From a virus: a DNA stretch of 64,000 nt. The position numbers and the translations under genes are program-made. The DNA is taken from IMG/VR virus record IMGVR_UViG_3300048587_000983, one strand, 5' to 3'. The notes under the pieces are model-generated. The model saw only the letters and a list, made by a program, of their open reading frames with translations. It ran no database searches and was not told where the DNA came from. Positions 1 through 64,000 of this stretch are shown here, piece by piece. The first letter of the stretch is position 1, and every line of letters starts with the position of its first letter.

Positions 1-804
1 GAGATGCGGGTGTGCTTTCACGGCGAGCCTTACGAGCTGATTGAAACGGACGATTTTTCCGGCTGTGAGCTTAGGATCTGGGCTGAAATCTCGGGCGATC
101 CACAGCTCCGCGACGCCTTCAACAGAAAGGTGGACGTTCACTCCTACGCGGCTACAAAATGCTTTGCCCGCGAGGTTTCCAAGAAGGTGAACCCTCACCT
201 GCGGAATGCGGCCAAGGCGGTGAACTTTGGGATCATCTACGGCATGGGAGTCTATTCCCTTGTCGATCAGATCAATGCCCAGGGCTACCGCGATCCTGAA
301 GGCCGGCAGATGTCCATCGAAACGGGCCAGGAGCTCTACGACAAGTATATCCAGGAGTTCTCGGTGGGTATCGACTACCTTCGCGCCGTGGGGAGGGAGG
401 CTGCTGAGAAAGGTTGGGTGAGCGACCTTTTCGGCCGTCGCCGCTACTATCGCCTTCCTGATCCGACCGACGTGGAGAAGTTCCCGCGCGGGCGGCAGGA
501 CTTCGCCTACAAGGGGCTCATCTCCCGAATCGAGCGACAGGGCGGAAACTTTAAGATTCAGGCCATGAATGCGGAAATGACCAAACTTGCGATGGTGCTT
601 ATCCGGCAATACGCGCGCAAGAACGGGATCAGGACCAAATTTATGAACCAGGTGTATGATGAAGTTGTAACCAGAACGCACAAGGACGACTCCCCCTCCT
701 TCGCGCCAGTCAAGAAAAAGCTCATGGAGGAGGCGGCTCACAGGTGGCTTAAAACCGTGCCTATGGAGGTCGAGCAGAATGTCGGGCCCACGTGGACAAA
801 GTAA
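1..804 (+). CDS. polA: DNA polymerase family A, C-terminal polymerase domain (5'-partial, frame open at window edge)
   Basis: Motif A DFSGCELRI, motif B RNAAKAVNFGIIYG (Phe at E. coli 762 position), RQGGNFKIQ, motif C QVYDEVV. Confidence 0.95.
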   Translation, partial: EMRVCFHGEPYELIETDDFSGCELRIWAEISGDPQLRDAFNRKVDVHSYAATKCFAREVSKKVNPHLRNAAKAVNFGIIYGMGVYSLVDQINAQGYRDPEGRQMSIETGQELYDKYIQEFSVGIDYLRAVGREAAEKGWVSDLFGRRRYYRLPDPTDVEKFPRGRQDFAYKGLISRIERQGGNFKIQAMNAEMTKLAMVLIRQYARKNGIRTKFMNQVYDEVVTRTHKDDSPSFAPVKKKLMEEAAHRWLKTVPMEVEQNVGPTWTK

Positions 805-1150
805 GACCAACCCTAACCGCCCGCTGCCCCTCCCCGAGGATCGGCCGTGGGCTGCCCTTCCTTTGCAAACAAGACAGGACTTCCGGGTTTTCTTTGCCCT
901 TCGCGGGGTTCCGGCTTACCGCGTGCTCATCTACCCCAAGCTTCTTATTTTTCAGATCCACCCGCGTTACTTCAGCTGCCTTTATAATGAGTACGAGAAG
1001 AAACCCGAGCACGTCCAGTGGATCGTGGAGCCGATCTCCATGTGGCGTCATGTCCTCGGGCTGCAGGTCTTTGAGGACCACCTTGGGGCTGCTCGAATGA
1101 TTGAAGGGGAAGGTTATGGCGTCATATACCGCGACTCCAGAGACGGCTAG
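779..1150 (+). CDS. hypothetical protein
   Basis: 123-aa ORF filling the gap between polA and the next gene; start uncertain. Confidence 0.5.
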   Translation: MSGPRGQSKTNPNRPLPLPEDRPWAALPLQTRQDFRVFFALRGVPAYRVLIYPKLLIFQIHPRYFSCLYNEYEKKPEHVQWIVEPISMWRHVLGLQVFEDHLGAARMIEGEGYGVIYRDSRDG

Positions 1151-1859
1151 CTGTATTTTCCAACTCGCTGAAGGCAAGGTCTGTGGCGAGACCAAGGTTT
1201 ACGGGACAGGCAAGGACGCTCTTCGTTTTTGCTGGTCTCATTACGCTCTTCGCTGCGCCGAGTGTCAGACGAGGCAGGCCCTGTTTGAATGCGCGATGCT
1301 GACCGACGCGGGTACGGTTTGCCGGGCCCCCATGTGCTCGGTGGAATGCTACAAGGCCCACCAGCAAAAGCACCACCCGGTCTCCCGGCAACCGCTCAAA
1401 AAGAATGTGCCAATTCAAGTCGTATTTGCTGACGGCAGTATATACGACCACGAGGCCTTGGAGAGTGCGCTCGTCGAAGAGATCGTCTTCGAGCATCCCG
1501 TCACCAAAGCTCACGCCAGGTGTCTCAGAAGGCCGGGAGCCAGTCCAGGAGGCGTTCCCGTTTATGCAGAGCTTCCTCAGATCCGAAAGCCGCTCCCGCC
1601 CCCTCTGGAGCTGCCGAGGGTGTCCCCTCAGCCGTCTCCTCAACCCCAGCCCTCTCAAAGGAGCGGAGCGAGCCATCAGCATCATCCGAAAAACGCCGTG
1701 ACGGCATTCTCGCTTCATGTCAGTTGGCTTCTTGCATTGATCGAAACCCGCGACGAGCGCATTTTGAAGGTGCTTTCCGTCGAACACCTTCAGCGCCTTG
1801 AAAAGGTGCTGTGTGAAACAACCATTGCTCTTTTGGAGACAAACAATCATGGTGGCTAA
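1116..1859 (+). CDS. Cys/His-rich zinc-finger protein (HIT/MYND-like pattern) with Pro-rich linker
   Basis: C..C, CxxH, CxxC and CSxxC..HxxxH patterns in the N-terminal 90 aa; ATG at 1116 after GGGGAAGG. Confidence 0.6.
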   Translation: MASYTATPETASCIFQLAEGKVCGETKVYGTGKDALRFCWSHYALRCAECQTRQALFECAMLTDAGTVCRAPMCSVECYKAHQQKHHPVSRQPLKKNVPIQVVFADGSIYDHEALESALVEEIVFEHPVTKAHARCLRRPGASPGGVPVYAELPQIRKPLPPPLELPRVSPQPSPQPQPSQRSGASHQHHPKNAVTAFSLHVSWLLALIETRDERILKVLSVEHLQRLEKVLCETTIALLETNNHGG

Positions 1860-2079
1860 AACCAACCAATGCCAGCGCTGCAGCAGCACGACGGAGTGCC
1901 GCACGGTTTACCGTCTCGACTTTTCCATCGTTCTCTGCGAAAGCTGCCGGCTCGGGTTTTACAGGGCCGAGTCCAGCTGGTTTTATCCTGAATTCGATTT
2001 TAAAGGAGCCTTCTCTGATGACCAAAAAGAGATCCTTCCACCTTCGTCTTGTCCAGCCCCCTCTTCCGCAGCGGAATGA
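1849..2079 (+). CDS. small zinc-ribbon hypothetical protein
   Basis: CQRC...CESC; ATG overlaps the end of the upstream gene. Confidence 0.5.
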   Translation: MVAKTNQCQRCSSTTECRTVYRLDFSIVLCESCRLGFYRAESSWFYPEFDFKGAFSDDQKEILPPSSCPAPSSAAE

Positions 2080-2461
2080 AAAAGGTCCTGGTTATGATAC
2101 CGACCCTCATCTGAAAACCCACATGCAGAGCGTTTTCCTTCCTTTCAGCAGGGAGACGCTCTGGCTTCGCATCGAGCCCTGTGTCTGCGGCGGGGCCCAT
2201 CTTTTTTACGTAAGGCTCGTTGACGTTGACGACCTTTGCGACCACAAGCCCTGCCTTCGCGTAAAAGGCAGGATTGCGGAAGAGATCGTCCTCTCGCAAC
2301 ACGTCGAGTACAAGAGAGTCCATAGGTTTTTTGGCATAAGTCCTTTGAGATTGGTTTTAAAACACGTCTTCCGACTGCGGCGAAAGCTTGTCATGCGTGA
2401 TTTTGGTTTGCATCAGTCAACGGTCGTCAAGCAATACTTCGAGGATGCTTTTGGAATTTGA
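2018..2461 (+). CDS. hypothetical protein
   Basis: 147-aa ORF in the co-directional gene run. Confidence 0.45.
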   Translation: MTKKRSFHLRLVQPPLPQRNEKGPGYDTDPHLKTHMQSVFLPFSRETLWLRIEPCVCGGAHLFYVRLVDVDDLCDHKPCLRVKGRIAEEIVLSQHVEYKRVHRFFGISPLRLVLKHVFRLRRKLVMRDFGLHQSTVVKQYFEDAFGI

Positions 2462-2520
2462 CTCGTGTATGAATGCTTTGCAGAGAAAATCAGGTCAAGC
2501 ATTCCCATGCAGGAGGCCCT

Positions 2521-3282
2521 ATGAGCATCGTTACAAAAACAGGAGTGGTCTGGGACGTTGAGACCACAGGTCTTGACCCCGAAACATGCGACATCATCGA
2601 GATTGGGGCCGTAAAGTTTGAGTGGGAAGAAGAGGAGACGGACACAGGTCTTCGCATCGGCTCTCCTTCCATAATTTCTGTCTACGGTGGCCTTAGGGAT
2701 CCGGGCAAACCAATCCCTCCTGAGATCACAAAACTCACGGGCATCACCGATAAGGACGTCAAGGGTAAAAGTCTCAGTCAGAACGTTCTCCGCTCCTACG
2801 TCGAGGGCACTGACCTTCACGTCGCGCACAACGCGTTTTTCGATAAAGGCTTTCTTCTTAAAGCCCCGTTTTTCGCTGGGGCCGAAGGGGTGCGGTGGGC
2901 CTGCACGATCAAGCACATCGACTGGATGGAGAAAGGTTTTAAAAGCACGTCGCTCGCCTATCTTGGCTGCGACAATGGGTTTTTGAACCCCTTCCCTCAC
3001 CGCGCGGTCTTTGACTGCGCCTCAACCTTCAGGCTTATGGCTCCACATTTTGGAGAGCTTCTTCAAAACCATACGCAAAGGCTTATGCGGATTTACGCCT
3101 GGCGCTCGCCTTTTCACACCAAGGACACGCTTCGAGAGCGGAAGTATTTCTGGGATCCTGACCTTAAGGTTTGGAAGAAGGAATGCATCGAATCGAAGAT
3201 CGCCGACGAAGTCCAGTTTTTGCAACAAATGGTTTACGGTCATGCCAATTCCGGTCATGAAATCGAAGAGATAGCCATGTAA
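2521..3282 (+). CDS. dnaQ: DEDDh 3'-5' exonuclease (DnaQ/Pol III epsilon-like)
   Basis: ExoI DVETTG, ExoII VAHNAFFD, ExoIII HRAVFDC; SD GGAGG upstream of ATG 2521. Confidence 0.9.
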   Translation: MSIVTKTGVVWDVETTGLDPETCDIIEIGAVKFEWEEEETDTGLRIGSPSIISVYGGLRDPGKPIPPEITKLTGITDKDVKGKSLSQNVLRSYVEGTDLHVAHNAFFDKGFLLKAPFFAGAEGVRWACTIKHIDWMEKGFKSTSLAYLGCDNGFLNPFPHRAVFDCASTFRLMAPHFGELLQNHTQRLMRIYAWRSPFHTKDTLRERKYFWDPDLKVWKKECIESKIADEVQFLQQMVYGHANSGHEIEEIAM

Positions 3283-3320
3283 ATGTACTGCGCAATGGAT
3301 TAGCCCAAACCGTTATGCGG

Positions 3321-3351
3321 GCCCGCCTCCAGAGTTGGAAGCGGGCTTTTT
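3321..3351 (+). terminator. rho-independent terminator
   Basis: GCCCGCCTCCA-GAGT-TGGAAGCGGGC hairpin followed by TTTTT, 40 nt after the exonuclease stop. Confidence 0.7.
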
Positions 3352-3368
3352 CACATTAAGGAGACAAA

Positions 3369-4046
3369 ATGGAACAGAAGTGGAGCAACGAAGAGATTGG
3401 CCGTCTGATCGAAATAGCCTGTAAGGCACAGACCGGCTTGCTGCTCGGAAGAGAAAGCTATCAGGACACCAGGAAAGCCTTTCAGGACGCTCTTCGTACA
3501 GCTTACGACGCCGGACTCAGCATGAACAGCGAAAGGCTGCGGAGTGCTCACGAGGCCATGGACTCCACCAGCCGCCTCTGCGATGGTGCAAAAGCGGCGA
3601 TCGCGCAATACGAGGTGGTCCTCGAAACTGTAATGCGTGCTCTGTCGACGAGGATGACAACCGAAGACTACAAAACGCTTTGCCGTCACGACCTTGCCAC
3701 TTATCTGCTGAAAAAACTGCCCCAGTATCCAACCGGCGAGATTTACCAGATCTCCTGGCCGATGACGCTTGAAACAGCTGCGTTTCACGCCCGAAATCAC
3801 TGGGATCAATCCGGGTGTCACTATACCAGCTGCGCGCATTATGGTGGCGATGAGATTTACGTAACTGTTGTCGGGACGCCGCGAGCGCTTCTTCTCTGGG
3901 TGTGTGAGGAGTTTGACAACCTCGATGATATCCTCAAAAACTTCCACGTTTGCGACGACCCGGCGCTTATAAGACACTACATCTCTCAGCACCGCACAGT
4001 CGTCGATCCGACCGAAGAGCTCGAAGAAAAATTGGGTACAAGTTAA
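3369..4046 (+). CDS. hypothetical protein
   Basis: 225-aa ORF with SD AAGGAG. Confidence 0.7.
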   Translation: MEQKWSNEEIGRLIEIACKAQTGLLLGRESYQDTRKAFQDALRTAYDAGLSMNSERLRSAHEAMDSTSRLCDGAKAAIAQYEVVLETVMRALSTRMTTEDYKTLCRHDLATYLLKKLPQYPTGEIYQISWPMTLETAAFHARNHWDQSGCHYTSCAHYGGDEIYVTVVGTPRALLLWVCEEFDNLDDILKNFHVCDDPALIRHYISQHRTVVDPTEELEEKLGTS

Positions 4047-4077
4047 TTGTAGAATCTCTTTAAACAAGGAAGGTTTC

Positions 4078-4479
4078 ATGACTAAAGAAAAAAGCATTCG
4101 CTTGCACCCGGAGTTTGGCGTCAACCCCACCGTGCTCCAGTGCCCGATTTGCGGCGATGAGTACGGGGTTGCGTTGCTTGGTTATAACAGAGGGAAGGAG
4201 GCGCCACGGGTATCGTGCGACCCCAACTCGATTTGCGGCAAGTGCGAGGAACACAGAAAGATCGGCATTATCCTCATTGAGACGCGCGACGGTGAGTCTG
4301 GCAAAAACCCCCACAGAACGGGCCGCCTCTGGGTTGTAAAGGAAGAGTTCTTCACTCGCGCAGGCGAGCCGGATTCAAACACGGCGGAAATCCTCAAATC
4401 CCGAGTAGCCTTTATAACAAGAGCAACGGCAGATGCGATGGGTCTTCCGGACCCTGAACCCGAAAAAACTGGAGGTTAA
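4078..4479 (+). CDS. zinc-ribbon hypothetical protein
   Basis: CPIC...CGKC; SD AGGAAGG. Confidence 0.7.
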   Translation: MTKEKSIRLHPEFGVNPTVLQCPICGDEYGVALLGYNRGKEAPRVSCDPNSICGKCEEHRKIGIILIETRDGESGKNPHRTGRLWVVKEEFFTRAGEPDSNTAEILKSRVAFITRATADAMGLPDPEPEKTGG

Positions 4480-4482
4480 ATT

Positions 4483-5355
4483 GTGAGCGTCGAATACTGG
4501 CTCGTCACTGAAGCCGTGCCCTATTTCACAAAAAGACTCGGCGGTGACGTCTCTTTTTCAAACGGCGCGAGGATGTTCCAACTCCTCTTCGCCGCCGGCT
4601 GGGAGCCGACAAAAACCCATTACTCTGAAATACCGGACGTCATCTGGCGCATGCACGAAAGCGATGCGCGCGCGAGGATCATACGGCCCATAACGTTCTC
4701 GCTCATGCCCCCGCAGTCAAGACTTCCCGACAAGCAGAGCATCCCCCAATCCCCGCAGGACAGCATGATCCCGGTGGGTTTCCACGCAGACAACCGAACC
4801 TTCATAGTTCCTCTCATCGCTGACGTCGGTTATCGGAATAACGACAGCCCCTATCTTCAGGTCTACTTCGATCATGGAAACCAGGAGGGCCCCTACTTTG
4901 ACGAGACCGGTCATGTCTTTGAAGAAGGCTACGAGTGCGGTGGCGACCAGTTTGCGGAGTTCCTCCTTCCGTCTCTCAGCGAGGAGTGCGAGGAAACGGA
5001 TTTTGATGACGCCCTCCGGGAATTTCTTTTCGATCGCGTCAGCGGTCTTGCGCTAAAGCTCGGCTCGCAGTCTTTCTACAAAGGCTGGAACGAGTACCTC
5101 GTCTCGATTGAGCGGGAGAACTTCAGCTACACGGCCTTCACGGCCGAAGTCAGAGGGCTGCGGGATGAGGTCACAAGGCGAGGCGGCTCCTACGCTCTGG
5201 CGGTCTTCAACGCCGAAGTGAGGCGCATCGTGGATCACTTCTCAAAGCAGGCTTCCCTCTCTGAGCAGGAAAAGCACCGGCAGGCGCTGCGGTACCTCAA
5301 AGACTTTGCGCCGCAATCGATCCAGTCCGCACAGCAAGCCGGTTACGTTCACTAA
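4483..5355 (+). CDS. hypothetical protein
   Basis: 290-aa ORF, GTG start with SD GGAGG. Confidence 0.7.
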   Translation: MSVEYWLVTEAVPYFTKRLGGDVSFSNGARMFQLLFAAGWEPTKTHYSEIPDVIWRMHESDARARIIRPITFSLMPPQSRLPDKQSIPQSPQDSMIPVGFHADNRTFIVPLIADVGYRNNDSPYLQVYFDHGNQEGPYFDETGHVFEEGYECGGDQFAEFLLPSLSEECEETDFDDALREFLFDRVSGLALKLGSQSFYKGWNEYLVSIERENFSYTAFTAEVRGLRDEVTRRGGSYALAVFNAEVRRIVDHFSKQASLSEQEKHRQALRYLKDFAPQSIQSAQQAGYVH

Positions 5356-5404
5356 CCTTTTAATACCGCACCACAACGGTATGATCCTTGTAGAGATTTC
5401 TTCA

Positions 5405-5437
5405 GGGCCTGCCCGGTTTTCGGGTGGGCCCGATTTT
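5405..5437 (+). terminator. possible terminator hairpin
   Basis: GGGCCTGCCC/GGGTGGGCCC stem with 7-nt loop, then GATTTT; intergenic. Confidence 0.45.
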
Positions 5438-5467
5438 CCCAACCGATTGGATCTTATAGGAGCCTGA

Positions 5468-6277
5468 ATGGAAACGAATCTAAAAAAATCAACGTTTGAG
5501 GAATTTAAGGCCTGTGCGGAGCAGCGTTTAAGCCTGTCTCAGAACCGGAAAGAGGTCGACGGTGAATACACGGACTCTTACGTCAAACTTTCCGAGATGG
5601 CCCGAGAACTCCTGAAGGACGTCACTGCCGAGGATCTGCGTCGGTTAATTTTTGCCAGTCTTTCAGAAGAACACAAGCAGTCCGACCTCTACGGCTCCGG
5701 CGAGCTGATGCCGGTTCTTTCCGAAAATATTGTAGTCGCCGACTGGTGGTCAGACGAACCGTTTCCGCTGGCCTACTGCATTTTCCGTTTAGCTCATTTA
5801 CCGTGGGGCCAAGGGTCTCTTTGGCGAGCGCATCTCCATGTCAGCCTCCACGCTATCGAGCAGCTCAATTATACGGGACGGTCGAGGTCTGTTAAGACAT
5901 CGGTTTGTCACAACTGCGTTCGTGACTTCACTTGCTCTTCCGGAAAGATCTGTGTTGTCATCGAAGGTCAAGTCGATCAGGTAGCGCGGGCTGTTATCTT
6001 CGCCGTTGAAAACGGTTTCGCTCCCGTCACCGCGCTGGAGACTCTTGAAAAACTCGATAGTTCTGCGGAAGCACTGGATATCAAGTTCAAAAAGTATCAT
6101 GTGGTGCGGGAGTACAAAAGCGAAAAGACTTACGAGGTGCTTGCCTCCAGTCATGATAATGCTCTAAGGCTTGTCAACGAGAGTCTTTTGACCTCCGGCT
6201 CAACGCCTATTTCAGAAAGCGACCTCACATTCCATGGGGAGCGCGTTTACTGTGTGGACGAAGAGGCCGCGTTTTAA
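5468..6277 (+). CDS. hypothetical protein
   Basis: 269-aa ORF with SD AGGAG. Confidence 0.7.
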   Translation: METNLKKSTFEEFKACAEQRLSLSQNRKEVDGEYTDSYVKLSEMARELLKDVTAEDLRRLIFASLSEEHKQSDLYGSGELMPVLSENIVVADWWSDEPFPLAYCIFRLAHLPWGQGSLWRAHLHVSLHAIEQLNYTGRSRSVKTSVCHNCVRDFTCSSGKICVVIEGQVDQVARAVIFAVENGFAPVTALETLEKLDSSAEALDIKFKKYHVVREYKSEKTYEVLASSHDNALRLVNESLLTSGSTPISESDLTFHGERVYCVDEEAAF

Positions 6278-6391
6278 TCAGGTACTAAGGAGTCGAAATT
6301 CTCTAGTGGCTGACCGGCACCCTTCCTGATACTGTCTTTCCCTATTAGCAGCCAAACAGTCAGTTATCCTCTGCGAACGGGAGCCTTCCGT

Positions 6392-6784
6392 ATGACAGTG
6401 CCGCCGACAGCCGTTGGTACGTTTCGGGACAAGCGTGGGAATTTCTGGGTTAGCGTCGAGGCGGTTTGTGACTTCCTCGGCGTGGACTTTGGGTGTGAGC
6501 GAAAGCGCATAAAGGCCATGAGCCGGGCTTTGCACCCGCACAACTTCATGCGCCACCGCTTCACCTCTCCCCGCTCGCGCACTCGCTACTATATCTTCAG
6601 CCTGCCGGCCGGCGAGCTTTTGCTTTGGATCAATGCCATGGCGGAGACGCCATCCTATAAATGCCCGAAATCGGGTAAAAGATTTACGGTGGATCGCCAG
6701 CGCCTTCTTCATATTCGGCGGTCGCTCAAGAATCAAAAAGCGCTTTCAAAAGCCAGGGAGCTTGAGGAAGTGCTCTCAGCCTAA
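6392..6784 (+). CDS. phage antirepressor N-terminal (P22_AR_N-like) domain protein
   Basis: FWVSVEAVCDFLGVDFGCERKRIK resembles the P22 Ant N-terminal pattern. Confidence 0.5.
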   Translation: MTVPPTAVGTFRDKRGNFWVSVEAVCDFLGVDFGCERKRIKAMSRALHPHNFMRHRFTSPRSRTRYYIFSLPAGELLLWINAMAETPSYKCPKSGKRFTVDRQRLLHIRRSLKNQKALSKARELEEVLSA

Positions 6785-6795
6785 AGGACACACTA

Positions 6796-7515
6796 ATGCA
6801 AGAGCAAACATCGCTTGTGGCACGGGATGTCGTGCTGCAGCCCGGGGATCGTTTTGTCGTCAAGGAGCAGCCCTATGTTCTGAACGCCTGGCGCAAAATT
6901 CTCGGGATCGTGCAGGACGACGACCTTCTCAATGCCAAAATCCGTTACGTAAGAGTTTTTCAAGGAACGGCCACCATCGCCGCCCCCCACGTCCTTCTTC
7001 GCACGGGCTTAAACCTGCCTGACGGCTTTTACCAGCTGACGATCGACAACTGCCTCGTTTTCAGCGATCGGTGCGAGGAGGACATCAACAGGCCAAACCT
7101 TAAGGCCATGACAGCCAGCGAGCCCGTTCCGAGACAAGCCATGCACGATCTTTTAAACTGGGTTACCTGGGTCGGCGACCTCGATCGGCAAAAGCCTGCA
7201 ACGATCGGCATCAACCGTAAAGGGTTCTGGCTGGCGGACAACCCCAAGGCCCCTCCGCATCGAATCCCAAGCAGCCGTGAGGGTTACGCACTGGACCTCC
7301 CGGTACCCGAGGATGACCCGATTTTCGTGAGCGGCTTCAATCTTGAACTGGCGCTCAAGGAAATCACGCGGTACGATACGGTCGTAATCGCATACGAGAG
7401 AAACCCTAACGACCTCACGCCGCTTTTCATCGGGCAGAAGTGGGAACGGTGCGCTCTCGTTATGACAAAACCGCCGTATTTGACCCATTCGAGGCCACAT
7501 GGACAACAGCTTTGA
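6796..7515 (+). CDS. hypothetical protein, possible divergent DNA sliding clamp
   Basis: 239-aa ORF with SD AAGGA; C-terminus GFNLELALKEI..VVIAY..PLFI..ALVM recalls clamp domains; the ORF is solid, the function speculative. Confidence 0.6.
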   Translation: MQEQTSLVARDVVLQPGDRFVVKEQPYVLNAWRKILGIVQDDDLLNAKIRYVRVFQGTATIAAPHVLLRTGLNLPDGFYQLTIDNCLVFSDRCEEDINRPNLKAMTASEPVPRQAMHDLLNWVTWVGDLDRQKPATIGINRKGFWLADNPKAPPHRIPSSREGYALDLPVPEDDPIFVSGFNLELALKEITRYDTVVIAYERNPNDLTPLFIGQKWERCALVMTKPPYLTHSRPHGQQL

Positions 7516-8314
7516 CAAGCTTTTCTACCATCACGGGCGTTTTGTTGCCGGCGTGGACGAGACCGGCGTCTCCGATATCGCCGGGCCGCTCATTGCGGCC
7601 TGCGTGATCCTGCCCCAATTCCAGGGGCGGGCGGACGACGTCCGGATCTTTGAAGTGGACGACTCCAAAAAGGTCCCGGAGCGCTACCGCAAGAAAAAGG
7701 CCGAAGTGATCTGGCAATGCGCGCTCGGCATCGGCATAGGGGAGGTGACCCCGACCGAGATCGACGCTCTTGGACAGGAGGCCTCGGTTCGTCTGGCCAT
7801 GCTGCGCTCGATTATGGCGTGCAAGGCGCCAGGCAGCAACAAGCCGGCACGCCCTGATTTTTTAATGATTGACGATGCGCAGGGCGTCTACGCCCCGCTC
7901 AAAATCAAACAGGCCAACATTCCCGGCGGTGACGGAAAAAGCCTTTGCATCGCCGCGGCCAGCATCATAGCCAAGGTCTATCGTGACGAGTATATGTGCA
8001 AGCTCCACCAGAGCTACCCCTATTACGATTGGATCAACAACAAGGGCCACCCCTGTAAAAACCACTTCGATGGCCTTGACTCCCATGGTTTTCAGGTGGG
8101 GATTCACCGGGTCAAGCGCTGGCCGTTTGTCAAAAACCCGCGCCTTGCTGAAGATGCCGCGGAGTCAGCCATGTGGAACAGACGGCGAAGGCTCTGGCGC
8201 AAAATCACCGAGCAGAAACTGGAATCGGAAATAGGAGAGGGTCTATGGACTTTAAAACCTCAATCCTTTCGTCCCTCACAGCGCTCCAGGAGCCCTATAC
8301 AAAAGGCTCTGTGA
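7499..8314 (+). CDS. rnhB: ribonuclease HII (atypical)
   Basis: GVDETG..AGPLIAACVILP, DDSKK, MIDD, GGDGKSLCIAAASIIAKVYRD, NKGHP. Confidence 0.92.
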   Translation: MDNSFDKLFYHHGRFVAGVDETGVSDIAGPLIAACVILPQFQGRADDVRIFEVDDSKKVPERYRKKKAEVIWQCALGIGIGEVTPTEIDALGQEASVRLAMLRSIMACKAPGSNKPARPDFLMIDDAQGVYAPLKIKQANIPGGDGKSLCIAAASIIAKVYRDEYMCKLHQSYPYYDWINNKGHPCKNHFDGLDSHGFQVGIHRVKRWPFVKNPRLAEDAAESAMWNRRRRLWRKITEQKLESEIGEGLWTLKPQSFRPSQRSRSPIQKAL

Positions 8315-8469
8315 CGTGGAAGCAGATCGAGGAGATGAAACTTATGGTCGGCCGCGAGGACAACGTGACCAAGCTCGCCCACATGCTCAAGATCATGCAG
8401 GAGCTTCTGGGCCGTGAGATCAAGGTCACAGCACCGGAAGAGGAGACGGTCGATGACAGCACCCTATGA
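8245..8469 (+). CDS. hypothetical protein
   Basis: 74-aa ORF, SD GGAGAGG, overlaps the rnhB 3' end. Confidence 0.45.
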   Translation: MDFKTSILSSLTALQEPYTKGSVTWKQIEEMKLMVGREDNVTKLAHMLKIMQELLGREIKVTAPEEETVDDSTL

Positions 8470-9037
8470 AAACTCCGAGCCCATTGTGAGCCGCTACAGC
8501 GAAATCCTCTTCGGCGTCAGGCACGGTTCGGAAAGCTTCACCGTCGCATTTCTTCCTGGAAAGATCGCCCTTGCGGGAACGCCGGGCCACCAGTTTTTTT
8601 TAAATCCTGGCAATGTCCCGGCGGAGCGCCTCGGTGAGGTCATGCAGTCGAGAAAGGACCTTATGGAGCGCGCTCTTGTCCATAAGGAAACCAGCTCGGA
8701 TCGTGCCAAATTTCTAACGTCAATCGACACCCTTTTGCATGAGGGCGTGATCGATGGGGTCGGGCGGGCCACCCTCCGCGCTTTCATCATGAAGTGCGAC
8801 TGCCCTCCGAAAAGAATCAAGGAAAAACTGAGAGCTATGGGTTACGCCCATATCATCCCGCAGCTCGACTTTGAGCGTTACCCCGACGAGCTGACGAGCA
8901 CCATCGATGCCATGGAGAAGTTTTTGAATGGCCTCCCAAAGACTACAGAAGCCGCCGCGCAAAGTGAAACCAGGAGCACTCGCGCCCGAGCTGCAATTTC
9001 GCCTTCACCTCAGCGAAGGCCATCTAAAAGTTCTTGA
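8453..9037 (+). CDS. hypothetical protein
   Basis: 194-aa ORF, SD GAGGAG. Confidence 0.6.
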   Translation: MTAPYENSEPIVSRYSEILFGVRHGSESFTVAFLPGKIALAGTPGHQFFLNPGNVPAERLGEVMQSRKDLMERALVHKETSSDRAKFLTSIDTLLHEGVIDGVGRATLRAFIMKCDCPPKRIKEKLRAMGYAHIIPQLDFERYPDELTSTIDAMEKFLNGLPKTTEAAAQSETRSTRARAAISPSPQRRPSKSS

Positions 9038-9407
9038 AAAAGCCCTCGACCTTTATTCGCGCGTCGGCATGGGGCAGCTCGCCGAACCCATCCGAATCAT
9101 GGCCGAGGGGCGGCCGGATGCCGCCGGGATCACAGAAATCCGCGATGCCCTCGTTACGGCTTTGGGCGGGGTGGAGTTTCCCGATCAATCGCAGTCCATC
9201 AGCTCCAGCCGCATCTCTGATGAGTTTCGTGTGGCCTACGATATCCAGCAGGTTGCGCGCCATGCGCTCCATACCGTTCGCTTTTACCGCGACCCGGGCT
9301 ATAGGCAAAATTGTAATGCTTACGTCTACGGCGATCTGCCGAGAAGGTATTCGGCCTATGAGCCGATCATGCCCATTCTGCTCATGAGGCCTCTTCTTAG
9401 GAGGTAG
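8928..9407 (+). CDS. hypothetical protein
   Basis: 159-aa ORF; start uncertain. Confidence 0.55.
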   Translation: MASQRLQKPPRKVKPGALAPELQFRLHLSEGHLKVLEKALDLYSRVGMGQLAEPIRIMAEGRPDAAGITEIRDALVTALGGVEFPDQSQSISSSRISDEFRVAYDIQQVARHALHTVRFYRDPGYRQNCNAYVYGDLPRRYSAYEPIMPILLMRPLLRR

Positions 9408-9410
9408 GTC

Positions 9411-9644
9411 GTGAGTGTCAAAGCCCGTCTTGAATTTCTCGATGGTTCCGTATTCGAGGTCGCCCTCCCCGCCTGGCATCAGGAAGCGGTGATTCTCGTT
9501 TCGCCAAAACCGGGTACAATGGAGAACGTAAACCTCGATTATGTTAGAACGACAAGGGCGCTTGTGCGGGTTTACCGTGAACGGCCCCCGGCCCGGATCA
9601 TTCCCTTTCCTCTCGACAGGGTGAAGCGAAAGGCCGGCAGTTAA
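9411..9644 (+). CDS. hypothetical protein
   Basis: 77-aa ORF, GTG start with SD GGAGGT. Confidence 0.6.
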   Translation: MSVKARLEFLDGSVFEVALPAWHQEAVILVSPKPGTMENVNLDYVRTTRALVRVYRERPPARIIPFPLDRVKRKAGS

Positions 9645-9669
9645 GCCTACTTACCGTGGAGTTACCGTG

Positions 9670-10083
9670 ATGAGAAGTTTCTGGGATGGCTTTGAAAAGA
9701 AGGCCAATGCGCTCGCCGCCTTCAAGGGGCTCGCCAAAAGAACGAGGCTGCCCGAGACCGCTGGTCAGGCGGAACGGGTGTTGAACTACGGGGCCATGAA
9801 GGCCGCACCGAAGCCCGCCACCAGGACGCTCGACTACGGGGCCATGAACGCCGAGAGGAGCCACGCAAGGGCCATGAAGGAGCACGATGCCGCCCGGATC
9901 AATTACTCGAGCGGGAAGCCCGTTTTGGAGGCCAAGGGGGCTCCTGTGCAGACCCCCGCTTCCCAGACGGTCGCCCCACCTCCCAGCCCTGATGCTGTGG
10001 CCATGAAGCGCATCCAGAATGCAACCAAGGGGTCAACGCCGATCACCCACTGGAATGATGCCCTAAAGGAGGGGACCCGGTAG
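9670..10083 (+). CDS. FWxGFEK-leader protein (putative internal virion protein)
   Basis: Starts MRSFWDGFEKKA; internal repeat LNYGAM/LDYGAM from 16-bp direct repeats at 9785 and 9833. Confidence 0.7.
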   Translation: MRSFWDGFEKKANALAAFKGLAKRTRLPETAGQAERVLNYGAMKAAPKPATRTLDYGAMNAERSHARAMKEHDAARINYSSGKPVLEAKGAPVQTPASQTVAPPPSPDAVAMKRIQNATKGSTPITHWNDALKEGTR

Positions 10084-10086
10084 GAA

Positions 10087-10371
10087 TTATTCCTTCGAGT
10101 AAGCCTCGATCTCAAAGGGTATCCGGCGATAGGCCTCGTCGTGATTCCGGTAGCGAATGAGGTTTGCGAAATAATCCTTGAGGTAGATCACGTAGAACAT
10201 GAAAATTCCGTGTCGATCCATTTGGGCTTGATGGACGAGCTCGTGACGAATCACCCTTCGCGGGAGCTCGCCCTTTTTATAGCCGGTCAGCATCCACCTT
10301 CCAAGAACCATGGCCGCGTAGTTTTTCATGGGCCAGAATCGGAAAATCCACGAGTTATAGATGATCTTCAT
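10087..10371 (-). CDS. HExxH zincin-like small metallopeptidase (DUF4157-like)
   Basis: RHELVHQAQ and PFEIEAY motifs. Confidence 0.7.
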   Translation of the reverse strand: MKIIYNSWIFRFWPMKNYAAMVLGRWMLTGYKKGELPRRVIRHELVHQAQMDRHGIFMFYVIYLKDYFANLIRYRNHDEAYRRIPFEIEAYSKE

Positions 10372-10562
10372 GGCGTCCCTCCGCGGATCTTATCGGAGGA
10401 AACGGGCGCGGGTAAAGCTTTGGCGCGTTTTGCCGAAAGGGGCGGGGGAGACGGCCAGCTCCATGTACCTCCTTCACTGCAAGCGAAGAGGTCCCCCTGA
10501 AAAGAGCGGCGTTTCCTGGAGGCCGGGGGTTTTTCGGAGCCTCGTAGCACCCGGCCTTTCAA
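10368..10562 (-). CDS. small hypothetical protein
   Basis: Start and stop both overlap the neighbouring genes (TTGA and ATGA coupling). Confidence 0.45.
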   Translation of the reverse strand: MKGRVLRGSEKPPASRKRRSFQGDLFACSEGGTWSWPSPPPLSAKRAKALPAPVSSDKIRGGTP

Positions 10563-10834
10563 TCCCTTCGGCCAGCGCCGGCGACGTTCATGTGAAATTT
10601 AAAGCCATAGCGGGCACAGATCGCCCCACAAAGAATACGCAGCGATTCTATGTTGCGCCCCTTGATGCCTATGACCTTGCCCCGATCCGAGGGCGCGGTA
10701 TCCACCGTGAAGGCGACGGTCTTCTCCGAGCAGATAAACTCAATCGAAACTTCCGACGGGTGGTCCAGAAGCTGCCGAAAAAGGGGAGCTATGACGTCAT
10801 CGTGCAGGTATCGGGACAATGTCCGGGTGTCCAT
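10559..10834 (-). CDS. khpA: KH-domain RNA-binding protein (KhpA/UPF0109-like)
   Basis: 91 aa; DRGKVIGIKGRNIESLRIL with GxxG loop; ATG 10834 chosen over the 11209 start of the ORF track. Confidence 0.85.
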   Translation of the reverse strand: MDTRTLSRYLHDDVIAPLFRQLLDHPSEVSIEFICSEKTVAFTVDTAPSDRGKVIGIKGRNIESLRILCGAICARYGFKFHMNVAGAGRRD

Positions 10835-11651
10835 AGGCAATCGCTCCAATGGTGACGGTGAATCCGGCGGCGCTATGGTGCCCGCCTCCACCGAAGGCTT
10901 CGGCGATAGCGGCGACGTTAAACCCCTTTTCGGAGCGAAGGGAATAAGTTCGCAGCCACGTCCTGTCAGCCGTCTCCGTATCGTAGTAGACCACCGAAAA
11001 ATCGCTGTCAGGAAACTTTTCGAGAAGGGCATGACCGATCTCCGACCGGTATAGCGGGCTGTTGACTGCCGGAACTCTATGACCTTTGATTTCAAGATGG
11101 CCGCTCCTTTCGGTGAGAAACCGCACGCTCTCGTTGACGACAGACAACTGGATTGCGCCGATCTCTGAGAGTGTGGAGGTGTCGTGCATGTTCCGCTTCC
11201 AGACCTCAAAGTCCTCAGAGATTGACCGGAGCGCTGTGGTTATCTCCCGCGTCTCAAACATCTGAAACTTCCAGAGGTCTCTGTCCTGGATATGACGCAG
11301 GAGCTTTGGCGTATGCCTGCCAGGGTGAAAGTATTCCCAGGCCATGACCGCGCCGGACTTGTCGGGGTTGAAGTGGCAAAAGTCGAGCCCTTCCAAGTCC
11401 GCTTTGGCCGTCTTATGGTGGTCGAGCACCGTAATCTTGAGCCGCGTCACCTCGCGTAGAAGAATGTCACGCTTGAAGCTGAAGTCGAGAACAAAGACCT
11501 CATCCCCGGTCTCACACATATCAAAAGGCGCATCGCCTTCATCGTAGCGACAGGCCCTGTACATGGCGCCATAACCGAACTTTTCCCAGGCCGCGTAGGC
11601 AGCCCCATAGCCATCGAGACAGTCGGCGTGATAAAAAATCCATGTTGTCAT
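10797..11651 (-). CDS. DHH/DHHA1 family phosphoesterase
   Basis: YHADCLDG, LDFSF, LDHH, IQDRDLW, GGGGHHSAAGF. Confidence 0.92.
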   Translation of the reverse strand: MTTWIFYHADCLDGYGAAYAAWEKFGYGAMYRACRYDEGDAPFDMCETGDEVFVLDFSFKRDILLREVTRLKITVLDHHKTAKADLEGLDFCHFNPDKSGAVMAWEYFHPGRHTPKLLRHIQDRDLWKFQMFETREITTALRSISEDFEVWKRNMHDTSTLSEIGAIQLSVVNESVRFLTERSGHLEIKGHRVPAVNSPLYRSEIGHALLEKFPDSDFSVVYYDTETADRTWLRTYSLRSEKGFNVAAIAEAFGGGGHHSAAGFTVTIGAIAYGHPDIVPIPAR

Positions 11652-11893
11652 TCGACTTCATCCTCATCATCCTTGCGGCGTGTGACCACCCAGTGTGTGG
11701 TAACCTCGGCCCTCAGGGTGTAGCCCGTTTTTTTGCCCGTGGCCTTTTCGAGGACTGTGACCTCGAACTCATCGTCGTCCATCGCGTCGTCAGTGAGAAC
11801 GGTCTCCGCGTAACGGCTCGCCGCACCGTAGGCTGTGCCCGCCTGTATCGTCCGCGACTCAAGACCCTCGCCTGATACAATAAATTCAGCCAT
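11648..11893 (-). CDS. acidic hypothetical protein
   Basis: 81-aa ORF coupled to the DHH gene (ATGA overlap). Confidence 0.6.
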   Translation of the reverse strand: MAEFIVSGEGLESRTIQAGTAYGAASRYAETVLTDDAMDDDEFEVTVLEKATGKKTGYTLRAEVTTHWVVTRRKDDEDEVE

Positions 11894-11895
11894 GT

Positions 11896-12225
11896 CTACC
11901 CTTTTGCGTCTGGTTTTTTGGAATTGTAGTCGAGAAGGCCGCGCGCGACAACAAAGAGAAAGTAGCCCAAAAACCCGGCTGTCACAGTTTTCATGGCGGG
12001 TTTCGCCAGCGTGATAACAAGGAGCGCCGTAACAAAGCCGAAGAACGCGCCCTCGACAAAGGCGTTAAGAGTGCGGTCGCGCTCCTTCAGCCTGTAGGCC
12101 TTTTTTGAGACCCGAATGATCCGCTCCTTTTTGGCTTTCGCTTCAGCGGAGCGTGCAAAAACGCTGGAAATGGAGGTGAACCTCCGCACGGGCGTCGAGC
12201 GTGTCACTGGCCCAAAGGATCTCAT
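11896..12225 (-). CDS. membrane protein
   Basis: Two hydrophobic segments in the C-terminal half; ATG 12225 overlaps the upstream stop. Confidence 0.6.
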   Translation of the reverse strand: MRSFGPVTRSTPVRRFTSISSVFARSAEAKAKKERIIRVSKKAYRLKERDRTLNAFVEGAFFGFVTALLVITLAKPAMKTVTAGFLGYFLFVVARGLLDYNSKKPDAKG

Positions 12226-12461
12226 TCCTCTTTCTCCCTCGCACCACCAGCCTTCTTGAGGTGGACAGTGACCTCCAATGTCTCCGGGCAGACCTCCACC
12301 CAGTCGACTTCCAGGTCTTTCACCGGCAGACCGTCGAGCGTATTTTCCGTCGCCCCGCATAGCCAATCGCGGACCTCGTCATTCAGCTCTCCAACAAGAC
12401 CCCCCAGGCGTTCGGCGATAGCCTCCGCCACTTTTTTTACCAAATCCTCATCGGCACTCAT
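12222..12461 (-). CDS. hypothetical protein
   Basis: 79-aa acidic ORF in a coupled run. Confidence 0.55.
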   Translation of the reverse strand: MSADEDLVKKVAEAIAERLGGLVGELNDEVRDWLCGATENTLDGLPVKDLEVDWVEVCPETLEVTVHLKKAGGAREKEE

Positions 12462-12900
12462 CGCCACTTCCTTTGTCCGAAGGGGAAACGACCGGCACGG
12501 CAAACGTGACGAGAATCTCATCCTTCTGCGCATCCACGGTTTCTATTCGGTAGTCCTTGCTGAAACCTGCGAGGGTCTTCTTTAAGCGCCCTAAAAAGTC
12601 CCCCATGTCTGTGCGCCTCTCGGCTGGTGCCTCCAGCGGGGGAGACAGGCCAAGCGTGGAGTATTCGTAGGCTTTAAGGTGCAAAGGATCGAAACTATGA
12701 ATGCCTTTTTTGCTTCTGTGGATCACTATGGTGTCGAGCGGCGAATAGCATGGTTCGGAAGGATCAATCTTTCTAATTTTACGAAACCTGTAGGCCTCCC
12801 ACAGTCCGGTGGAGCAGTTGGCCCAGCCCCCGCTTTCCAGAATAAACTCCGCAAAACGCTCGGCCGCCTCCTTGCTGATCTGCACAAAGCCCATTAGCAA
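12448..12900 (-). CDS. hypothetical protein
   Basis: 150-aa ORF in a coupled run. Confidence 0.6.
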   Translation of the reverse strand: MLMGFVQISKEAAERFAEFILESGGWANCSTGLWEAYRFRKIRKIDPSEPCYSPLDTIVIHRSKKGIHSFDPLHLKAYEYSTLGLSPPLEAPAERRTDMGDFLGRLKKTLAGFSKDYRIETVDAQKDEILVTFAVPVVSPSDKGSGDECR

Positions 12901-13199
12901 GGACCCCCCTTGTAGCGCACATGAAACGCAAAAGCCGACCAGGCGTCAAAGAGTGGTCGAAACTCGTTGCGGATCGTGCAGCTCCCGTCATCCTCCTTTT
13001 GGACAACAAGGTCCATCCGGGGAATACCGGCCTTGTTCTCAGGATTCATGACGCGAATCAGTCGATGAATGATGGGGTCCTCGACCGGACTCGACGCTGC
13101 CCAGCCTCCAAGGGCCACGAGCCATGCGCAGAAAAGATCGGCGCTTTGCCGTTCGGTGAAGAAGACGGGTTCAGCCAGCTGCATTTTTTCGCTCCACAA
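12894..13199 (-). CDS. hypothetical protein
   Basis: 101-aa ORF in a coupled run. Confidence 0.55.
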   Translation of the reverse strand: MWSEKMQLAEPVFFTERQSADLFCAWLVALGGWAASSPVEDPIIHRLIRVMNPENKAGIPRMDLVVQKEDDGSCTIRNEFRPLFDAWSAFAFHVRYKGGPC

Positions 13200-13467
13200 T
13201 ATGACTTCTTATGTCAAGGCCGCAAAAGGGGCAGAAGTTGGCGACGATGCCCTTTTTCTGAAACTCCCCGAGCTTGATTCGGATAAAAGACATCGACATC
13301 TCACCCGTCTGAAGGTTCATATATGTATCGAGGAAAAACCCTTTCCCCCTGGGTGAGCCTGGAGCCTGTTCCACGATTCGGCTGAGGCCCGCGCACGGCC
13401 TTAAAAAGCTGCCTTCTATTTTGCAGGGGTAGTGCCCCTTCAGATCCTCGACTATGACTTTTGCCAT
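13171..13467 (-). CDS. zinc-ribbon hypothetical protein
   Basis: C..C and NFCPFCG motif typical of small phage proteins. Confidence 0.6.
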   Translation of the reverse strand: MAKVIVEDLKGHYPCKIEGSFLRPCAGLSRIVEQAPGSPRGKGFFLDTYMNLQTGEMSMSFIRIKLGEFQKKGIVANFCPFCGLDIRSHIVERKNAAG

Positions 13468-13772
13468 TTTTTTCGATGCTCCCTTAGGGCTAGTTCCCTT
13501 GCCGCCTCTTCAATTCGTGCTGGTATCTGGAGTGCCTTTAATGGTTGAAACAGCTCCTCACGCAAAAGTCTACTCTTTTGCGCAGAGAGCCTCAGCTCCT
13601 CGCCAGCGCGCGGCAGCGCAATACCTTCGGGAGTCCTTGCCTGACAGATTTTTTGCTCATATTCCTCAAGCTGGTCATAATAGGACAGCCAGGCCTGAAA
13701 AGCTTTTTTAAAATTCGGGTCCGGTCGGTTGCATACACCTAAATGCCGTCCTCCAGCCATTTCCTCTTTCAT
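13452..13772 (-). CDS. hypothetical protein
   Basis: Helical charged ORF; start moved to ATG 13772 to avoid overlap with the divergent gene. Confidence 0.5.
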   Translation of the reverse strand: MKEEMAGGRHLGVCNRPDPNFKKAFQAWLSYYDQLEEYEQKICQARTPEGIALPRAGEELRLSAQKSRLLREELFQPLKALQIPARIEEAARELALREHRKKWQKS

Positions 13773-13889
13773 GTCCTCACTCTCCCTCTGCAGATTTCTT
13801 CCCCAATTCTTACCAAATTTGACCAACATGCAGACACTCCTAATTGGGCCCCCGTCAGCCGATACCTCGTGATCATCAGAGGAGGGCGT

Positions 13890-14609
13890 ATGCTCGATAT
13901 CATCATCTCGATCCAAAGCGAAGACATCACCAATGCCCAGGCGAAACGGGTGGTTTCAGCCCTCAATACGCAGCTGAAGGACCATTTCGGGCCTGCCTGG
14001 CACATTGTTGCCAAAAGCCGCCTCGTCATGGGCCCCGTGGACCCCTTGGCAACGCCCGCCGGCGCCGTGCTCGTCGTGGCCGATGAAGCGCACATCGAGG
14101 GGGCTCTCGGTTATCATGATCGGATAGTGGAAACCGGGCTCCCAATTGGCTTTGTTTTCGAGGATATATGTCGCGAACTGGGCGAACCCTGGTCGGTGAC
14201 TTTGAGCCACGAGCTTTTGGAGCTCTGCCTGAACTCGATGATCAACGACTATTGCGTGGGGCCGCACCCAACGGACAGGAAAAGAAACGTCTGGCACTGG
14301 AAGGAAGCCTGCGACGCCGTGCAGGACCAGACCTATACCATCCGTAATGTTGAGGTCTCCGACTTTGTTCTGCCTCATTTTTTTACGCCGGAGCGGGAAA
14401 ATAACGAGAAAGTAAATTTTCTCGAAACCTCTGGGCTTCGTAGCTTTGACGTCACCGCCGGAGGCTACCTTGGCTTCTTCGATCCAAAGATAGGCCGTGA
14501 GACGACCTACTTCAAATCCGAAATCGGAAAAAAGCGCTCCGCCATCAAGCAAAAGATGAAGCAGCTTCGTAGAAAGGAAAAGGTTGCCAGTCTTTTGAAG
14601 AAGATCTAG
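13890..14609 (+). CDS. putative zinc metallopeptidase-like protein
   Basis: GALGYH, WSVTLSHELLE, EACDAV, VSDFVLP motif set; SD GGAGGG before ATG 13890. Confidence 0.7.
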   Translation: MLDIIISIQSEDITNAQAKRVVSALNTQLKDHFGPAWHIVAKSRLVMGPVDPLATPAGAVLVVADEAHIEGALGYHDRIVETGLPIGFVFEDICRELGEPWSVTLSHELLELCLNSMINDYCVGPHPTDRKRNVWHWKEACDAVQDQTYTIRNVEVSDFVLPHFFTPERENNEKVNFLETSGLRSFDVTAGGYLGFFDPKIGRETTYFKSEIGKKRSAIKQKMKQLRRKEKVASLLKKI

Positions 14610-14956
14610 TCCGCTGCGTCGAGCGGCAGATGGTCGGCTGGACCGGGAAGCCTGCGAAGGATCTCAAAAGTCACAACGCAGCGATCAACGTCGTCGTCAC
14701 AGTCGGAGATGAGCGTGCACGAGGGCTGGGTCCGGTCGATTGTTCTGCACCGCACGAGTCTTGAATCGTCAAGGACAATGTTCATGTAGACCCCGGAGAG
14801 AGGCGGTCGTGGCGAGCTTTCCGGCGGTTTTCTCGTGATAAAAAACTCGGCGAGATAAAGAAAACCCGTTATCGCGCAGATCAGGACCGCCGCCTTGAAG
14901 AGGGGGATGGTTGCAGATATGAGGGCTTCAAAGGCTGCCGGCGCAGCTTCACGCAT
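14606..14956 (-). CDS. membrane protein
   Basis: N-terminal hydrophobic helix, Cys-containing C-terminal domain; start uncertain. Confidence 0.45.
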   Translation of the reverse strand: MREAAPAAFEALISATIPLFKAAVLICAITGFLYLAEFFITRKPPESSPRPPLSGVYMNIVLDDSRLVRCRTIDRTQPSCTLISDCDDDVDRCVVTFEILRRLPGPADHLPLDAAD

Positions 14957-14972
14957 CCAGGAGAAAAGTGTG

Positions 14973-15437
14973 ATGAGTCTTTTCAAAATAAGCACTCCGT
15001 TTCTTGTCCGGGTCACGATTGCTCTGGTGCTTGTCATTGTCAGCGCCATAGCCCTCGGCTCGGATTTTACTGATGTGGAATACCTAAAAAATTACGACGG
15101 CGACACGCTTACGGTCAATATCAAGGATTTGCCGGACGTCTTCGGCAAGGAGATTCCCGTGAGGATTCGCGGCGTTGACACGCCCGAGATGAATGCCTCA
15201 AGAAACTGTGAGCGCAAGGCCGCGGACGACGCCCGCCGCTTCCTTAGGCGCGCCCTCTCGGGCACCAAAATAAGGCTGCTCGGGTGCGAGAGGGACAAGT
15301 ATTTCAGACTCCTCTGCACCGTAAAAGCAGGTGAGGTGGATATAGGGGAGAGAATTCTCAAAGGAAGGTGGGGTATAGCATACGATGGGGGGACCAAGGC
15401 CGACTGGTACTGTGGCAACCCCGAAAAGCAGGACTAG
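14973..15437 (+). CDS. thermonuclease (SNase/micrococcal nuclease family) with N-terminal signal/TM
   Basis: YDGDT, VRIRGVDTPE, RDKYFRLL; SD AGGAG. Confidence 0.92.
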   Translation: MSLFKISTPFLVRVTIALVLVIVSAIALGSDFTDVEYLKNYDGDTLTVNIKDLPDVFGKEIPVRIRGVDTPEMNASRNCERKAADDARRFLRRALSGTKIRLLGCERDKYFRLLCTVKAGEVDIGERILKGRWGIAYDGGTKADWYCGNPEKQD

Positions 15438-15498
15438 ATTATAACCCGTCCTGCCGCGTAACTGTAAAAGGTTACGCATAAATCAGAATCGGCAGGTT

Positions 15499-15933
15499 TC
15501 ACACCGAGCGCCTCCCCTTGTCAAAGCCAGAGAACTCGGGCAGTGGCCAGCCTTCAAGGCAATGCCAAAGATGAAGGCAGTAGCTATGGATGTTCACAAA
15601 ACGGTCCTCGGGCGGAAAGACCATGGCCGCATACTTGTCTTTTCCAATGAACCTCTCTTTGACGAGCTTGATTTCATCGTAGCTCGGAAGCCTCTTCTGG
15701 TGGGCCAGCGAAACGTGAAGCCAGGGTTTCATGTCCTCTTCAATGCAGACCGAGGAGATGACGGTGAGAGGGTAGAGGTAGTGCTGCCAGCGGAGCCCAT
15801 CGATGCGCCGCCCGGTTTCCTGAAAAACCCCCTGAAGGCCGCTCGTGTGAGCGATGACTATGTCGAGCGCGTTAATGGGAATCGCCCTCATTGTTGTCAC
15901 GTTGCTCATGTCGTGCGGCAGTTCTGTTTCCAT
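15499..15933 (-). CDS. conserved phage protein (DUF7694-like)
   Basis: WLHVSL..RLPSYDEI..VKERF..FPP..FVNIHSYCLHLW pattern. Confidence 0.7.
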   Translation of the reverse strand: METELPHDMSNVTTMRAIPINALDIVIAHTSGLQGVFQETGRRIDGLRWQHYLYPLTVISSVCIEEDMKPWLHVSLAHQKRLPSYDEIKLVKERFIGKDKYAAMVFPPEDRFVNIHSYCLHLWHCLEGWPLPEFSGFDKGRRSV

Positions 15934-16123
15934 GGACTTTAACCTTTCCTTTAGAAGAGTCAGCTCGGACCTGTTTTTCGAGCATTGTAATCATTTCGTC
16001 GAGCATTACAAGATCGGGGTCCTCCGCCTTCGGTGCTTCCGGTTTTGAGGGAGTGGGCAGGGGCCTTTCATCGGCACAGGCCGTCAAAGCACAAAAGGCG
16101 GGAACCAGCAAAAAAGCTCGCAC
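15872..16123 (-). CDS. putative lipoprotein
   Basis: Signal peptide with lipobox LTAC. Confidence 0.55.
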   Translation of the reverse strand: MRAFLLVPAFCALTACADERPLPTPSKPEAPKAEDPDLVMLDEMITMLEKQVRADSSKGKVKVHGNRTAARHEQRDNNEGDSH

Positions 16124-16140
16124 GCGGTATTTACCTCGTT

Positions 16141-16176
16141 AAAAAAAAAGAAGGCCTGGGGTTTCCCCCAAGCCTA
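16141..16176 (-). terminator. rho-independent terminator
   Basis: AGGCTTGGGG-GAAA-CCCCAGGCCT hairpin followed by TCT9 on the - strand. Confidence 0.85.
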
Positions 16177-16209
16177 ATGAACGAGGCCTCGCTACGCAAC
16201 AGTTATCCG

Positions 16210-16566
16210 TTATGGAGCTGTGCGCACGATATTCTTGATGACCATTTTCCCTGCCACATGCATGAGCTCAAAGCTCTCGACGCCACGCGACATGCTCTCA
16301 AGGATGAAAGGAGGGGTGAGGCCGTTGGCCGGGTCGGTCGGCTGCGAGCGCAAAGAAAAGGTGCCGGCCCCTGTGCCAGGATAATCCTTGCCAGGACCCT
16401 CCGTGGAGCCTCCGCCCCACTTGATGCACTCCGTTTCCCATGCGATGCAGGTGCCGTACTCATCCTTTTCGGTGCAGCGGTATTTCCACTGCAGACAATG
16501 CCCCGGGCCTTGAGCCAGTGCGTTACCAGCCAGAAGGGCTGCTGCGACTGAGATCAAAAACTTCAT
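16210..16566 (-). CDS. secreted Cys-containing protein
   Basis: Signal peptide MKFLISVAAALLAGNALA; 4 Cys in the mature N-terminus. Confidence 0.7.
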   Translation of the reverse strand: MKFLISVAAALLAGNALAQGPGHCLQWKYRCTEKDEYGTCIAWETECIKWGGGSTEGPGKDYPGTGAGTFSLRSQPTDPANGLTPPFILESMSRGVESFELMHVAGKMVIKNIVRTAP

Positions 16567-16569
16567 ACG

Positions 16570-17124
16570 TTATCTCCTTAGTGAACTCCGGACACCCTGT
16601 CCAGAGGAATTCGATTTGTTCTCAGGATAGGCTAGCCAGGCTATCCCGAAGGTGTAGGCGACGAGCCATAGTCCAAAGCTCAAGGCTGCAGGCTGCTGAC
16701 CTCGCTCAAAGGTCGCCTGAAGCGAGAGAAGGCCCGTGCGCGTCCAGCCGGCAATCTCGGGATCGCTCACGTTAGCCGGATTCACGACCATGAGCTTGAA
16801 CTGAAGGACCCACCAGCACGTCAGTACAAGGCAGATTGTTGCGAGAAACATCGCCATGCGGAGCCACGGCCTTTCGGTCACAACAAGGTTTCTGAATGCC
16901 ACCGAAAAGGCTATGCCTGCTGAGAATTTGAAGCCGAGGATGGGCGCCACGATTGGCGAGACAGACCCCTTTTGAAGAATCTCAACCCCGTTCATGGTCA
17001 GCCTGGGCGGAAGGCCGGGCTGAAGTCTGAGGATGGCATCCATCAGATGAGAGGCATTGAGCCACACCATCGAAACGGCGAGCGTAAGCAGGGCCCAAAG
17101 AGCAAGCGAGCTTTTATCTTTCAT
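16570..17124 (-). CDS. multi-pass membrane protein
   Basis: About 4 hydrophobic helices; ATGA overlap with the upstream DUF6973-like gene. Confidence 0.7.
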   Translation of the reverse strand: MKDKSSLALWALLTLAVSMVWLNASHLMDAILRLQPGLPPRLTMNGVEILQKGSVSPIVAPILGFKFSAGIAFSVAFRNLVVTERPWLRMAMFLATICLVLTCWWVLQFKLMVVNPANVSDPEIAGWTRTGLLSLQATFERGQQPAALSFGLWLVAYTFGIAWLAYPENKSNSSGQGVRSSLRR

Positions 17125-17789
17125 AATTTCCTTCCATCATTGTTTGACGGCTTGTGCTCTGCGCCGACAATCCGCGTAAGCCGGCCGACCTGAGTGGCAG
17201 CGAGACAGCCCGATTTTGAACGATCGTTGGTCTGATAGGCCATTCCAATTTGCTGGCCGTTGAGATTATTGCGAAGATCCATAAGTTTTTCCATGGGGGG
17301 ATTTCCCGGGTATTCCTCGTGAGCCTTGGTCCAGCTGTGAGTCCAGCTTCTCTCGATGTTGATCGTCATAAGAGCGTTCCAATAGCAGTGGCGGAAGGCG
17401 TCGGCATTGCCGTTATGAAAGCCGCTTGTCCAGTTGTCTTCGGTGGCGAGGGAGGCCGTGTAGCCGTAGCGAATGGCCATCACGCCACGCGAAGGGCTCT
17501 CGTTGAAGAGCCTTCTCTCGTCGGCGGTGAGGTTCAACCGGCCTTTGATGAACTCGATATCGGAGGCGTTGAGCGCATCAATAATCGAGGCGTAGTCGTA
17601 ATCGTCAGCGTTTTCTGTCCGGCTTTGAACCGAGAAGAAAAGGTCGTGGTCAATTTCCTCCCAGCTCTTCTCCGGGTGAGCCTCACGGTAGGACTCGACA
17701 TACTCTATGAGATCGTCCATACCATCGGCAAAAGCGTTTGGGGCGAGTGGTGCAAGGAAAGCCGCTGCCAGAAATCCGAAAACCTTCAT
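17121..17789 (-). CDS. secreted DUF6973-like protein
   Basis: Signal peptide MKVFGFLAAAFLAPLAPNAFA; NADAFRHCYWNA..AHE..MDLRNN motif. Confidence 0.75.
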   Translation of the reverse strand: MKVFGFLAAAFLAPLAPNAFADGMDDLIEYVESYREAHPEKSWEEIDHDLFFSVQSRTENADDYDYASIIDALNASDIEFIKGRLNLTADERRLFNESPSRGVMAIRYGYTASLATEDNWTSGFHNGNADAFRHCYWNALMTINIERSWTHSWTKAHEEYPGNPPMEKLMDLRNNLNGQQIGMAYQTNDRSKSGCLAATQVGRLTRIVGAEHKPSNNDGRKL

Positions 17790-17886
17790 GAAAATTCCTT
17801 TGTGAAGGGTGAATGAAAAATAGCGTCCTACGGGGTTTTCCGTAAGACGCCATGTTATTTCCATCGAGAGAATGATGGGAGTGAAT

Positions 17887-18150
17887 CTAATTGTCAGGCC
17901 GAGAAAGATTGGCCGCCGTGGGCGGTTTTTCACCTCTTTCGGCTATCCGTCGCTGGCGATTGTACTTGATGCGCAGACAGATCCCCAAGGGAAGAAAGAT
18001 GGTGACCCCGGCTGCGTCGATCGCTGCCATGAACCACTGTCCAAAGAAAACGTCGATGGCGAGGAACATTCCAAAAGCGGCGGCGAGGGAAAGGCAGAAC
18101 GTGCCAGAATCCCCGGCCCATATAAAGAGGCTTTTCAACCATTCAGCCAT
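17887..18150 (-). CDS. small membrane protein
   Basis: Two TM segments plus basic tail. Confidence 0.55.
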   Translation of the reverse strand: MAEWLKSLFIWAGDSGTFCLSLAAAFGMFLAIDVFFGQWFMAAIDAAGVTIFLPLGICLRIKYNRQRRIAERGEKPPTAANLSRPDN

Positions 18151-18971
18151 TTCCGACCCCCCTCGTATTTTTTATCCACGTAGCTCTTATGGGCCTCAGC
18201 CATATCAATCATCCACCAGCGACCCTCCACATCCTGAAGGAAGTCGATCGACCAGGCCCCTGGAATGGCGGTTGTGATCGATTCGGCCAGCCCTGCGAGG
18301 TAGCGAACCTCGTCCTCGGTCTCGGCGTTTAAAACCTCAAGCGCGGCGTCGATGGAGGGGTATTCCAGAGTGTCCACTTCGGCCCAGTCCGGGAACGCCT
18401 CGCGTGGCCAGTAGGGCTGGTGCCAGCTCACCTTTCCGTTTTCAGCAAAGTAGCGGCGCTCCTTGGTCACAGGCATCTTACCCTCAAAGAGCATGTGAGT
18501 CTTGGTTGGAATGAGGCGGCGAACCACCATGAAGTTGGTGTCTTCTGTGCCCATGCCTCCGACGCAAGCCCAGTTGTAGACGATGTTGTAGACTGCCTCC
18601 CTCACGTTTTCCTTTTTCTCGACGTAACAGCTCCAGTTATGCTTGTCCGAAAAAAGTCCCGTCTTGACAAAGCAGGGATAGCCAAAGAGGTCGCACATTT
18701 CCTCCACTTTGCTTATTCCACGATCCACGGCTTTTTGCGTGACCTCATCGAGCTTTTCGTTTTCAGCAACGCTTAGAATTGCGAGCTGAAGCTCGTAGGG
18801 AAACTCCACCAGCGCAGTCGGGGGCACCGGAATGTCCGCCGGCAAAAGCGGAAACCAATAGCTCTGGCAGGTCTTATTCTCTTTGATGTTCTGAAGGTGC
18901 CTGCGGCGATGCTCCGCTCTCTCCTCCTCGGTCGGCAGCCTTATTTCCGGTATCGACGCTTCGCTCATCAT
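18135..18971 (-). CDS. ATP-grasp fold protein (putative)
   Basis: GYPCFVKTG..SDKH, ERRYF..GKV, WSIDF...WWMIDM; SD AAGGAG. Confidence 0.6.
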   Translation of the reverse strand: MMSEASIPEIRLPTEEERAEHRRRHLQNIKENKTCQSYWFPLLPADIPVPPTALVEFPYELQLAILSVAENEKLDEVTQKAVDRGISKVEEMCDLFGYPCFVKTGLFSDKHNWSCYVEKKENVREAVYNIVYNWACVGGMGTEDTNFMVVRRLIPTKTHMLFEGKMPVTKERRYFAENGKVSWHQPYWPREAFPDWAEVDTLEYPSIDAALEVLNAETEDEVRYLAGLAESITTAIPGAWSIDFLQDVEGRWWMIDMAEAHKSYVDKKYEGGRKWLNG

Positions 18972-19332
18972 GCGCTCCTTTAGGTTTTGGTGCTGTGGAC
19001 GAAAAGATATCCCGAACGAGTTTTTCTTTCCACTGGTCATAGCCTGGGTGCAGGCGCACCGGAATAAACTCTTTCGGGAAGTTCAGGACAGGCATGATCT
19101 TCCGGTAGACCTGCCTCGCATCGAGAAGCGTCCCTTCGGGGATGAGTTCCGCGTCCTTCGCGGCATCGTGTTCTCGTTTCATACACATCTCACATAGGTT
19201 CCAGAAGGTTTTTTTGGAATCTCCCGGACGCCCGCACGGGCACTCCTGGAGAATGGTAAAACATTCCGGGCAGACGGCCCGAAAATGCTCAAATACCGTT
19301 TTGACAAGAGGCGGTGAAAACATGGCTCTCAC
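18874..19332 (-). CDS. Cys-rich hypothetical protein
   Basis: CPEC..CPC..CEMC. Confidence 0.5.
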   Translation of the reverse strand: MRAMFSPPLVKTVFEHFRAVCPECFTILQECPCGRPGDSKKTFWNLCEMCMKREHDAAKDAELIPEGTLLDARQVYRKIMPVLNFPKEFIPVRLHPGYDQWKEKLVRDIFSSTAPKPKGAHDERSVDTGNKAADRGGESGASPQAPSEHQRE

Positions 19333-19673
19333 TTTTGAAGCGGGTTTTCATGGATGGTGTGTTGAGCGCTAGCGGCTCGCAGCTCCTTGACCGCAATCCA
19401 GCACTGGCAGAGGTAAAGGCCGAGGTGGATCGGTGGGCACTCTCCCGCGTCGTTTCTCCACCAGCTGTTGTGCCCGCAGAAGGTCTGGGGCTTGCCGGCA
19501 AAAAAGACAAAGAAGCGTTCGCGGACCGTGATCATCCAAAGCCCTTTGGGAAGAGGGCTTGCCGCGAGGAACTCGTAGGTGCGGAACAGAGCCTCGATAC
19601 CGTTGTCATATCTGATTTTCAGACCGGTTATCGTCTCAGTGCGCATGGCTTTTGTCCACAAGGATCTCTCCAA
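19329..19673 (-). CDS. hypothetical protein
   Basis: 114-aa ORF in a coupled run. Confidence 0.5.
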   Translation of the reverse strand: MERSLWTKAMRTETITGLKIRYDNGIEALFRTYEFLAASPLPKGLWMITVRERFFVFFAGKPQTFCGHNSWWRNDAGECPPIHLGLYLCQCWIAVKELRAASAQHTIHENPLQK

Positions 19674-19866
19674 AAACGCCGTGTTCGTTTAGCTGCAGGG
19701 TGCCGCCGATCTCCTTATATTCCTCAAGGCTTATCTCAACGACGTGCCCATTTCGTATGACCAGCGCTCCGCGGACAGGGGCTGCACAGGGGCGCAGATC
19801 CTCAGAGCTAAGGTCTTCTGAATATACCGGGAGGGGCCTTGCCCCTTTCCTGAACTCGTTTGCCAT
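19636..19866 (-). CDS. hypothetical protein
   Basis: 76-aa ORF from ATG 19866. Confidence 0.45.
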   Translation of the reverse strand: MANEFRKGARPLPVYSEDLSSEDLRPCAAPVRGALVIRNGHVVEISLEEYKEIGGTLQLNEHGVFGEILVDKSHAH

Positions 19867-20254
19867 CGACCATCCTTTCGTATACGGCCTCGCCTTCCTT
19901 AAGATCGGAGGGCACAGCCTCTTTGCGCAGCGTGTTGTTGATAAGATCAATTCCGTGCTTGGCGGACTCCACGTAGAAAAGAACAACATTGTAGGCGGAG
20001 TGCTCGCCCATGTCGATTTTTGTGTAGCCGCCTTTTTTCCAGGCCTGCAAAACCCCCTCGCTGATGCTGATCAGCATGCACTTGCGGTCATCAACGGCCA
20101 CGGCCTCGCCGTTTGCCGTGACCTGAATGTCTGTGTCAATCTCCAGCTCTTCCTTTGAGATATAGACAGGGCCGATCTCTCTCAACCCTCTCAGATTTTC
20201 TGGAGTGAAGCCGAGGATAACGATATCCCTCATTTTCCCTTTGATCATGAGCAA
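19808..20254 (-). CDS. hypothetical protein
   Basis: 148-aa ORF with two similar ISxxE segments. Confidence 0.6.
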   Translation of the reverse strand: MLMIKGKMRDIVILGFTPENLRGLREIGPVYISKEELEIDTDIQVTANGEAVAVDDRKCMLISISEGVLQAWKKGGYTKIDMGEHSAYNVVLFYVESAKHGIDLINNTLRKEAVPSDLKEGEAVYERMVDGKRVQERGKAPPGIFRRP

Positions 20255-20311
20255 ATCCTGTGGTTTTATGATGCCCTTGCACGTGATAAAAGTCTGAAAA
20301 TCCTTTTGATG

Positions 20312-20339
20312 GCCCGGAAAACTACCTGCCGGGCTTTTT
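20312..20339 (+). terminator. hairpin with T-tract on + strand, directly after a - strand stop
   Basis: GCCCGG-N11-CCGGGC-TTTTT. Confidence 0.5.
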
Positions 20340-20800
20340 CATATCCAGTTCTCAACGACCGTCGGCGGGTCGCTTTCATCCTTTGGAATTTTCACCAGGG
20401 GCCCAAATGTGTCCTCCATCGCGGCAATGACAGCCTCGTATTCGCCGTAAACGACCCAGCCCGTCCTCACAGCGGTCCCTGAGCCCGCATGAAACTCGAC
20501 CGCAGCAAACTCCTTTTCGTTCTGCGGGTTACTGTAGATGGTCACGATACGAAGCGGCGCCTTTTCCATGCTACTTAGCACTTTTTCAGATGGCGCCATC
20601 ACCCTCTCGTAGACAGAGCGGATGAATTTTTCCTTATCCTCTCCGAGGTCTTGCGAGGAGAGAAGCACTTCCATACACTTGACCCAGAGGATATAGGTCT
20701 GGCCTGTGTCGGGCTCGTCGCCCTCAAGGTTCAGCCTGTAGCGTCCGTCGCCATTGTCTTTAAACGTGAAGGTAACCCTCGTCTCTTTGATTTCTGTCAT
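20339..20800 (-). CDS. hypothetical protein
   Basis: 153-aa ORF, SD GGAGAGG. Confidence 0.7.
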   Translation of the reverse strand: MTEIKETRVTFTFKDNGDGRYRLNLEGDEPDTGQTYILWVKCMEVLLSSQDLGEDKEKFIRSVYERVMAPSEKVLSSMEKAPLRIVTIYSNPQNEKEFAAVEFHAGSGTAVRTGWVVYGEYEAVIAAMEDTFGPLVKIPKDESDPPTVVENWI

Positions 20801-20990
20801 GACCTCTCCGTTGCTATTCAGAATGTGATACCAGGACTCTTAATCCCAGGGCACAGGTTTTTTGGCGAGAAACGAAAAAAGCGCATCGTCCAAAAGGGCG
20901 CTGCGCTTCGTCGATATATGGAACCAGGTTCCGGATGATTCTTTCTGAAAGGTATCCTGCCTTAAAACTGCCGCCGTGTCTTCTCTTTCT

Positions 20991-21392
20991 TCAGGGGATA
21001 TCCGTATTGACGACGACATACGGCATTCCGCCAGGAAGCAGATGCCAGCTGTCACGCTTCATACAGAATTCCAGCATGTTGACCGCAAGACCAAGGCACA
21101 TAAGGTCCTCGCACCTGTTATGCTCACCCCACTGTCTGCCTTCCCTGTCTTCACAGAGGGCGAGAAACGACCAACCTTCACCTTTACCCTTATGAAATGT
21201 GTCAGGCAGCTGCCGCAAAAGCTCCCGTATCGCCTCTTTCTTCTCCAAAAGACGACCAGGGTGAAAGCCGAATTTCCGGATAACCCCTTCGACGATAACG
21301 GCGTCCGGAGGCGGCTTATGGTCGGGAACCTCTTCGTCACTGTAGAGGACGTGATTCATGATCTCGCGTACATTAGCATCCGTCAGCTGCAA
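20991..21392 (-). CDS. conserved phage hypothetical protein
   Basis: GWSFL..C.D..G.QWGEH..LPGGMPY pattern; TTG start 21392 chosen. Confidence 0.65.
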   Translation of the reverse strand: MQLTDANVREIMNHVLYSDEEVPDHKPPPDAVIVEGVIRKFGFHPGRLLEKKEAIRELLRQLPDTFHKGKGEGWSFLALCEDREGRQWGEHNRCEDLMCLGLAVNMLEFCMKRDSWHLLPGGMPYVVVNTDIP

Positions 21393-21618
21393 GAGAGCTC
21401 TCCTCGCTTTTATCCCTGTAGATAACCCTGCCTTTGTCGTCAAGGTATTCAATTTTCCAGGTTGGGTGATAGTTGAGAACGTGGGCCTGATCGTCAAGCC
21501 TGATGCGAATATACGGGCCCTGCGTGGACACGATGGTTCCCGGCTTTCCCTTGTAAAGTACCCGGCCGCCACGCTTTGCCGGGACGCCGTAGGTTTTTTG
21601 AATGTACTCAAAACTCAC
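21373..21618 (-). CDS. conserved phage hypothetical protein
   Basis: YGVPAKRGGRV..G.I..IRLD..YHPTW pattern. Confidence 0.7.
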   Translation of the reverse strand: MSFEYIQKTYGVPAKRGGRVLYKGKPGTIVSTQGPYIRIRLDDQAHVLNYHPTWKIEYLDDKGRVIYRDKSEESSLAADGC

Positions 21619-21826
21619 AGCCGCTTTTCTCCTTGTCGTAAATTTCCTGAGTTTTCAGAAACTGCGACGCCACGCTTCTTCCCGCACGTTCACGGGCGGC
21701 ATCGCTCGAAAACTTTTTGATAAGCATGGTGGAAAGCCAGACTTTCTCCTGCCGCTCCATGTCGCGCCTGAGTTTGTAGAGCTTTATCTCCCGCGTCACC
21801 CATTGGACGAGCCTTGTTATGAGCAT
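21608..21826 (-). CDS. hypothetical protein
   Basis: 72-aa ORF coupled on both sides. Confidence 0.5.
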   Translation of the reverse strand: MLITRLVQWVTREIKLYKLRRDMERQEKVWLSTMLIKKFSSDAARERAGRSVASQFLKTQEIYDKEKSGCEF

Positions 21827-22215
21827 TAACCGCCGCCTCCAATGATTCCAAAACGTACAAGAAGCTGGGCTACAGAGATGCCTGCCTGCACTCCCGTGAC
21901 AAGAACAAGAAGGAGCGATATGAAGTGGAGCTTCTCGACGTTTTTTACAACCTCCACCGGCACAGACACCCGCCCGTCCATGGACTCGGGCGCGGCGCTC
22001 TCAGGGGGTCTGGGCTGCTGTTCGACAGGCTCCTCGCTGACCGCCAGCACGTACTTCCGCCTGTTCCACTGCTCTCCGCACCACTCACCTGTCTCGTTAG
22101 TCTCAAGCCTGCAGCCGCAGTTTTCGCAATTGATGATACACGACTGCCGGTTGGTCCCGAGTCTTTCAAAGCTGGCTTCACCGCCACAAAAAGGGCATGG
22201 ATCAAGTTTTGTCAT
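21826..22215 (-). CDS. Lar family restriction-alleviation-like protein with C-terminal TM helix
   Basis: LDPCPFCGG...CENCG...WNRR. Confidence 0.75.
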   Translation of the reverse strand: MTKLDPCPFCGGEASFERLGTNRQSCIINCENCGCRLETNETGEWCGEQWNRRKYVLAVSEEPVEQQPRPPESAAPESMDGRVSVPVEVVKNVEKLHFISLLLVLVTGVQAGISVAQLLVRFGIIGGGG

Positions 22216-22241
22216 GGCTCTCTCACGATGGTTATCTGAAA

Positions 22242-22270
22242 GGTATAAAGTGATAAATGCGATGGCTCAA
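22242..22270 (-). promoter_or_regulatory. sigma70-like promoter
   Basis: TTGAGC-N17-TATACC upstream of the Lar-like gene. Confidence 0.45.
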
Positions 22271-22280
22271 GGATTTTGTG

Positions 22281-22305
22281 AAGGGCGCAGAACGCGCCCT
22301 TTTTT
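22281..22305 (+). terminator. hairpin with T-tract on + strand, after a - strand stop
   Basis: AAGGGCGC-AGAAC-GCGCCCTT-TTTT. Confidence 0.5.
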
Positions 22306-22312
22306 GGCTGGA

Positions 22313-22615
22313 TTACTGGTCGCTGCCCGTCGCAGCGCTCTCCTCCTGCAGGACGGCAGAAGCGGCTTGACCTTCAACCAAAAGCTCGACGGTCTTTTGC
22401 TTGAAATTCACGTTTACGACCACGGCGGGAGTGCCGTTGAAGTCGACAGCCTCACCGTTCCAACCGGAAACGACGAGGTCCTGGAAAAGCTCCTTTGATA
22501 TCATAGGGGAATCCTGACGGATGATAAGACCAGTCCCCCCTCCTATGGCGCCACCGGCCTTCAGTTCAGACGAAAGCAAAAGAGTCAAAAGAGACGATGC
22601 GATGATAGCTTTCAT
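22313..22615 (-). CDS. small secreted protein
   Basis: Signal peptide MKAIIASSLLTLLLSSELKA then GGAIGGG; ATGA coupling to the upstream regulator. Confidence 0.7.
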   Translation of the reverse strand: MKAIIASSLLTLLLSSELKAGGAIGGGTGLIIRQDSPMISKELFQDLVVSGWNGEAVDFNGTPAVVVNVNFKQKTVELLVEGQAASAVLQEESAATGSDQ

Positions 22616-23343
22616 GGATACTCCTCCGTTCCTTTCAGTACGTTAAAGAGCGTGCCGACCATTATCAGCACATCGCCCTTGTTCCGCTCATCACGGACGA
22701 GCGTCATGGTGTGTCGGACAAAATCGATCGCGGCATGATAGACAGCGAGTGCGGTTTCAAAGTTCACGCTTTCCCAGGCCACATGGGCGAGCGAGGATCG
22801 CTCCACGTCGTCGTTCTGGGATGGACATATGGAGGCCATGACCCCGATCCACTGGCGGGCCGTATCAAGACTCACGCTGCCGAGCGCGCGGTCGAGCCTG
22901 AAATTGCCGCCGCTGGCCGGTGCCAGATGGCCCGCGCTCACAAGCTCGGAAAAACGCCGGGCCGCCTCCCGCCCAAAAAAGTCGCGGACCTCGGCCTCAT
23001 TCGTGCCGCTCCTATGGCTTGCAAGAAGAAGGACGGGCACATAGTCGCGGTTCTCCAGGTACTCCATCATGTCTTCGTCTTCGGTGCGCTCAGAGACCTC
23101 CGTGCGCGTCCTGGCGAAGGTCGGCATATAGGTCTGCACAAAAGCCTGAAGCTCCGTCTGGCTCATGATGCGCTCGGCTATCCTCATGGCCGTTTCCGGC
23201 ATGACGGACGTTTCATTTTGCACGATCCTTCGTATTGTCGAATAGGAAACGTGAGTCAGCCTTTTGAGCATCGTGAGGTTCCGGCTTTCGCGCCCGGCCT
23301 CCCATTTTTTTATAGCAAGGCTTAAAGCCTCAGTCATGGTCAT
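22612..23343 (-). CDS. HTH regulator, TIGR02147/DUF4423-like
   Basis: N-terminal HTH (LKRLTHVSYSTIRRIVQNE), central winged helix, C-terminal SVN...F.....F..LK segment. Confidence 0.6.
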   Translation of the reverse strand: MTMTEALSLAIKKWEAGRESRNLTMLKRLTHVSYSTIRRIVQNETSVMPETAMRIAERIMSQTELQAFVQTYMPTFARTRTEVSERTEDEDMMEYLENRDYVPVLLLASHRSGTNEAEVRDFFGREAARRFSELVSAGHLAPASGGNFRLDRALGSVSLDTARQWIGVMASICPSQNDDVERSSLAHVAWESVNFETALAVYHAAIDFVRHTMTLVRDERNKGDVLIMVGTLFNVLKGTEEYP

Positions 23344-23362
23344 AGCGTTCTCCAATCCCACA

Positions 23363-24001
23363 TCAGTTTTTCAGGTCAACTTCTGTAACGGGAATACCTT
23401 TGTGTTCCATAAAGGCACTCATATAGCCCCAAAGCTCTTTTTTGGTGACACCCGCCGCCTTAAAATCCGCCTCTTTTGAAAGAGGGATGAGGTTTCTGAA
23501 CGCCTCGACAATAAAGCGATCGTCATCCGTACACTTGCGCGCCCTGCTTGTCAGCTTATGGGTCCGCGAGTCGTGATCCTGCCCATACGCGAATTCCAGC
23601 CCGCTTTCACCATACATGCCCCAAAGTATACATTCGGTGCGCTCAGGGAAATCCTCTGCAGAGAAGTCCTCTGGAAAAGTCGCCCGCTTTTTTTTAGCTT
23701 CGTCCAGAAGCTCCTCGTCGGTTTTGCTTTCCGTCTTGTCGATTTTGACCGCAACACACCATGTGTCAACGAGAAAGCCGAAGCGCTCGACATCCTTGGC
23801 CGCAAAGGCTCCGGCCAGCAGCAGCATAAACTTCTGTTTATCCCGGATGGTCGTAAAATCCAGCGGTATGACCCACGCTTTTTTGTCACGAAAAGCAACG
23901 ACCGCTGACGCAAAAGGCTTCTTCCGGTTCAGATAATGCTGCTTCGCGCGGTCGATATAGTCATCGAGAAATTTCTTTTGTAAGTAAACGTAGTCCTGCA
24001 T
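23363..24001 (-). CDS. hypothetical protein
   Basis: 212-aa ORF. Confidence 0.7.
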   Translation of the reverse strand: MQDYVYLQKKFLDDYIDRAKQHYLNRKKPFASAVVAFRDKKAWVIPLDFTTIRDKQKFMLLLAGAFAAKDVERFGFLVDTWCVAVKIDKTESKTDEELLDEAKKKRATFPEDFSAEDFPERTECILWGMYGESGLEFAYGQDHDSRTHKLTSRARKCTDDDRFIVEAFRNLIPLSKEADFKAAGVTKKELWGYMSAFMEHKGIPVTEVDLKN

Positions 24002-24090
24002 TCTTCAATCCCTGTAGCCGGTTGAACGTCTGTTTAAAATGCGAAAAGGGGCTGGAAACGAGCCCTGCCCCCTTACTTTCTGTCAGAATT

Positions 24091-24561
24091 CTACGCGCCC
24101 GGCACATCCCAGCAGATGGTCTTCGCGGTGTTGTCTCTGACGTCAATTTGAATGTGAAAATGCTTCTTGCAGCCAAGGCAGCGCCCGTGACCCGAGTTTC
24201 TCCCCATCTGAAGGGAAAGACCGGGTCTCATGAAAAAGGACGCCTCGCAGTAGGGGCAGGATATGTCGTAGCGCTCCTTCAGAGGAAAGCCTTCCGGCAG
24301 GCTCTCGCCGAAGCGGTGCTTATCCTGCGCCCGTCTTCCGACCATGATCACATCCCGGAGATCGTCCTCCGTTGCATCTTTCAATGCTGCCGTGACAACG
24401 TCTGCGATGGCATCGACGCCGGCCTCCTTCATACAGGAAGGGCAGGGTACCTGCACGCCGTTCCCACCACCGCCGTCCGACATTCGGAGGAGCTTTTTAT
24501 CACGGCAAATCTTGCAATTATACTGCTCAGGCGCTGGCGTCAGTTCCGGATTTATCCCCAT
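24091..24561 (-). CDS. zinc-finger protein
   Basis: CKIC..CPSC and CPYC..CLGC pairs. Confidence 0.65.
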   Translation of the reverse strand: MGINPELTPAPEQYNCKICRDKKLLRMSDGGGGNGVQVPCPSCMKEAGVDAIADVVTAALKDATEDDLRDVIMVGRRAQDKHRFGESLPEGFPLKERYDISCPYCEASFFMRPGLSLQMGRNSGHGRCLGCKKHFHIQIDVRDNTAKTICWDVPGA

Positions 24562-24562
24562 T

Positions 24563-24892
24563 TCACATGAACCCCATTTTCTTTGCCTTGTCCATCAGAC
24601 GCTTTGCTGCAGCCGTGATCTGAAGGCCGTTGTTCCAGTCGTCGACGAACTCGATCCCCTGGGCGAGTCTTTTCACGTTGTCGCAAATTTGTGACTCCAT
24701 CTCGCGCGGCGCAATCAGAAGAATCGGCTTATTCATGAGAACCGCCAGACCAAACTGCATAATGGCCTGAATGTCCTTCTCATAGTTTTTACTGAAAATT
24801 GCGGTAAAAACGCTTGATCCGGAGAGCCCTTCGATATTCCGCCGGACGCTCTCTTTGAATGCCGGGTCCTCAAAAAAATCCTCGTTTTCCAT
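24563..24892 (-). CDS. nucleoside 2-deoxyribosyltransferase/TIR-like fold protein (putative)
   Basis: AIMQFGLAVLMNKPILLI resembles the NDT ExGxAxAxxKP motif with Glu->Gln. Confidence 0.5.
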   Translation of the reverse strand: MENEDFFEDPAFKESVRRNIEGLSGSSVFTAIFSKNYEKDIQAIMQFGLAVLMNKPILLIAPREMESQICDNVKRLAQGIEFVDDWNNGLQITAAAKRLMDKAKKMGFM

Positions 24893-24910
24893 ATCCCACT
24901 TCCTTTCGGG

Positions 24911-25105
24911 TTACTTGGGCTCTGCCGGAAGCCTTTTGGCTATCTCACCGAGCATCGTCCATATCGCCATAAGATTCATGTTCAGGAGCTCAAGCTCGCC
25001 AACCGCCGTTCGCTTGCCCTCGTTCATCTCCAGAAGTTTTTTCGCGTGAAGCGGGATCGCTTGCGACAGTAGCTTCAGCCTTGTGTCAATCTCCTCGTTC
25101 GTCAC
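24911..25105 (-). CDS. hypothetical protein
   Basis: 64-aa helical ORF, GTG start. Confidence 0.5.
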   Translation of the reverse strand: MTNEEIDTRLKLLSQAIPLHAKKLLEMNEGKRTAVGELELLNMNLMAIWTMLGEIAKRLPAEPK

Positions 25106-25391
25106 GACCTTGCTCCTTCTCCGGCTGTTCCTTGGTTCCGCGGACTGGCGGCACCCTGCTGTAGTAGCCCACAGCGTAGTCCACTTGATTCTCCACCAGA
25201 CCAAAAAAATGCCGCATGGCGGCCTTGGGATCTTTTTGACCTCCGATATTGCTCGCAGCAATCCGGGCGAGGGCCAACATGATATGAAAACCCTCGTGCT
25301 GCCTCAGAACAGGTATCAGCGCGTCCGCCATGGCCTGTAGGCAGGCGTCCGCTTTTGCAAGCTCCCGTAGACTCCCGTTCGCTTCACTCAT
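25086..25391 (-). CDS. hypothetical protein
   Basis: 101-aa ORF in a coupled run. Confidence 0.55.
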   Translation of the reverse strand: MSEANGSLRELAKADACLQAMADALIPVLRQHEGFHIMLALARIAASNIGGQKDPKAAMRHFFGLVENQVDYAVGYYSRVPPVRGTKEQPEKEQGRDERGD

Positions 25392-25615
25392 TTGAGATCC
25401 CCCTTGTCTTCCTTGTTTGCGTAAATTGTCGGTGACATGCTGTAGCGGCCCTTCGGTGCCACAGACTCAACGCCTTCTTTCACCTTTATCCCGAGACGTT
25501 TCCCCTCACTCGTCGTAAGGGTCTTCTCGGTGCGGGATGCGACTGTAATCCTGTAAATGCAGTCGTAATCGCAAAGCGATCTGCAGTAGTAGGTTTTACC
25601 GACTTCAAACTTCAT
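25388..25615 (-). CDS. conserved phage hypothetical protein
   Basis: KFEVGKTYYCRS.CD.DC..RTEKT..GRYSMSP pattern. Confidence 0.7.
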   Translation of the reverse strand: MKFEVGKTYYCRSLCDYDCIYRITVASRTEKTLTTSEGKRLGIKVKEGVESVAPKGRYSMSPTIYANKEDKGDLK

Positions 25616-25848
25616 ACAGCCTCGCCCCTGACGATCACTATCGTTTTATCCGGAGTCACATAATGAAGGTAAGGTACAGCCAGCCGCACGGTCACGGCAC
25701 CATGCTCGGCGGAGGATTCTTCCAGGTCCATCGCGTACACCTCCAGCTCATCGTAAAACTCGGGGGACATCTCGTAAAGGTCCCCGTGTCTCAGCTGCGA
25801 GAAAAGAGGCTCCAATACGCTCAGGAATCCAGGTTTTTCTCTTGCCAT
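25612..25848 (-). CDS. hypothetical protein
   Basis: 78-aa ORF, SD AAGGAG. Confidence 0.55.
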   Translation of the reverse strand: MAREKPGFLSVLEPLFSQLRHGDLYEMSPEFYDELEVYAMDLEESSAEHGAVTVRLAVPYLHYVTPDKTIVIVRGEAV

Positions 25849-25895
25849 AAAGGCTCCTTGTGAAAGCCGGTAGACGCATCCACCGGCTCTGATAG

Positions 25896-26264
25896 TTACG
25901 GTTGCTGCAGAAAAGATATCATGATGCCCGTCAGAAGTTTGGTCTGCGTTTCCACGACCCACTTTTGTTCCTCAGGGGTAAATCGGAACTGATTGAGAGC
26001 CCAGGGTGATCTTTTCACGCGCGCCATCTTCTCAACAGCGCAGCTTTCTGTAAAGCCCAGCTGATCGGCATTGTCGTTGAGGTAGCTGGCAATCGTTGCG
26101 CAGATATCTGTACCCTCTCCGTATACGACGACATCAAAAAGACTTTCTATATTAGCCTCCCGGATAAGCTCAACGGCTCGCCGTGACTCATCCAAGTTAA
26201 CCACTTTGTCGGTGTAGGTTTTAAGAAAGTCTTTCTCTTCTTTCGTCAAATCTCTAAATTCCAT
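25896..26264 (-). CDS. hypothetical protein
   Basis: 122-aa ORF, SD AAGGAG. Confidence 0.6.
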   Translation of the reverse strand: MEFRDLTKEEKDFLKTYTDKVVNLDESRRAVELIREANIESLFDVVVYGEGTDICATIASYLNDNADQLGFTESCAVEKMARVKRSPWALNQFRFTPEEQKWVVETQTKLLTGIMISFLQQP

Positions 26265-26302
26265 GCACGTCTCCTTGGTTAGTTCCTTTTTGATCAAAAA
26301 AG

Positions 26303-26581
26303 TTAGCTGCGCGCTCTTTCTTCATCGTCCGCGTAGTAGTCGCGCGGATACACATGATTCTTGTGGTGCGCTTCCACCAGCGCGCAGAAGTCCTCCCAGT
26401 TATCCACAATGGATGCGGGTTCGATTCTATATCGACCATTCATTCCATCGAGATCGTTTAGCTCCAAACAGAGCGTTGAGGACTGCAGCCCCAAAAGGTT
26501 TGCCATAATGATCCGATTTCCGTCTCTCGTATCCACAACGCTGTAAAGCCTTTGATCCATGTACGTCCCTTCCGTCATCAA
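26303..26581 (-). CDS. hypothetical protein
   Basis: 92-aa ORF. Confidence 0.6.
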   Translation of the reverse strand: MMTEGTYMDQRLYSVVDTRDGNRIIMANLLGLQSSTLCLELNDLDGMNGRYRIEPASIVDNWEDFCALVEAHHKNHVYPRDYYADDEERARS

Positions 26582-26608
26582 AAAGAGCAGTTTTTCTGTT
26601 TTTTATTT

Positions 26609-26872
26609 CTACATCCCCTTCATTCGCCGAATAGCCTCCTCATTCATATCCTGAATATGCTTCTCGATTTCGTCTTTGAACGAGGTGAGAATTCTAAACG
26701 CATCCTGTTCCTCGTATTCATCGCAGACGTCGGTCACAGTGGAGAATGCTGTGGCCCATCCAGCCTTGAAGGCCTTGTCCATCTCCGTAACCTGTACGGC
26801 TGAAGCATTCGGCGGTATGACGTTTTTGCGGAAATCCTTGGCCGATTCAAAGAGACCTTTAACTTTTTCCAT
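26609..26872 (-). CDS. hypothetical protein
   Basis: 87-aa ORF. Confidence 0.65.
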   Translation of the reverse strand: MEKVKGLFESAKDFRKNVIPPNASAVQVTEMDKAFKAGWATAFSTVTDVCDEYEEQDAFRILTSFKDEIEKHIQDMNEEAIRRMKGM

Positions 26873-27020
26873 ATATGGGTACCTTCTGGCTTGTTGCTGT
26901 GATCAAAAAACACGTGTTTATTGGACGGAAAACCCCCGATCTGAAAAAGGCTCCTGCCAAGGTTTCTGACAACCTGACAGGAATTGTGATCATCTTCCAG
27001 TGAGTTGAGCCGTGCCTTGG

Positions 27021-28073
27021 TTACTGCTGTGCTGCACTTTCAGAATCCCCTTTCCGGTTCAACAGTTCCGTGCGCCGCGACCTCTCGTGGCCCTCGACGA
27101 TGATCCATTTGTACTTGGGGTTTTCCCGCGGCCCGTAAGGCTGGTAGCGCGGGAAAGGTTCCACGGGCCAGCTGCCCTCTGAATATTCGGCGGCGCGGCG
27201 CTCCATCATCTTTTTCCAGTTCCAGCCAACCCGATGAAACTCGACCTCACTGAACTCCCTGTGCTTACGTACAGGCTGACTGCTTTTGCCGTCTTTATAC
27301 TGGATCGGGTTGCGCTCGGACCTGAGGTCAGGGTCGCCGCTGGACACGTAGATGAGAGATTTGACGAGATCCACGATATGAGAGTCGTTGTCGTACTCCT
27401 CGGCCGTCTCAAAGTACCAGGGGCTCAGCCTACTATTCCTCCTCATCACCCGGCTCCAGTTGTCCGGAATGATTCGGTCCGTACGATCGGGAATCATCTG
27501 GCAAAAATAGCCGCCCGCCCCGGTGCGGCACAGCCACCAGGCAACAAGAACCCGTGAGCCTTCGCCGTCTTCTGCTTTAAACTCTGTTTTGCGAACAGCC
27601 TCAAGAGCAGCTTTAGGGCGGATGGCCACCATTATTTGTTCGATTTGATCACCGTCGCTGTCCCGGAGAGGCTCGGGCCAGCGGATCGTTGCTGTAAAAT
27701 ACTCGGGCAGCGCGTCCCAGGAAATATTTTTGATGCTGGTCTTGCGAAGAACCGGCCAAAACTCTTTTGTGAAGACGTAGCTCTGAACGTCGCCTTCAAG
27801 CAAAAAGTTCGAGATGTTGGCAAGGTAGGTCATCGTGGGGTCTGAAGAAAACACTTTGACCATGTTCCATATCGCGTCCGCGGGCGCATCGACCTTGTGC
27901 GCTCGAAAGATTCGCTCCACTCTTTCCCTGTCATATTGCAGAAGGACGTTACCTTCATTATCCCTCACGCCCAAATCCGATGCGCTGTTGTAGACATCGC
28001 AAAAAGCCCGCTGCATGCGCCAGAGCATACTTTGCGGTCTTCTCAGTTCTTCGTGCAGAAATCTTTTTTCCAT
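27021..28073 (-). CDS. conserved phage hypothetical protein
   Basis: 350 aa from ATG 28073 (SD GGAGAAG); C-terminal W.V..F.R.Q.YGP....KWI.V.GH motif. Confidence 0.75.
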   Translation of the reverse strand: MEKRFLHEELRRPQSMLWRMQRAFCDVYNSASDLGVRDNEGNVLLQYDRERVERIFRAHKVDAPADAIWNMVKVFSSDPTMTYLANISNFLLEGDVQSYVFTKEFWPVLRKTSIKNISWDALPEYFTATIRWPEPLRDSDGDQIEQIMVAIRPKAALEAVRKTEFKAEDGEGSRVLVAWWLCRTGAGGYFCQMIPDRTDRIIPDNWSRVMRRNSRLSPWYFETAEEYDNDSHIVDLVKSLIYVSSGDPDLRSERNPIQYKDGKSSQPVRKHREFSEVEFHRVGWNWKKMMERRAAEYSEGSWPVEPFPRYQPYGPRENPKYKWIIVEGHERSRRTELLNRKGDSESAAQQ

Positions 28074-28126
28074 AGCTTCTCCAAAGAAAAAGCCCGTGCC
28101 AGCCAGAGCTGGCGCCGGGCAGACAT

Positions 28127-28342
28127 TCAAACTTTTGCTTCGCGTGCAAGCAGCTTGCACACTGCAGCAAAAAGTGAGCGGTCCATCTCCAGTCTGTAGC
28201 CGTCTTCGTCCGGCGCTCTTTTCCAATAAAGCGCCTGCGTGACGTAAGCTTCAAACCCGAATTCGTCAAGCCGCTCTTGATGAAAAGTATCGGCGCACTT
28301 TAACTTCATGCGTTCGATCCAGCGACGAGGTTTGTGTTTCAC
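28127..28342 (-). CDS. hypothetical protein
   Basis: GTG start overlaps the upstream stop. Confidence 0.55.
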   Translation of the reverse strand: MKHKPRRWIERMKLKCADTFHQERLDEFGFEAYVTQALYWKRAPDEDGYRLEMDRSLFAAVCKLLAREAKV

Positions 28343-28764
28343 GGCTCCCCTTCCTTGTCAGGTTCATAGTCAATCCGACCCCGCTCGGTGGCCAGATACC
28401 AGCCGTCATCGGCCTCGGCCTTCCTCCACCCCAGCTTTCTCAGAGCCTCGTTCTCGCTCTCTATGAGAGCCGGAACGAGCTTCCCCCTGGGCGGCACAGC
28501 GTAGGCGTAGATCGATCCCGGATAAGTAAACACATGGACGGCTGAGCCATTGCCCCTTGCAGAGGCCGCCAGGACCGTAAGGCCGAGAGCAAGCTTTTCT
28601 CCTGAACCCATGGCGGCGAGGCTCACCTCGGTTAGATCGCAGTAGATCTGCTTATTTGAATACTTTGTCATCACGTATTCGTCCGTCTCGACGGTCTCCA
28701 GCTTAAGGCGGGTTTCCATCGCAACTTCAGTCTCTTCAGCCTCTTCGTTCATCAGGCTCTCCAT
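28339..28764 (-). CDS. hypothetical protein
   Basis: 141-aa ORF in a coupled run. Confidence 0.6.
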   Translation of the reverse strand: MESLMNEEAEETEVAMETRLKLETVETDEYVMTKYSNKQIYCDLTEVSLAAMGSGEKLALGLTVLAASARGNGSAVHVFTYPGSIYAYAVPPRGKLVPALIESENEALRKLGWRKAEADDGWYLATERGRIDYEPDKEGEP

Positions 28765-29179
28765 CCCGGACGTCGCGCGGGAAAAAAGGGGTTTTCAAAA
28801 AATCGTTGAATTGCAGGATGATCGTTGGCCCGCGCATGGGGTACTGGACAATATCGACTTGGTGAACCGCACCGAAGACCGCGATGAAATCGGGGGCGGC
28901 TTCGAGAAAACTCCCGAGCCCGAAGTCCGCGCGATCCTTGCGGCTGATAGCCGCCATACGAACGAAGTTTTCAACACAGTAGGTCACGTCCCAGGTGGGA
29001 TCCGCGAGCCATGCTGTCGGCGGCTGGCTCCACTTTTTCATGGTGGCTTCACCGCGCCGCTTCAAATCCAAAAGCGCGTCTTTTGTCAATTCAGGGACGT
29101 CCACGCGGCTTCTCCTCGTATCTTTCCTGAACATCACAGCCTGCGAGGGTTTCCTGAAAGCGTTCCAAAACTTCATCAA
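28736..29179 (-). CDS. hypothetical protein
   Basis: 147-aa ORF. Confidence 0.6.
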   Translation of the reverse strand: MMKFWNAFRKPSQAVMFRKDTRRSRVDVPELTKDALLDLKRRGEATMKKWSQPPTAWLADPTWDVTYCVENFVRMAAISRKDRADFGLGSFLEAAPDFIAVFGAVHQVDIVQYPMRGPTIILQFNDFLKTPFFPRDVRDGEPDERRG

Positions 29180-29306
29180 GATCTTCGTGAAGTTTTTCCG
29201 GAACCAGCTTTCTCAGGTCCTGAAGCTCGGGCAGCGCATCATCCATAACCGACTTGCCGTCGAGCAGCATCCCGTGTTCAACCTCGGTCTTTTTCTCTTT
29301 CATCAC
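29091..29306 (-). CDS. hypothetical protein
   Basis: 71-aa acidic ORF. Confidence 0.45.
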   Translation of the reverse strand: MMKEKKTEVEHGMLLDGKSVMDDALPELQDLRKLVPEKLHEDLDEVLERFQETLAGCDVQERYEEKPRGRP

Positions 29307-29324
29307 ACTTTCTCCAGGAGTAGG

Positions 29325-29690
29325 TTACGCATCCGGATCATCCATGGAACCGAATCTCATCATTTGGTGAGGCTGCTTTGCTGCCCCAAGAATATAGTTG
29401 ACGTTTGTTTTCACGGCCTCTTCCGAGAACCCTGCGAATAGCAAAAACTGCGTGCAACTCGCCCTGAGGTAACCGCCGAGAGTTCGGGCGAATTTATCGG
29501 AGCGCACATCGGAAGACGCCATGATCTCCACTATCTTGATCCGTGCGGCCTCGCTGGTATGAAAGCTCGCCGCCAGCTCATCAATCTTATCCTTGGAAAG
29601 CCCCGCCGCCCCAAGCATTGAGCGCAGCGCAAGATCAGCAATTGCGCTTCCGTCGAACAACGCCATATGAGAAAACTTGTGTTCCTCCAC
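29325..29690 (-). CDS. hypothetical protein
   Basis: 121-aa helical ORF. Confidence 0.6.
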   Translation of the reverse strand: MEEHKFSHMALFDGSAIADLALRSMLGAAGLSKDKIDELAASFHTSEAARIKIVEIMASSDVRSDKFARTLGGYLRASCTQFLLFAGFSEEAVKTNVNYILGAAKQPHQMMRFGSMDDPDA

Positions 29691-29693
29691 TGC

Positions 29694-30593
29694 TCACCCC
29701 ATTTCCAAAAAGCCGTTGGCATGTTGAAGGATTGCTCTGCCGTCATCGGCATCGAGCCGCCCAAGGATCTGGATAATCTCAAGATAGGCCTGCTGTTTTG
29801 GCGAGAGGCTCCGGGCATACCTTATCTCCTGCGACTGAAGCTGGTAGGTCGCGCCGGGCCTCGACACATCGGCCAGGGCCGCAGCGGGCGGGACGGTGCT
29901 CACAGGCTTCGGCCTTTCGGCGTTCGGCTGATGGCTTCGCTCGGGCGTCCGAATCACAAAACGTGCCGCCTGGGTATCGCCCGGTTTCTCTCCGCGCGAG
30001 GGCTCGGGGTTTGCGGGGGCGGTCTTGCGGTCGAGCTCGTTATAGATCGTCTGAAGCTGAATGCTTTTGATCTTCATGAGTTCCAGGGCGTCCTGAAGAT
30101 CGAAGATCACCGAGACGTCCTCGTTTCTCTGCGCCATGTGAAGAAGGGAGTTCCAGTCGGGCAGCTGGTGTCCGTTGTGCATAAGGATGTCCCGGATCTC
30201 GTACTCGCCCGCCTTGTCTGAATTGATTTCACAAAAATGGACAAAGTCCTTGAAAACCTCATAAAGCCCTGGCGGCAGAGTCGTGGTATTCTCATCCACG
30301 ACTGCAGGCTCGCACGCGGATTCGGGTACCATGAGGTCATCGCCCACCGCAGGAAGGCTTATCGCCTCGGAGGCTGATCCCGACTGACTTGAGCCGATCT
30401 GCTTTAGAAATCTCTCGACGATGGCAACAGTGCCGTGCTTGAAGCTCTTTCCCCGTGGAATCGAAACAGTCCTGTTCCCGTAGCGGTATATCCTGTGCTT
30501 TCCGCCTTCACGTTCAAATGTGAACCCCCTGTCCCTCAGGTAGCGGTCCATTTCGTATGCTCGCATGACCTTCTCTCCGTTATTTCCATTCAT
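29694..30593 (-). CDS. HicA-like RNase domain fused to a long unknown C-terminal region
   Basis: YLRDRGFTFEREGGKHRIYRYGNRTVSIPRGKSFKHGT..FLKQIG matches the HicA pattern; start 30593 or 30566. Confidence 0.7.
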   Translation of the reverse strand: MNGNNGEKVMRAYEMDRYLRDRGFTFEREGGKHRIYRYGNRTVSIPRGKSFKHGTVAIVERFLKQIGSSQSGSASEAISLPAVGDDLMVPESACEPAVVDENTTTLPPGLYEVFKDFVHFCEINSDKAGEYEIRDILMHNGHQLPDWNSLLHMAQRNEDVSVIFDLQDALELMKIKSIQLQTIYNELDRKTAPANPEPSRGEKPGDTQAARFVIRTPERSHQPNAERPKPVSTVPPAAALADVSRPGATYQLQSQEIRYARSLSPKQQAYLEIIQILGRLDADDGRAILQHANGFLEMG

Positions 30594-30657
30594 TTCGCGG
30601 ATTTCCCCTTGTGTCTGTCCGCTAAAAACTCCACCAAAAAGCTTATTCCCAGAATTT

Positions 30658-31011
30658 TCAGCCGATTCGCATGCCCGCCTCCAGCTCCCACGGATAGATA
30701 AGCCGGATTTTCTGCTCGCAGCTGTCACAGCGGGAGGGCCGTTCCTCGATGGGAAGGGGCATGGTATCGCAGTCCTCGAAAAAATAGTTTTTGCAGACCG
30801 GGCAGTCGGCGCCCCAGGCCGAATGCTGGTGGCCTTTTCCGAAGAGGGGCTCGGCCACCACAATCCGCTCCTTTTCGGGATCGGGCTCGGTCTTTTTCGG
30901 CCTCGGCCTATAAAGGTAGCGGATGACCTCGCTGAACGTCCCAAGGCCGGCATCGTCCTTGGCGAGCAAAAGAAGGCGGAGGGCTTCGTCGTCGATAAGA
31001 ATTTCATGCAT
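30658..31011 (-). CDS. ribbon-helix-helix-like domain plus zinc ribbon
   Basis: EILIDDEALRLL..AK....TFSEVIRYL (RHH antitoxin-like) and CPVC..CDSC. Confidence 0.55.
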   Translation of the reverse strand: MHEILIDDEALRLLLLAKDDAGLGTFSEVIRYLYRPRPKKTEPDPEKERIVVAEPLFGKGHQHSAWGADCPVCKNYFFEDCDTMPLPIEERPSRCDSCEQKIRLIYPWELEAGMRIG

Positions 31012-31270
31012 CGGCATCGTCAGGGCTCCCCAGCTTGATTCTGGCGGCGAGCTGCGACTTCAGGATCTCAATGGCGCCCAAAACGTGGAGCTTGCTACAC
31101 GTTCCGATGCTTGTGGCAAAACGCGTGCTGCCGTCCTTCATGATCCCGGTGACTGCGATGGCATCGAGCTTGTCGTCGATGGCGTCCTGCAATATCTCCT
31201 TTATGGCGTTGACGCTCTGTTCTTTGACCTGGTCATTCGACTGATGTTCTGTCATGCGCTTTCCTTTCAT
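31004..31270 (-). CDS. hypothetical protein
   Basis: 88-aa ORF; AIAVTG..KDG......LGAIEIL pattern seen in small phage proteins. Confidence 0.65.
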   Translation of the reverse strand: MKGKRMTEHQSNDQVKEQSVNAIKEILQDAIDDKLDAIAVTGIMKDGSTRFATSIGTCSKLHVLGAIEILKSQLAARIKLGSPDDADA

Positions 31271-31274
31271 GCAT

Positions 31275-31307
31275 AAAAAAAGCCGCTCCCCTGCAAAGGA
31301 GAACGGC
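31275..31307 (-). terminator. rho-independent terminator
   Basis: GCCGTTCTCC-TTTGCAGG-GGAGCGGC followed by T7 on the - strand. Confidence 0.65.
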
Positions 31308-31339
31308 CCCGGAATCGTTTGAAGACGTGATCTATGGAT

Positions 31340-31645
31340 CTAGGGAGTTTGAGACTCTCCATGGTCAGCTGTTCCTTTTTCCGTGGGCTTTTGCAGCGGG
31401 CCCTGGATAATCTCGGCCGCCCTGAGTGCTGCACCCATAAACAAACGCCCAAGATGCCACAAGCCGAGGGCGAAAGCATAGGCAAAGACGATGGGCATCC
31501 AAACAAAAAAGAGGGCGACGAGAGCCCAACCGATCGCCATATAGACGAGCGTTCTTGGGGTGAGGCTGATGCCCGGCAGAGCACCCGCGATCATCTGCCA
31601 CTCTTTTTTGAGATCTTCCTTCTCGTTGGCTGCGTCTCTTTGCAT
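31340..31645 (-). CDS. membrane protein
   Basis: Two TM segments. Confidence 0.6.
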   Translation of the reverse strand: MQRDAANEKEDLKKEWQMIAGALPGISLTPRTLVYMAIGWALVALFFVWMPIVFAYAFALGLWHLGRLFMGAALRAAEIIQGPLQKPTEKGTADHGESQTP

Positions 31646-31734
31646 TTGGATCCTCTTTGCTATGCCCTCAAGGCCGCGCCCAAGAGCGTTTTGAAGAAAA
31701 CGTGGTTATGGTTAGAGGTCAGGATGCGCTGGCA

Positions 31735-32016
31735 TTATGCGCCAGTGGCTCCTTTTCTTTTGACGCCACCCTTCTCCTTTTTCAGGAACTCGGCGAGTGC
31801 CTCCGTTCCCTGCCTAAATTCCGTGGGCCAGTCTTTTCGGATCTTTCCCGTGATGTCTTCGTTATAAAAATCCTTCGTCACGCAGACGATGCAGATCCAG
31901 ACGTGATGGTTGTAGTTCTCCGGTTTCACCGGAACGTCGAGGACCTTGCCGTGAAGACCGCATCGGCCCGGGATAGGCCGGATGATTGCGGGATTTGGTT
32001 TTTTCTCGTCTGTCAT
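31735..32016 (-). CDS. hypothetical protein
   Basis: 93-aa ORF with CGLH..CIVC. Confidence 0.6.
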   Translation of the reverse strand: MTDEKKPNPAIIRPIPGRCGLHGKVLDVPVKPENYNHHVWICIVCVTKDFYNEDITGKIRKDWPTEFRQGTEALAEFLKKEKGGVKRKGATGA

Positions 32017-32017
32017 G

Positions 32018-32365
32018 TCAGTCCTTGATAATTACAACGCCAAGTCTCTGCTGAAGGTGACTTCCGTCTTCCGATTTGGTTTCGACGACGCCGATTTTTT
32101 CGTAGAGAGTCTTGAGGATATTCTCCTTGATGACCCGCTCGTCCCAGGCCTCCAGCACGGGCAGGATCCCGTTTTCGATCGGCGCCTGAATCTTTATGTG
32201 AACTGACTCGATGTGCCGCGAGGCCCACTTGAGAAAGCTCATACGGAGCGCCTTATCCTCAACCCGGTTGATGAGGCTCGTGAGCTCACTTAGAGCGAGA
32301 GGCGCCATCGACTCCCCGAGCTGGGTTGTTCCTTGTCGTGATTGAGGAGAGGGATTCTGGTTCAA
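32018..32365 (-). CDS. hypothetical protein
   Basis: 115-aa ORF; start uncertain. Confidence 0.5.
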   Translation of the reverse strand: MNQNPSPQSRQGTTQLGESMAPLALSELTSLINRVEDKALRMSFLKWASRHIESVHIKIQAPIENGILPVLEAWDERVIKENILKTLYEKIGVVETKSEDGSHLQQRLGVVIIKD

Positions 32366-32594
32366 CAGGTTTTCCTCCGACGGCGTTCATGATTGCGGGT
32401 TTGAAGACGACCTGACCTTCGACGACAAAAAACTCGTCCTTGCCGCCCGAGTCGAGATACTTTTTGAGAGCAAGGCGCTGCGCCCTTTCAAGGTCATCAA
32501 TCGAGTGAAGCGTGTCCTCTACAGGAATCATATCCCCATAGAAGGTCTTGCCGTCGGCAGCAAACTTTTTGCAAACAAAGTACATGCCCATCAC
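32286..32594 (-). CDS. hypothetical protein
   Basis: 102-aa ORF coupled to the DUF1653 gene. Confidence 0.55.
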   Translation of the reverse strand: MMGMYFVCKKFAADGKTFYGDMIPVEDTLHSIDDLERAQRLALKKYLDSGGKDEFFVVEGQVVFKPAIMNAVGGKPVEPESLSSITTRNNPARGVDGASRSK

Positions 32595-32896
32595 CGTCTC
32601 CCTTTCTCGCCAAGCTCATTGGCACTTACAAAGTAAATCTTCTCCAGAACCCGCGGGTCAACGTCCTTGAGGACATCGAGCACATCGCAGAGGGCAAATC
32701 TTTCCCTCCCGTCCGGGAGGACTTTCAGGAATTGCTCGGGGGTGTGATACCAGACCGCTTCCGGGTAAATGGCCTTACTGTAAACGACGATAGGCTCGCC
32801 GCTCTCGGCGCTCCGGGCAATCGCGCGGACGCAGTAATATTCGCCCTGGTGATGCCGGTAGTATTGCTGAGGCGCAATATCCGCCAACGTGCGCAT
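32591..32896 (-). CDS. DUF1653 domain protein
   Basis: YRHHQGEYY.V..IARSAESGE.IVVY....W......F.....GRERF; SD GGAGG. Confidence 0.8.
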   Translation of the reverse strand: MRTLADIAPQQYYRHHQGEYYCVRAIARSAESGEPIVVYSKAIYPEAVWYHTPEQFLKVLPDGRERFALCDVLDVLKDVDPRVLEKIYFVSANELGEKGRR

Positions 32897-33036
32897 GGTG
32901 GCCTCCGAATTTTTGGATTTTTAGACACTTGAAAATAATGCCTATCAGGTTTTTCGGTGGGAATCAGCCGGAAACTTGCTGCGGCAAAACGGGTCATCTA
33001 AAATGAAATAAAGGTAAATCCTTCCCTACACCTTGG

Positions 33037-33054
33037 GGGCGTAGCAATACGCCC
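33037..33054. other. GNRA-loop hairpin in the divergent intergenic region
   Basis: GGGCGTA-GCAA-TACGCCC, 20 nt upstream of the 33075 start. Confidence 0.6.
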
Positions 33055-33074
33055 TATCTTTCAAGGAAAAAATC

Positions 33075-33362
33075 ATGAGTTACCACGACGATCTGCCGGT
33101 TCCGTTTGGTTATGAGGTGCCTCAGTTCGTCAAACAGCTTCTTGAAAACTTTGACGTCTGTCTTTTTCAGATGCGCCTCGATCCGGATCCCGATGCGCAT
33201 CTCAGCATCATCCGAAACCTTTACGTCCACGACCTCATTGTCTCGGCAATTGTTGCCCTCAACATGCCGAAGGAAAAGGAGGCCCTCGTAAAGGAGCTCT
33301 CCCAGCAGCTTGAAATTTTATCGGCGCTCACAAACCCTATCGAGGAGGACCTGAAGAACTAA
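33075..33362 (+). CDS. hypothetical protein
   Basis: 95-aa ORF, SD AAGGA, convergent with terminase. Confidence 0.6.
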   Translation: MSYHDDLPVPFGYEVPQFVKQLLENFDVCLFQMRLDPDPDAHLSIIRNLYVHDLIVSAIVALNMPKEKEALVKELSQQLEILSALTNPIEEDLKN

Positions 33363-36300
33363 GCCTGCGGCCCGTCGAGCGCCACGGCGTCGAGGGTATA
33401 GCGGCGGCTTTTTCCTGTCATGATATCGGACATGAGTTTCGCATAGTTCATCGAATGGAAATAATCGTCGGGGTCGGAGGGTCTATGATCATATTTTATC
33501 TCGCGGCGATATTCGTTGTACTCGGCGTAAATGCCAAGAATATCCTTTGCAAACGGCTCAAAGTCCTTCCAGCGCGGAAAAAGGATAAGACCGTGTTTCA
33601 TATCAAAGAAAAGCTCTGACATGATGAAGTTTCGCTGCAGTTGATAGCGGTAGCCGATAGCATCCCACTTCATTCTTTGCTTGAGCTTGGGCATATACTG
33701 AAACTGGGCCACGCGGTTGGGGCCAAAGGTCCGCATGAGGACGTTGTTAACCCCCCAGCCGTGCCCCCAGTCGGCACCGATAAGCTTGACGCCAAGAAGC
33801 TGGCAGATGCGCGTGATGTCTTTAACGACAAAGTCCGGATCCACCTCGCGTCCTTCGTACCGTTTCGCATAAAAGACTTTCCAGTGTTTCTGCGAGACGT
33901 AAGCCCCTATCGTGAGAACGGTATAGCTTGCGTTTCGTATTTTCCCGGAAGGCGACTTCTCGGAGCCATCATTCCCCTCGCCCCAATCGACGCCGGCCGT
34001 CAGACCCCATTTTTTGGCTTCCGCCTGGGCCGCGCGAATGCCTTCGGGGGTCGTGAGGTTCCAGAGCGAATAGTCGCCGCAGGCCTCGATAATCTCATCG
34101 CGCGTTATAGGCTTGGATGCCGAGTCGTAGGAAAGGCCAAGCACCTCGTTTGCAAGCTGCCCGTAGGGATAGTTGTCCCTTTTCCAGAGAAGCTTCATCC
34201 ACTGATCGTAGAGCCCGCAGATCCACGGCACCATGAGCTGGGGGACGCGGAAGCCCTTGATCATGTTGTTCGGATAAAACTCAACCCACCGGCCCGTCGA
34301 AGGGTCGATCGGCTTATGGCATTTTTTGCAAATGGGGCCAGGCGGAAGGCGCTTCGTTTGATACCACTCGGTCGGGCCGATGTTTTCCTCGTCGAGAAAA
34401 TTCCACTTGCCGCAGTGTGGGCACGGCACCAGCCACTCGGCCTGTGTCGTGGACTGCCAGTAGATCTCGATCGGGTTGTCGTGGGACTTCGGTGTGCCCG
34501 CCATGAGGTTGGAGGCGTCGGGAAAGTGGGACGTACACTCCATGATAACGGGAATTTCTGTCGTGAGGAAATCCTGGATCTCGTCAAGGCAGAGCACCCT
34601 CGCCGATATACCCCTCGTTCTATCCGCCGAACGGAATGCAGAGCGAAGGAAGATGTAGCTGCCGTTTGTGAAGCCCTTCTCAAAGACCTGAGTCGAAACC
34701 GAGCTATCCTGAAAGTAGCGGGCGATGAGAGGCGAGCGCTCGATTGCCGGCCGCAGCTTTTCGTTCGAGAACTGCCGCGTCTGAGTGTGCGACGGCGAGA
34801 CGTAGAGGGCCTTGTTGTAGGGGATGACGACCGAGGTGACGGTGAGGTTATTGGCAAGGAAGGTGGTGTTGTGCTGCACCAAAAAATCTGAAACATAGGT
34901 GTGAGTTTCAGTTTCTATGCCCCAGGTGTCTTGGACACCAATATCCTCAATTGATTCGATCTGGTCCCAGATTATGTCAGCTGCTAAAACGTCTGCCAGG
35001 TCTGGATCACAGAGCGTCTCGTTTATTTTTCTTATCTTTCCGAATGTCGGGGCATAGCTTCTATTGATTCTAAGACCTTGAGATTGAAGACCAGTTCTTT
35101 TCCAGTAGTTGCCGCCACGGCGTCTTGCCAATTCAACAAGATCGTAAACCTCGCTCGGTAAAGTATCGAGGTTACTATTGGAGGCCGTTCCGGGTAAAGA
35201 AAAGGGCTTGCCTGGAATCGGGCCGATTTTATTATAAAACGCCTCGATTGAATCTCTTGTGACGACACGAAGGATATAGGCCAGCTGCCCTCCGGTTGAC
35301 GGGCGATTCTCACGCACCGTAGTTACAATGCCGAATCTACGGAGCAAAAGACGAACCTGCCTCGCCAAAGTCTTGCTTGTAGTACAAAAGACGAGGTCTA
35401 TCTTCGATGAGGTTACGTTCTTGCAATGCCCGTCAGTGGCCCAAAGCCCCCGTAATAGTTGAACAGTGGAATCTGGCCCCAACTGCATCGCCTTGGAGGG
35501 GATGGTTTTTTCGGAGGCCCGTTTTCCAAAGATGCCGGTCTCCTGAAAATATTGATAGATCTGAGATTTTTTGGATATGTAGTAATTCCGCGTGCCTGAG
35601 CGCGGGTCGATCGAGAACTCGCAGGGGCCGTAGAGCGACTCAAACCAGTCTTGGACGACAGGGTTTTTTGCTGTAAACCTTTGGCAGTTTTCTGTCATGG
35701 AGCCATCGCCGATCATCAGCCCCAGTAGCGCGGCCGTGGGGTCCTCAGCCTCAAGAAAAAAACCCTGAGTGCGAAGACTCGCTATGCGGTCGCCTGGTCT
35801 GAGGTCGGCTGCCTGTCGCCACCCGAGCAGCATCCGCAAGGGGTGGTTATGGGTAACCTCCACGGTGGAGCCGAGGCGTGTTCGGATCCTAAGACAGGGT
35901 TTGGCTCCGTTAAACTCCGCCGCTATCACGCGATCCGCAGTCTGCCTGCCGTTTTCGCCAAGCGCCACTATCTCGTCGCCAGGCCTAAGGTCACGTATGG
36001 CTTTCTCTTCACCATATCGCGTCAAAACGAGGGACGTGCCGGTCTGGCACTTCTCCACTTGGCGGGCAGTCTTAAGAAGGATTCGCTTGAAGTTGCCGTC
36101 GTAGATCGGGCGGAGATAGCCCCTTCCGGTGAAGTCGAATTTATGGCCGTCAAGATAGATGAGGTTTCGCACAAAGTCCGACTTTTTGGCCTTCAGGATC
36201 TCCCGGAGCGTTCCGTCCTGGTTGACCGTGCTGCGGAACGCGGCCACCGTCCGCTCGGAGACAGCAGGCGGTTTGTCGTCATACATCCGCGCCTCAAAGG

Positions 36301-36376
36301 CGTCCGATCCCAGCTCTTCCTCGAGATCGATGTCGTCACCGATCCGCTTGTCACCGTTGTCACCGATTGTTCCCAT
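33359..36376 (-). CDS. terL: terminase large subunit (lambda GpA-like) precursor containing an intein; 611 aa after splicing
   Basis: P-loop KTARQVEK/TT, Walker B LCLDEIQD, AGTPK, VPCPHCG zinc ribbon, nuclease AGVDWG and DDYFHS. Confidence 0.92.
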   Translation of the reverse strand: MGTIGDNGDKRIGDDIDLEEELGSDAFEARMYDDKPPAVSERTVAAFRSTVNQDGTLREILKAKKSDFVRNLIYLDGHKFDFTGRGYLRPIYDGNFKRILLKTARQVEKCQTGTSLVLTRYGEEKAIRDLRPGDEIVALGENGRQTADRVIAAEFNGAKPCLRIRTRLGSTVEVTHNHPLRMLLGWRQAADLRPGDRIASLRTQGFFLEAEDPTAALLGLMIGDGSMTENCQRFTAKNPVVQDWFESLYGPCEFSIDPRSGTRNYYISKKSQIYQYFQETGIFGKRASEKTIPSKAMQLGPDSTVQLLRGLWATDGHCKNVTSSKIDLVFCTTSKTLARQVRLLLRRFGIVTTVRENRPSTGGQLAYILRVVTRDSIEAFYNKIGPIPGKPFSLPGTASNSNLDTLPSEVYDLVELARRRGGNYWKRTGLQSQGLRINRSYAPTFGKIRKINETLCDPDLADVLAADIIWDQIESIEDIGVQDTWGIETETHTYVSDFLVQHNTTFLANNLTVTSVVIPYNKALYVSPSHTQTRQFSNEKLRPAIERSPLIARYFQDSSVSTQVFEKGFTNGSYIFLRSAFRSADRTRGISARVLCLDEIQDFLTTEIPVIMECTSHFPDASNLMAGTPKSHDNPIEIYWQSTTQAEWLVPCPHCGKWNFLDEENIGPTEWYQTKRLPPGPICKKCHKPIDPSTGRWVEFYPNNMIKGFRVPQLMVPWICGLYDQWMKLLWKRDNYPYGQLANEVLGLSYDSASKPITRDEIIEACGDYSLWNLTTPEGIRAAQAEAKKWGLTAGVDWGEGNDGSEKSPSGKIRNASYTVLTIGAYVSQKHWKVFYAKRYEGREVDPDFVVKDITRICQLLGVKLIGADWGHGWGVNNVLMRTFGPNRVAQFQYMPKLKQRMKWDAIGYRYQLQRNFIMSELFFDMKHGLILFPRWKDFEPFAKDILGIYAEYNEYRREIKYDHRPSDPDDYFHSMNYAKLMSDIMTGKSRRYTLDAVALDGPQA
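34868..36049 (-). mobile_element. intein with LAGLIDADG homing endonuclease (394 aa)
   Basis: Starts Cys (CQTGTSLV), ends VQHN before Thr+1; LAGLIDADG-like LLGLMIGDGS and LLRGLWATDG; interrupts Walker A. Confidence 0.93.
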
Positions 36377-36819
36377 CGTTTTTTCAAGCCCTTTCGACGC
36401 ACTTTAAGAGACAAAGCTCTTTGATTACAGACACTTGTGCCAGAGCCGCCTCCGACCTTGTCACCAAACGCTTTTTTGCGGAGACACTTTCGGTGACGCT
36501 TTTCCGGACATTTTTTGTAGTCATTTCAATGGGTTTGAAATTTGTCACCGCTGGCACCAGTGAAACCCGAAAAGTAGAAAGCCTATACGCGAAAAACATC
36601 GTTATCAGAGAACTTACCCACGGGAGGGGAGGGGGTGGAGGCTCACACGATTTAAAATTCTCGCACGCGATAGTTACCCAAAAATGCCGGTGACAGCGGT
36701 GACAATGGTGACAACGACTCGGAGAGAGATATATATATTTAATTTTATTGGATTTTAATTTCGCAAAACGCCCGGATTTTGTCACCGCACTTGTCACCGC
36801 TCAGCTCCTCCTGGTGACA
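36349..36819. repeat. array of 10 TGTCACC/GGTGACA heptamers around an AT-rich core (candidate origin or pac site)
   Basis: Exact copies at 36349, 36358, 36459, 36543, 36689, 36698, 36707, 36780, 36792, 36813; AT-rich 36727-36761. Confidence 0.85.
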
Positions 36820-36857
36820 CAGAGGGCAAACCGCCCCCTTATGCCGCAGTAATGGTG

Positions 36858-37727
36858 TCAATCTGTCTTGGATTTGGCTTTTTCCGCCACTTCCCGGAGC
36901 GTCTCCGAGTCGGGGGTCTCAAAGGTGGTCTCGACGAAGTCGAATTCGAGCTGCAGCGATTGGCTGAAGTCCGACTGATCGGCCGAGCGATATTTTTCGT
37001 ACTTGTCCGCGATCGCCAGCACCTGGCTAATCCACTCCCGCGCCTCTTTGGCAGATCCGGCGCCCCCGTCCTCAAGGTGGATGCGGGCCTTTTGGTAGGA
37101 TCGCGTTAAAAGCCCCTGGAGCATCGACGAGACCGAGACCTTGGCCGGAAGGTCGAGCTCCGACTTCAGGATGTCCAGCGGCTCGGTAAGGGCCAGGAAA
37201 TAGATTTTTTGCTCCTGGTCAGACACCCGCTTGAGATACCGGCGCCAGTCGGTCCTCGTCAGCCGCCGGGGGTCAAAGAAGACCCGCCGATAGAGGTCGA
37301 TGTGGACCTCCCGCAAAGGAGTGGCGAATTTGGCCTGGATCGCCTGGATGATATCGTGCGATTTGACGCCCTTCATGACGAGCGCGTTGATGGTCATGCG
37401 GAGCTTGGGGTCGTCGTGGATGTCGGTTGTCAGCTTCAACCGCATCCTGAACTCAGGTGTCACAAAAGGTTTTTCGCCCTGCCACAGTTCGAGGATATCA
37501 AGAACGCGCATCCAGTGAAGAAAATCCGCCCCGCCCTGGCTGCCGTTGGCGAGCTGACTTTGAACGCCAAGCGGAAGAGTCGAACGCACAAACTCGCACT
37601 GAAGATCGATCTCGCCCTGGGTTACGGGAGGCAGCATGAGAAGGGCAAGGTGCTCGTTGACCTCCTCTTCGACCACCATGTCCTTTGTGACGAGAAACCT
37701 CAGGTATAGTTCAAAAGGTGATGCCAT
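36858..37727 (-). CDS. hypothetical protein upstream of terL (possible terminase small subunit or DNA-binding protein)
   Basis: 289-aa helical ORF; the function is inferred from position only. Confidence 0.75.
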   Translation of the reverse strand: MASPFELYLRFLVTKDMVVEEEVNEHLALLMLPPVTQGEIDLQCEFVRSTLPLGVQSQLANGSQGGADFLHWMRVLDILELWQGEKPFVTPEFRMRLKLTTDIHDDPKLRMTINALVMKGVKSHDIIQAIQAKFATPLREVHIDLYRRVFFDPRRLTRTDWRRYLKRVSDQEQKIYFLALTEPLDILKSELDLPAKVSVSSMLQGLLTRSYQKARIHLEDGGAGSAKEAREWISQVLAIADKYEKYRSADQSDFSQSLQLEFDFVETTFETPDSETLREVAEKAKSKTD

Positions 37728-37736
37728 GGCCGCCCG

Positions 37737-38060
37737 CTAGGTGTGCGCTTTGCGGAATAGCTGTTCGAGCAGAGTTGCGCCGTCTCTCCCCCCAGCCAGA
37801 CGCTCGACCTCGCGCCCGTTTTTCAAAAGCACGATCGTCGGAAACGTCGTCACATGATGTTTCTGCGGCCTGAGAGGGTCTCGCTTCACCTCGACAAGGC
37901 GAACCTTTACGCTCGGATATTTACGGGAAAGGCGTCGAACATTGCCGCGGGCCGTCTCGCTCTCGCTCTCGCCGCTATCCCAAAAAAGCATTATGACGTG
38001 CTTTTTGAACTCGACCGGAGCCGCGGTTTTCCGCTCGAAGCCTTTCCAAAAGTAGCGCAT
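37737..38060 (-). CDS. thioredoxin-fold protein lacking CxxC, with FWxGFE leader
   Basis: MRYFWKGFERKTA; VIMLFW(DSGESES), VTTFPTIVLLKNGREVERLAG. Confidence 0.8.
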   Translation of the reverse strand: MRYFWKGFERKTAAPVEFKKHVIMLFWDSGESESETARGNVRRLSRKYPSVKVRLVEVKRDPLRPQKHHVTTFPTIVLLKNGREVERLAGGRDGATLLEQLFRKAHT

Positions 38061-38068
38061 CTTCCCTC

Positions 38069-40138
38069 TCAACCCGGCGCAATTTCCTGGGCCGACCTAA
38101 GCTTTTCAAGACCGTCGACCACCTCGATCAGCCTGTGCATCGACGTGCTGGCCGCCTCCTCGGGGATCTCTTTGAGCCCGATGCGGCTGGCGAGCAAACA
38201 GCTTGCAAGGCAGGAAATTGCAGCTTTCAGTTGTGGAATCTTTCCAATGAACTTAGCAATATTGTCAGGATTTACAAAGTTTAAAGCTAAAAGAGCGTCA
38301 ACCGTCTGCGCGTTGTCGATGTAAGAGGCCTCTTTCAAGAGGTCCCGGCGCAGAAGCGCGGCCACCTTTTCAGCCTTGTCGCGCAAGGGTTTTTTCGCAG
38401 CCAGCTTCTCCGAAGCAAGAGGCGGCGACGCAAGACCGTAGACCTCTGCGCGGCCGCGAACCTTTGCCTCCTTTATAACGCTGGCAATTTTCTCCCGACC
38501 GCAGCCGAGCGAGGCCAGAAGAAAACCTGCCTTTGCCTCGGAAAGAAGCGACTGGTCCCAGCCGATGGCCTGGGCATATTTCTGTGCGCCCTTGATCGAA
38601 AACTGTCCGTAGCCGGTCGATATCACATGAAGAGGAAGACCTTTTGGATTCTCTTCGGCTTCCTTGATCGCGTAGGATTCGAGCGTATCCGACACCGGGC
38701 CAAAGCTCTGCATGGGGACCCACTTCATGTTTCTCGGAAGCGTATGGTAGCCGTTCATCTCGGGCGTGATGCGGTGAAGCTCCATGGAGCCGTTGGTCCG
38801 GAGTTTGATCGGGCGGCCCATAAGATCGGCGCAAACCATTCGGTAGCCATAGGGCTCGGCCTCGATGACCCGGATCGTGACCGGGATTGTGGCCAGAGCG
38901 TGCGAAGCGTCAGGCTGATAGACGAACGTTCCCGTCTGCCCGACCTTTGGCGTTTCGTCGGGCATCCGAAAGTTGGTGTTCTTCACACGAACACCGGCGA
39001 TGCGCGGCTGGATGGTCGACATCGTTTTGCCGACAAAGATTTTGAGGTCAACCGGCTTCATATCAAAGTCGATGACTTTTGGAATAACCCAGCCCTCAAC
39101 AGTCACACCGGTTTTTGTTTTAACCCTGAAGGAGTCGAAGGTGGTCGCCTCCTCGACTATGGTTTGATCCTCCTGAGCCAGAATCACGTTGTCCTTGCCG
39201 CTCGGAAGGAGAAGAAACTTCTCTCCGTTCTGATCGACCTCATTCATCGTGTCTTCGACGTGATCGGAAATTTTTGAGACGAGCGAGTAGCAGTCATCGC
39301 GCGAGACAGGCCCCACAAGGCTTGGCGAGAAGACCTCGTCGCTATTTGAAAGGATCGAATACTTATCCGGACTCTCGCGGCGCAGCATGACGATGCTGTT
39401 TGGAATGAGCTTATCAGCACCCTGGCGGAACTCGTTCATGTTCACGCCCTGAAGATTGGCGATCTTTTTGATAAGCTTTGCGTGACCATGCTTGTGAAAA
39501 CCCGTCAGGTACTCGGGTTTTTTATTGAAAAAATCGAGGATTTTATCCCCATCCCCGACAGTCGGCGCGATCTCATCGATGAGAGGGTAGGAGGCGGTCT
39601 TCATGCCCTCCGGGATTTTCGAGACGATCGAAAGGACCTCGCCAATCGGATCCTCTTTTGCCCGCTCGGAGGCATAGGCGTAGCGGCCAAGCGAGGGCGG
39701 GTAGATTGCATTCCAGAGGTTCGCATCCTCGAAGCGCCCGAGGCCACCGTAGGTCGGAAACTCTTCGATCTTTTGAAAAGCCCCGGTTGTCATGAAGATT
39801 TCCTGGAACATCTGCGGGGTGAGAGGTAAAAGCTTTTGTTTGGCGATCATGACATCAAGGGGATAGAGCATGAAGTCTTTGACAATGATCGGAACGACGG
39901 CTGCCTTGTCGGTCGTGTTGATGATGATGGCGCCGGTCGCAGTTCCGTTCTCTTCGTCTTTTTTCTGAAACTTGACCATGACGCTCATTTCGCTCGCCAT
40001 GGGAACGCGCTCTTTAAACTTTTGGATAATTTCCTCGGGCCACTGCTCGAGATCGTTGCCGAGATGGGTGAGGCTTACATCCTGCACATCGGGCGCGTCG
40101 ATAAAAAGGTTCGCGGGCATGGTCATAGCTGTCTCCAA
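38069..40138 (-). CDS. large putative head/core protein rich in K-x-A motifs
   Basis: 689-aa ORF in the structural module, SD GGAG; KTAS, KYAQ, KIAS, KLAA, KVAA, KEAS. Confidence 0.8.
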   Translation of the reverse strand: METAMTMPANLFIDAPDVQDVSLTHLGNDLEQWPEEIIQKFKERVPMASEMSVMVKFQKKDEENGTATGAIIINTTDKAAVVPIIVKDFMLYPLDVMIAKQKLLPLTPQMFQEIFMTTGAFQKIEEFPTYGGLGRFEDANLWNAIYPPSLGRYAYASERAKEDPIGEVLSIVSKIPEGMKTASYPLIDEIAPTVGDGDKILDFFNKKPEYLTGFHKHGHAKLIKKIANLQGVNMNEFRQGADKLIPNSIVMLRRESPDKYSILSNSDEVFSPSLVGPVSRDDCYSLVSKISDHVEDTMNEVDQNGEKFLLLPSGKDNVILAQEDQTIVEEATTFDSFRVKTKTGVTVEGWVIPKVIDFDMKPVDLKIFVGKTMSTIQPRIAGVRVKNTNFRMPDETPKVGQTGTFVYQPDASHALATIPVTIRVIEAEPYGYRMVCADLMGRPIKLRTNGSMELHRITPEMNGYHTLPRNMKWVPMQSFGPVSDTLESYAIKEAEENPKGLPLHVISTGYGQFSIKGAQKYAQAIGWDQSLLSEAKAGFLLASLGCGREKIASVIKEAKVRGRAEVYGLASPPLASEKLAAKKPLRDKAEKVAALLRRDLLKEASYIDNAQTVDALLALNFVNPDNIAKFIGKIPQLKAAISCLASCLLASRIGLKEIPEEAASTSMHRLIEVVDGLEKLRSAQEIAPG

Positions 40139-40157
40139 TTTAAGGAAATCGTTTTTA

Positions 40158-40844
40158 TCATACTAGCTTACCGCCTGGCTGGCTAGGGATTCCGGCCACA
40201 GCGCCGCCTGGAGCCCCGGTCGTGACGAGAGGACTGCTGCTTGCAATCGTCGTCGTGAGCCAGACGCCCTCAAAGGTCATTTCAATGGTTTTGCCGATCG
40301 CTTTCACAAGAGGCTTTGACCGCGCCTGCGGGTTTTCAAGGTCCCACATGGGTGGCGTCAGCTGCTTTATCCAATCGTCGGCTATCCCGGCGATCGGCCC
40401 TCCGGCGCCAGCCGCCTTCAGCTGGGTCGGAAGGTTTTGGGCACTTACAGGGCCGGGGTTGATCGGCGTCGCCCCGCTCGTTCCGAGGTAGTTGAGTGAG
40501 CTGAATTTATAGGTCGTCGGCCAGCGGGTGAATTTTTCCGCGAGCACCGTGAGGAGCGCCTGGGTGAACATCACCTGCTCAGGCGAATCCTTTCCGAAAC
40601 TAGGTGCGGTGGCAACGAAGGGAGCCGACGTCATTACACCGCCAACCCCCGTACCGGCCCACGCTCCCACCCCTGCGCCCGTGATGATAAGGCTGTCGAA
40701 CAGGATTGAGTCCTGCCAGCTCTTCCAGGCTTTCTCCACAGCACCAAAAAGGCTTTCGATGTAGGAGACGCCCTCGGGCCCGAGAGGCATTCCGTAGAGT
40801 GCGATGGCCTGCTGGGCCATGGTCGATCCTGATGGCGCCGGCAT
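40158..40844 (-). CDS. Gly/Ala/Pro-rich virion protein (baseplate-associated?)
   Basis: 228-aa ORF with start overlapping the spike-gene stop. Confidence 0.7.
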   Translation of the reverse strand: MPAPSGSTMAQQAIALYGMPLGPEGVSYIESLFGAVEKAWKSWQDSILFDSLIITGAGVGAWAGTGVGGVMTSAPFVATAPSFGKDSPEQVMFTQALLTVLAEKFTRWPTTYKFSSLNYLGTSGATPINPGPVSAQNLPTQLKAAGAGGPIAGIADDWIKQLTPPMWDLENPQARSKPLVKAIGKTIEMTFEGVWLTTTIASSSPLVTTGAPGGAVAGIPSQPGGKLV

Positions 40845-42139
40845 TATTTCGATACCTTGACTGTGGTGGAAAACGGGACGAGCGGTGACCCTGTGAACGC
40901 GTTGATGGTTGACGGGTAGGTCAGCACGTTTTCAGTCGCGCCGGTACCTCCATCAAGCTCGATGGTGCCAAGTGCCTTTAGCTTGACGGGAGCTTTTGCC
41001 TCAAGGTTTACAGGCCCCAGCGACTGCACGTCGATCCCCGCCTTGGCGTCGATCTTCACCTTCTGAAGGGCAGTGAAGCTCATCTCGCCAGCATTGGAAA
41101 TCTTAACGGTGCCACCCGGCGCCGAGATCTCAAAATCCCCGGTGGCCAACGCATTGACCTTCACCAGTGGATTTGAGACCTCGATATCCCCGCTCTCCGT
41201 CAGCGACAGTTTGGATGTCGGATTCTTGACCTCCAAAGCCCCAGTCGCACTCAGATTGATTGTAATCAGACTATTTACGGCTACTTTAGCCGCACCTGTG
41301 GGAGAAATATCAAGCTCAAAATTTGGGATGGGACCGGACTTGAAGTTGTAGCTGCCGTCGGGGGAAATTTTTGTTCGTATCCCAATCGGTGTGCCGACGG
41401 GGGAGGGTGGGGATATTTGAAGCTCGTACACGCCGAGGTTTGAGATCGTTTCGGTGAAGCTCGGAAGTTGAACTCCCAGAACGCCAGGCACAGCAGGCCC
41501 TACCTGCCTCTTCCAGACGGTGGTGAGGTCAACCCCGCCGCGATCCTCAGTCATGATGAAGGTTCTAAGGAGGTCCCGTCGATACTCGGCCTTATGCACA
41601 GTGAGCTGGGTGATGGGATCTGATCCCCAGTCGATAGTCCCGCCGTCAGTCCTCAGTTGGTAGCGCCGGCAAAGATCGAAAATTGCCGAGCCTTTCGGGA
41701 TCATGGTCCGTCTTAATGTGTCGCTGCTTACGATCTCAATCGCCCCGTTCGATTTCACCGTAATTTTGTTGCCGGCAACGGTGGAGATGACCTTGTCACC
41801 CTCGATAAGCTTTGCTGGTTCATCGCCTGTGACCGTCGCAGCGTTTCGGGAGAGAGGCTTAAAAAAGCCAAAAATAAAAGGTTCGCCATCGACGTAAAAA
41901 ACAAGCCCTATCGAATTTTTGCGAGGTATTGAGGTGGACTCATCGCCTTCCGGATTACTATCTAGGTTGACCCACTGGCATCGAGGGATGTAATTATCAT
42001 TAAGACTACCCTTACCCAGAAATGTGACAACCGTGCAGTAGCGCTCCTTCGCAAAGACTTCGGTAATTCGTCCGAAGGCAAAACCGAAGGCCTGCTCCTC
42101 GCGGGTGGGATGCTCGCGCTCGTATATTGAAGCGTCCAT
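40844..42139 (-). CDS. Gp5/gpV/VgrG-like baseplate central spike protein
   Basis: N-terminal OB-fold pattern (FGRITEV...W......G.ES.IP...GLV) and C-terminal beta-helix repeats (I.IS.TG...V). Confidence 0.75.
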   Translation of the reverse strand: MDASIYEREHPTREEQAFGFAFGRITEVFAKERYCTVVTFLGKGSLNDNYIPRCQWVNLDSNPEGDESTSIPRKNSIGLVFYVDGEPFIFGFFKPLSRNAATVTGDEPAKLIEGDKVISTVAGNKITVKSNGAIEIVSSDTLRRTMIPKGSAIFDLCRRYQLRTDGGTIDWGSDPITQLTVHKAEYRRDLLRTFIMTEDRGGVDLTTVWKRQVGPAVPGVLGVQLPSFTETISNLGVYELQISPPSPVGTPIGIRTKISPDGSYNFKSGPIPNFELDISPTGAAKVAVNSLITINLSATGALEVKNPTSKLSLTESGDIEVSNPLVKVNALATGDFEISAPGGTVKISNAGEMSFTALQKVKIDAKAGIDVQSLGPVNLEAKAPVKLKALGTIELDGGTGATENVLTYPSTINAFTGSPLVPFSTTVKVSK

Positions 42140-42213
42140 TCCGGCATTTCTCCGTGCATTCTCATGGGGTTTCTGGTCAGTCCCGAGTATATAGCCTTAG
42201 GAGCCATTTGCCG

Positions 42214-42768
42214 ATGTCATTTCAAAAAACGATTTTATGCGGCGAGATCATCACCGACCCCGAGCTCAGATGGAACCAGGCGGGCGTCGCCTGCTGTGCG
42301 TTTCGCTTGAAGACGGCGGAGAGCTGGATCGGTCCGGACGGCAGCGTGCGCGAGGACGAAGAGAGGCATCGCGTGCTCGTGTGGGGAAAAGACGCAGAGC
42401 GCATCTCAAAGGATTTCAAAAAAGGCCACCTCGTAGTCGTCGAAGGTCGGAACAAAACAAGGGCCTGGAAGAGCGAGAACGGGGTCACGATCGACATCAC
42501 GGAGGTGGTGGCCGTACCTAACGGCGTAAGGTTTTGCGGAGGAGCCGCCCTCGCCGAAAGTCGCCCCGCACGACCCGAGGCTTTCCCGGCTCCTCGACAG
42601 GATCCGCCTCCTGAGAGCGCCAAACAACCGTCCCCGGCAGCTCCCGAGGCTGCGGTAAAAGAAGAAAAGCCTTCCGCTCCCAAAAAGAAGACTCCAATCA
42701 AAGCCGCCGCCCCCAAGCCCGACAAGGTTCCCGTGGACCTCGCCGTCGCAGACGATTTACCCTTCTGA
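42214..42768 (+). CDS. ssb: single-stranded DNA-binding protein
   Basis: L.GEI..DPELR, HRVLVWGK.AE, KGHLVVVEGR..TR.W, acidic tail DDLPF. Confidence 0.95.
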   Translation: MSFQKTILCGEIITDPELRWNQAGVACCAFRLKTAESWIGPDGSVREDEERHRVLVWGKDAERISKDFKKGHLVVVEGRNKTRAWKSENGVTIDITEVVAVPNGVRFCGGAALAESRPARPEAFPAPRQDPPPESAKQPSPAAPEAAVKEEKPSAPKKKTPIKAAAPKPDKVPVDLAVADDLPF

Positions 42769-42855
42769 TCGCCCGTAAACTTTACGGCTTGAGTTTTTCC
42801 GCAGGTCAGCCCAATATCGGGCTGGCGATGAATTAACACCGACCGAGGAATCAGT

Positions 42856-43179
42856 ATGAATTTGAGTGAGTTGACAGACCGAGTGGCCGCAGCTAGCGGA
42901 GCCAGCAAGGCTCAAACACGCGAGATAATCAAAACAACATTCGACGCCATGCAGCTTGAGGTCGCCAAGGGTGGCCGGGTTTGCATCGTCGGCTTTGGAA
43001 GTTTTTACCCCTTCGCCCGAAAAGAACGGGTGGGGCGTAACCCCCAGACGGGAGAAGAGGTAAAAATCCCGGCAGGCCCCGTGCCACGCTTTAAGCCGGG
43101 CAAGGAGTTCAAGGATACGATGGCCAAGGAGAGTCCGGCAAAAGCGCAGCGTCGCAAGGCCAACCGTAAAAAAGATTGA
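42856..43179 (+). CDS. hup: HU family DNA-binding protein with basic tail
   Basis: GFGSF...RKERVGRNPQTGEEVKIPA..VPRFKPGK. Confidence 0.95.
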   Translation: MNLSELTDRVAAASGASKAQTREIIKTTFDAMQLEVAKGGRVCIVGFGSFYPFARKERVGRNPQTGEEVKIPAGPVPRFKPGKEFKDTMAKESPAKAQRRKANRKKD

Positions 43180-43296
43180 AGGTGCACCGGAAGCTCCGGC
43201 TAATCCTTCCCTGTGAGTTTTCCGATAGAGTGCCAGTGCTCAATAGGCTAGGCTGATCTTAAGACCACCGAAGCTTTGCTGGGCAAGGAGGGCCGT

Positions 43297-43479
43297 ATGA
43301 ACGGTCTGACGACTGGCCTCCCTATTTTTCTGCGGCGCTTTCTTTGCCGCTTTCTCCCTCATTCCGACAGAAGGCTGGGCCCGGATCGAAACGAGCTGTG
43401 GGCAGACGGCGATCTGTCCCCCAGCACGGAAGTCTGCATCTGCAGGCGGTGTCTCAGAGTGAAGCGGAAACCTGCCTAG
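43297..43479 (+). CDS. small Cys-containing protein
   Basis: SD AAGGAGG; CICRRC. Confidence 0.55.
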   Translation: MNGLTTGLPIFLRRFLCRFLPHSDRRLGPDRNELWADGDLSPSTEVCICRRCLRVKRKPA

Positions 43480-43661
43480 CCCCTTCTTTTTTCAAAGCCT
43501 CGCCAGAAAGCTTTTTTCTCTTCGTGATCTTCATGGAGACCGACCTTGGCTTCGAGCTTTTGCTCTTTCGGGCTTTCCGCAGCTTCCTGCTCCTTTGATT
43601 CCCGCCGCTCATGGCTCAGAAGGAGCGCTTTCAGATCTTTCTTCGACACATCGTCTCTCAT
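43476..43661 (-). CDS. small charged protein with C-terminal FWxGFEKR motif
   Basis: ATGA overlap with the SNF2 stop; ends AFWRGFEKRRG. Confidence 0.65.
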   Translation of the reverse strand: MRDDVSKKDLKALLLSHERRESKEQEAAESPKEQKLEAKVGLHEDHEEKKAFWRGFEKRRG

Positions 43662-45088
43662 GGCTTTTCGCTTCCTTTTTCACGGAGAATATTCAAAAAC
43701 TGGTCGTTCAGAGCATCCTTTTGCGCCGAGAGCATGTCGAGGTACTCATCCACACCAGAGTCCGCTTTCCTGCGTAAAACTCTCTGCAGGAAGGTTTTTG
43801 GAACGGTCGAATGGAACTTCTGAACATGGACATTCCTCTCTTCCGGCGGAAGGTGCTCATGGCTTTTAAAGCGGACGCCCCGGCCCTCAGCCTGCTCCAG
43901 CCGTGAGGTGTTCCAGTGCGGTTCCAAAAGCTGCATCAATTTTGTGCCTTTGAGGTCCAGGCCTTGAGCGCCTGCGCCAGAGATGAGGAGGGCCTTTGCT
44001 CGTCCGGCATTATAATCCTCCACCGCTTGCTTTCGTTTCGCATCAGAGAGTGTCCCGTCAAATACAGCGTGTGGAACACCAAGATTGGCAAGATGTCGCG
44101 CATATTCCTTCACTCCGGAATCGAGGTAGTTTGAGTAGACGACCGCCTTGAAGTTAGGGTCTTTTTGCATACGTTTTTGGAACTCGTCGATCGCCCGCTG
44201 AATTTTTGGAGAAGTCTCCGTTCCCCCAAACCCTCTCGTGCTATTTGATATTTGCCGCGGTCCGGAAAGGAAGGAATTGAGCGACTTGCTCTCCTGTTTG
44301 TTTGGCGGCAAGCCTCGACGAATCTTATAACGAAGCCCAGGACCTGCCTTGTCGAGGACGAAGTCGTAATATTTCATCTGCTCGGCATTCATCGGGACCT
44401 GGATCGTCTCGCGGCTCACAGCGGGAAAGTTCTCCCGCGCCGGCGCGTGATAGTCCACATAGCCCTTCACGAGATCAGCGAAGCGCTCGGGGTTTTTGAT
44501 TTTGTACTCGACCCCTGGTTTTGCCCCATGAAAGATTCGGGCCAGGAGTCCGGGGCTTTTCATGACCTCTGCTATGAAGGCCTTGTCGAAGGCCTTGGGG
44601 TCGGACGGTATTTTCGTATCGCCACGCACCATGGCCATAAGAGGGCCGATCTCGTGCGGGTAGTTGCGGATAGGAGTGCCTGTGAGAAGAATCCGCTTGT
44701 CGTAATCGCGCGCCTTTTGAATCATCTCCTGAGTCCGCTTGCTGTCGGTGCGACCGAGCATGTGGGCCTCATCGACCACAAGAGCGTGGCCCGTAGGTGG
44801 CGTCTTCACGGCCTTTTCGTAGCTCATGATGTTCGGCTTGTGGCCAGTCGTATGCTTTTGTACCTCTTTCGCATAGTTCTGACGAAGAGCCGCTGGTACA
44901 ACGACATCGGTTTCGTCACCTTGCGTCGCGGCCAGGGAGGTGAGCGTCTTGCCGCTTCCAAGGCCGTGATAGACAAGAACGCCCGGCTTTTTACCGAGCC
45001 TTTGCTGAACGCGGATCTGCTGCGGCTCCAGCTTGGTTGTGGTTTTTAGTTTGGCTCTCTTCTCAAAACCCAGCCAGAAGCTGTGCAT
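43658..45088 (-). CDS. SNF2/SWI2-like superfamily 2 helicase/translocase with FWxGFEK leader (476 aa)
   Basis: HGLGSGKT, VVDEAH, LTGTP, GAQGLDL, EPHWN..EQAEGRGVR; SD GGAGGAG before ATG 45088. Confidence 0.92.
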   Translation of the reverse strand: MHSFWLGFEKRAKLKTTTKLEPQQIRVQQRLGKKPGVLVYHGLGSGKTLTSLAATQGDETDVVVPAALRQNYAKEVQKHTTGHKPNIMSYEKAVKTPPTGHALVVDEAHMLGRTDSKRTQEMIQKARDYDKRILLTGTPIRNYPHEIGPLMAMVRGDTKIPSDPKAFDKAFIAEVMKSPGLLARIFHGAKPGVEYKIKNPERFADLVKGYVDYHAPARENFPAVSRETIQVPMNAEQMKYYDFVLDKAGPGLRYKIRRGLPPNKQESKSLNSFLSGPRQISNSTRGFGGTETSPKIQRAIDEFQKRMQKDPNFKAVVYSNYLDSGVKEYARHLANLGVPHAVFDGTLSDAKRKQAVEDYNAGRAKALLISGAGAQGLDLKGTKLMQLLEPHWNTSRLEQAEGRGVRFKSHEHLPPEERNVHVQKFHSTVPKTFLQRVLRRKADSGVDEYLDMLSAQKDALNDQFLNILREKGSEKP

Positions 45089-45110
45089 TACCGTTTCTCC
45101 TCCGGAAGAT

Positions 45111-45491
45111 TCAAATGGTGCCAAGCATAAGCTCTTCGTCTTCGCCCGTTCGCGCAAGATAGCGGAGGTATTCCTTCTGTTCTTTTGGAGGCATGGCGAG
45201 AACTCTTTTGGCTTCCTCGATACCCCGCTTCTGGGCGATCGCCCTAAGGACCCCGGCCAGCCCGCCGACAGCCAAGCCGGCCGCACCTCCGGCAAAAGCC
45301 CCAGGGACAGCGCGGTCCGCGGCACCGAAAAGAGCCCCCGTAACCCCGCCTAAACCAGCTCCGACGAGACCTCCTTTTAGTTTCGACAGCGGTTTTTTCT
45401 GCGCTGATTCTTCGAGCTCTTTTTTAAGAACACGAGCCTCGTAATCGTAGTCGTAAGCCCGCTTTTCAAAGCCGTTCCAAAATGCATGCAT
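45111..45491 (-). CDS. glycine-zipper membrane protein with FWxGFEK leader
   Basis: MHAFWNGFEKRA; GGLVGAGLGGVTGALFG and GAFAGGAAGLAVGGLAG; TGATG coupling to the RNAP gene. Confidence 0.8.
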   Translation of the reverse strand: MHAFWNGFEKRAYDYDYEARVLKKELEESAQKKPLSKLKGGLVGAGLGGVTGALFGAADRAVPGAFAGGAAGLAVGGLAGVLRAIAQKRGIEEAKRVLAMPPKEQKEYLRYLARTGEDEELMLGTI

Positions 45492-48400
45492 CAGTATTTC
45501 CCTTCCTTGCCTTTGCCAAACTCCGCTCCGTAGGCGAACGCCGGGATCGGATGGTAGTCACTCGTATTCGTGCTCCAGCCTTGCGAGGCCCCGGTCGTCA
45601 GCGCGCGCTGCAGCTGCTGATAGCCGAGAGCAGCCATCCAGTCTTTTCTCAAAAGAGGCAGATTGCGCACGGATTTGAGAAGTGGCGCATGAACTATGGG
45701 ATCCTTTTGAATCTTAACCGTTTTCACCGTGGCCGAAAGCCGGGAGATGTCCTCAGGGGTCATCTCGTGCCCCGCGCGAAGGCCTCCGGCAGACTCGGCG
45801 AGCTTAAAGCCGAGGCTCTCTTCGATCGGCACGTCCTGGGCGAGGTTTTTGTTGTGGTGCTGGGCCACCGTATAGGGGATCACATCCCCCGGAAGATAAC
45901 CCGTCCCTTTGGGAGCGTTCTGCACCTGGGTCGTATTGCCCATGGACCGCACAACGGTCTCAAAAATCTTTTTGTGGAGATTGACCCCCTGGCCCTCGTA
46001 GCTCTTTTTGAGCTCGGTGGCGAGGTAGTCCTGGGCGGCGTCCATCCCGAGGTGTTTCACGAGATCCTGGGGCTTGATAGGCCCCTCAGAAAGCGGCTCA
46101 CCACGCCTGACCTGCGAGCCCACCTGCACGCGAAGAGGTTTGCCCTGAGGAACATGCGCCTTTGTGTCTTTACCGATCGTCACGACAAAGCCGCCACCAA
46201 GACCCTTTTCGATCTTTGTCACCCGGCCATCGACCGGGGCAAGTGGCGCAGCGCCTGCGACCTGCTTTGGCATCTGAAGAAGCTGATCGATCCGGGCGTA
46301 GCCCTGAACGTCGGCCCCTGTGCCGGCAGCCCCGCCCGTGTGGAAAGTTCGCATCACCATCTGCACCAGCGGCTCACTTATCGTCTGGCCTGCCTTGGCA
46401 CCGATGTTCTCGCCTATCTCAGGCATGTGACCGTGCTCGTCGAGGCCATAGCACTTCGCGCATGTGCCTTTTGGGGCAAGACAGCGAAGTGGCGAGCGGA
46501 CCTTGATGCTTGAAAGACCGCGTTTTTTCAGCTCGTTGACCACCTTCGTGTCAACCAGGGTATTGTGAGAAAAGCCGCCCTGATCGCCCGCGAGGAAGCG
46601 GTCGTAGACATCGGTGTCCTCGATCTTGTGAGCGACCCCTTCTTTCGTTCCGCAGTCCTCTTTTGATATGACGTTTCCGATTGTGGTCGCCATGATGTCT
46701 TTTGAAAAGGCCCCGGGCAGCGAGGTCTGGATCGCCCTATCCATCATGCCTCGACGAGCCCCGTACATGCTGATCCAGTAATCGCCGACGTCCAGGCCTT
46801 CGGCGTAGGATTTTTTTATTGGGGTCGGGATAATGCGGCCCTTTTCGTCGCTCATAAAAAGAGGGGTCGCCACGATCTGCCTGAGCTGGCTTGAGTTGCC
46901 GCGCGCCCCTGAGCGGACCATATCGAAAAGCGGATTGTCTTTCCCTTCGAGCTTTTTCTCGATGACCTTGTCGATAAGGTTCGCCGCGCGCTTGTTGACG
47001 TCCATAAGCCGGGCCTGGTCGGTGGTCGCCGCAGCGGCTCTGGATGCACTCTCGACCACCCTGTCACGGATCGTCCCAAACTGCGCAATGTCTTCAAGAC
47101 CAAGTGTAAAGCCTCTTTCGTATGCGTGCTTTTCACCTTCGGCCTTGAGGTTGGCGACGATACTCGCATAGTCCTGCGGCGGCAGCTCTTTTGAAAGCTT
47201 CATGACAAGAGCCCCGGTCGCCTTTTTATCAAGGACACCCGTGACCTTATATTTCTCAGGCAGAAAGCGATTGAGGCTCTGGCGGCCAGCCGGCGTTTTT
47301 GAAAGGTAGAAAAGCCCAATCTGCGCCTCCTGGGAGGGCTGAATCATAAGCTTGCCCGACCCCGGCTGGAAGAGATTGCGCGAGGGCTTCAGCCGCTCGG
47401 CCTCTTTGTTGGCCTCATCTCCAATCGGCACGTGAACCGTCATCGTATCGCCGTCGAAGTCAGCATTGAATCCTTGAACGATAAGAGGCGGGATCTTGAT
47501 AGCCTTGCCGTCGGTGATCTTGGGCTTAAATGCCATGATCGAGAACTTATGCAGCGAAGGGGCTCTATTCAAAAGAACATGCCGCTGCTTCATGACATTA
47601 TCGAGTGCTCGGCGCGCAGTCTGCGTTTTCTTCTTGATGGCCTCTTTCGCGTCGAGGGGGTTCAGTCCGAAGTTGCGAAGCTCGCGCACGACGAAAGGTT
47701 CAAAGAGCGACCACGCCATAGGCTCGGGCATCGCCATTTCATCGACGCCAAGCGAGGGCTCAGGGATGATCGTCCCGCGGCCGACATAGTCCTGCTGCTT
47801 TGAGAGGAGCTTGCTGATAAAGAAGCCCTCTTTTGGCTGACCACCCGTGCCGCCCTTGATCTCGGCTATAAGGCCGTCCTTCGGCTTTCCTTTCATGGTC
47901 GTATTCGTAAGACCGACGACACCCTTCACGTGCTTATAAAGATCGGCGCGGACATCAGCCTTCGCATCCTCCGAAAGCAGGTCCATGACGGGAAGGTTCA
48001 TCACCGTGTTGACGACGCCCACGTTCTGATAAAGATCGTTCACGGGGGATGTCGCCACCTCGCCCGTTGGCAGTGGGTAGATGGGTCTATAGATGGGAGG
48101 CAGCACCGGAAGCTTTCTTCGGATGTAGGCCTCTTCAGGACGAAGACCTGTCTGCTTCAGCGCCGATAGGTAGCGAAGCTTTTTGTTCATGTCGTCAAGC
48201 TTCGAGCCAGTCGCATTCTGCGCTTTTCGCGTAAGGTTCTTAAGCTCCGCGTCGACGTCCATTTTCTTTAAAAGTGTTTCGATTCCCGCGCCGCCGGTGA
48301 CGCCCGTATGCTCGGTCGTGAGGCTGCCGTCAGGTTTAACGAAAAGCTTTCCTGCAACGATCTCGTCAAATTTCCCCGAGAGCCCGAGAAGTTTTCTCGC

Positions 48401-51400
48401 TGCCTCTTCAAACGCCGGGTTTACGACGGGCTCCTTCAGCTCAAGATGGCCCCACTTGGTTCCCTTGAGGCCGCCGAAGATCTTGCCATCGAAAAACCCG
48501 CCCTTGACGGGCTGAAAGTCCTTGGCGTGATAGAAGTGCGCCTTCTGCACGCCGCCGCTGCTCATCTTTTCGATCTGGGCGTCCGTGAGAGGGGCAAGCG
48601 TGAGTTTGGTCCCCTCCTTTTGGACATCGATGCCGGCCCCCTTCAGATAGGCCATGAATTTGTCGAATACAAACGGGGCCTTGGGCGGCGGCAGCTGCTG
48701 GCCGCTACGAAGTGCCTTCCAGTATTCGTCGTTGACGTTCGCTTTCAGCGAGCTCATCTCACGAAGGTTTGCCCGCGCCCCGTGGGAGAGGAGCGAATAC
48801 ATCGTCAGAAGGTCGAGCGATTTTGAGCCTTCCTCGCCGCCTGTTTTCAGGGGCTGAAGGTTACTGTCATACGGCATCCCAGGTCCGCCCTGGCGAACCG
48901 AGAAGTTGCCGGCCGATTGCTTGAAGAGCTTCAGGATGTATGGGTTTCCGACGTGCACCTGACCGAGGCTTTTGCCAGTCGAAGGATCAAAAAGTTCTTC
49001 CTTGTCAGACACCCCGTTTTCTTTAAGAAACTTTCGAGTTGTGCCAAGATAGTTTTGTCCTGTGAAGTTTTGAACCTTGTATGGAGCCCCAGCTTTGAGA
49101 GCCGCCTTGCCTGCAGCAGACTCGTAGATCTGACCAATGTTGATTCGTCCAATAACTCCGTGAGGATTGAGGAGGATATCGACAGCTCCGCCTCCAGCAT
49201 CCTTCGGCATCTGTCCATCGGGGAGGATTTTTGTGATGATGCCCTTGTTCCCCATGCGTCCCGAGAGCTTGTCGCCGATCTTTGCGCGCTCCTCGGTTCG
49301 TATGAAGACCGTGATCGTTCCCCCAACTTTAACCACTTCAGTGACAACGCCTTCGTCCTCGCCCGTCCAGCGAACGCTGGCATCCCGCGGTCTATCCGCG
49401 AGGGTTTTGGAGATAACCGCGATCTGAGCATCCCGATTCTTCCTCTCCATTGCTGCGATGATAATATCACCCGAGCGGACGCGCGAACCTTTTTTGATAA
49501 CGCCATCAGAACCAATTTTTGAGGCGTTGTCCGGACTCAGGAGCGCCGGGTAGTTCAGCCGGAAAAGCCCCTTGTCGAGAGTTGACTGGGGTGTTACCGC
49601 GTAGGATTTTTTGTGTATGTGCTCGCTCGTGAGCTTCTCAGCCGCAGACTCCGAGATTACAATCCCGTCCTCGAAGTTGTAGCCCTTGTAGGGAATATAT
49701 GCGGCGCGCAGGTTTGTGCCGAGCGCCAGCGTCCCGCCTTTTGTAAAATTGCTCTCCGCGAGGAGCTGATCCTTTTTCACCCGCTCCCCGACCTTGACCA
49801 CGGGCGTATGATGGAGAAAGCTTTTCCGGTTGAGCGAGAAGTTATTATAGAGGCTAATCTTCCGATCACCTCCAGCCGTCGTAAGAACGATCTCGTCCTC
49901 GCCAACCTTTTTTACAGTGCCTTCTTCAGGGGCACGAATCGCCACCTGGCGCCCGACGACCTCCTCCATGGATTGGCCGGTTGAAGTTCCGACTTGAACA
50001 AGCGGCGCCTCCCGGTGCTTAAGGCCGATGGCCTGCTCCAGCATTTTCGAGGCCATCATCGCCCGGTTCCCCTGGTTTGAGGGAAGAAAGGGGACAAGGT
50101 TTGTCGATGGAGAGAAAAGGGCCTCGGCGGTTGGCGTGAAGTAATCCACCTTGGAGACGGGCACCATAACGATCTGCCCGCGGTAGAGGGCCTTGACCGT
50201 ATCGCCCTTTTGCCCCGGAAAAGCCACGTACTTCTCCCAGCTTTCAATTGGCGTGAGAGCCTCAGGCTGCCCCGTCTTTGCATTTTTCAGGATGGCCTTA
50301 AGATTCTTGCCGTCCTTGATCACGCCCATTGGAAGGTGGAGGTTGACGCCTATTCGTTCTGATTCAGGCGTGTGGACGGGGTCTATGAAACCGTAATGCG
50401 AAGGGTGGACCTGCCGCATCTCGTCTTTGATTGCATGGCGCGATGTGATCCCGCCCGAACCCATGAAAGTCGCCTTGTGTCCGCCGGATAGCATCTCAAG
50501 GGGATTTGTCTGCTCGGGCGTTGCCGCCTTGTCGTCCTGCGTGAAAAACCCCTCGACCGTAGACGAGAACGCGGCCGGGTTTACGAGCTGGCTTATCTTC
50601 ACACGGCGCGGGTTATCGACCTGTCTTCGGATCTTGCGCTCCAGCTCTGTGCGGTTCTTTTCAAGACGCTCGGCTATGAAATCCTCCACGCTATGGATTT
50701 CTTTAAACGCGAGGGAGTCCCTGTCCACGGGTTCTTTTTTTCCAAGCTGCACATCAAGAAGGTTTTTGGACGCGGCCAAGAGCATTGGCCCATCGACCCT
50801 CTCAAACGAAGTCCCAAGCACCAGTTTCGTCGTATCCGCCGGCAGAGACGTTTTTCCAAAATACTCTCTGAGACCATCTTTTTTAACCCCGAACGCGGTT
50901 TCAGCACGCTGCACCGCTTTCGGATCAGTATTTTTGTTGGCCGCCTCTAGTTTGGAACCCCAGGTTTGAGCCATGAGTACAGGAGAGACGCCGAGATGAG
51001 TAAGAATAGGATAAAGAGGAATATTCGTCTGACCCCCGCCGATTTTCTGGATGGTGAAGACACCACTCCTCTCATCAAACGCGAGGTCAAAGTTCCTTCC
51101 TCGTGCCAGGTTAACTTGGGTTTTGAGTTGTCCATTTTGCTTCCTTATCGTGTAGACGCCAGAGCGCAGGCGAAGCTGGTTGTTCACCTGATACTCGTTG
51201 CCGGCGACGATATACGACGAGCGCGCCGTTGCCGTTGGAAGAAGAAAGAGCCTCACTTTCTCCGCGCGGTCAATCACTTTTCCTGTCGAATTTTCGACGA
51301 GTGACAGCGAGGCGTACACAGGAACCCCCCATGTCCCCTCACGAAGCTTTGTCTTTGCCTGGCCGGAAAAGTCGTCCGGAGCGGCTTTGTCGTCGGTCCA

Positions 51401-51517
51401 GACGTTATCAAGCTTCATCGTGCGGATTCGCCCAGTCACCGGAAAAATCGATCGGACGGCATTTACCGCAGCACTCTTCACCGATTCAGTTTGCTGTTTG
51501 GCGTCAAAATTTCGCAT
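45491..51517 (-). CDS. rpoBC: single-chain two-barrel RNA polymerase (fused beta-beta'), 2008 aa
   Basis: beta motifs HPSHYG.IDP..TPE, GYNFEDG, GDKLSGRMGNKG, NPHG..GRINIGQ; beta' motifs LLNRAPSLH, FNADFDGD (47447-47467), bridge helix GARRG, CAKCYG, trigger loop MRTFH.GG; no stop between the halves. Confidence 0.97.
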   Translation of the reverse strand: MRNFDAKQQTESVKSAAVNAVRSIFPVTGRIRTMKLDNVWTDDKAAPDDFSGQAKTKLREGTWGVPVYASLSLVENSTGKVIDRAEKVRLFLLPTATARSSYIVAGNEYQVNNQLRLRSGVYTIRKQNGQLKTQVNLARGRNFDLAFDERSGVFTIQKIGGGQTNIPLYPILTHLGVSPVLMAQTWGSKLEAANKNTDPKAVQRAETAFGVKKDGLREYFGKTSLPADTTKLVLGTSFERVDGPMLLAASKNLLDVQLGKKEPVDRDSLAFKEIHSVEDFIAERLEKNRTELERKIRRQVDNPRRVKISQLVNPAAFSSTVEGFFTQDDKAATPEQTNPLEMLSGGHKATFMGSGGITSRHAIKDEMRQVHPSHYGFIDPVHTPESERIGVNLHLPMGVIKDGKNLKAILKNAKTGQPEALTPIESWEKYVAFPGQKGDTVKALYRGQIVMVPVSKVDYFTPTAEALFSPSTNLVPFLPSNQGNRAMMASKMLEQAIGLKHREAPLVQVGTSTGQSMEEVVGRQVAIRAPEEGTVKKVGEDEIVLTTAGGDRKISLYNNFSLNRKSFLHHTPVVKVGERVKKDQLLAESNFTKGGTLALGTNLRAAYIPYKGYNFEDGIVISESAAEKLTSEHIHKKSYAVTPQSTLDKGLFRLNYPALLSPDNASKIGSDGVIKKGSRVRSGDIIIAAMERKNRDAQIAVISKTLADRPRDASVRWTGEDEGVVTEVVKVGGTITVFIRTEERAKIGDKLSGRMGNKGIITKILPDGQMPKDAGGGAVDILLNPHGVIGRINIGQIYESAAGKAALKAGAPYKVQNFTGQNYLGTTRKFLKENGVSDKEELFDPSTGKSLGQVHVGNPYILKLFKQSAGNFSVRQGGPGMPYDSNLQPLKTGGEEGSKSLDLLTMYSLLSHGARANLREMSSLKANVNDEYWKALRSGQQLPPPKAPFVFDKFMAYLKGAGIDVQKEGTKLTLAPLTDAQIEKMSSGGVQKAHFYHAKDFQPVKGGFFDGKIFGGLKGTKWGHLELKEPVVNPAFEEAARKLLGLSGKFDEIVAGKLFVKPDGSLTTEHTGVTGGAGIETLLKKMDVDAELKNLTRKAQNATGSKLDDMNKKLRYLSALKQTGLRPEEAYIRRKLPVLPPIYRPIYPLPTGEVATSPVNDLYQNVGVVNTVMNLPVMDLLSEDAKADVRADLYKHVKGVVGLTNTTMKGKPKDGLIAEIKGGTGGQPKEGFFISKLLSKQQDYVGRGTIIPEPSLGVDEMAMPEPMAWSLFEPFVVRELRNFGLNPLDAKEAIKKKTQTARRALDNVMKQRHVLLNRAPSLHKFSIMAFKPKITDGKAIKIPPLIVQGFNADFDGDTMTVHVPIGDEANKEAERLKPSRNLFQPGSGKLMIQPSQEAQIGLFYLSKTPAGRQSLNRFLPEKYKVTGVLDKKATGALVMKLSKELPPQDYASIVANLKAEGEKHAYERGFTLGLEDIAQFGTIRDRVVESASRAAAATTDQARLMDVNKRAANLIDKVIEKKLEGKDNPLFDMVRSGARGNSSQLRQIVATPLFMSDEKGRIIPTPIKKSYAEGLDVGDYWISMYGARRGMMDRAIQTSLPGAFSKDIMATTIGNVISKEDCGTKEGVAHKIEDTDVYDRFLAGDQGGFSHNTLVDTKVVNELKKRGLSSIKVRSPLRCLAPKGTCAKCYGLDEHGHMPEIGENIGAKAGQTISEPLVQMVMRTFHTGGAAGTGADVQGYARIDQLLQMPKQVAGAAPLAPVDGRVTKIEKGLGGGFVVTIGKDTKAHVPQGKPLRVQVGSQVRRGEPLSEGPIKPQDLVKHLGMDAAQDYLATELKKSYEGQGVNLHKKIFETVVRSMGNTTQVQNAPKGTGYLPGDVIPYTVAQHHNKNLAQDVPIEESLGFKLAESAGGLRAGHEMTPEDISRLSATVKTVKIQKDPIVHAPLLKSVRNLPLLRKDWMAALGYQQLQRALTTGASQGWSTNTSDYHPIPAFAYGAEFGKGKEGKY

Positions 51518-51668
51518 AGAAGTTGATATAAGCCTCCTGGCGGAGCGTTTAACTTTTCACTTTGAAAGGGGTTCTATAGACAAACTAGAGTAGTTTTCGT
51601 GAAAAATCACCTTTTCTTTCCGATGAGTTGTTTCTGAATGAACTGGCTTTACACAAGGAAGGCAAGCC

Positions 51669-52199
51669 ATGTCGATTAACGCTGAATTTGAAGCTGAAGT
51701 TTCGTCTGACCACGATAGTCCTTTTTCAAAAGCGCCCGGTGGAAACCCTTTCGGGGGTTTTGCGGGAGAGACGGGTGGAAACCCATTCCGCGATTCCCCC
51801 GGGGCGCAGCAGCGGAAATCGCCAAGCGGCGGATCGAAGCCGAACTTTGTGGTACGCGCGTGGCGAGTTGTGAAGGACTTCTTCGTCGGTATCGGAAGGG
51901 CTGTATTTTCACGACAGTTCTGGGTTGATTTTATAGCAACAGCGCTCCGTGATGCGCTTGCCGCTCTTGGGTATTCGATCGGCATGCGAATGGTCAAGAA
52001 AGCTGCGGCGACCGGTGACATCATCTTCCGTGACAAGAGCGGAATGGTGTCAGAGACTGAAGCAGCTGCGCAGGGTACGGCGTATGCGAGCCAGCAGTCC
52101 TGGCCGCCAAGAGCAAGGCCATCAGGTGGTTCCGTCCAGGACAATCTCATGGCTTACCCCGCTGACAGGCCGTACGCACAACGGTCGTTTGTAAACTGA
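51669..52199 (+). CDS. hypothetical protein with GGNPF repeats and amphipathic/hydrophobic helices
   Basis: 176-aa ORF divergent from the RNAP gene, SD AAGGAAGG. Confidence 0.65.
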   Translation: MSINAEFEAEVSSDHDSPFSKAPGGNPFGGFAGETGGNPFRDSPGAQQRKSPSGGSKPNFVVRAWRVVKDFFVGIGRAVFSRQFWVDFIATALRDALAALGYSIGMRMVKKAAATGDIIFRDKSGMVSETEAAAQGTAYASQQSWPPRARPSGGSVQDNLMAYPADRPYAQRSFVN

Positions 52200-52216
52200 G
52201 AAGGTTTGCGCATCGG

Positions 52217-52240
52217 TGCGCCCTGGGATCCCAGGGCGCA
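52217..52240. terminator. 24-bp perfect palindrome between convergent genes (probable bidirectional terminator)
   Basis: TGCGCCCTGGGATCCCAGGGCGCA followed by TTCTCATTTTTTT on +. Confidence 0.7.
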
Positions 52241-52264
52241 TTCTCATTTTTTTAGCTATGCCCA

Positions 52265-52507
52265 TCAGTAGTTCCGCGGGCCGCCGCCCGCTTGAACAGG
52301 CTTCACCTCAGGCGAATCGGTAAGCTTTCCGAGTCCGTAAAGACCGCCTCCAGCAGCGATGGTGCCAAGCGCCGCCTTCTGCTTGAGTTTAAAAAGAGGA
52401 CTTTTGCTCGTTCGCTTGTACCAGTGAAGAGGCATCATAAGGCCCTCAGCCATGCCCGCAGCGAGCTTTTCCTCAAACGCTTTCAGAGCAATGTTCTTTC
52501 CTGCCAT
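52265..52507 (-). CDS. small putative virion protein with hydrophobic Gly-rich segment
   Basis: AFEEKLAA near N-terminus; AALGTIAAGGGLYGLG. Confidence 0.65.
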   Translation of the reverse strand: MAGKNIALKAFEEKLAAGMAEGLMMPLHWYKRTSKSPLFKLKQKAALGTIAAGGGLYGLGKLTDSPEVKPVQAGGGPRNY

Positions 52508-52701
52508 GTCACCACCAGCTCCAAGTGATCCTGAATCGAGGTGATGCGCCCTGTGTCCGGGTCCATCTCCCGATTCGATATTTTTTCCTTGATGCGGTCG
52601 AGGATCTGCGCGTTTGGGTTATTCAGGATCGCCTCGTACTCTGCGCAGTCCTCTTTGTCATTGAGGTTGAACCGCTTTACAAATTTTCTTGTCGTATACA
52701 T
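52483..52701 (-). CDS. hypothetical protein
   Basis: 72-aa ORF, TAATG coupling to the portal gene. Confidence 0.65.
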   Translation of the reverse strand: MYTTRKFVKRFNLNDKEDCAEYEAILNNPNAQILDRIKEKISNREMDPDTGRITSIQDHLELVVTWQERTLL

Positions 52702-54731
52702 TAAACCGCTCCCTGCCGCCGCGGAACCTTCTGCTCAGGCAAAGGGTCCATGCCTACGCCGCCACCACTGGGCGCTGGCGTGGGAGAGCCTGCACCACCT
52801 TGCATCGGCGCGGCTTCGCCCGAGCCCTCAGCGCGCAGCTGATTGAGACGGGTTTCGATACGCTGACCAACCTCGGGCATTTTTTGTTTCACCTCGGAGA
52901 GCGTAAGGGCGGCTTCACCGGGCGAAAGGCTCATCAACTGGCGAGCCCAGGAATCGACTTTCGAGTCGATTTGCTGACCAAGAGCCTTGTCTTCCTTGCC
53001 GCCGGCAGCCGCTCCACCTGCTGTGCCCGGCAGGCCTTGAGCCGTAGCAGCGCCGGGTGCGCCCCCTCCAGCTCCGCCTCCAGGGCCGGCAGGTCCGCCT
53101 GCAGAGGGGTCACCGCCGCCGGGTGCATTTGGATCAGTTGGCTGATCGAGGGGACCAGGAATCCCAAGCCTCTGAGCCCGCTCCTGTGCAGCCACCTGGG
53201 CCTTCTCGGAAAGCTCCTGAAGTGTCTGCTGATAATTAAACTGAATGAGCGAGGCCTCACCCTGCGAGCGTGCACCTGATTTGCTTTGTAGATCCATGAT
53301 GTAGTTCTGGACATGCTGCTCTTCGATAAGTTTTTTGGTTTCCGACTCGTAGTCGTAGCCGAGTTCTGTGAGAAGAGTTTGGTCGCTGATCTTCCGCTGA
53401 GCGTTAAGCCCGATGAGCTGCTGATTCCTTTGAATATCGTCAGCCATACGAAAGTCGGAGAACCGGATATCCTTTACGTCAGAGAGGTTGAGCCATGTGC
53501 GCAGCTTGTCTTTCAGCCAAAGAGTAAAATCAAGAAGCTGGCTTCTATTCTGGATAAAGTCGTTCTCGAGCGTCCGAAGCGAAACGCTCGACCCTGTCCA
53601 GTTGAGACCACCAAAGAGGAACTCCTGCGGAAGCCCGAGCCCACCGACAACTGTCTGCGTGATGTAGTTGATTTCAGGCGCGAGGAGGAGCGCTTTTCCG
53701 TCACCACCAAGTCGCCCAAAGCCAATCGGGATAGGGATAACACCTTTGAAGTTGGGATCGCGGCGGTGCTTTGTGATGACGTTTTCAACCTGCTGCCGCC
53801 AGCTGGCAAGGTCCGTATGAATGTAGGGGTCCTGCTGCGCGTTTGGAAGCGGGTAGATCATATCGAAGGGGACGATATGCTCCATCGCAATCGCTTCCTG
53901 CGCACGCCTGAGGGTATAGAGGTAATACATATCCTTCAGGACGTGGATGATTGCAGGCTTGCCCCAGCCCTGGTCCTGCTCAGCCAGTGTCGGAGCTTTC
54001 AGGTGTTTGATGTTATCTGAGTTGAAGCGAATCATCCGGCGGTTTTTAAGAGCTTCAAGGACGATGATGGGAATGTCCTCGATGATGTCCTTGTCGCCGC
54101 GAAGGATGGCATTACGAAGCTTTCCGGGCACCGAGTACATATAGATGTAGCGGCCCGTATATTCGTTGAACTTGATGTGGATATTTTCAGGGTTCCAGCG
54201 GACTATCCGGATCCCTTTTCTACTTCGATAAGGGACGTCTTTTACGGTCACCTGCCCCGTGTGGTTGCAGCGTGAACAGGTCCCCGAGAACTGATAGTCG
54301 GCCCCGCGAAACGTCCAGTCCCATTGGCGAATAGGCTGGCTGTTGCGACATTCCTTACAGACGAGAAACCGCGTGAAAGGGAAGTGGATACTGACGAACG
54401 CGTTGCCGTAAGTATGGTAGTCGAGGTTAATCTCCATGAGCTTGTCTTTGATGAAAAGCTCTTTGTTGAGAATCTTGTCCCAGACGTTACGGTTGCTCTC
54501 CTGGTCGTCCTCGATGATAAGGTCTGTGATCGGGTACCGCGAAACCTTCTTCATCGCAGCCCCGATGAGGGGGCTGTTGTAGTAGTAGTAGGTGCACCAG
54601 CGGAAAAGCTCCTTGATCGTCGGCGGCATGTACTGCTGCGCGAGGTCAAAGAACTGGTTTGGATACCGCTGGCCCCTCATGTCTCCGAGGGCAAGCGAGG
54701 GCTCGGCCAGGCGTTCCTGTGGGTTGGTCAT
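52701..54731 (-). CDS. portal protein (putative) with zinc-ribbon insertion and Gly/Pro-rich tail
   Basis: Y.NSPLIG, YHTYGNAF, GLPQEFLFGG, ISDQTLL.ELG; CKEC..CSRC insertion; structural module context. Confidence 0.75.
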   Translation of the reverse strand: MTNPQERLAEPSLALGDMRGQRYPNQFFDLAQQYMPPTIKELFRWCTYYYYNSPLIGAAMKKVSRYPITDLIIEDDQESNRNVWDKILNKELFIKDKLMEINLDYHTYGNAFVSIHFPFTRFLVCKECRNSQPIRQWDWTFRGADYQFSGTCSRCNHTGQVTVKDVPYRSRKGIRIVRWNPENIHIKFNEYTGRYIYMYSVPGKLRNAILRGDKDIIEDIPIIVLEALKNRRMIRFNSDNIKHLKAPTLAEQDQGWGKPAIIHVLKDMYYLYTLRRAQEAIAMEHIVPFDMIYPLPNAQQDPYIHTDLASWRQQVENVITKHRRDPNFKGVIPIPIGFGRLGGDGKALLLAPEINYITQTVVGGLGLPQEFLFGGLNWTGSSVSLRTLENDFIQNRSQLLDFTLWLKDKLRTWLNLSDVKDIRFSDFRMADDIQRNQQLIGLNAQRKISDQTLLTELGYDYESETKKLIEEQHVQNYIMDLQSKSGARSQGEASLIQFNYQQTLQELSEKAQVAAQERAQRLGIPGPLDQPTDPNAPGGGDPSAGGPAGPGGGAGGGAPGAATAQGLPGTAGGAAAGGKEDKALGQQIDSKVDSWARQLMSLSPGEAALTLSEVKQKMPEVGQRIETRLNQLRAEGSGEAAPMQGGAGSPTPAPSGGGVGMDPLPEQKVPRRQGAV

Positions 54732-55567
54732 TCGCGGTACTCCAAGGGATAGCGATAATCAAGGTCCACCAGAATATCAGTCAGAAACTGATAGGCGAGG
54801 TAGGGCACTTCGATTTCGCGTGAGAATTGAACCTCTTTTATTTCAAACTGTATCAGGGCCCCCTGGAGGACCGGAACCGAAAAGCGACCGTCCGGCCCTG
54901 TGAGAAAGCGGAGCTTGTGCCGCGTAATTTGCGGAACCTTTCCCTGAGCCTGTGGGTAGCGGATAAGCTGTATTGAGATCTCGGCGTCCGGGTACCGCAC
55001 ACCCTGAAGATCAGTCACGATACCTTCAAGGACACAGACGGCGCCGGTGTAGGCGACCGCCTGCCGATAGCTCGTCTTCAGGCTCTCATTGCCAAAGCTA
55101 TCGACCGTTACGATCGCATAGAAATCCTCGGGAACTCCGTCGGAATCGGCCCACTCGACCATTTCCTCAGGGTCCTCAAGCGCATCGACTTCGGCAACGA
55201 GAAGATCCTCTGATTTTTCCGTGATCGTGCGCGCTGTGAGCTGAAGATCGGCCAACGCGGTCCCGCCCGTGATCTGCACAGAGCCCGGCGCACTTCTGAT
55301 ATTCGAGCGCACGAAAAAATAAGCGCTGTCGGCGTTTGACGCGAAAGCCTTGCCGCCCGTGAGAACGGCATTTATCTGATCGACCGCGCTCGCCGTGCCG
55401 GAGAACGTTATGGTTTGCGTCGAGCCGCCGTTGAGTTTCAGGGAGAGGGTTTTGCCGACGAGAGCCGATGGCAGTGCCGCAAGCGCCCTGAAACCGATCA
55501 TGCTGCGGTAGACCTTGTAGCTGGCGACATCTGACCCGGGGAAAGGGGCCCACCGAAGGTTAATCAC
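54728..55567 (-). CDS. virion structural protein (FN3-like N-terminus, carboxypeptidase-regulatory-like C-terminus)
   Basis: LRW.P......SYKVYRS; LEGIVTDLQG..PDA...TGPDGRFS; SD GAGGAGG. Confidence 0.7.
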   Translation of the reverse strand: MINLRWAPFPGSDVASYKVYRSMIGFRALAALPSALVGKTLSLKLNGGSTQTITFSGTASAVDQINAVLTGGKAFASNADSAYFFVRSNIRSAPGSVQITGGTALADLQLTARTITEKSEDLLVAEVDALEDPEEMVEWADSDGVPEDFYAIVTVDSFGNESLKTSYRQAVAYTGAVCVLEGIVTDLQGVRYPDAEISIQLIRYPQAQGKVPQITRHKLRFLTGPDGRFSVPVLQGALIQFEIKEVQFSREIEVPYLAYQFLTDILVDLDYRYPLEYRE

Positions 55568-55727
55568 GGAATGTCCTCCTCAGGCGGCAAGGCCACGGTA
55601 AAACCCACTACAGGCGGGTTGATGTAGTAAACATCGAAATATCGAATCTGTGGCCCGATCTGCCCGAAGTCATGGCCGATCCCGGCACCATCCATAAACG
55701 TCACGACCGTGTTGGACGGAAGAATCT

Positions 55728-55985
55728 TCATACGAACTCCGTTGTGCCCTCGTCCTCGTTGAGATCGAAAATCGTTTTGTGGTTCTGGCGCACAACGCCG
55801 TTGGGCCAGCGAGCCTGCTGGATTCGGCTCAGCGATTCAAAAAACGCCCGCGCCCTCACACCCTCCAGAATGATCTCGCCGATCGTGGTCGTATCACCCT
55901 CGTCGCGGAAGGTGATGGTTAGGACGCCCGTGTTTTCGTCGGTCGAGTGCCTCGTTATAAATTTGGTGAGCGTCGTGAAGTCCAT
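55728..55985 (-). CDS. hypothetical protein
   Basis: 85-aa ORF immediately downstream of the fibre gene. Confidence 0.65.
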   Translation of the reverse strand: MDFTTLTKFITRHSTDENTGVLTITFRDEGDTTTIGEIILEGVRARAFFESLSRIQQARWPNGVVRQNHKTIFDLNEDEGTTEFV

Positions 55986-55986
55986 G

Positions 55987-58900
55987 TCACCCCACAGTTA
56001 TGAAAGCGGAGCGCCCGGAGATGTCGGTCGCGCCATCATTGATAAGCATCTCGATATAGTAGCTTCGATCCGCGGCGGGCGGGACGAACGGCATGCTGAA
56101 GGCGAAGACGCCGTCTGCATTCGGCGAGGCGAGGTTCGCCTCCCAAAGAAGAGCGCCTTCGGTGCTCTTGACCTTGATGCGTGCATTGCTCGCCGAAAGG
56201 AAGGGTGCTCCGTTCTTTTCAAGCCAGACTATGACTTCCTGCGTTTCATCGCTGGAGTTCAGCGTCGTGGACATCCTGCAGAAGGCGGTGTTGATCGTGA
56301 TTTCCTCAACATCCTCTTTCGTTGCAAGGTCTGAGATATCAGGCCCGAAGCTCTGAGGATCCTGCGTAATCGTCCGGCTCGGGTAGGTCCAGATTTCGGC
56401 TGCAGTAGCGCCCCCGCCCCCGCCACCGCACACGTTGTCGATCTCGCTTAGGATATTCGCCTCGACCGTCGAAAGCTGCGAGCCTGTTGCAGGGTCGCTT
56501 GTGATCTGATCGGTTTTGGCCTTCACAAGATTCACCGTCGCCTGGAGCGTATTGAGCTTGGCTTCGTTCTGATTGATCTCGGAGGTCAAAGCCGTTTGAG
56601 TGCTCGACAGCTGGGCCGTAGTGGCCAGAGGGGCGAGGTCCGCGGCCTGTACCGTGCCTCTTGTCGATACCGCGACGTCGAGCCTTGTAAGACGCACATC
56701 GCTGGCCAGGACCGGATTTGTCGGACGCGCGAGAACGCTCGTCTCCTTCGCCGGATCTGGCGGGAGGTTGTCTGTCTTGGACTTGATGCCGGTGGCCTTG
56801 AGGTCGAGGTTGGCGATGGCTATCGACTGAGCCGAGAAGCCGCCTGTCACAACGGAAGCGGAAACCGGATCGGACGGCAGGTTGGTCGTTTTCGCCTGGA
56901 TGGCGGATACGTCGGCCTGCATCGCATTGACGAGAATCTGCGTCTGATTGTCACCCGAGGTGATGAGTCCTGCCAGCGAGCTCACGGTGGACTCCTGAGC
57001 CACACCGGCGAGAGCGGAAGCGACCTGTGAAGCCGTTGCGCGGGTCGAGACCTGGGCATCGAGCATGTCGGCCACACGTTTGCCGAGAGAGCCGTTTACG
57101 GTCGCCTGCGAAGCCAGATGATCCCAGATGGCCTTGACCGAGGCCGCGGGCAAGCTGAAGCTCGTCAGCTCGCGCGTGCCGTAACTCCAGACGCTGGCGG
57201 CGTCGAGGATCGAGCGGCTCGAAATCGTTGCGTCGAGGTTGTTGAGCCGCGGGTCGTTGGTCTTCATGATAGGCGTAAAGTCGATCTTGTCGTAGATCGC
57301 CGTGTTGTTGCGGTTGTCAGGACCAACGATGTAGTCCCGCGTCAGGTCGAGACGGGTCTGAATCTCATTGATGTCAGGGCGCGTCAACACAGTGGCGTTG
57401 ACAGCCGAGACCGAGGCCAGCGTTGCCGGATCGTTCGGTATCAGATCGGTCCGGGCCTTGATGTTGATGAGAAGCAGCTCGTTGGCGTCAATTTCGCCGA
57501 TGATCTGGCTTTGGCCTGTTTTGATGGCTGCAAGCCCGTACACTCCGGAGTTCACGGCGAGGTTTGTGTTGGTGACGGTGCCTTGAACACTTGTCAGCTG
57601 GGCCTGAATCGAGTTGAGATCGCTCTCAAACTCTGTGATTTCAGTGACCGCCGGTACATAGCGCGTTGCCCCGTTCTCGATCACGGTCGCCTCAACGAGA
57701 GCCTGATATTCGTCCGTTCCCGAGGTTATGCTAAAATTATAGTAGTAAGCCCCCACTTTGACTCCGTCGGGCGTCATCGCAGCTCCCGCCACGATGTCGA
57801 TGCCTGTGTCGAGTCTACGTATCCTTATTGTGGGGGTGCTATCCGGGGCCTCAGCGTGCCCCGTCTCATCATAGAGCCGCAGGTGGAACTGGTAGGTTTT
57901 GGTTCCACTCGTCGGCTTCACCAGCCTCTCAGGAACAATAAACCGCACCGTTGTATTGTTTTGAATCGTCCCGATCTGGGCGGCGACGGCGTCGACCTTT
58001 GTTTCGACGACATTGATTTCGCCTATGATGCTCGACTCGGCGGCGGTCAGCTGCGTGGCCAGAGCCTCGATCAAAATCTGATTCTGATCAATCTCGCTTT
58101 TCAGCAGAGCTGTCTGCGAGCCGACGTAAGGTATGATGGCGTCGATCTTCGTCTCGTTCCCGTTGACCTCTGCTATGACAGCCAGTTCACTGTCGCCGAT
58201 CGCGCCGAAAATCTGCGACAGACCGTAGGTGGGGCTGTTGAGCTCGGCCAGGGTCGAGAGCGCGGATTGCCGGATGACCTGGACATAGTTGCCGAAGGTG
58301 TTCGGAAGGTTGTGTGGTGCGACAAGAGCGTCCCATACCGCAGCGGCGATTCCGGTTGGGGTCGAAGCTGTAAGGCTGCCGAGAGCCTCCCCCGTTGATC
58401 CAGGCGATGTGTGAGCAGAGAGCAGCTCATCCCATACTTCATCAACCACAGCGGCTCTGGATGCTGACGACAACGCGTAGTCCGTCTTATCCGAGACGAC
58501 CTGCGCATTCGCGTTGACATTGGAACCGGTGAAGGTCAGCTGATCGGTTTTGACTTTGATTGCGGTGACGTCGGCCGCTGTGGAGTCCGCGACGGCTTTA
58601 ACCGCAGCGATATCAGCAGAGACGGTCGAGACCGGCGTCCCAATCTTCGTTTGAATGTCATCCGTATCGGCCTGCACACCGGCAATATCGGAGGTCAAAT
58701 CGTTGAACCTTGTGAGCGCATCGGACTCAGCCTGCCGAGTGGAGACATCAACATCGAGCCGCTTGCCAAAGCTCCCTGCTGCTGTGTGACCAGCCTGGAG
58801 CTCATCCCAAACGGCATCGACCAGCTGGGCCTCGGCCGCCGGAGAGAGAACGACACCGCTCGTCCCCGTATCATCGAGAATCGCTGCAGTGTCCGCTTTC

Positions 58901-61212
58901 ACAGCGGCGACATCAGCACTGAGCGAGGCGCCGACAGGGGTCCCGATTTTTGAATTGATGGTATCGGCAGTGGATTTGACCGCCGCAATGTCGCCCGCCA
59001 GTGTCGTGACAGGGGTTCCGATTTTGGATTGAATGTCATCCGTGTCAGATTGGATGGAGGCCGTCTCAGCTTTCACAGCTGCGATATCACCAGCAAGCGT
59101 GGAGGCAGGTGAACCGATCTTCGATTGGATATCGTCCGTGTCTGACTGCACGCCTGCAATGTCACCGGCAAGAGTTGAAACCGGCGTCCCAATTTTGGAT
59201 TGAATGTCATTCGTATCTGTCTGGATCGACGCCGTCTCGGCTTTTACAGCTGCGATATCCGCGCTTACCGAGGCGCCGGCTGGCGTTCCAAGCTTTGTCT
59301 GTACCGCTGCAATGTCACCGGCCAGAGTTGTGACCGGCGAACCTATTTTTGACTGAATGTCATCGGTGTCAGCCTGTACGCCTGCGATATCGCCAGCGAG
59401 GGTCGATACGGGCGACCCGATCTTCGCCTGGATGTCATCCGTGTCTGCTTGAAGCGCGTTGTATTGAGAAAGCGCAGTCGCAGACGACTGCCTGGAGCTA
59501 ACCGTTGTATCGAGGTTCGGGAGGTTATCAAGATAACCCGCGCGAGTCGCCGTGAGACGGGAAAGGAGAGTATCGAGTTTCGTTTCAAACTCTTGAACTT
59601 CCGTTGTCCGGACTTGCTGGAATGGGACGGAGTTTTCCGCGTATTCCATGAAGACAACAAGCGGGCGCTCGGGGTCCGTTGAGTTCACAGTGTATGGGTA
59701 TTCATAAGCTCCGACAGCCGTCCTTGTCATAGGGGTTGTTGCCACAACCACTGAGCCGCCAGGGGTCTCGATTCGGATGTTGATCGTGTTGGAGTCCGGA
59801 TCCTCGGGGCTTCCGGCATCATCGTAAAGCCGCCCGAAGAATTTATAGACCTGACTTCCAGAGGTCGGAAGAATGAGAGGCGACTGGACAACCATTGCAA
59901 AGCGCGTGTTGTTTTGAATCGCATCGACCGAGGCCTGCGTGGCCCGGGAGCTGACTGTCGCATCGAGATTCGGCAGATTGTCGAGGTAGCCTGCGCGCGT
60001 AGCCGTGAGGCGGCTCGTAAGGGTTGAGGTATCCGACTTCACGGCTGCAATGTCGACGCTCACCGAGGCGCCCGCCGGGGTGCCTAGTTTTGTCTGGACA
60101 GCTGCGATATCGCCGGAAATCGTGGATACCGGCGAGCCGATTTTAGCCTGGATGTCATCCGTATCAGCCTGCACGGCAGCTATGTCGCCGGCTAGGGTCG
60201 TGACAGGCGTTCCTATTTTGGACTGGATGTCGTTGGTATCGGATTGGATTGATGCCGTTTCCGCTTTAACGGCTGCAATATCAGCACTAACTGAGGCGCC
60301 AGCCGGTGTACCGATCTTCGATTGAATGTCGTCAGTATCGGCCTGCACACCCGCGATGTCGCCAGCGAGAGTCGTGACAGGCGTACCGATCTTCGATTGA
60401 ATGTCGTTTGTATCGGATTGAATCGAGGCAGTCTCTGCTTTGACTGCAGCGATGTCCGCGCTTACCGAAGCCCCAGCGGGAGTGCCTATCTTCGATTGGA
60501 TATCGTCCGTATCGGCCTGAACGCCCGCGATGTCCGACGCCAGTGTGCCCACGGGCGCCCCGATTCTCGCCTGAATGTCGTTGGTGTCAGACTGCACGCC
60601 TGCGATATCACCGGCAAGAGTTGAAACCGGAGTTCCGATTTTTGCCTGGATATCGTTTGTATCTGCCTGGATCGAGGCCGTCTCGGCTTTTATAGCGGCG
60701 ATGTCCACACTCACCGAAGCCCCAGCGGGAGTGCCTATTTTGGATTGTATATCGTTGGTGTCGGCCTGTACGCCTGCGATATCACCGGCAAGAGTTGAAA
60801 CCGGAGTTCCGATTTTAGCCTGAATGTCGTTGGTGTCGGCCTGAACGCTCGCAATGTCACCGGCGATGGTCGAGACCGGCACCCCGAGTCTTGTCAGAAG
60901 AGTGGCCAGATCCTGATCGATGGAGCGGACCTCGATCTCTTCATCATCCCACTCATAGGCGCGGTCTGCTGTTGCAAACCCAACCGTGGTATAGATTTCG
61001 TAGGACACTGAATACTGACCTTCGACTGTCGGGTTCCACCCGCTCCCCGAATAGTGGCCGCTTCCCCTGTGGGTGAGGGTGAACGGCGAGCCCGACACCT
61101 CAGTGCCGGCGGAATTGAAAACCCTGGCACGAACACCTTTCGTGGTATTCCCGTCCCAGAGGGTTTTACAGAGGAGGACGTTGCTATTTACCTCAGCCGT
61201 TCTTCCTGCCAT
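55987..61212 (-). CDS. giant segmented coiled-coil fibre protein (1741 aa)
   Basis: Tandem DIAGVQADTDDIQSKIGTP repeats, AVWD/EVWD repeats, about four Ig-like globular domains. Confidence 0.85.
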   Translation of the reverse strand: MAGRTAEVNSNVLLCKTLWDGNTTKGVRARVFNSAGTEVSGSPFTLTHRGSGHYSGSGWNPTVEGQYSVSYEIYTTVGFATADRAYEWDDEEIEVRSIDQDLATLLTRLGVPVSTIAGDIASVQADTNDIQAKIGTPVSTLAGDIAGVQADTNDIQSKIGTPAGASVSVDIAAIKAETASIQADTNDIQAKIGTPVSTLAGDIAGVQSDTNDIQARIGAPVGTLASDIAGVQADTDDIQSKIGTPAGASVSADIAAVKAETASIQSDTNDIQSKIGTPVTTLAGDIAGVQADTDDIQSKIGTPAGASVSADIAAVKAETASIQSDTNDIQSKIGTPVTTLAGDIAAVQADTDDIQAKIGSPVSTISGDIAAVQTKLGTPAGASVSVDIAAVKSDTSTLTSRLTATRAGYLDNLPNLDATVSSRATQASVDAIQNNTRFAMVVQSPLILPTSGSQVYKFFGRLYDDAGSPEDPDSNTINIRIETPGGSVVVATTPMTRTAVGAYEYPYTVNSTDPERPLVVFMEYAENSVPFQQVRTTEVQEFETKLDTLLSRLTATRAGYLDNLPNLDTTVSSRQSSATALSQYNALQADTDDIQAKIGSPVSTLAGDIAGVQADTDDIQSKIGSPVTTLAGDIAAVQTKLGTPAGASVSADIAAVKAETASIQTDTNDIQSKIGTPVSTLAGDIAGVQSDTDDIQSKIGSPASTLAGDIAAVKAETASIQSDTDDIQSKIGTPVTTLAGDIAAVKSTADTINSKIGTPVGASLSADVAAVKADTAAILDDTGTSGVVLSPAAEAQLVDAVWDELQAGHTAAGSFGKRLDVDVSTRQAESDALTRFNDLTSDIAGVQADTDDIQTKIGTPVSTVSADIAAVKAVADSTAADVTAIKVKTDQLTFTGSNVNANAQVVSDKTDYALSSASRAAVVDEVWDELLSAHTSPGSTGEALGSLTASTPTGIAAAVWDALVAPHNLPNTFGNYVQVIRQSALSTLAELNSPTYGLSQIFGAIGDSELAVIAEVNGNETKIDAIIPYVGSQTALLKSEIDQNQILIEALATQLTAAESSIIGEINVVETKVDAVAAQIGTIQNNTTVRFIVPERLVKPTSGTKTYQFHLRLYDETGHAEAPDSTPTIRIRRLDTGIDIVAGAAMTPDGVKVGAYYYNFSITSGTDEYQALVEATVIENGATRYVPAVTEITEFESDLNSIQAQLTSVQGTVTNTNLAVNSGVYGLAAIKTGQSQIIGEIDANELLLINIKARTDLIPNDPATLASVSAVNATVLTRPDINEIQTRLDLTRDYIVGPDNRNNTAIYDKIDFTPIMKTNDPRLNNLDATISSRSILDAASVWSYGTRELTSFSLPAASVKAIWDHLASQATVNGSLGKRVADMLDAQVSTRATASQVASALAGVAQESTVSSLAGLITSGDNQTQILVNAMQADVSAIQAKTTNLPSDPVSASVVTGGFSAQSIAIANLDLKATGIKSKTDNLPPDPAKETSVLARPTNPVLASDVRLTRLDVAVSTRGTVQAADLAPLATTAQLSSTQTALTSEINQNEAKLNTLQATVNLVKAKTDQITSDPATGSQLSTVEANILSEIDNVCGGGGGGATAAEIWTYPSRTITQDPQSFGPDISDLATKEDVEEITINTAFCRMSTTLNSSDETQEVIVWLEKNGAPFLSASNARIKVKSTEGALLWEANLASPNADGVFAFSMPFVPPAADRSYYIEMLINDGATDISGRSAFITVG
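58880..60890 (-). repeat. two arrays of 18-32-aa coding repeats within the fibre gene (approximate limits)
   Basis: 11 + 7 units ending in [KR][IL]G[TSAV]P, separated by an Ig-like domain; synonymous codons differ between units. Confidence 0.85.
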
Positions 61213-61216
61213 TTTT

Positions 61217-61684
61217 TTACCTCAGCCTTATAAGCTCCATTAGAAGCATCGTACCGAATGTCCGGACGGTTTGAGTCAGTCCGCCTTCGAGCTTTAAAAT
61301 ACGCAGCTCGATATAATCGTTCGCATTCAGATCGAGAACAAACGTCCTGGATGCGTCGCCCCCCGGCTCGTTTGCGCTGGCCCGGGAGTTGCCGCCCGCG
61401 CGACTCCGCTCGATCACGCTCGTCCCGTTGAGATAGCAGTGGACTTCAAAGCCGTCATCGTTCGCCGTCGAGTCGAGGTTCACCCCGTAGCTCACGCGAA
61501 CAGTGCAGTCCCGCAGCGCTCTGAACTGGCTGGTCGTGGGCTTGTCAAGGAGCCCGTTTGGATAACTGCCTTGATCCGTCGCAAGAGCGACGATTGCCGT
61601 CGTACCCGCCCCACCAGCAATATTCTGGGCAGCCGCGTTCGAGTATTGAAGATATGCATCAGGTCTACCCTGCCTTGCGCTCAC
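61217..61684 (-). CDS. C1q/TNF-like jelly-roll domain protein, paralog 1
   Basis: YLQY...ATDQGS..DKPTTSQFR..VRVSYG..LDLNANDYIEL; GTGA overlap start. Confidence 0.65.
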   Translation of the reverse strand: MSARQGRPDAYLQYSNAAAQNIAGGAGTTAIVALATDQGSYPNGLLDKPTTSQFRALRDCTVRVSYGVNLDSTANDDGFEVHCYLNGTSVIERSRAGGNSRASANEPGGDASRTFVLDLNANDYIELRILKLEGGLTQTVRTFGTMLLMELIRLR

Positions 61685-62139
61685 GGTCGCCTCACAAATT
61701 CCATCAGGAAGCAAGATCCCTCTGCCAGGGCTGTAACGTCATCACCACCCTCCAATGACAGCAGGTTCAGCTCCAGATAGTCGTTCACCGCCATATCCAG
61801 ACGGATCGTTCTTTTCACACTGACGGGCTCCAGCGCTGTGTCACGAGCGCTTCGTCCTGAATTACCAAAGGTCAGGGCCGCGCCGTTTTTTAAAATCTGA
61901 ACTTCTGCGCCGCGGTTGTTCGCATCGCCTGTGAGCACGAGACCGTAGCTTACGCGCACACTGCAGGCAACCAGCGTCCGAAAGCGTGCCGTCGTTGGTT
62001 TGTCGAAGAGCCCGTCAGCGAAACTTCCTTCGTCCGTCGCAAAGTTTAGAATGACGTTGGAAGGCCCGGCGGCAGCGGTCTGCGGGGCAGCCATACGGTA
62101 CTGAAGCCAAGCTCGTTCCTGCGCCTGCCCTGCACCCAT
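61681..62139 (-). CDS. C1q/TNF-like jelly-roll domain protein, paralog 2
   Basis: WLQY...ATDEGS..DKPTTARFR..VRVSYG..LDMAVNDYLEL. Confidence 0.65.
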   Translation of the reverse strand: MGAGQAQERAWLQYRMAAPQTAAAGPSNVILNFATDEGSFADGLFDKPTTARFRTLVACSVRVSYGLVLTGDANNRGAEVQILKNGAALTFGNSGRSARDTALEPVSVKRTIRLDMAVNDYLELNLLSLEGGDDVTALAEGSCFLMEFVRRP

Positions 62140-62140
62140 C

Positions 62141-62434
62141 TTACACCACCGGTTTTACACGTTTGGCTATCTCATAAGACTTGTCAGTAAGAGAGCCGGC
62201 CCCCGTGTAGTTGTCTGCGAACCCCTTCAGGGCAGACTGGAGGGCTCGGAGAGCGTTTCTTTCCGTCGCAGCCTCACCGCCTCCCAGAATCTCTTCAATG
62301 TCGGCGTCGAGATACTGTGAAAGAACCTGATCAATACCCTTGATCTCCTGCACAAGATCGTGCGTTCTGAAACAGATCCTTTGCATAAGGTTAATGAGCT
62401 CGTCACGGGTCATCGGCGTTGCAAAAATAGCCAT
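62141..62434 (-). CDS. hypothetical virion-module protein
   Basis: 97-aa helical ORF, TAATG coupling. Confidence 0.7.
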   Translation of the reverse strand: MAIFATPMTRDELINLMQRICFRTHDLVQEIKGIDQVLSQYLDADIEEILGGGEAATERNALRALQSALKGFADNYTGAGSLTDKSYEIAKRVKPVV

Positions 62435-63198
62435 TAGAGTTCCTTTCCAAAATGATCGGCCACATACTGCTCAATTTCCTTGAGCCTGGCCTTTTGAATA
62501 AGATAGTCGGCGCCTCCGGTGTCCTCGCCCTTCATCACCGCCGCCGCGAGTGCGGTGTCGTTTCCCATGCGGTCGAGGAAACCCTGGCAACCGGCTGTGA
62601 ACACAGCCTCCGGGAGGGCAACAAGGCCCGCGTTGCGCGCCGACGCGGCGAGGTAGGCGCAGATCTCCGAGTCAAACTCCTGCTTCGGTCTAATCGTCCG
62701 CAGGAGCTTCAGCGTCAGTGCAGCCTCCTCAATCTCAAGAGGCTGAACAATCCCGAAATTAACGGGATTGAAGTTGAACGCGTGGCCCACCTTTTCAAAA
62801 ATGTGCCAGTTCTCAAAGGGCTGATTGGTCGTCACCGTAAGCTGCAGAGCGGAGATGAGGTTTCTAAGGTCCTCGTCCGGGTCTATGCCGTGGGATTTTT
62901 GAAGCGTGGTCCAAACCGTCTCAGGCTCCCACTGCCACCACTCTCGTCCGTAGTGCTCGTTAAGGATTCCATATATGCCGAGAACCGTGACGCCGGCTTC
63001 CTTGTCGAACAGGGCTTTCATGGTCACGCCCGAGACGAGTGCTTTTCCTAGCGCCTTGTGCGGGTCCTGAATCGAGTTCACGACGCTTTTGAAGGTTCTC
63101 AGTTTGGAGAGGTCGCGCTTCTTCTCCTCGCTCGCCGATTCGTCAGCGATCTTCTCCATGAAGTCGAGCGTATTCTTGTCAAAGCGTCCCATCACCAA
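62434..63198 (-). CDS. hypothetical virion-module protein
   Basis: 254-aa ORF with W..WEPET motif; start 63198 or 63192. Confidence 0.75.
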   Translation of the reverse strand: MVMGRFDKNTLDFMEKIADESASEEKKRDLSKLRTFKSVVNSIQDPHKALGKALVSGVTMKALFDKEAGVTVLGIYGILNEHYGREWWQWEPETVWTTLQKSHGIDPDEDLRNLISALQLTVTTNQPFENWHIFEKVGHAFNFNPVNFGIVQPLEIEEAALTLKLLRTIRPKQEFDSEICAYLAASARNAGLVALPEAVFTAGCQGFLDRMGNDTALAAAVMKGEDTGGADYLIQKARLKEIEQYVADHFGKEL

Positions 63199-64000
63199 AG
63201 CTCACAATAATTTCTTTTGCGTCCATCGGAAGACTATCGAAGATCGCAACCGGATCCTTCTTCATCTCCTCGGCTATTGTGCGGCCAAAATACTCGGCGA
63301 TCTTGTCGAAGCGGCTTCCGACTATGGAGCGAAGCTCCTCGTGGGTGAGCTCGCGCGAGCTTGCGAGTTTGATCCTGTAACCCGTGTAGGGGTCGGCCTG
63401 CCTGCCAAAGGTCGCAAGAAAAGGATCTGTCAGCGCCCCACCGTAGTAACGGTTGAGCTTTGCTGTCTTATCGAAGGCATGCAGGACCTGGGCGAAGTGC
63501 GAAGGTGTGAGGGAGCGTTTCATACCCGCGATTTTTTCGAGGCGCCCCCGCTGCTCGTTGTTCGATTGAAGCAGGTTCATACGGGCCGCAATATGCGCAT
63601 CCACATGCGGGCTGTAATGGTCGGATGCGTACTTGGCAACCGTGCCTCCCTGCAGCCCCAGACCGAACTCCTGCGAGCGCCTTTGAATCTGGGCGGCGTA
63701 TTTATGCCGAAGGTCCAGCGGTATTTTTTCGTGCTGCGCCTCAAAGAACGCGCATGCAACCTTGAGGTGGTCAGGCGTGGCGAAGGCATACTGCGCCTCG
63801 GTGTAGCTCTCCGCGATATCGCTCACGGCAGCTATCTTTGAGAGATCGGGCTGCACAGTGCTTGCCACCTTGCTCAGCCCCCGGCTCTCGCAGAAGACGT
63901 TGGTGGACGACTCCTGGGCCAGTTTCTCGACGGCCGGCGAGGGTTCAATCCGAAACTTCCGACAGGCCTTTTTCAGATGCCAGGCGGCGATCTTTTGAGC
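63179..64000 (-). CDS. K-x-A-rich putative head protein (5'-partial)
   Basis: Frame stays open from 63868 to the window edge (AQKIAAWHLKKAC...); 12 K-x-A motifs in 273 aa. Confidence 0.8.
   Translation of the reverse strand, partial: AQKIAAWHLKKACRKFRIEPSPAVEKLAQESSTNVFCESRGLSKVASTVQPDLSKIAAVSDIAESYTEAQYAFATPDHLKVACAFFEAQHEKIPLDLRHKYAAQIQRRSQEFGLGLQGGTVAKYASDHYSPHVDAHIAARMNLLQSNNEQRGRLEKIAGMKRSLTPSHFAQVLHAFDKTAKLNRYYGGALTDPFLATFGRQADPYTGYRIKLASSRELTHEELRSIVGSRFDKIAEYFGRTIAEEMKKDPVAIFDSLPMDAKEIIVSFGDGTL

Follow-up and report, generated by a model that had tools for sequence, protein, structure and literature searches.

A single-chain phage RNA polymerase that lacks the beta' zinc finger and is probably guided by a diverged sigma factor of its own lineage

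The polymerase gene and its surroundings

The stretch of viral DNA analysed here, referred to as the window, comprises 64,000 nucleotides of IMG/VR record IMGVR_UViG_3300048587_000983. Its features are collected in Table 1. The long protein P0001 has Pfam matches to Rpb2_3, Rpb2_6, Rpb1_1, Rpb1_2, Rpb1_4, and Rpb1_5, and bacterial beta' chains were among its PDB sequence matches with E values down to 5e-115. Alignment with hhalign covered E. coli beta 49-1340 and beta' 20-1294 at a probability of 100, with 28-33% identity over about 900 aligned columns for each subunit. Residue 968 (E. coli beta 1340) is the last in the beta alignment, and residue 970 (E. coli beta' 20) is the first in the beta' alignment. 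An AlphaFold2 (AF2) model of the polymerase region was confident (pLDDT 89), and its best PDB matches were bacterial beta' chains. The gene encodes the catalytic core of a phage-owned, bacterial-type polymerase with beta and beta' in one chain.

Table 1. Features of the polymerase locus in the window
Feature	Position	Strand	Basis
Single-chain beta-beta' multisubunit RNA polymerase, 2008 aa (P0001)	45491..51517	(-)	ORF and translation, Pfam, PDB sequence matches, hhalign
Rifampicin-pocket region, Q513A, D516E, H526G, R529K, S531T	50468..50524	(-)	hhalign residue map
Beta flap-tip region, residues 693-707, kept, 6 residues shorter than in E. coli	49397..49441	(-)	hhalign against E. coli beta 870-935
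Beta/beta' junction, about residues 968-970	48608..48616	(-)	hhalign
Site of the lost beta' zinc-binding domain, residues 1008-1027 (FFDGKIFGG-LKGTK-WGHLEL)	48437..48496	(-)	Alignments and model
Clamp coiled coil (clamp helices), residues 1158-1201	47915..48046	(-)	AF2 helices, hhalign register
Catalytic NADFDGD, residues 1351-1357 (D1353, D1355, D1357)	47447..47467	(-)	Motif position
Second beta' zinc site, kept: C1622, C1679, C1686, C1689	46451..46654	(-)	Alignment
SNF2-family helicase, two genes downstream of the polymerase	43658..45088	(-)	Pfam SNF2-rel_dom and Helicase_C (JGI gene call)
Weak portal-like protein, 676 aa, upstream of the polymerase	52701..54731	(-)	phrog_16240 portal, E 9e-6

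In the hhalign alignment, the three aspartates of the NADFDGD motif lie opposite the catalytic-centre residues D460, D462, and D464 of E. coli, and the four cysteines of the second zinc site lie opposite C814, C888, C895, and C898. The active site and this zinc site are kept, as are the clamp coiled coil and, in shortened form, the flap tip. The rudder is shortened relative to E. coli, and the E. coli lineage-specific insertions are missing. Further along than the main rifampicin-pocket stretch, the residue map gives the substitution I572N. The altered pocket predicts insensitivity to the drug.

Homologues of alpha (PF01000) and omega (PF01192) were not detected in five complete relatives, and the positive controls matched. 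The phage polymerase could still use host alpha or omega alongside this absence.

Homologues of the polymerase occur in 79 phage contigs of IMG/VR, the longest of which reaches 226 kb. Judging by homology and by the type of genome, the window polymerase probably belongs to mReC, a published clade (Weinheimer & Aylward 2020, PMC7481178). The mReC paper makes no mention of sigma or zinc, and the papers found on the clade do not describe the zinc-finger loss or the sigma traits. Salmonella phage Arash splits its polymerase gene near residue 1420, as do two further records (G013 and G014). Split polymerase subunits are common in phages. Portal and terminase genes lie near the polymerase gene, and the order from portal to polymerase is that of gp204 to gp206 in the Arash annotation. 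The SNF2-family helicase also has a PHROG DNA helicase match (E 2e-36) and is a possible transcription partner of the polymerase.

The missing beta' zinc finger

An earlier note on this DNA had claimed that FFDGKIFGG runs straight into KWGHLEL, with the zinc finger gone, and this was borne out. A deletion of about 32 residues was placed here by three alignments: MAFFT, and hhalign against E. coli with either a 66-sequence family profile or a 73-sequence full-length profile. With the latter, E. coli beta' 67-98 had no counterpart after residue 1018. The deleted segment contains the zinc-finger residues C70, C72, C85, and C88, the identities of which were confirmed in the E. coli sequence, and only a short Cys-free loop remains in the window polymerase. 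At this site, all 66 lineage members are free of Cys and have just 9-18 residues, and Arash gp206 likewise lacks the segment. The domain was probably deleted in the ancestor of the phage lineage, and its loss would deprive the core of a contact with spacer DNA and host regulators of a place to dock.

A separate small zinc-ribbon protein could supply the finger in trans and preserve its function. Nothing speaks directly for such a protein; the split subunits of Arash, G013, and G014 offer a general precedent for dividing the enzyme. However, in the AF2 model a short loop, predicted with confidence (pLDDT 96, blocks 61-80), spans the gap, and no candidate zinc-ribbon gene was noticed beside the polymerase gene. 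We consider supply in trans very improbable.

The clamp coiled coil and a sigma factor in related phages

The AF2 model contains the clamp coiled coil as a helical hairpin formed by residues 1158-1173 and 1183-1201, with a kink at P1176 and a total length as in E. coli (model helices 214-229 and 239-257; adding 944 gives the protein numbering). According to PMC8321222, beta' residues R275, E295, and A302 and positions in sigma region 2.2 are documented contacts, and a single R275Q, E295K, or A302D substitution is enough to impair holoenzyme formation in E. coli. The earlier note had aligned Val, Val, and His with these three residues by eye, a register that profile alignment and the AF2 model reproduced. 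Global profile hhalign paired R275 with V1169, E295 with V1189, and A302 with H1196, and the NDLY anchor in this region is unambiguous. The partner of E295 depended on the alignment: HMMER against Streptomyces beta', read by eye, placed R1190 opposite E295 and G1199 opposite A302, and local hhalign placed A1185 opposite E295. None of the alignments run brought back the Arg, Glu, and Ala. The hairpin is present, yet its docking positions hold Val, Val (or Arg or Ala, by alignment), and His. The acidic residues D1188 and D1192 adjoin the E295 equivalent.

Across the 66 family members, position 275 is mostly Val, Ile, Ser, Thr, Leu, or Asn, with Arg never among the common residues, and position 295 is mostly Leu, Val, or Ile. 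Position 302 is Gly, Ala, or Ser in 54 of the 66, and His is confined to the window's own clade. Most relatives keep basic residues at 270, 280, and 296; in the window's clade, most of those in helix 1 are gone. Judged from these alignments, the substitution of R275 is robust, the mapping of E295 varies with the alignment, and the His at 302 is clade-specific. The equivalents of R275 and E295 have turned mostly hydrophobic throughout the lineage.

Host sigma70 or another host sigma factor might still bind if the three substitutions weaken docking and do not abolish it. The coiled coil has kept its structure and its normal length, and the small residue at 302 and the basic residues at 270, 280, and 296 persist in most relatives. 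Mutations in sigma 2.2 merely weaken binding, as stated in PMC8321222 (citing Young 2001). The same paper reports that Hodgkinia endosymbionts have alterations at the same beta' and sigma 2.2 positions, so changes at R275, E295, and A302 alone do not exclude sigma-dependent initiation. Set against host sigma binding are the hydrophobic residues at 275 across the lineage, the shortage of basic residues in helix 1 of the window's clade, and the impairment caused by each E. coli substitution singly. Matches to sigma70-type promoters around the polymerase gene were not in excess (8 versus an expected 7.3 +/- 2.7), and the lineage conserves a dedicated sigma factor, described below. Binding of a host sigma factor is therefore improbable in our assessment, and the phage enzyme would not be expected to accept host sigma70.

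The dedicated factor is a sigma70-family protein of about 232 amino acids with regions 2, 3, and 4 that is encoded by relatives. Pfam Sigma70_r3 was matched in 23 of 23 members of this family and Sigma70_r4 in 4 of 23; a weak region 2 match was obtained for Arash gp10. The family aligned with E. coli RpoD 389-599 at an hhalign probability of 96.9. An AF2 model of the phage sigma (pLDDT 84.6) retrieved sigma70-family chains at the top among the Foldseek matches listed. With sigma2, sigma3, and a helix-turn-helix sigma4, the putative partner found in relatives is a true sigma70-family protein, and a factor resembling gp68/gp226, which the earlier note had named beside a sigma-like one, gains no support.

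The sigma gene was found in 10 of 10 related records that bear the polymerase (E 1e-37 to 1e-108), including all eight with a completeness of 90% or more; Arash gp10 also belongs to the family. Conversely, when large records were selected by their sigma gene, 5 of 5 carried the polymerase. When records are treated as circular, the sigma gene lies upstream, about 44-99 kb from the polymerase and on its strand. Within a single viral lineage any two core genes would be expected to co-occur, and such co-occurrence is no proof of interaction. No sigma-like ORF was present within the 64-kb window, and a sigma factor for its phage is deduced from relatives whose polymerases are about 35-49% identical in this region.

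Region 2.2 of the phage sigma reads Ala/Thr-x-x-(mostly Ala/Gly)-Glu, compared with D403-x-x-Q406-E407 in sigma70. D403 is replaced by Ala or Thr, Q406 mostly by Ala or Gly, and N409 is variable and often basic; only the equivalent of E407 is mostly kept. In E. coli, D403, Q406, and N409 touch the beta' coiled coil (PMC8321222). The interface between coiled coil and sigma 2.2 may thus have diverged on both partners. The proposal that the enzyme needs its own specificity factor gains support from the two-way co-occurrence and the altered region 2.2, but the window itself holds no sigma ORF.

For the hairpin or single-stranded promoter that had also been proposed, nothing was found in support. 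A true sigma70-family factor with sigma2, sigma3, and sigma4 points to ordinary two-element, double-stranded promoters, which would consist of -35/-10-type elements with phage-specific sequences. A phage-specific promoter motif was not found.

A probable phage-owned transcription system and its relation to known enzymes

The reading that we favour, and that we hold to be probable, is a phage-owned single-chain beta-beta' enzyme guided by the diverged sigma70-family factor of its lineage and not by host sigma70. The sigma2-sigma3-sigma4 factor would bring the enzyme to promoters, and phage transcription by this enzyme is probably self-contained.

The phage sigma could instead redirect the host core, as SPO1 gp28 and T4 gp55 do, with the beta-beta' enzyme using another factor or none, for example as a virion-packaged early polymerase acting with the SNF2 ATPase and small proteins. 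Large phages frequently encode a sigma factor that targets the host polymerase (PMC7598289, PMC7824862). In both the window and Arash, the polymerase gene adjoins the portal gene in the structural module, as that of a virion-packaged enzyme might. Small genes and the SNF2 helicase directly follow it, and SNF2 is linked to the polymerase in phages of the phiKZ group (PMC7824862). The canonical sigma contacts are also gone from the phage coiled coil. However, the phage sigma itself lacks the D403, Q406, and N409 used to bind a bacterial coiled coil, and it co-occurs with the polymerase in 10 of 10 and 5 of 5 records. Both sigma docking sites, a flap tip and a coiled coil of normal length, are kept in the phage enzyme, and the Arash polymerase genes are not annotated as 'structural protein', a label assumed to derive from virion proteomics. 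We judge redirection of the host core to be rather unlikely.

Within the favoured reading of a lineage-guided enzyme, we tentatively entertain a stricter version, which falls somewhat short of being probable. The enzyme would be a host-orthogonal minimal system in which a single-chain core without alpha, omega, and zinc finger pairs only with its co-evolved phage sigma, through a rebuilt and largely uncharged interface of clamp helices and sigma 2.2. Such a system would respond neither to host sigma, nor to host regulators with the zinc finger as their docking site, nor to rifampicin.

In a survey of jumbo phages (PMC7824862), phages that encode a multisubunit polymerase were without a sigma factor and phages that encode a sigma factor were without a polymerase; unlike them, the present lineage has both. 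The core would be more reduced than any other bacterial-type enzyme that still pairs with sigma, being one chain without an alpha or omega homologue or the beta' zinc finger. If the pairing is true, it offers a compact natural model for sigma docking on the clamp helices and for the contribution of the zinc finger, a candidate two-protein orthogonal transcription system, and a route to phage transcription independent of host factors. The cultured phages Arash and Vibrio phage D69 make the pairing directly testable.

The bacterial core with sigma70 shares the domain order, NADFDGD, second zinc site, clamp coiled coil, and flap with the phage enzyme, and the partner in relatives has the sigma2-sigma3-sigma4 arrangement. 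It differs in that beta and beta' are fused in the phage, the zinc-binding domain is deleted, relatives yielded no alpha or omega homologue, and in the phage lineage the contact residues of the coiled coil and of sigma 2.2 have both changed. Helicobacter and Wolbachia have a naturally fused beta-beta' that is a single polypeptide like the window protein, but their enzymes are of the usual cellular kind, retaining the zinc finger and working with alpha, omega, and a standard sigma.

The mReC phages are tailed, have large genomes (about 150-230 kb), and carry a beta/beta' gene that is bacterial-like and branches deeply (PMC7481178). Arash (OQ632216) and Vibrio phage D69 are cultured relatives of the lineage; Arash gp206 and gp216, which adjoin the portal gene, share 29-34% identity with the window protein; they represent a split gene, in contrast to the window's single chain. 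The phiKZ/AR9 non-virion polymerases (nvRNAPs) are likewise phage-owned multisubunit enzymes without alpha and omega that need a phage specificity subunit (gp68/gp226), and they are linked to an SNF2-type helicase (PMC7824862). The AR9 polymerase reads the template strand and can use single-stranded DNA (PMC7598289). These enzymes consist of four or five proteins, keep the N-terminal zinc ribbon, and come from genomes without sigma (PMC7824862), whereas the window polymerase is one chain and its relatives encode sigma70-family factors. In Hodgkinia and other tiny endosymbionts, beta' 275/295/302 and sigma 403/406/407/409 are substituted, including N409 to Arg, and the flap tip is reduced. The Hodgkinia enzyme is cellular, has alpha, and was shaped by genome erosion (PMC8321222), whereas the lineage described here is phage-specific.

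The fused polymerase and its beta' zinc-finger site

The polymerase ORF carries the Pfam domains Rpb2_3 and Rpb2_6 followed by Rpb1_1, Rpb1_2, Rpb1_4 and Rpb1_5. Using hhalign with a 73-sequence family profile, we aligned residues 17-968 with E. coli beta 49-1340 and residues 970-1894 with E. coli beta' 20-1294 (probability 100 for each). As beta ends at 968 and beta' starts at 970, the protein joins beta and beta' head to tail, with a junction of 1-2 residues. The catalytic aspartates are preserved (local hhalign, full-length profile). Many homologues also contain inteins and are then 2350-3220 aa long. In some relatives the gene is in two parts, with a break at about residue 1410-1420, past the active site, a position similar to that of the cyanobacterial rpoC1/rpoC2 split; these are the related IMG/VR records G013 and G014 and the cultured Salmonella phage Arash, in which nine genes separate gp206 from gp216. 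Together, gp206 and gp216 form a split orthologue of the polymerase (29-34% identity).

Features of the window and of its continuation past the right end (L201, a contig stretch)
Feature	Position	Strand	Basis or remark
Large terminase (GpA_ATPase), 1005 aa, intein-interrupted	window 33359-36376	-	JGI: Hint, Intein_splicing, LAGLIDADG_3
Beta-beta' polymerase, single 2008-aa ORF	window 45491-51517	-	translation
Zinc-finger deletion site, FFDGKIFGG-LKGTK-WGHLEL (residues 1008-1027)	window 48437-48496	-	alignments
151-bp divergent intergenic gap, candidate polymerase promoter region	window 51518-51668		flanked by a + gene and the polymerase gene
Strong 12-bp GC-rich hairpin, then T-run	window 52215-52242	+	just past gene 51669-52199
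1741-aa protein with many near-identical coding repeats (around ...DTDDIQSKIG...)	window 55987-61212	-	k-mer counts
847-aa extremely Gly-rich ORF	L201:1023-3566		~9.0-11.5 kb past the window's right end

The earlier note had described the beta' zinc finger as absent between FFDGKIFGG and WGHLEL, and this was borne out by a MAFFT alignment of 57 homologues, global hhalign with a 66-sequence profile and local hhalign with the full-length profile. All three place a deletion of ~32 aa at E. coli beta' 67-98, the entire four-Cys zinc finger; the reference rpoC was taken from NC_000913, in which C70, C72, C85, C88, R275, E295 and A302 were verified. Every one of the 66 lineage members has no Cys and just 9-18 residues at this site, and Arash gp206 is likewise Cys-free and short there, which rules out a sequencing or alignment artefact and indicates that the loss is ancestral to the lineage. 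The second zinc site is retained, with E. coli C814/C888/C895/C898 corresponding to C1622/C1679/C1686/C1689 (local hhalign). An AlphaFold2 model of residues 945-1420 (mean pLDDT 89, and 96 over the deletion site) found bacterial beta' chains as its best PDB matches.

In the same model the clamp hairpin consists of a helix at 1158-1173, a kink at P1176 and a second helix at 1183-1201, and an NDLY anchor sets the register of the first helix. Global profile hhalign placed R275 at V1169, E295 at V1189 and A302 at H1196, exactly the Val/Val/His register that had been proposed from the sequence alone. The E295 counterpart varies by alignment (R1190 in one, A1185 in local hhalign), so that only the R275 assignment is fully robust; none of the alignments made restored equivalents of the R275/E295/A302 trio. 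Family-wide, V/I/S/T/L/N predominate at position 275 and L/V/I at position 295. At position 302, 54/66 members have G/A/S, and the His is thus peculiar to the window's own clade. This clade has lost the basic residues present in E. coli at 270, 271, 275, 278, 280 and 281; positions 270, 280 and 296 are still Lys or Arg in many relatives.

The rifampicin pocket differs from that of E. coli by Q513A, D516E, H526G, R529K and S531T (window 50468-50524, hhalign) and by I572N (residue 392, window 50342-50344), changes that predict a rifampicin-insensitive enzyme.

A sigma factor family in polymerase-bearing relatives

Two Arash proteins, gp10 and gp196, are annotated as sigma factors in GenBank. When five related records were searched with Pfam Sigma70_r2 and r4, both were recovered together with further sigma candidates. 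Arash gp10 is clearly homologous to a 232-aa ORF in a related IMG/VR record, and the family seeded by these two comprises >300 metagenomic proteins of ~230-280 aa. Sigma70_r3 was detected in 23/23 aligned members and Sigma70_r4 in 4/23. The family profile aligned with E. coli RpoD 389-599, spanning regions 2.1 to 4.2 (hhalign probability 96.9), and a Foldseek search with an AF2 model (pLDDT 84.6) gave sigma70-family chains such as SigA, SigS, Sig32 and WhiG at the top of the matches listed. Judged by profile and predicted fold, these proteins belong to the sigma70 family. The earlier note had expected either a dedicated specificity factor, possibly gp68/gp226-like, or a hairpin or single-stranded DNA promoter. 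The dedicated factor is upheld insofar as polymerase-bearing relatives encode a sigma of their own; its gp68/gp226-like nature is not, since Pfam, hhalign and Foldseek all place it in the sigma70 family.

The sigma-family profile matched 10/10 polymerase-bearing records, which include all 8 with at least 90% completeness (E 1e-37 to 1e-108). With the records treated as circular, the sigma gene shares the strand of the polymerase gene and lies ~44-99 kb upstream of it. In the reverse direction, all five large IMG/VR records picked via their sigma gene contained the polymerase, fused in 3 and split near residue 1410 in 2. No alpha or omega homologue was detected in five complete relatives; the control genomes all matched. 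Within the 64-kb window, neither phmmer with the sigma proteins of four relatives nor the family HMM detected a sigma gene, and of the 80 loci that the sigma profile retrieved from the metagenome, none is on the window phage's contigs. Another sigma candidate, P0228, occurs on 10 contigs and was rejected as the window phage's sigma as it belongs to a different phage. We infer the sigma factor of the window phage from its relatives, whose polymerases are ~35-49% identical in the region examined.

Some relatives have a second sigma. Arash gp196 (120656-121693) is a strong Sigma70_r2 match, the 192-aa ECF-like sigma of record G002 (loci L088/L089) contains r2 and r4, and weaker paralogues are present in G003 (L109) and G009 (L115). 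The presence of several phage sigma factors suggests temporal control.

The proposed sigma-polymerase interface

For holoenzyme docking, PMC8321222 assigns the E. coli interface to beta' coiled-coil residues R275, E295 and A302 and sigma region 2.2 residues 403, 406, 407 and 409, and states that R275Q, E295K or A302D alone impairs holoenzyme formation (citing Arthur 2000 and Young 2001). Among the phage sigmas, Ala replaces D403 in the aligned set, and either Ala or Thr does so across the paired genomes; the Q406 equivalent is mostly Ala or Gly, and the N409 equivalent is variable and often basic; the E407 equivalent is the only one of these contacts that is mostly retained. The coiled coil and sigma 2.2 are thus both altered at the same interface, the pattern expected of a co-diverged pair. 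PMC8321222 describes a cellular precedent in Hodgkinia endosymbionts, whose polymerase and sigma are altered together at the same positions; substitutions at R275, E295 and A302 by themselves therefore never implied the absence of a sigma.

Changes in both partners at one interface argue against a sigma made for a normal bacterial core. A portal gene adjoins the polymerase gene in both the window and Arash, which leaves open a scheme in which the polymerase is packaged in the virion and the phage sigma acts on the host polymerase, as is common among large phages (PMC7598289, PMC7824862). We regard that scheme as unlikely. We infer instead that the phage sigma pairs with the phage polymerase, co-occurrence in a single lineage being weak evidence of contact. 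Sigma4 would then sit on the flap tip, which the polymerase retains in a form 6 residues shorter than that of E. coli.

Genomic setting and comparison with known systems

The window is part of a metagenomic phage contig of ~175-181 kb (JGI); the full contig is Ga0498926_0000133 (175,595 bp) or Ga0498917_0000246. Searching the phage collection at the DNA level gave no match. The polymerase gene is flanked by a weak portal-like gene on one side and by SNF2 helicase, HU, SSB and intein-bearing terminase genes on the other; the HU-like (107 aa) and SSB (184 aa) genes (42140-43240) lie on the opposite strand within the polymerase/SNF2/terminase block. Sigma70-type promoter matches between 36 and 56 kb were at chance level (8 vs 7.3 +/- 2.7 expected). 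No phage-specific promoter motif emerged from window k-mers, and upstream 7-mer enrichment was weak. The most frequent k-mers were rejected as a promoter motif because they stem from the coding repeats of the 1741-aa protein, which is probably a fibre or decoration protein. The polymerase promoter should lie in the divergent gap. Between the polymerase gene and the genes on the portal side, 51669-52199 is the only gene on the + strand, and the hairpin and T-run that follow it look like an intrinsic terminator.

Overlapping metagenome contigs extend the sequence ~12.5 kb past the window's right end, up to the Gly-rich ORF, which JGI gene calling broke into small spurious genes. Most assemblies of the window phage end within ~1.5 kb of the same point at this ORF, indicating a repeat or genome end there.

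By homology and genome type, the lineage probably belongs with the mReC phages described by Weinheimer and Aylward (PMC7481178), in whose paper the polymerase serves as a marker for phylogeny and neither sigma nor zinc is mentioned. A literature search on Arash found no paper on the phage. The existence of cultured relatives makes the system testable. Phages of the phiKZ group have split polymerases, retain a zinc ribbon at the N-terminus and lack a sigma factor (Iyer et al., PMC7824862), whereas in the window lineage a fused core devoid of the zinc finger is accompanied by a true sigma70-family factor. The sigma-encoding jumbo phages in the survey of Iyer et al. (PMC7824862) are without a polymerase; the window lineage, by contrast, combines the two.

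Follow-up and report, generated by a model that had tools for sequence, protein, structure and literature searches.

A Lys-x-Ala motif concentrated in a conserved phage protein may mark cut sites of a prohead protease with the T4 gp21/herpesvirus assemblin fold

Protein X, the gene of which runs off the end of a 64,000-nucleotide stretch of viral DNA (the window), carries an exceptional number of lysines with alanine two positions downstream (K-x-A). This enrichment is not a product of chance, amino acid composition or large internal repeats. The sequence evidence suggests that K-x-A marks the cut sites, after Ala, of the head-maturation protease of the phage clade to which X belongs. X would then be a substrate that is loaded into the prohead and cut at several of its K-x-A by a protease with the gp21/assemblin fold, a reading that we hold at about even odds (probability roughly 0.5). 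Cleavage at K-x-A in these phages, the presence of X inside the prohead and the number of its sites in use are all inferences.

The window shows the following part of X and stops short of its first 86 codons.

63179..64000, minus strand, open reading frame of X (the K-x-A-rich protein), C-terminal 273 codons (residues 87-359)

The full-length protein, P0001 (359 aa), is 100% identical to X over the 273 visible residues. These residues include 20 Lys (7.3%) and 35 Ala (12.8%, as against the 13% or so given in the sequence-only reading). That reading had listed 12 of the 20 lysines as having Ala at +2, and all of the listed sites are present: KIAA (twice), KKAC, KLAQ, KVAS, KVAC, KYAA, KYAS, KIAG, KTAK, KLAS and KIAE. 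Its expectation of 2-3 such pairs was also borne out: shuffled sequences averaged 2.55 (sd 1.44), and not one of the 100,000 shuffles had as many as 12. The full-length protein has 14 K-x-A among 27 Lys. The pair was chosen after the fact, and a helical protein with this much Ala and Lys might yield such an enrichment by chance or composition alone. However, when all residue pairs in X were scanned at gaps of 1-5 (1620 tests), K..A at gap 2 ranked first, with a Poisson probability of 7.9e-6 that survived Bonferroni correction (about 0.013), far ahead of the runner-up at 4e-4.

The motif is a property of the whole family. In an alignment of 66 homologues with 27-85% identity to X, ten of the sites keep K..A in more than 80% of the sequences. 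Within the conserved sites, substitution of Arg for the Lys is next to absent, and Gly or Ser in place of Ala is rare. Across 149 diverse family representatives, 1569 K-x-A were observed and 477 expected (3.3-fold), with 97% of the members more than 2-fold enriched. The corresponding ratios in the same 149 members were 1.11 for R-x-A, 0.81 for K-x-G, 0.70 for K-x-S and 0.7-1.2 for K..A at other gaps. Because of the shuffles, the corrected pair scan, the conservation in hundreds of homologues and the flat reversed, shifted and Arg/Gly/Ser controls, chance or composition was ruled out as the source of the enrichment, and its probability is negligible. Large internal repeats were rejected as well: a single duplication is detectable in X (residues 60-106 and 156-202), and no more than one pair of sites can be put down to it.

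Outside the 13 best-conserved columns of the family, K-x-A is 2.3-fold enriched, a figure that depends on alignment quality, and this pattern suggests that sites may have been gained and lost. In the variable linkers of the longer family members, on the other hand, 58 K-x-A were counted and 45 expected (1.3-fold). With the linkers so near chance, the enrichment lies at fixed positions within the folded domains, like a structural motif.

X is a conserved two-domain helical protein of no known fold. The AF2 model (pLDDT 82.8, pTM 0.44) shows mainly helices with short strands, arranged as two distinct domains, N (residues ~1-118) and C (~142-357), on either side of a variable linker. Sequence conservation is high across homologues, and X is a well-conserved two-domain protein rather than a coiled-coil scaffold. 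The N-terminus reads MIKLSNQVLD, and the first K-x-A, at residues 22-24, lies behind a conserved N-terminal peptide. The family has more than 700 representatives at 50% identity. It is conserved in a very large clade, mostly of uncultured phages of roughly 150-185 kb, with Salmonella phage Arash, Vibrio phages D69, D148 and D181 and, distantly, Bacillus phage G as relatives.

Searches for known families gave little. Neither X nor its four downstream neighbours had a Pfam or PHROG match, and PHROGs run over 119 family members produced scattered single matches only. The family profile had no match among PDB sequences. A Foldseek comparison of the model with the PDB returned nothing with E < 0.3, the comparison with BFVD returned two uncharacterised phage proteins only, and the best Z in VIA wide was 6.1, for helical bundles at noise level. 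Of the 119 members, 29 matched DUF6582 (PF20223) below threshold (E <= 0.1, best 2.6e-6), in a segment that corresponds to X residues ~140-185 and takes in the HLKVAC site. All of the relatives' matches that were checked were below the gathering score (17.8 bits for a cut-off of 27.3 in the one relative examined), and P0001 itself had no match to this domain. A DUF6582 cluster was among the results of an Atlas feature search, and the DUF6582-like unit is duplicated within X. As DUF6582 is without known function, it accounts for nothing about X.

The sites of X within the window are listed below, with the coordinates of the K-x-A codons and, as a percentage, the conservation in the family.

63986..63994, minus strand, K89-I-A (AQKIAA), mid-helix, K..A in 41% of the family
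63965..63973, minus strand, K96-K-A (HLKKAC), mid-helix, 94%
63917..63925, minus strand, K112-L-A (VEKLAQ), helix C-terminus before the variable linker, 38%
63863..63871, minus strand, K130-V-A (LSKVAS), low-confidence linker, 12%
63830..63838, minus strand, K141-I-A (LSKIAA), helix end, 85%
63755..63763, minus strand, K166-V-A (HLKVAC), mid-helix, inside the DUF6582-like unit, 86%
63695..63703, minus strand, K186-Y-A (RHKYAA), mid-helix, 83%
63626..63634, minus strand, K209-Y-A (VAKYAS), helix end, 98%
63527..63535, minus strand, K242-I-A (LEKIAG), mid-helix, K 98% and A/G 98%, present in the Arash homologue
63461..63469, minus strand, K264-T-A (FDKTAK), helix end, 98%, present in the Arash homologue
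63362..63370, minus strand, K297-L-A (RIKLAS), strand end before a loop, 82%, present in the Arash homologue
63296..63304, minus strand, K319-I-A (FDKIAE), mid-helix, 20% as K..A

Eight of the 14 sites are at a helix or strand end or in a loop (K22, K53, K112, K130, K141, K209, K264 and K297), and six are inside confidently predicted helices of the AF2 model. We counted the mid-helix position of these six, the conserved domains with pLDDT 83 and the near-chance linkers against processing of X.

It is conceivable that the motif is structural and X is not processed. Hydrophobic-x-K-hydrophobic-A-small would be a helix-end or packing signature of the two-domain fold, in which Lys lies towards the C-terminal end of a helix and the small residues form the cap and the packing face. 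X would be an assembly factor of the tail, the fibres or the portal region and would never encounter the head protease. Such a role fits the conserved, fixed sites in the folded N and C domains with their near-chance linkers, the helices that end exactly at Ala in half of the sites, the six sites within high-confidence helical segments and the location of HLKVAC in a unit that X carries in duplicate. However, the near absence of Arg for Lys and the rarity of Gly or Ser for Ala would be unusual for pure structure, and K-x-A is enriched at non-conserved positions of the family too. We consider a purely structural motif rather unlikely, also in view of the distribution of K-x-A in other proteins.

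The sequence-only reading had proposed to compute observed and expected K-x-A for every protein of the genome. This was done for the window and for a complete 152-kb relative, whose X homologue is 47% identical, and the enrichment was limited to a few proteins. Within the window these were X and one further ORF only.

38069..40138, minus strand, 689-aa ORF, 12 K-x-A with 4.6 expected, sites clustered in 490-640

This ORF is syntenic with the Arash virion protein gp218, to which it shows weak similarity through its homologue in the 152-kb relative. X tops the 184 ORFs of that relative (15 K-x-A, 4.9 expected) and is followed by ORFs of the head block, while the genome as a whole is at expectation (288 vs 268). 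No other helical protein of the window or of the 152-kb relative is enriched, which argues against a motif of structural origin. The virion-packaged RNA polymerase has 13 K-x-A where 14.5 are expected, so the motif is not avoided there. In the cultured phages the enriched genes are gp220, gp222, gp223 and gp225 of Arash, 0268, 0270, 0271 and 0273 of D69, and gp19 and gp21 of phage G. All of them lie between the portal/TerS genes and the capsid gene.

The flanks of the motif are also shared. K-x-A tends to have a hydrophobic residue at -2, an acidic residue or Val at -1 and S/A/G at +3. Position -2 is hydrophobic in 59% of cases in the X family, 80% in unrelated head-block proteins and 28% in background proteins, and position +3 is small in 59%, 57% and 27%, respectively. 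The extended motif, hydrophobic-x-K-x-A-small, is common to the X family and to unrelated head-gene proteins of Arash, D69 and phage G. In addition, four FWxGFE leaders were found in the window, each of which ends in K-x-A.

45044..45079, minus strand, N-terminal leader FWLGFEKRA of an SNF2-type ATPase
45447..45482, minus strand, N-terminal leader FWNGFEKRA of a small ORF
38016..38051, minus strand, N-terminal leader FWKGFERKTA of a 111-aa ORF
9679..9714, plus strand, N-terminal leader FWDGFEKKA of a 138-aa ORF

Inspection of the N-terminus of P0001 showed that X has no FWxGF leader. The occurrence of the extended motif in unrelated head-block proteins, in leaders and around the protease core described below again speaks against a role confined to the fold of X.

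A candidate for the prohead protease of the clade, which the sequence-only reading had called for, was located in the head block. One family unites Arash gp222, phage G gp19 and a 613-aa protein encoded by a 175-kb relative. Its members are 470-650 aa long, extend into a long C-terminal portion made of helices and carry an intein in some genomes. Residues 45-225 of the AF2 model of the 613-aa protein matched T4 gp21 (5jbl) with Z 9.9 and rmsd 2.8 over 129 residues, and the next matches were seven herpesvirus proteases (Z 6-9). His100/His101 and Ser152 are invariant in the family. As judged from the model, the clade has a head-block protein with the T4 gp21/herpesvirus assemblin fold. Fold comparison alone succeeded in recognizing it: Pfam Peptidase_S77 had no match in five relatives, and phmmer found no match to Arash gp222 in the PDB. 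Within the 64,000-nt window, no gene for a protease of this fold was found. Conserved K-x-A at positions 29, 222, 277 and 575 flank the gp21-like core of the 613-aa family, and three of its five conserved K-x-A are in low-confidence linkers (pLDDT < 50).

The capsid protein offers a mapped cut in phage G. N-terminal sequencing showed that the capsid protein of phage G is shortened from 282 to 255 residues on maturation (PMC5646251), which places the cut after Ala27. This Ala is an invariant column, and its counterpart in the Arash, D69 and metagenomic capsid sequences is the Ala of L-x-K-x-A, while phage G itself has A-L-A, not K-x-A, at the site. Published K-x-A cleavage was found in the literature for no phage.

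An extended motif in unrelated proteins implies a common reader, and this reader might bind or modify rather than cut. K-x-A would then bring X into the prohead by docking to the scaffold, to the protease or to the inside of the capsid, or would be where another event such as modification or crosslinking takes place on Lys, and X would stay intact. An uncut signal would be in keeping with the helical position of many sites in X, where a protease may cut poorly, and with the abundance of the candidate Arash homologue among the virion proteins listed from mass spectrometry. However, the position of the motif coincides with the mapped cut in the phage G capsid protein, and the motif ends leaders and is found in flexible linkers on either side of the protease core, just as cleavage sites are arranged in T4. 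Our findings indicate no Lys-modifying enzyme or crosslink chemistry. A signal that is read without being cut therefore seems quite improbable to us.

The gene order around X is conserved, as c3, c0, X, c2, variable fibre genes, c0 (279 aa) and portal. Two of these genes in the window are given here.

62434..63198, minus strand, c2 (254 aa), conserved partner of X, its start overlapping the end of X
52701..54731, minus strand, portal gene, 31% identity to the Arash portal gp204

c2 is downstream of X in 12 of 14 related loci; it gave no family or fold lead, and its Atlas search result (~0.8) was noise. In 14 loci X is upstream of the portal among fibre-like genes. The X gene stands apart from the genes for protease and capsid protein: its position in the complete 152-kb relative is 57.9 kb, as compared with 102 kb for the protease and 108.6 kb for the capsid gene, and about 41 kb separate it from the head block. 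Neighbours of this kind, fibre-like genes and portal in place of capsid and protease genes, would suit a structural motif in an unprocessed protein. The distance of the gene from the head block and the missing FWxGF leader were counted against processing of X. Of the two parts of the sequence-only reading, the protease code has gained support in silico and an anchor in phage G, whereas the notion of a scaffold that is cut into pieces is weakened by the position of the gene and by the two-domain fold.

Homologues of X in cultured phages are remote. No match was found by tblastn against 50,697 phage records even at E = 10, and searches of the Arash, D69 and phage G genomes with family profiles (A1, A2) found nothing. 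A remote homologue in Arash (174466-175335), recovered by hhalign only (84%, E 7e-6), is located after the baseplate/PAAR genes and retains three K-x-A sites of the C domain. It was annotated as a 'structural protein' following virion mass spectrometry, with 359 or 550 spectra according to the gene numbering of the paper (PMC10585845). The Arash list comprises 116 proteins, among them RNR and ligases (PMC10585845), and is thus too permissive to place any protein in the head. It is also unusable for processing, because it has no peptide lists and the values in its 'coverage' column are implausible. Arash gp220 and D69 0268 were rejected as homologues of X (hhalign < 1%), although they are K-x-A-rich head-block proteins.

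We propose that the 14 [hydrophobic]-x-Lys-x-Ala-[Ser/Ala/Gly] segments of X are sites for the clade's own prohead protease, which would have the T4 gp21/herpesvirus assemblin fold and would cut following Ala. X, in the role of a core or internal protein, would be packed into the prohead and processed at several sites as the head matures, most likely at the eight that are at helix or strand ends and in loops. A fuller version of this proposal is more tentative, and we place it somewhat short of even odds. In this version, a very large and nearly all uncultured clade of ~150-500 kb phages (Arash-, D69- and phage-G-like) would use a gp21/assemblin-fold protease specific for hydrophobic-x-Lys-x-Ala, with the cut between Ala and a small residue. 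X would be its most densely marked substrate, a head-core protein encoded beside the portal gene and reduced to ~24-residue peptides. P1 Ala, as in herpesviruses, together with P3 Lys would be a specificity that has not been described for any phage.

Should the protease indeed cut after K-x-A, sequence alone would allow prediction of propeptides, head cargo and the ends of mature proteins, both for hundreds of large uncultured phages and for Arash, D69 and phage G in culture. The widespread orphan family of X would gain a function, as would the FWxGFEKxA leaders, which could serve as packaging tags. If the motif is structural, X would be an odd but ordinary conserved helical protein.

The prohead proteases gp175 of phiKZ and gp245 of SPN3US act at (S/A/G)-x-Glu sites (PMC5694885, PMC10052503). 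These phages resemble the X clade as large myoviruses with a virion-packaged RNA polymerase and many head proteins processed at a simple motif. Their P1 Glu was measured by mass spectrometry, whereas P1 Ala and P3 Lys of the X clade are predicted. DUF6582 (PF20223), an uncharacterised phage and bacterial domain, resembles part of X below threshold.

The closest layout is that of the T4 prohead core, in which the gp21 protease (MEROPS S77, 5jbl) acts on gp22, gp67, gp68, IPI-III, Alt and gp23. As in the X clade, the proteins of head assembly are rich in a short signal of tripeptide type, which also ends leaders on unrelated cargo, flanks the protease core and occurs at the N-terminal propeptide of the capsid protein. 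The candidate protease of the clade shares the gp21 fold, and X, helical and with a site every ~24 residues, resembles the multiply cut gp22. However, the T4 signal is (L/I)-x-Glu and that of the X clade hydrophobic-x-Lys-x-Ala, probably cut after Ala. The candidate protease also departs from gp21 in its length, its helical C-terminal portion and, in some genomes, its intein. The X gene is away from the protease and capsid genes, and X is unrelated to gp22 and the IPs in sequence and in fold. The herpesvirus assemblins (VZV 1vzv, PrV 4v07, HCMV 1njt) cut (V/L/I)-x-Ala-Ser between Ala and Ser and have the same fold as the clade enzyme (Z 6-9). Their P1 Ala and P1' Ser/Ala match the predicted Ala and following Ser/Ala/Gly of the X clade. 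P3 is hydrophobic in the herpesvirus sites, whereas the X clade has Lys at P3 and the hydrophobic residue at P5, and the herpesvirus substrates have two sites compared with fourteen in X. If our reading is correct, the specificities of the phage enzyme and the herpesvirus assemblins would be linked, because both would cut after Ala.

The sequence-only reading had listed 12 K-x-A tetrapeptides in the protein encoded at the window's edge (X) and had taken them for cut signals of the clade's prohead protease, with X a scaffold or core that is cut into pieces.

63179-64000, minus strand: ORF of X, last 273 codons inside the window, remainder past its end

All 12 tetrapeptides are present exactly as listed. 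The visible part of X holds 20 Lys and 35 Ala, with Ala at +2 after 12 of the 20 Lys, while shuffles gave 2.55 +/- 1.44 by chance and reached at least 12 in 0 of 100,000. To correct for the post-hoc choice of this pair, every combination of two residues was scored at gaps of 1 to 5, and K..A with gap 2 came out clearly on top (7.9e-6, Bonferroni ~0.013; second-best pair 4e-4). P0001, the full-length protein identical to X over the visible part (359 aa), carries the motif at 14 of 27 Lys. Its internal duplication (residues 60-106 against 156-202, hhalign 92%) accounts for at most one pair of sites.

A word-index search found 70 homologues of X, nearly all of 357-366 aa, and an exhaustive search gave 723 representatives at E <= 1e-3. 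In an alignment of 66 sequences, K..A is kept in more than 80% at 10 of 14 sites and Arg almost never replaces Lys. Over 149 representatives, 1569 motifs were observed and 477 expected (3.3-fold), with an excess above 2-fold in 97% of them; controls were flat (R-x-A 1.11, K-x-G 0.81, K-x-S 0.70, A-x-K 0.84, other gaps 0.7-1.2). Outside conserved columns K-x-A is still 2.3-fold in excess, a figure that depends on a very gappy alignment, and this favours selection on motif number. Members of the family have an N domain (~1-118) and a C domain (~142-357), joined by a linker that varies and can reach ~330 aa; the linkers hold only 58 motifs against 45 expected.

A per-protein scan, the check proposed with the sequence-only reading, was run on the window ORFs and a complete 152-kb relative, and the excess was confined to few proteins. 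In the window only X (12 vs 2.6 expected) and one further ORF (12 vs 4.6) are enriched.

38069-40138, minus strand: 689-aa ORF, 12 K-x-A, nine of them within residues 490-640

By synteny this ORF matches the Arash virion protein gp218 in position, and it is likely another head-internal substrate. The whole genome of the 152-kb relative is at expectation (288 vs 268), and its X homologue tops the ORFs (15 vs 4.9), followed by head-block ORFs. In the cultured relatives Salmonella phage Arash (gp220, gp222, gp223, gp225), Vibrio phage D69 (0268, 0270, 0271, 0273) and Bacillus phage G (gp19, gp21), the enriched genes fall in the stretch from portal/TerS to the capsid gene. A hydrophobic residue stands at -2 of the motif in 59% of cases in the X family, 80% in unrelated head-block proteins and 28% in background proteins, and S/A/G at +3 in 59%, 57% and 27%, respectively. 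The window has four FWxGFE leaders at protein N-termini, each ending in K-x-A; X has no FWxGF leader.

43473-43508, minus strand: C-terminal FWxGFEK tag on a small ORF (...FWRGFEKRRG-stop), without Ala, unlike the four N-terminal copies
L026:15639-19535 (152-kb relative, 115.6-119.5 kb): five or more small ORFs in a row, all beginning with an FWxGF-type leader

The leaders of the latter read FFLGFIKRA, FLKGFEKRA, FIKGFENRA, FWEGFEKKA and FWKGFRKHV.

The window is DNA of an uncultured phage. Its portal shares 31% identity with the portals of Arash and of Vibrio phages D69/D148/D181, and 23% with the phage G portal. Gene order is kept across 14 related loci: the conserved neighbours c3 (~150 aa) and c0 (~200 aa), X, c2 (~250 aa, overlapping start), variable fibre-like genes, c0 (279 aa) and portal. 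X lies two genes from the portal in compact genomes, and four tail-collar fibre genes lie upstream of it in one locus. Positions in the 152-kb relative are 57.9 kb for X, 61 kb for the portal, 102 kb for a protease-like gene and 108.6 kb for the capsid gene.

55987-61212, minus strand: 1741-aa fibre-like protein with ~24-aa repeats (...DIAGVQADTNDIQSKIGTP...)
61217-61714 and 61681-62139, minus strand: neighbouring small paralogues of 165 and 152 aa, nearly Lys-free, with a 97-aa gene on one side and the giant fibre gene on the other

The fibre-like protein shares its N-terminal domain with the 201-aa and 279-aa c0 genes flanking X and portal; it has no K-x-A (7.8 expected) because each repeat Lys stands in K-I-G. 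A family search with the two paralogues gave no match.

This setting bears on the main rival, in which X belongs to the portal or fibre module and K-x-A is a structural helix-end motif. The AF2 model of X (pLDDT 82.8, pTM 0.44; residues 121-140 weak) is mostly helical with few strands, and places eight K-x-A positions in loops or where a helix or strand ends, and six mid-helix in confident segments. Comparison of the model with PDB folds gave nothing above noise, BFVD only uncharacterised phage proteins, and Pfam and PHROG searches no match; DUF6582 matched below threshold in 29 of 119 relatives, around the HLKVAC unit. Arash has no close X homologue by tblastn. Its remote homologue (hhalign 84%, E 7e-6) keeps three C-domain K-x-A sites and is among the 116 proteins listed in the virion proteome (PMC10585845), whose 'coverage' column is implausible. 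Table 2 and Supplement 2 give 100% for proteins with just 2 unique peptides, so sequence coverage is probably not what the column shows; the paper's gene numbering is offset by one from GenBank around gp241-243. We consider the structural explanation less likely, and put a putative scaffold cut into pieces at roughly even odds (about 0.5).

A candidate protease family unites Arash gp222, phage G gp19 and metagenomic proteins (~610 aa, or 1025 aa with an intein inserted). In the AF2 model of a 613-aa member, residues 45-225 form a beta-rich core, which fold comparison aligned with T4 gp21 (5jbl; Z 9.9, rmsd 2.8, 129 residues) and then with the VZV, PrV, HSV, HCMV, KSHV and EBV proteases (Z 6-9); unrelated MCE-domain proteins give a background of Z ~7, and Foldseek alone found no significant match. 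The core is flanked by the family's conserved K-x-A (29, 222, 277 and 575), three of which are in segments with pLDDT <50. A ~365-aa intein interrupts the gene in L026:2152-5229 (152-kb relative) and L029/L033 (query parts 1-157 and 523-899; PI-SceI/VMA matches weak); other relatives have it uninterrupted at ~613 aa. Two further window ORFs were annotated.

33359-36376, minus strand: large terminase (1005 aa) with an intein that contains a LAGLIDADG domain (Pfam Intein_splicing, Hint, LAGLIDADG_3 at residues ~104-503, then GpA_ATPase)
29694-31007, minus strand: 437-aa ORF whose residues ~150-205 weakly resemble HicA toxin (PHROG 353 at 1e-8; Pfam HicA_toxin 25.6 bits, below cut-off)

K-x-A as the clade's protease code is plausible and better anchored than before: the excess in head-block proteins, the common flanks, the leaders, the gp21-like fold and a capsid alignment speak for it, and the P3 residue of phage G, Ala and not Lys, speaks against it. 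The phage G capsid protein matures from 282 residues (31.2 kDa) to 255 (28.2 kDa) by N-terminal sequencing (PMC5646251, Table 1), and by our calculation both masses fit only a cut after Ala27 (RVALA/Q). Gly22 and Ala27 are invariant among phage G, Arash, D69 and metagenomic capsid proteins, and in the other three groups the column of Ala27 holds the Ala of GL-x-K-x-A. The published maturation and this alignment together mean that P1 = Ala has been measured at the homologous position of a distant relative.
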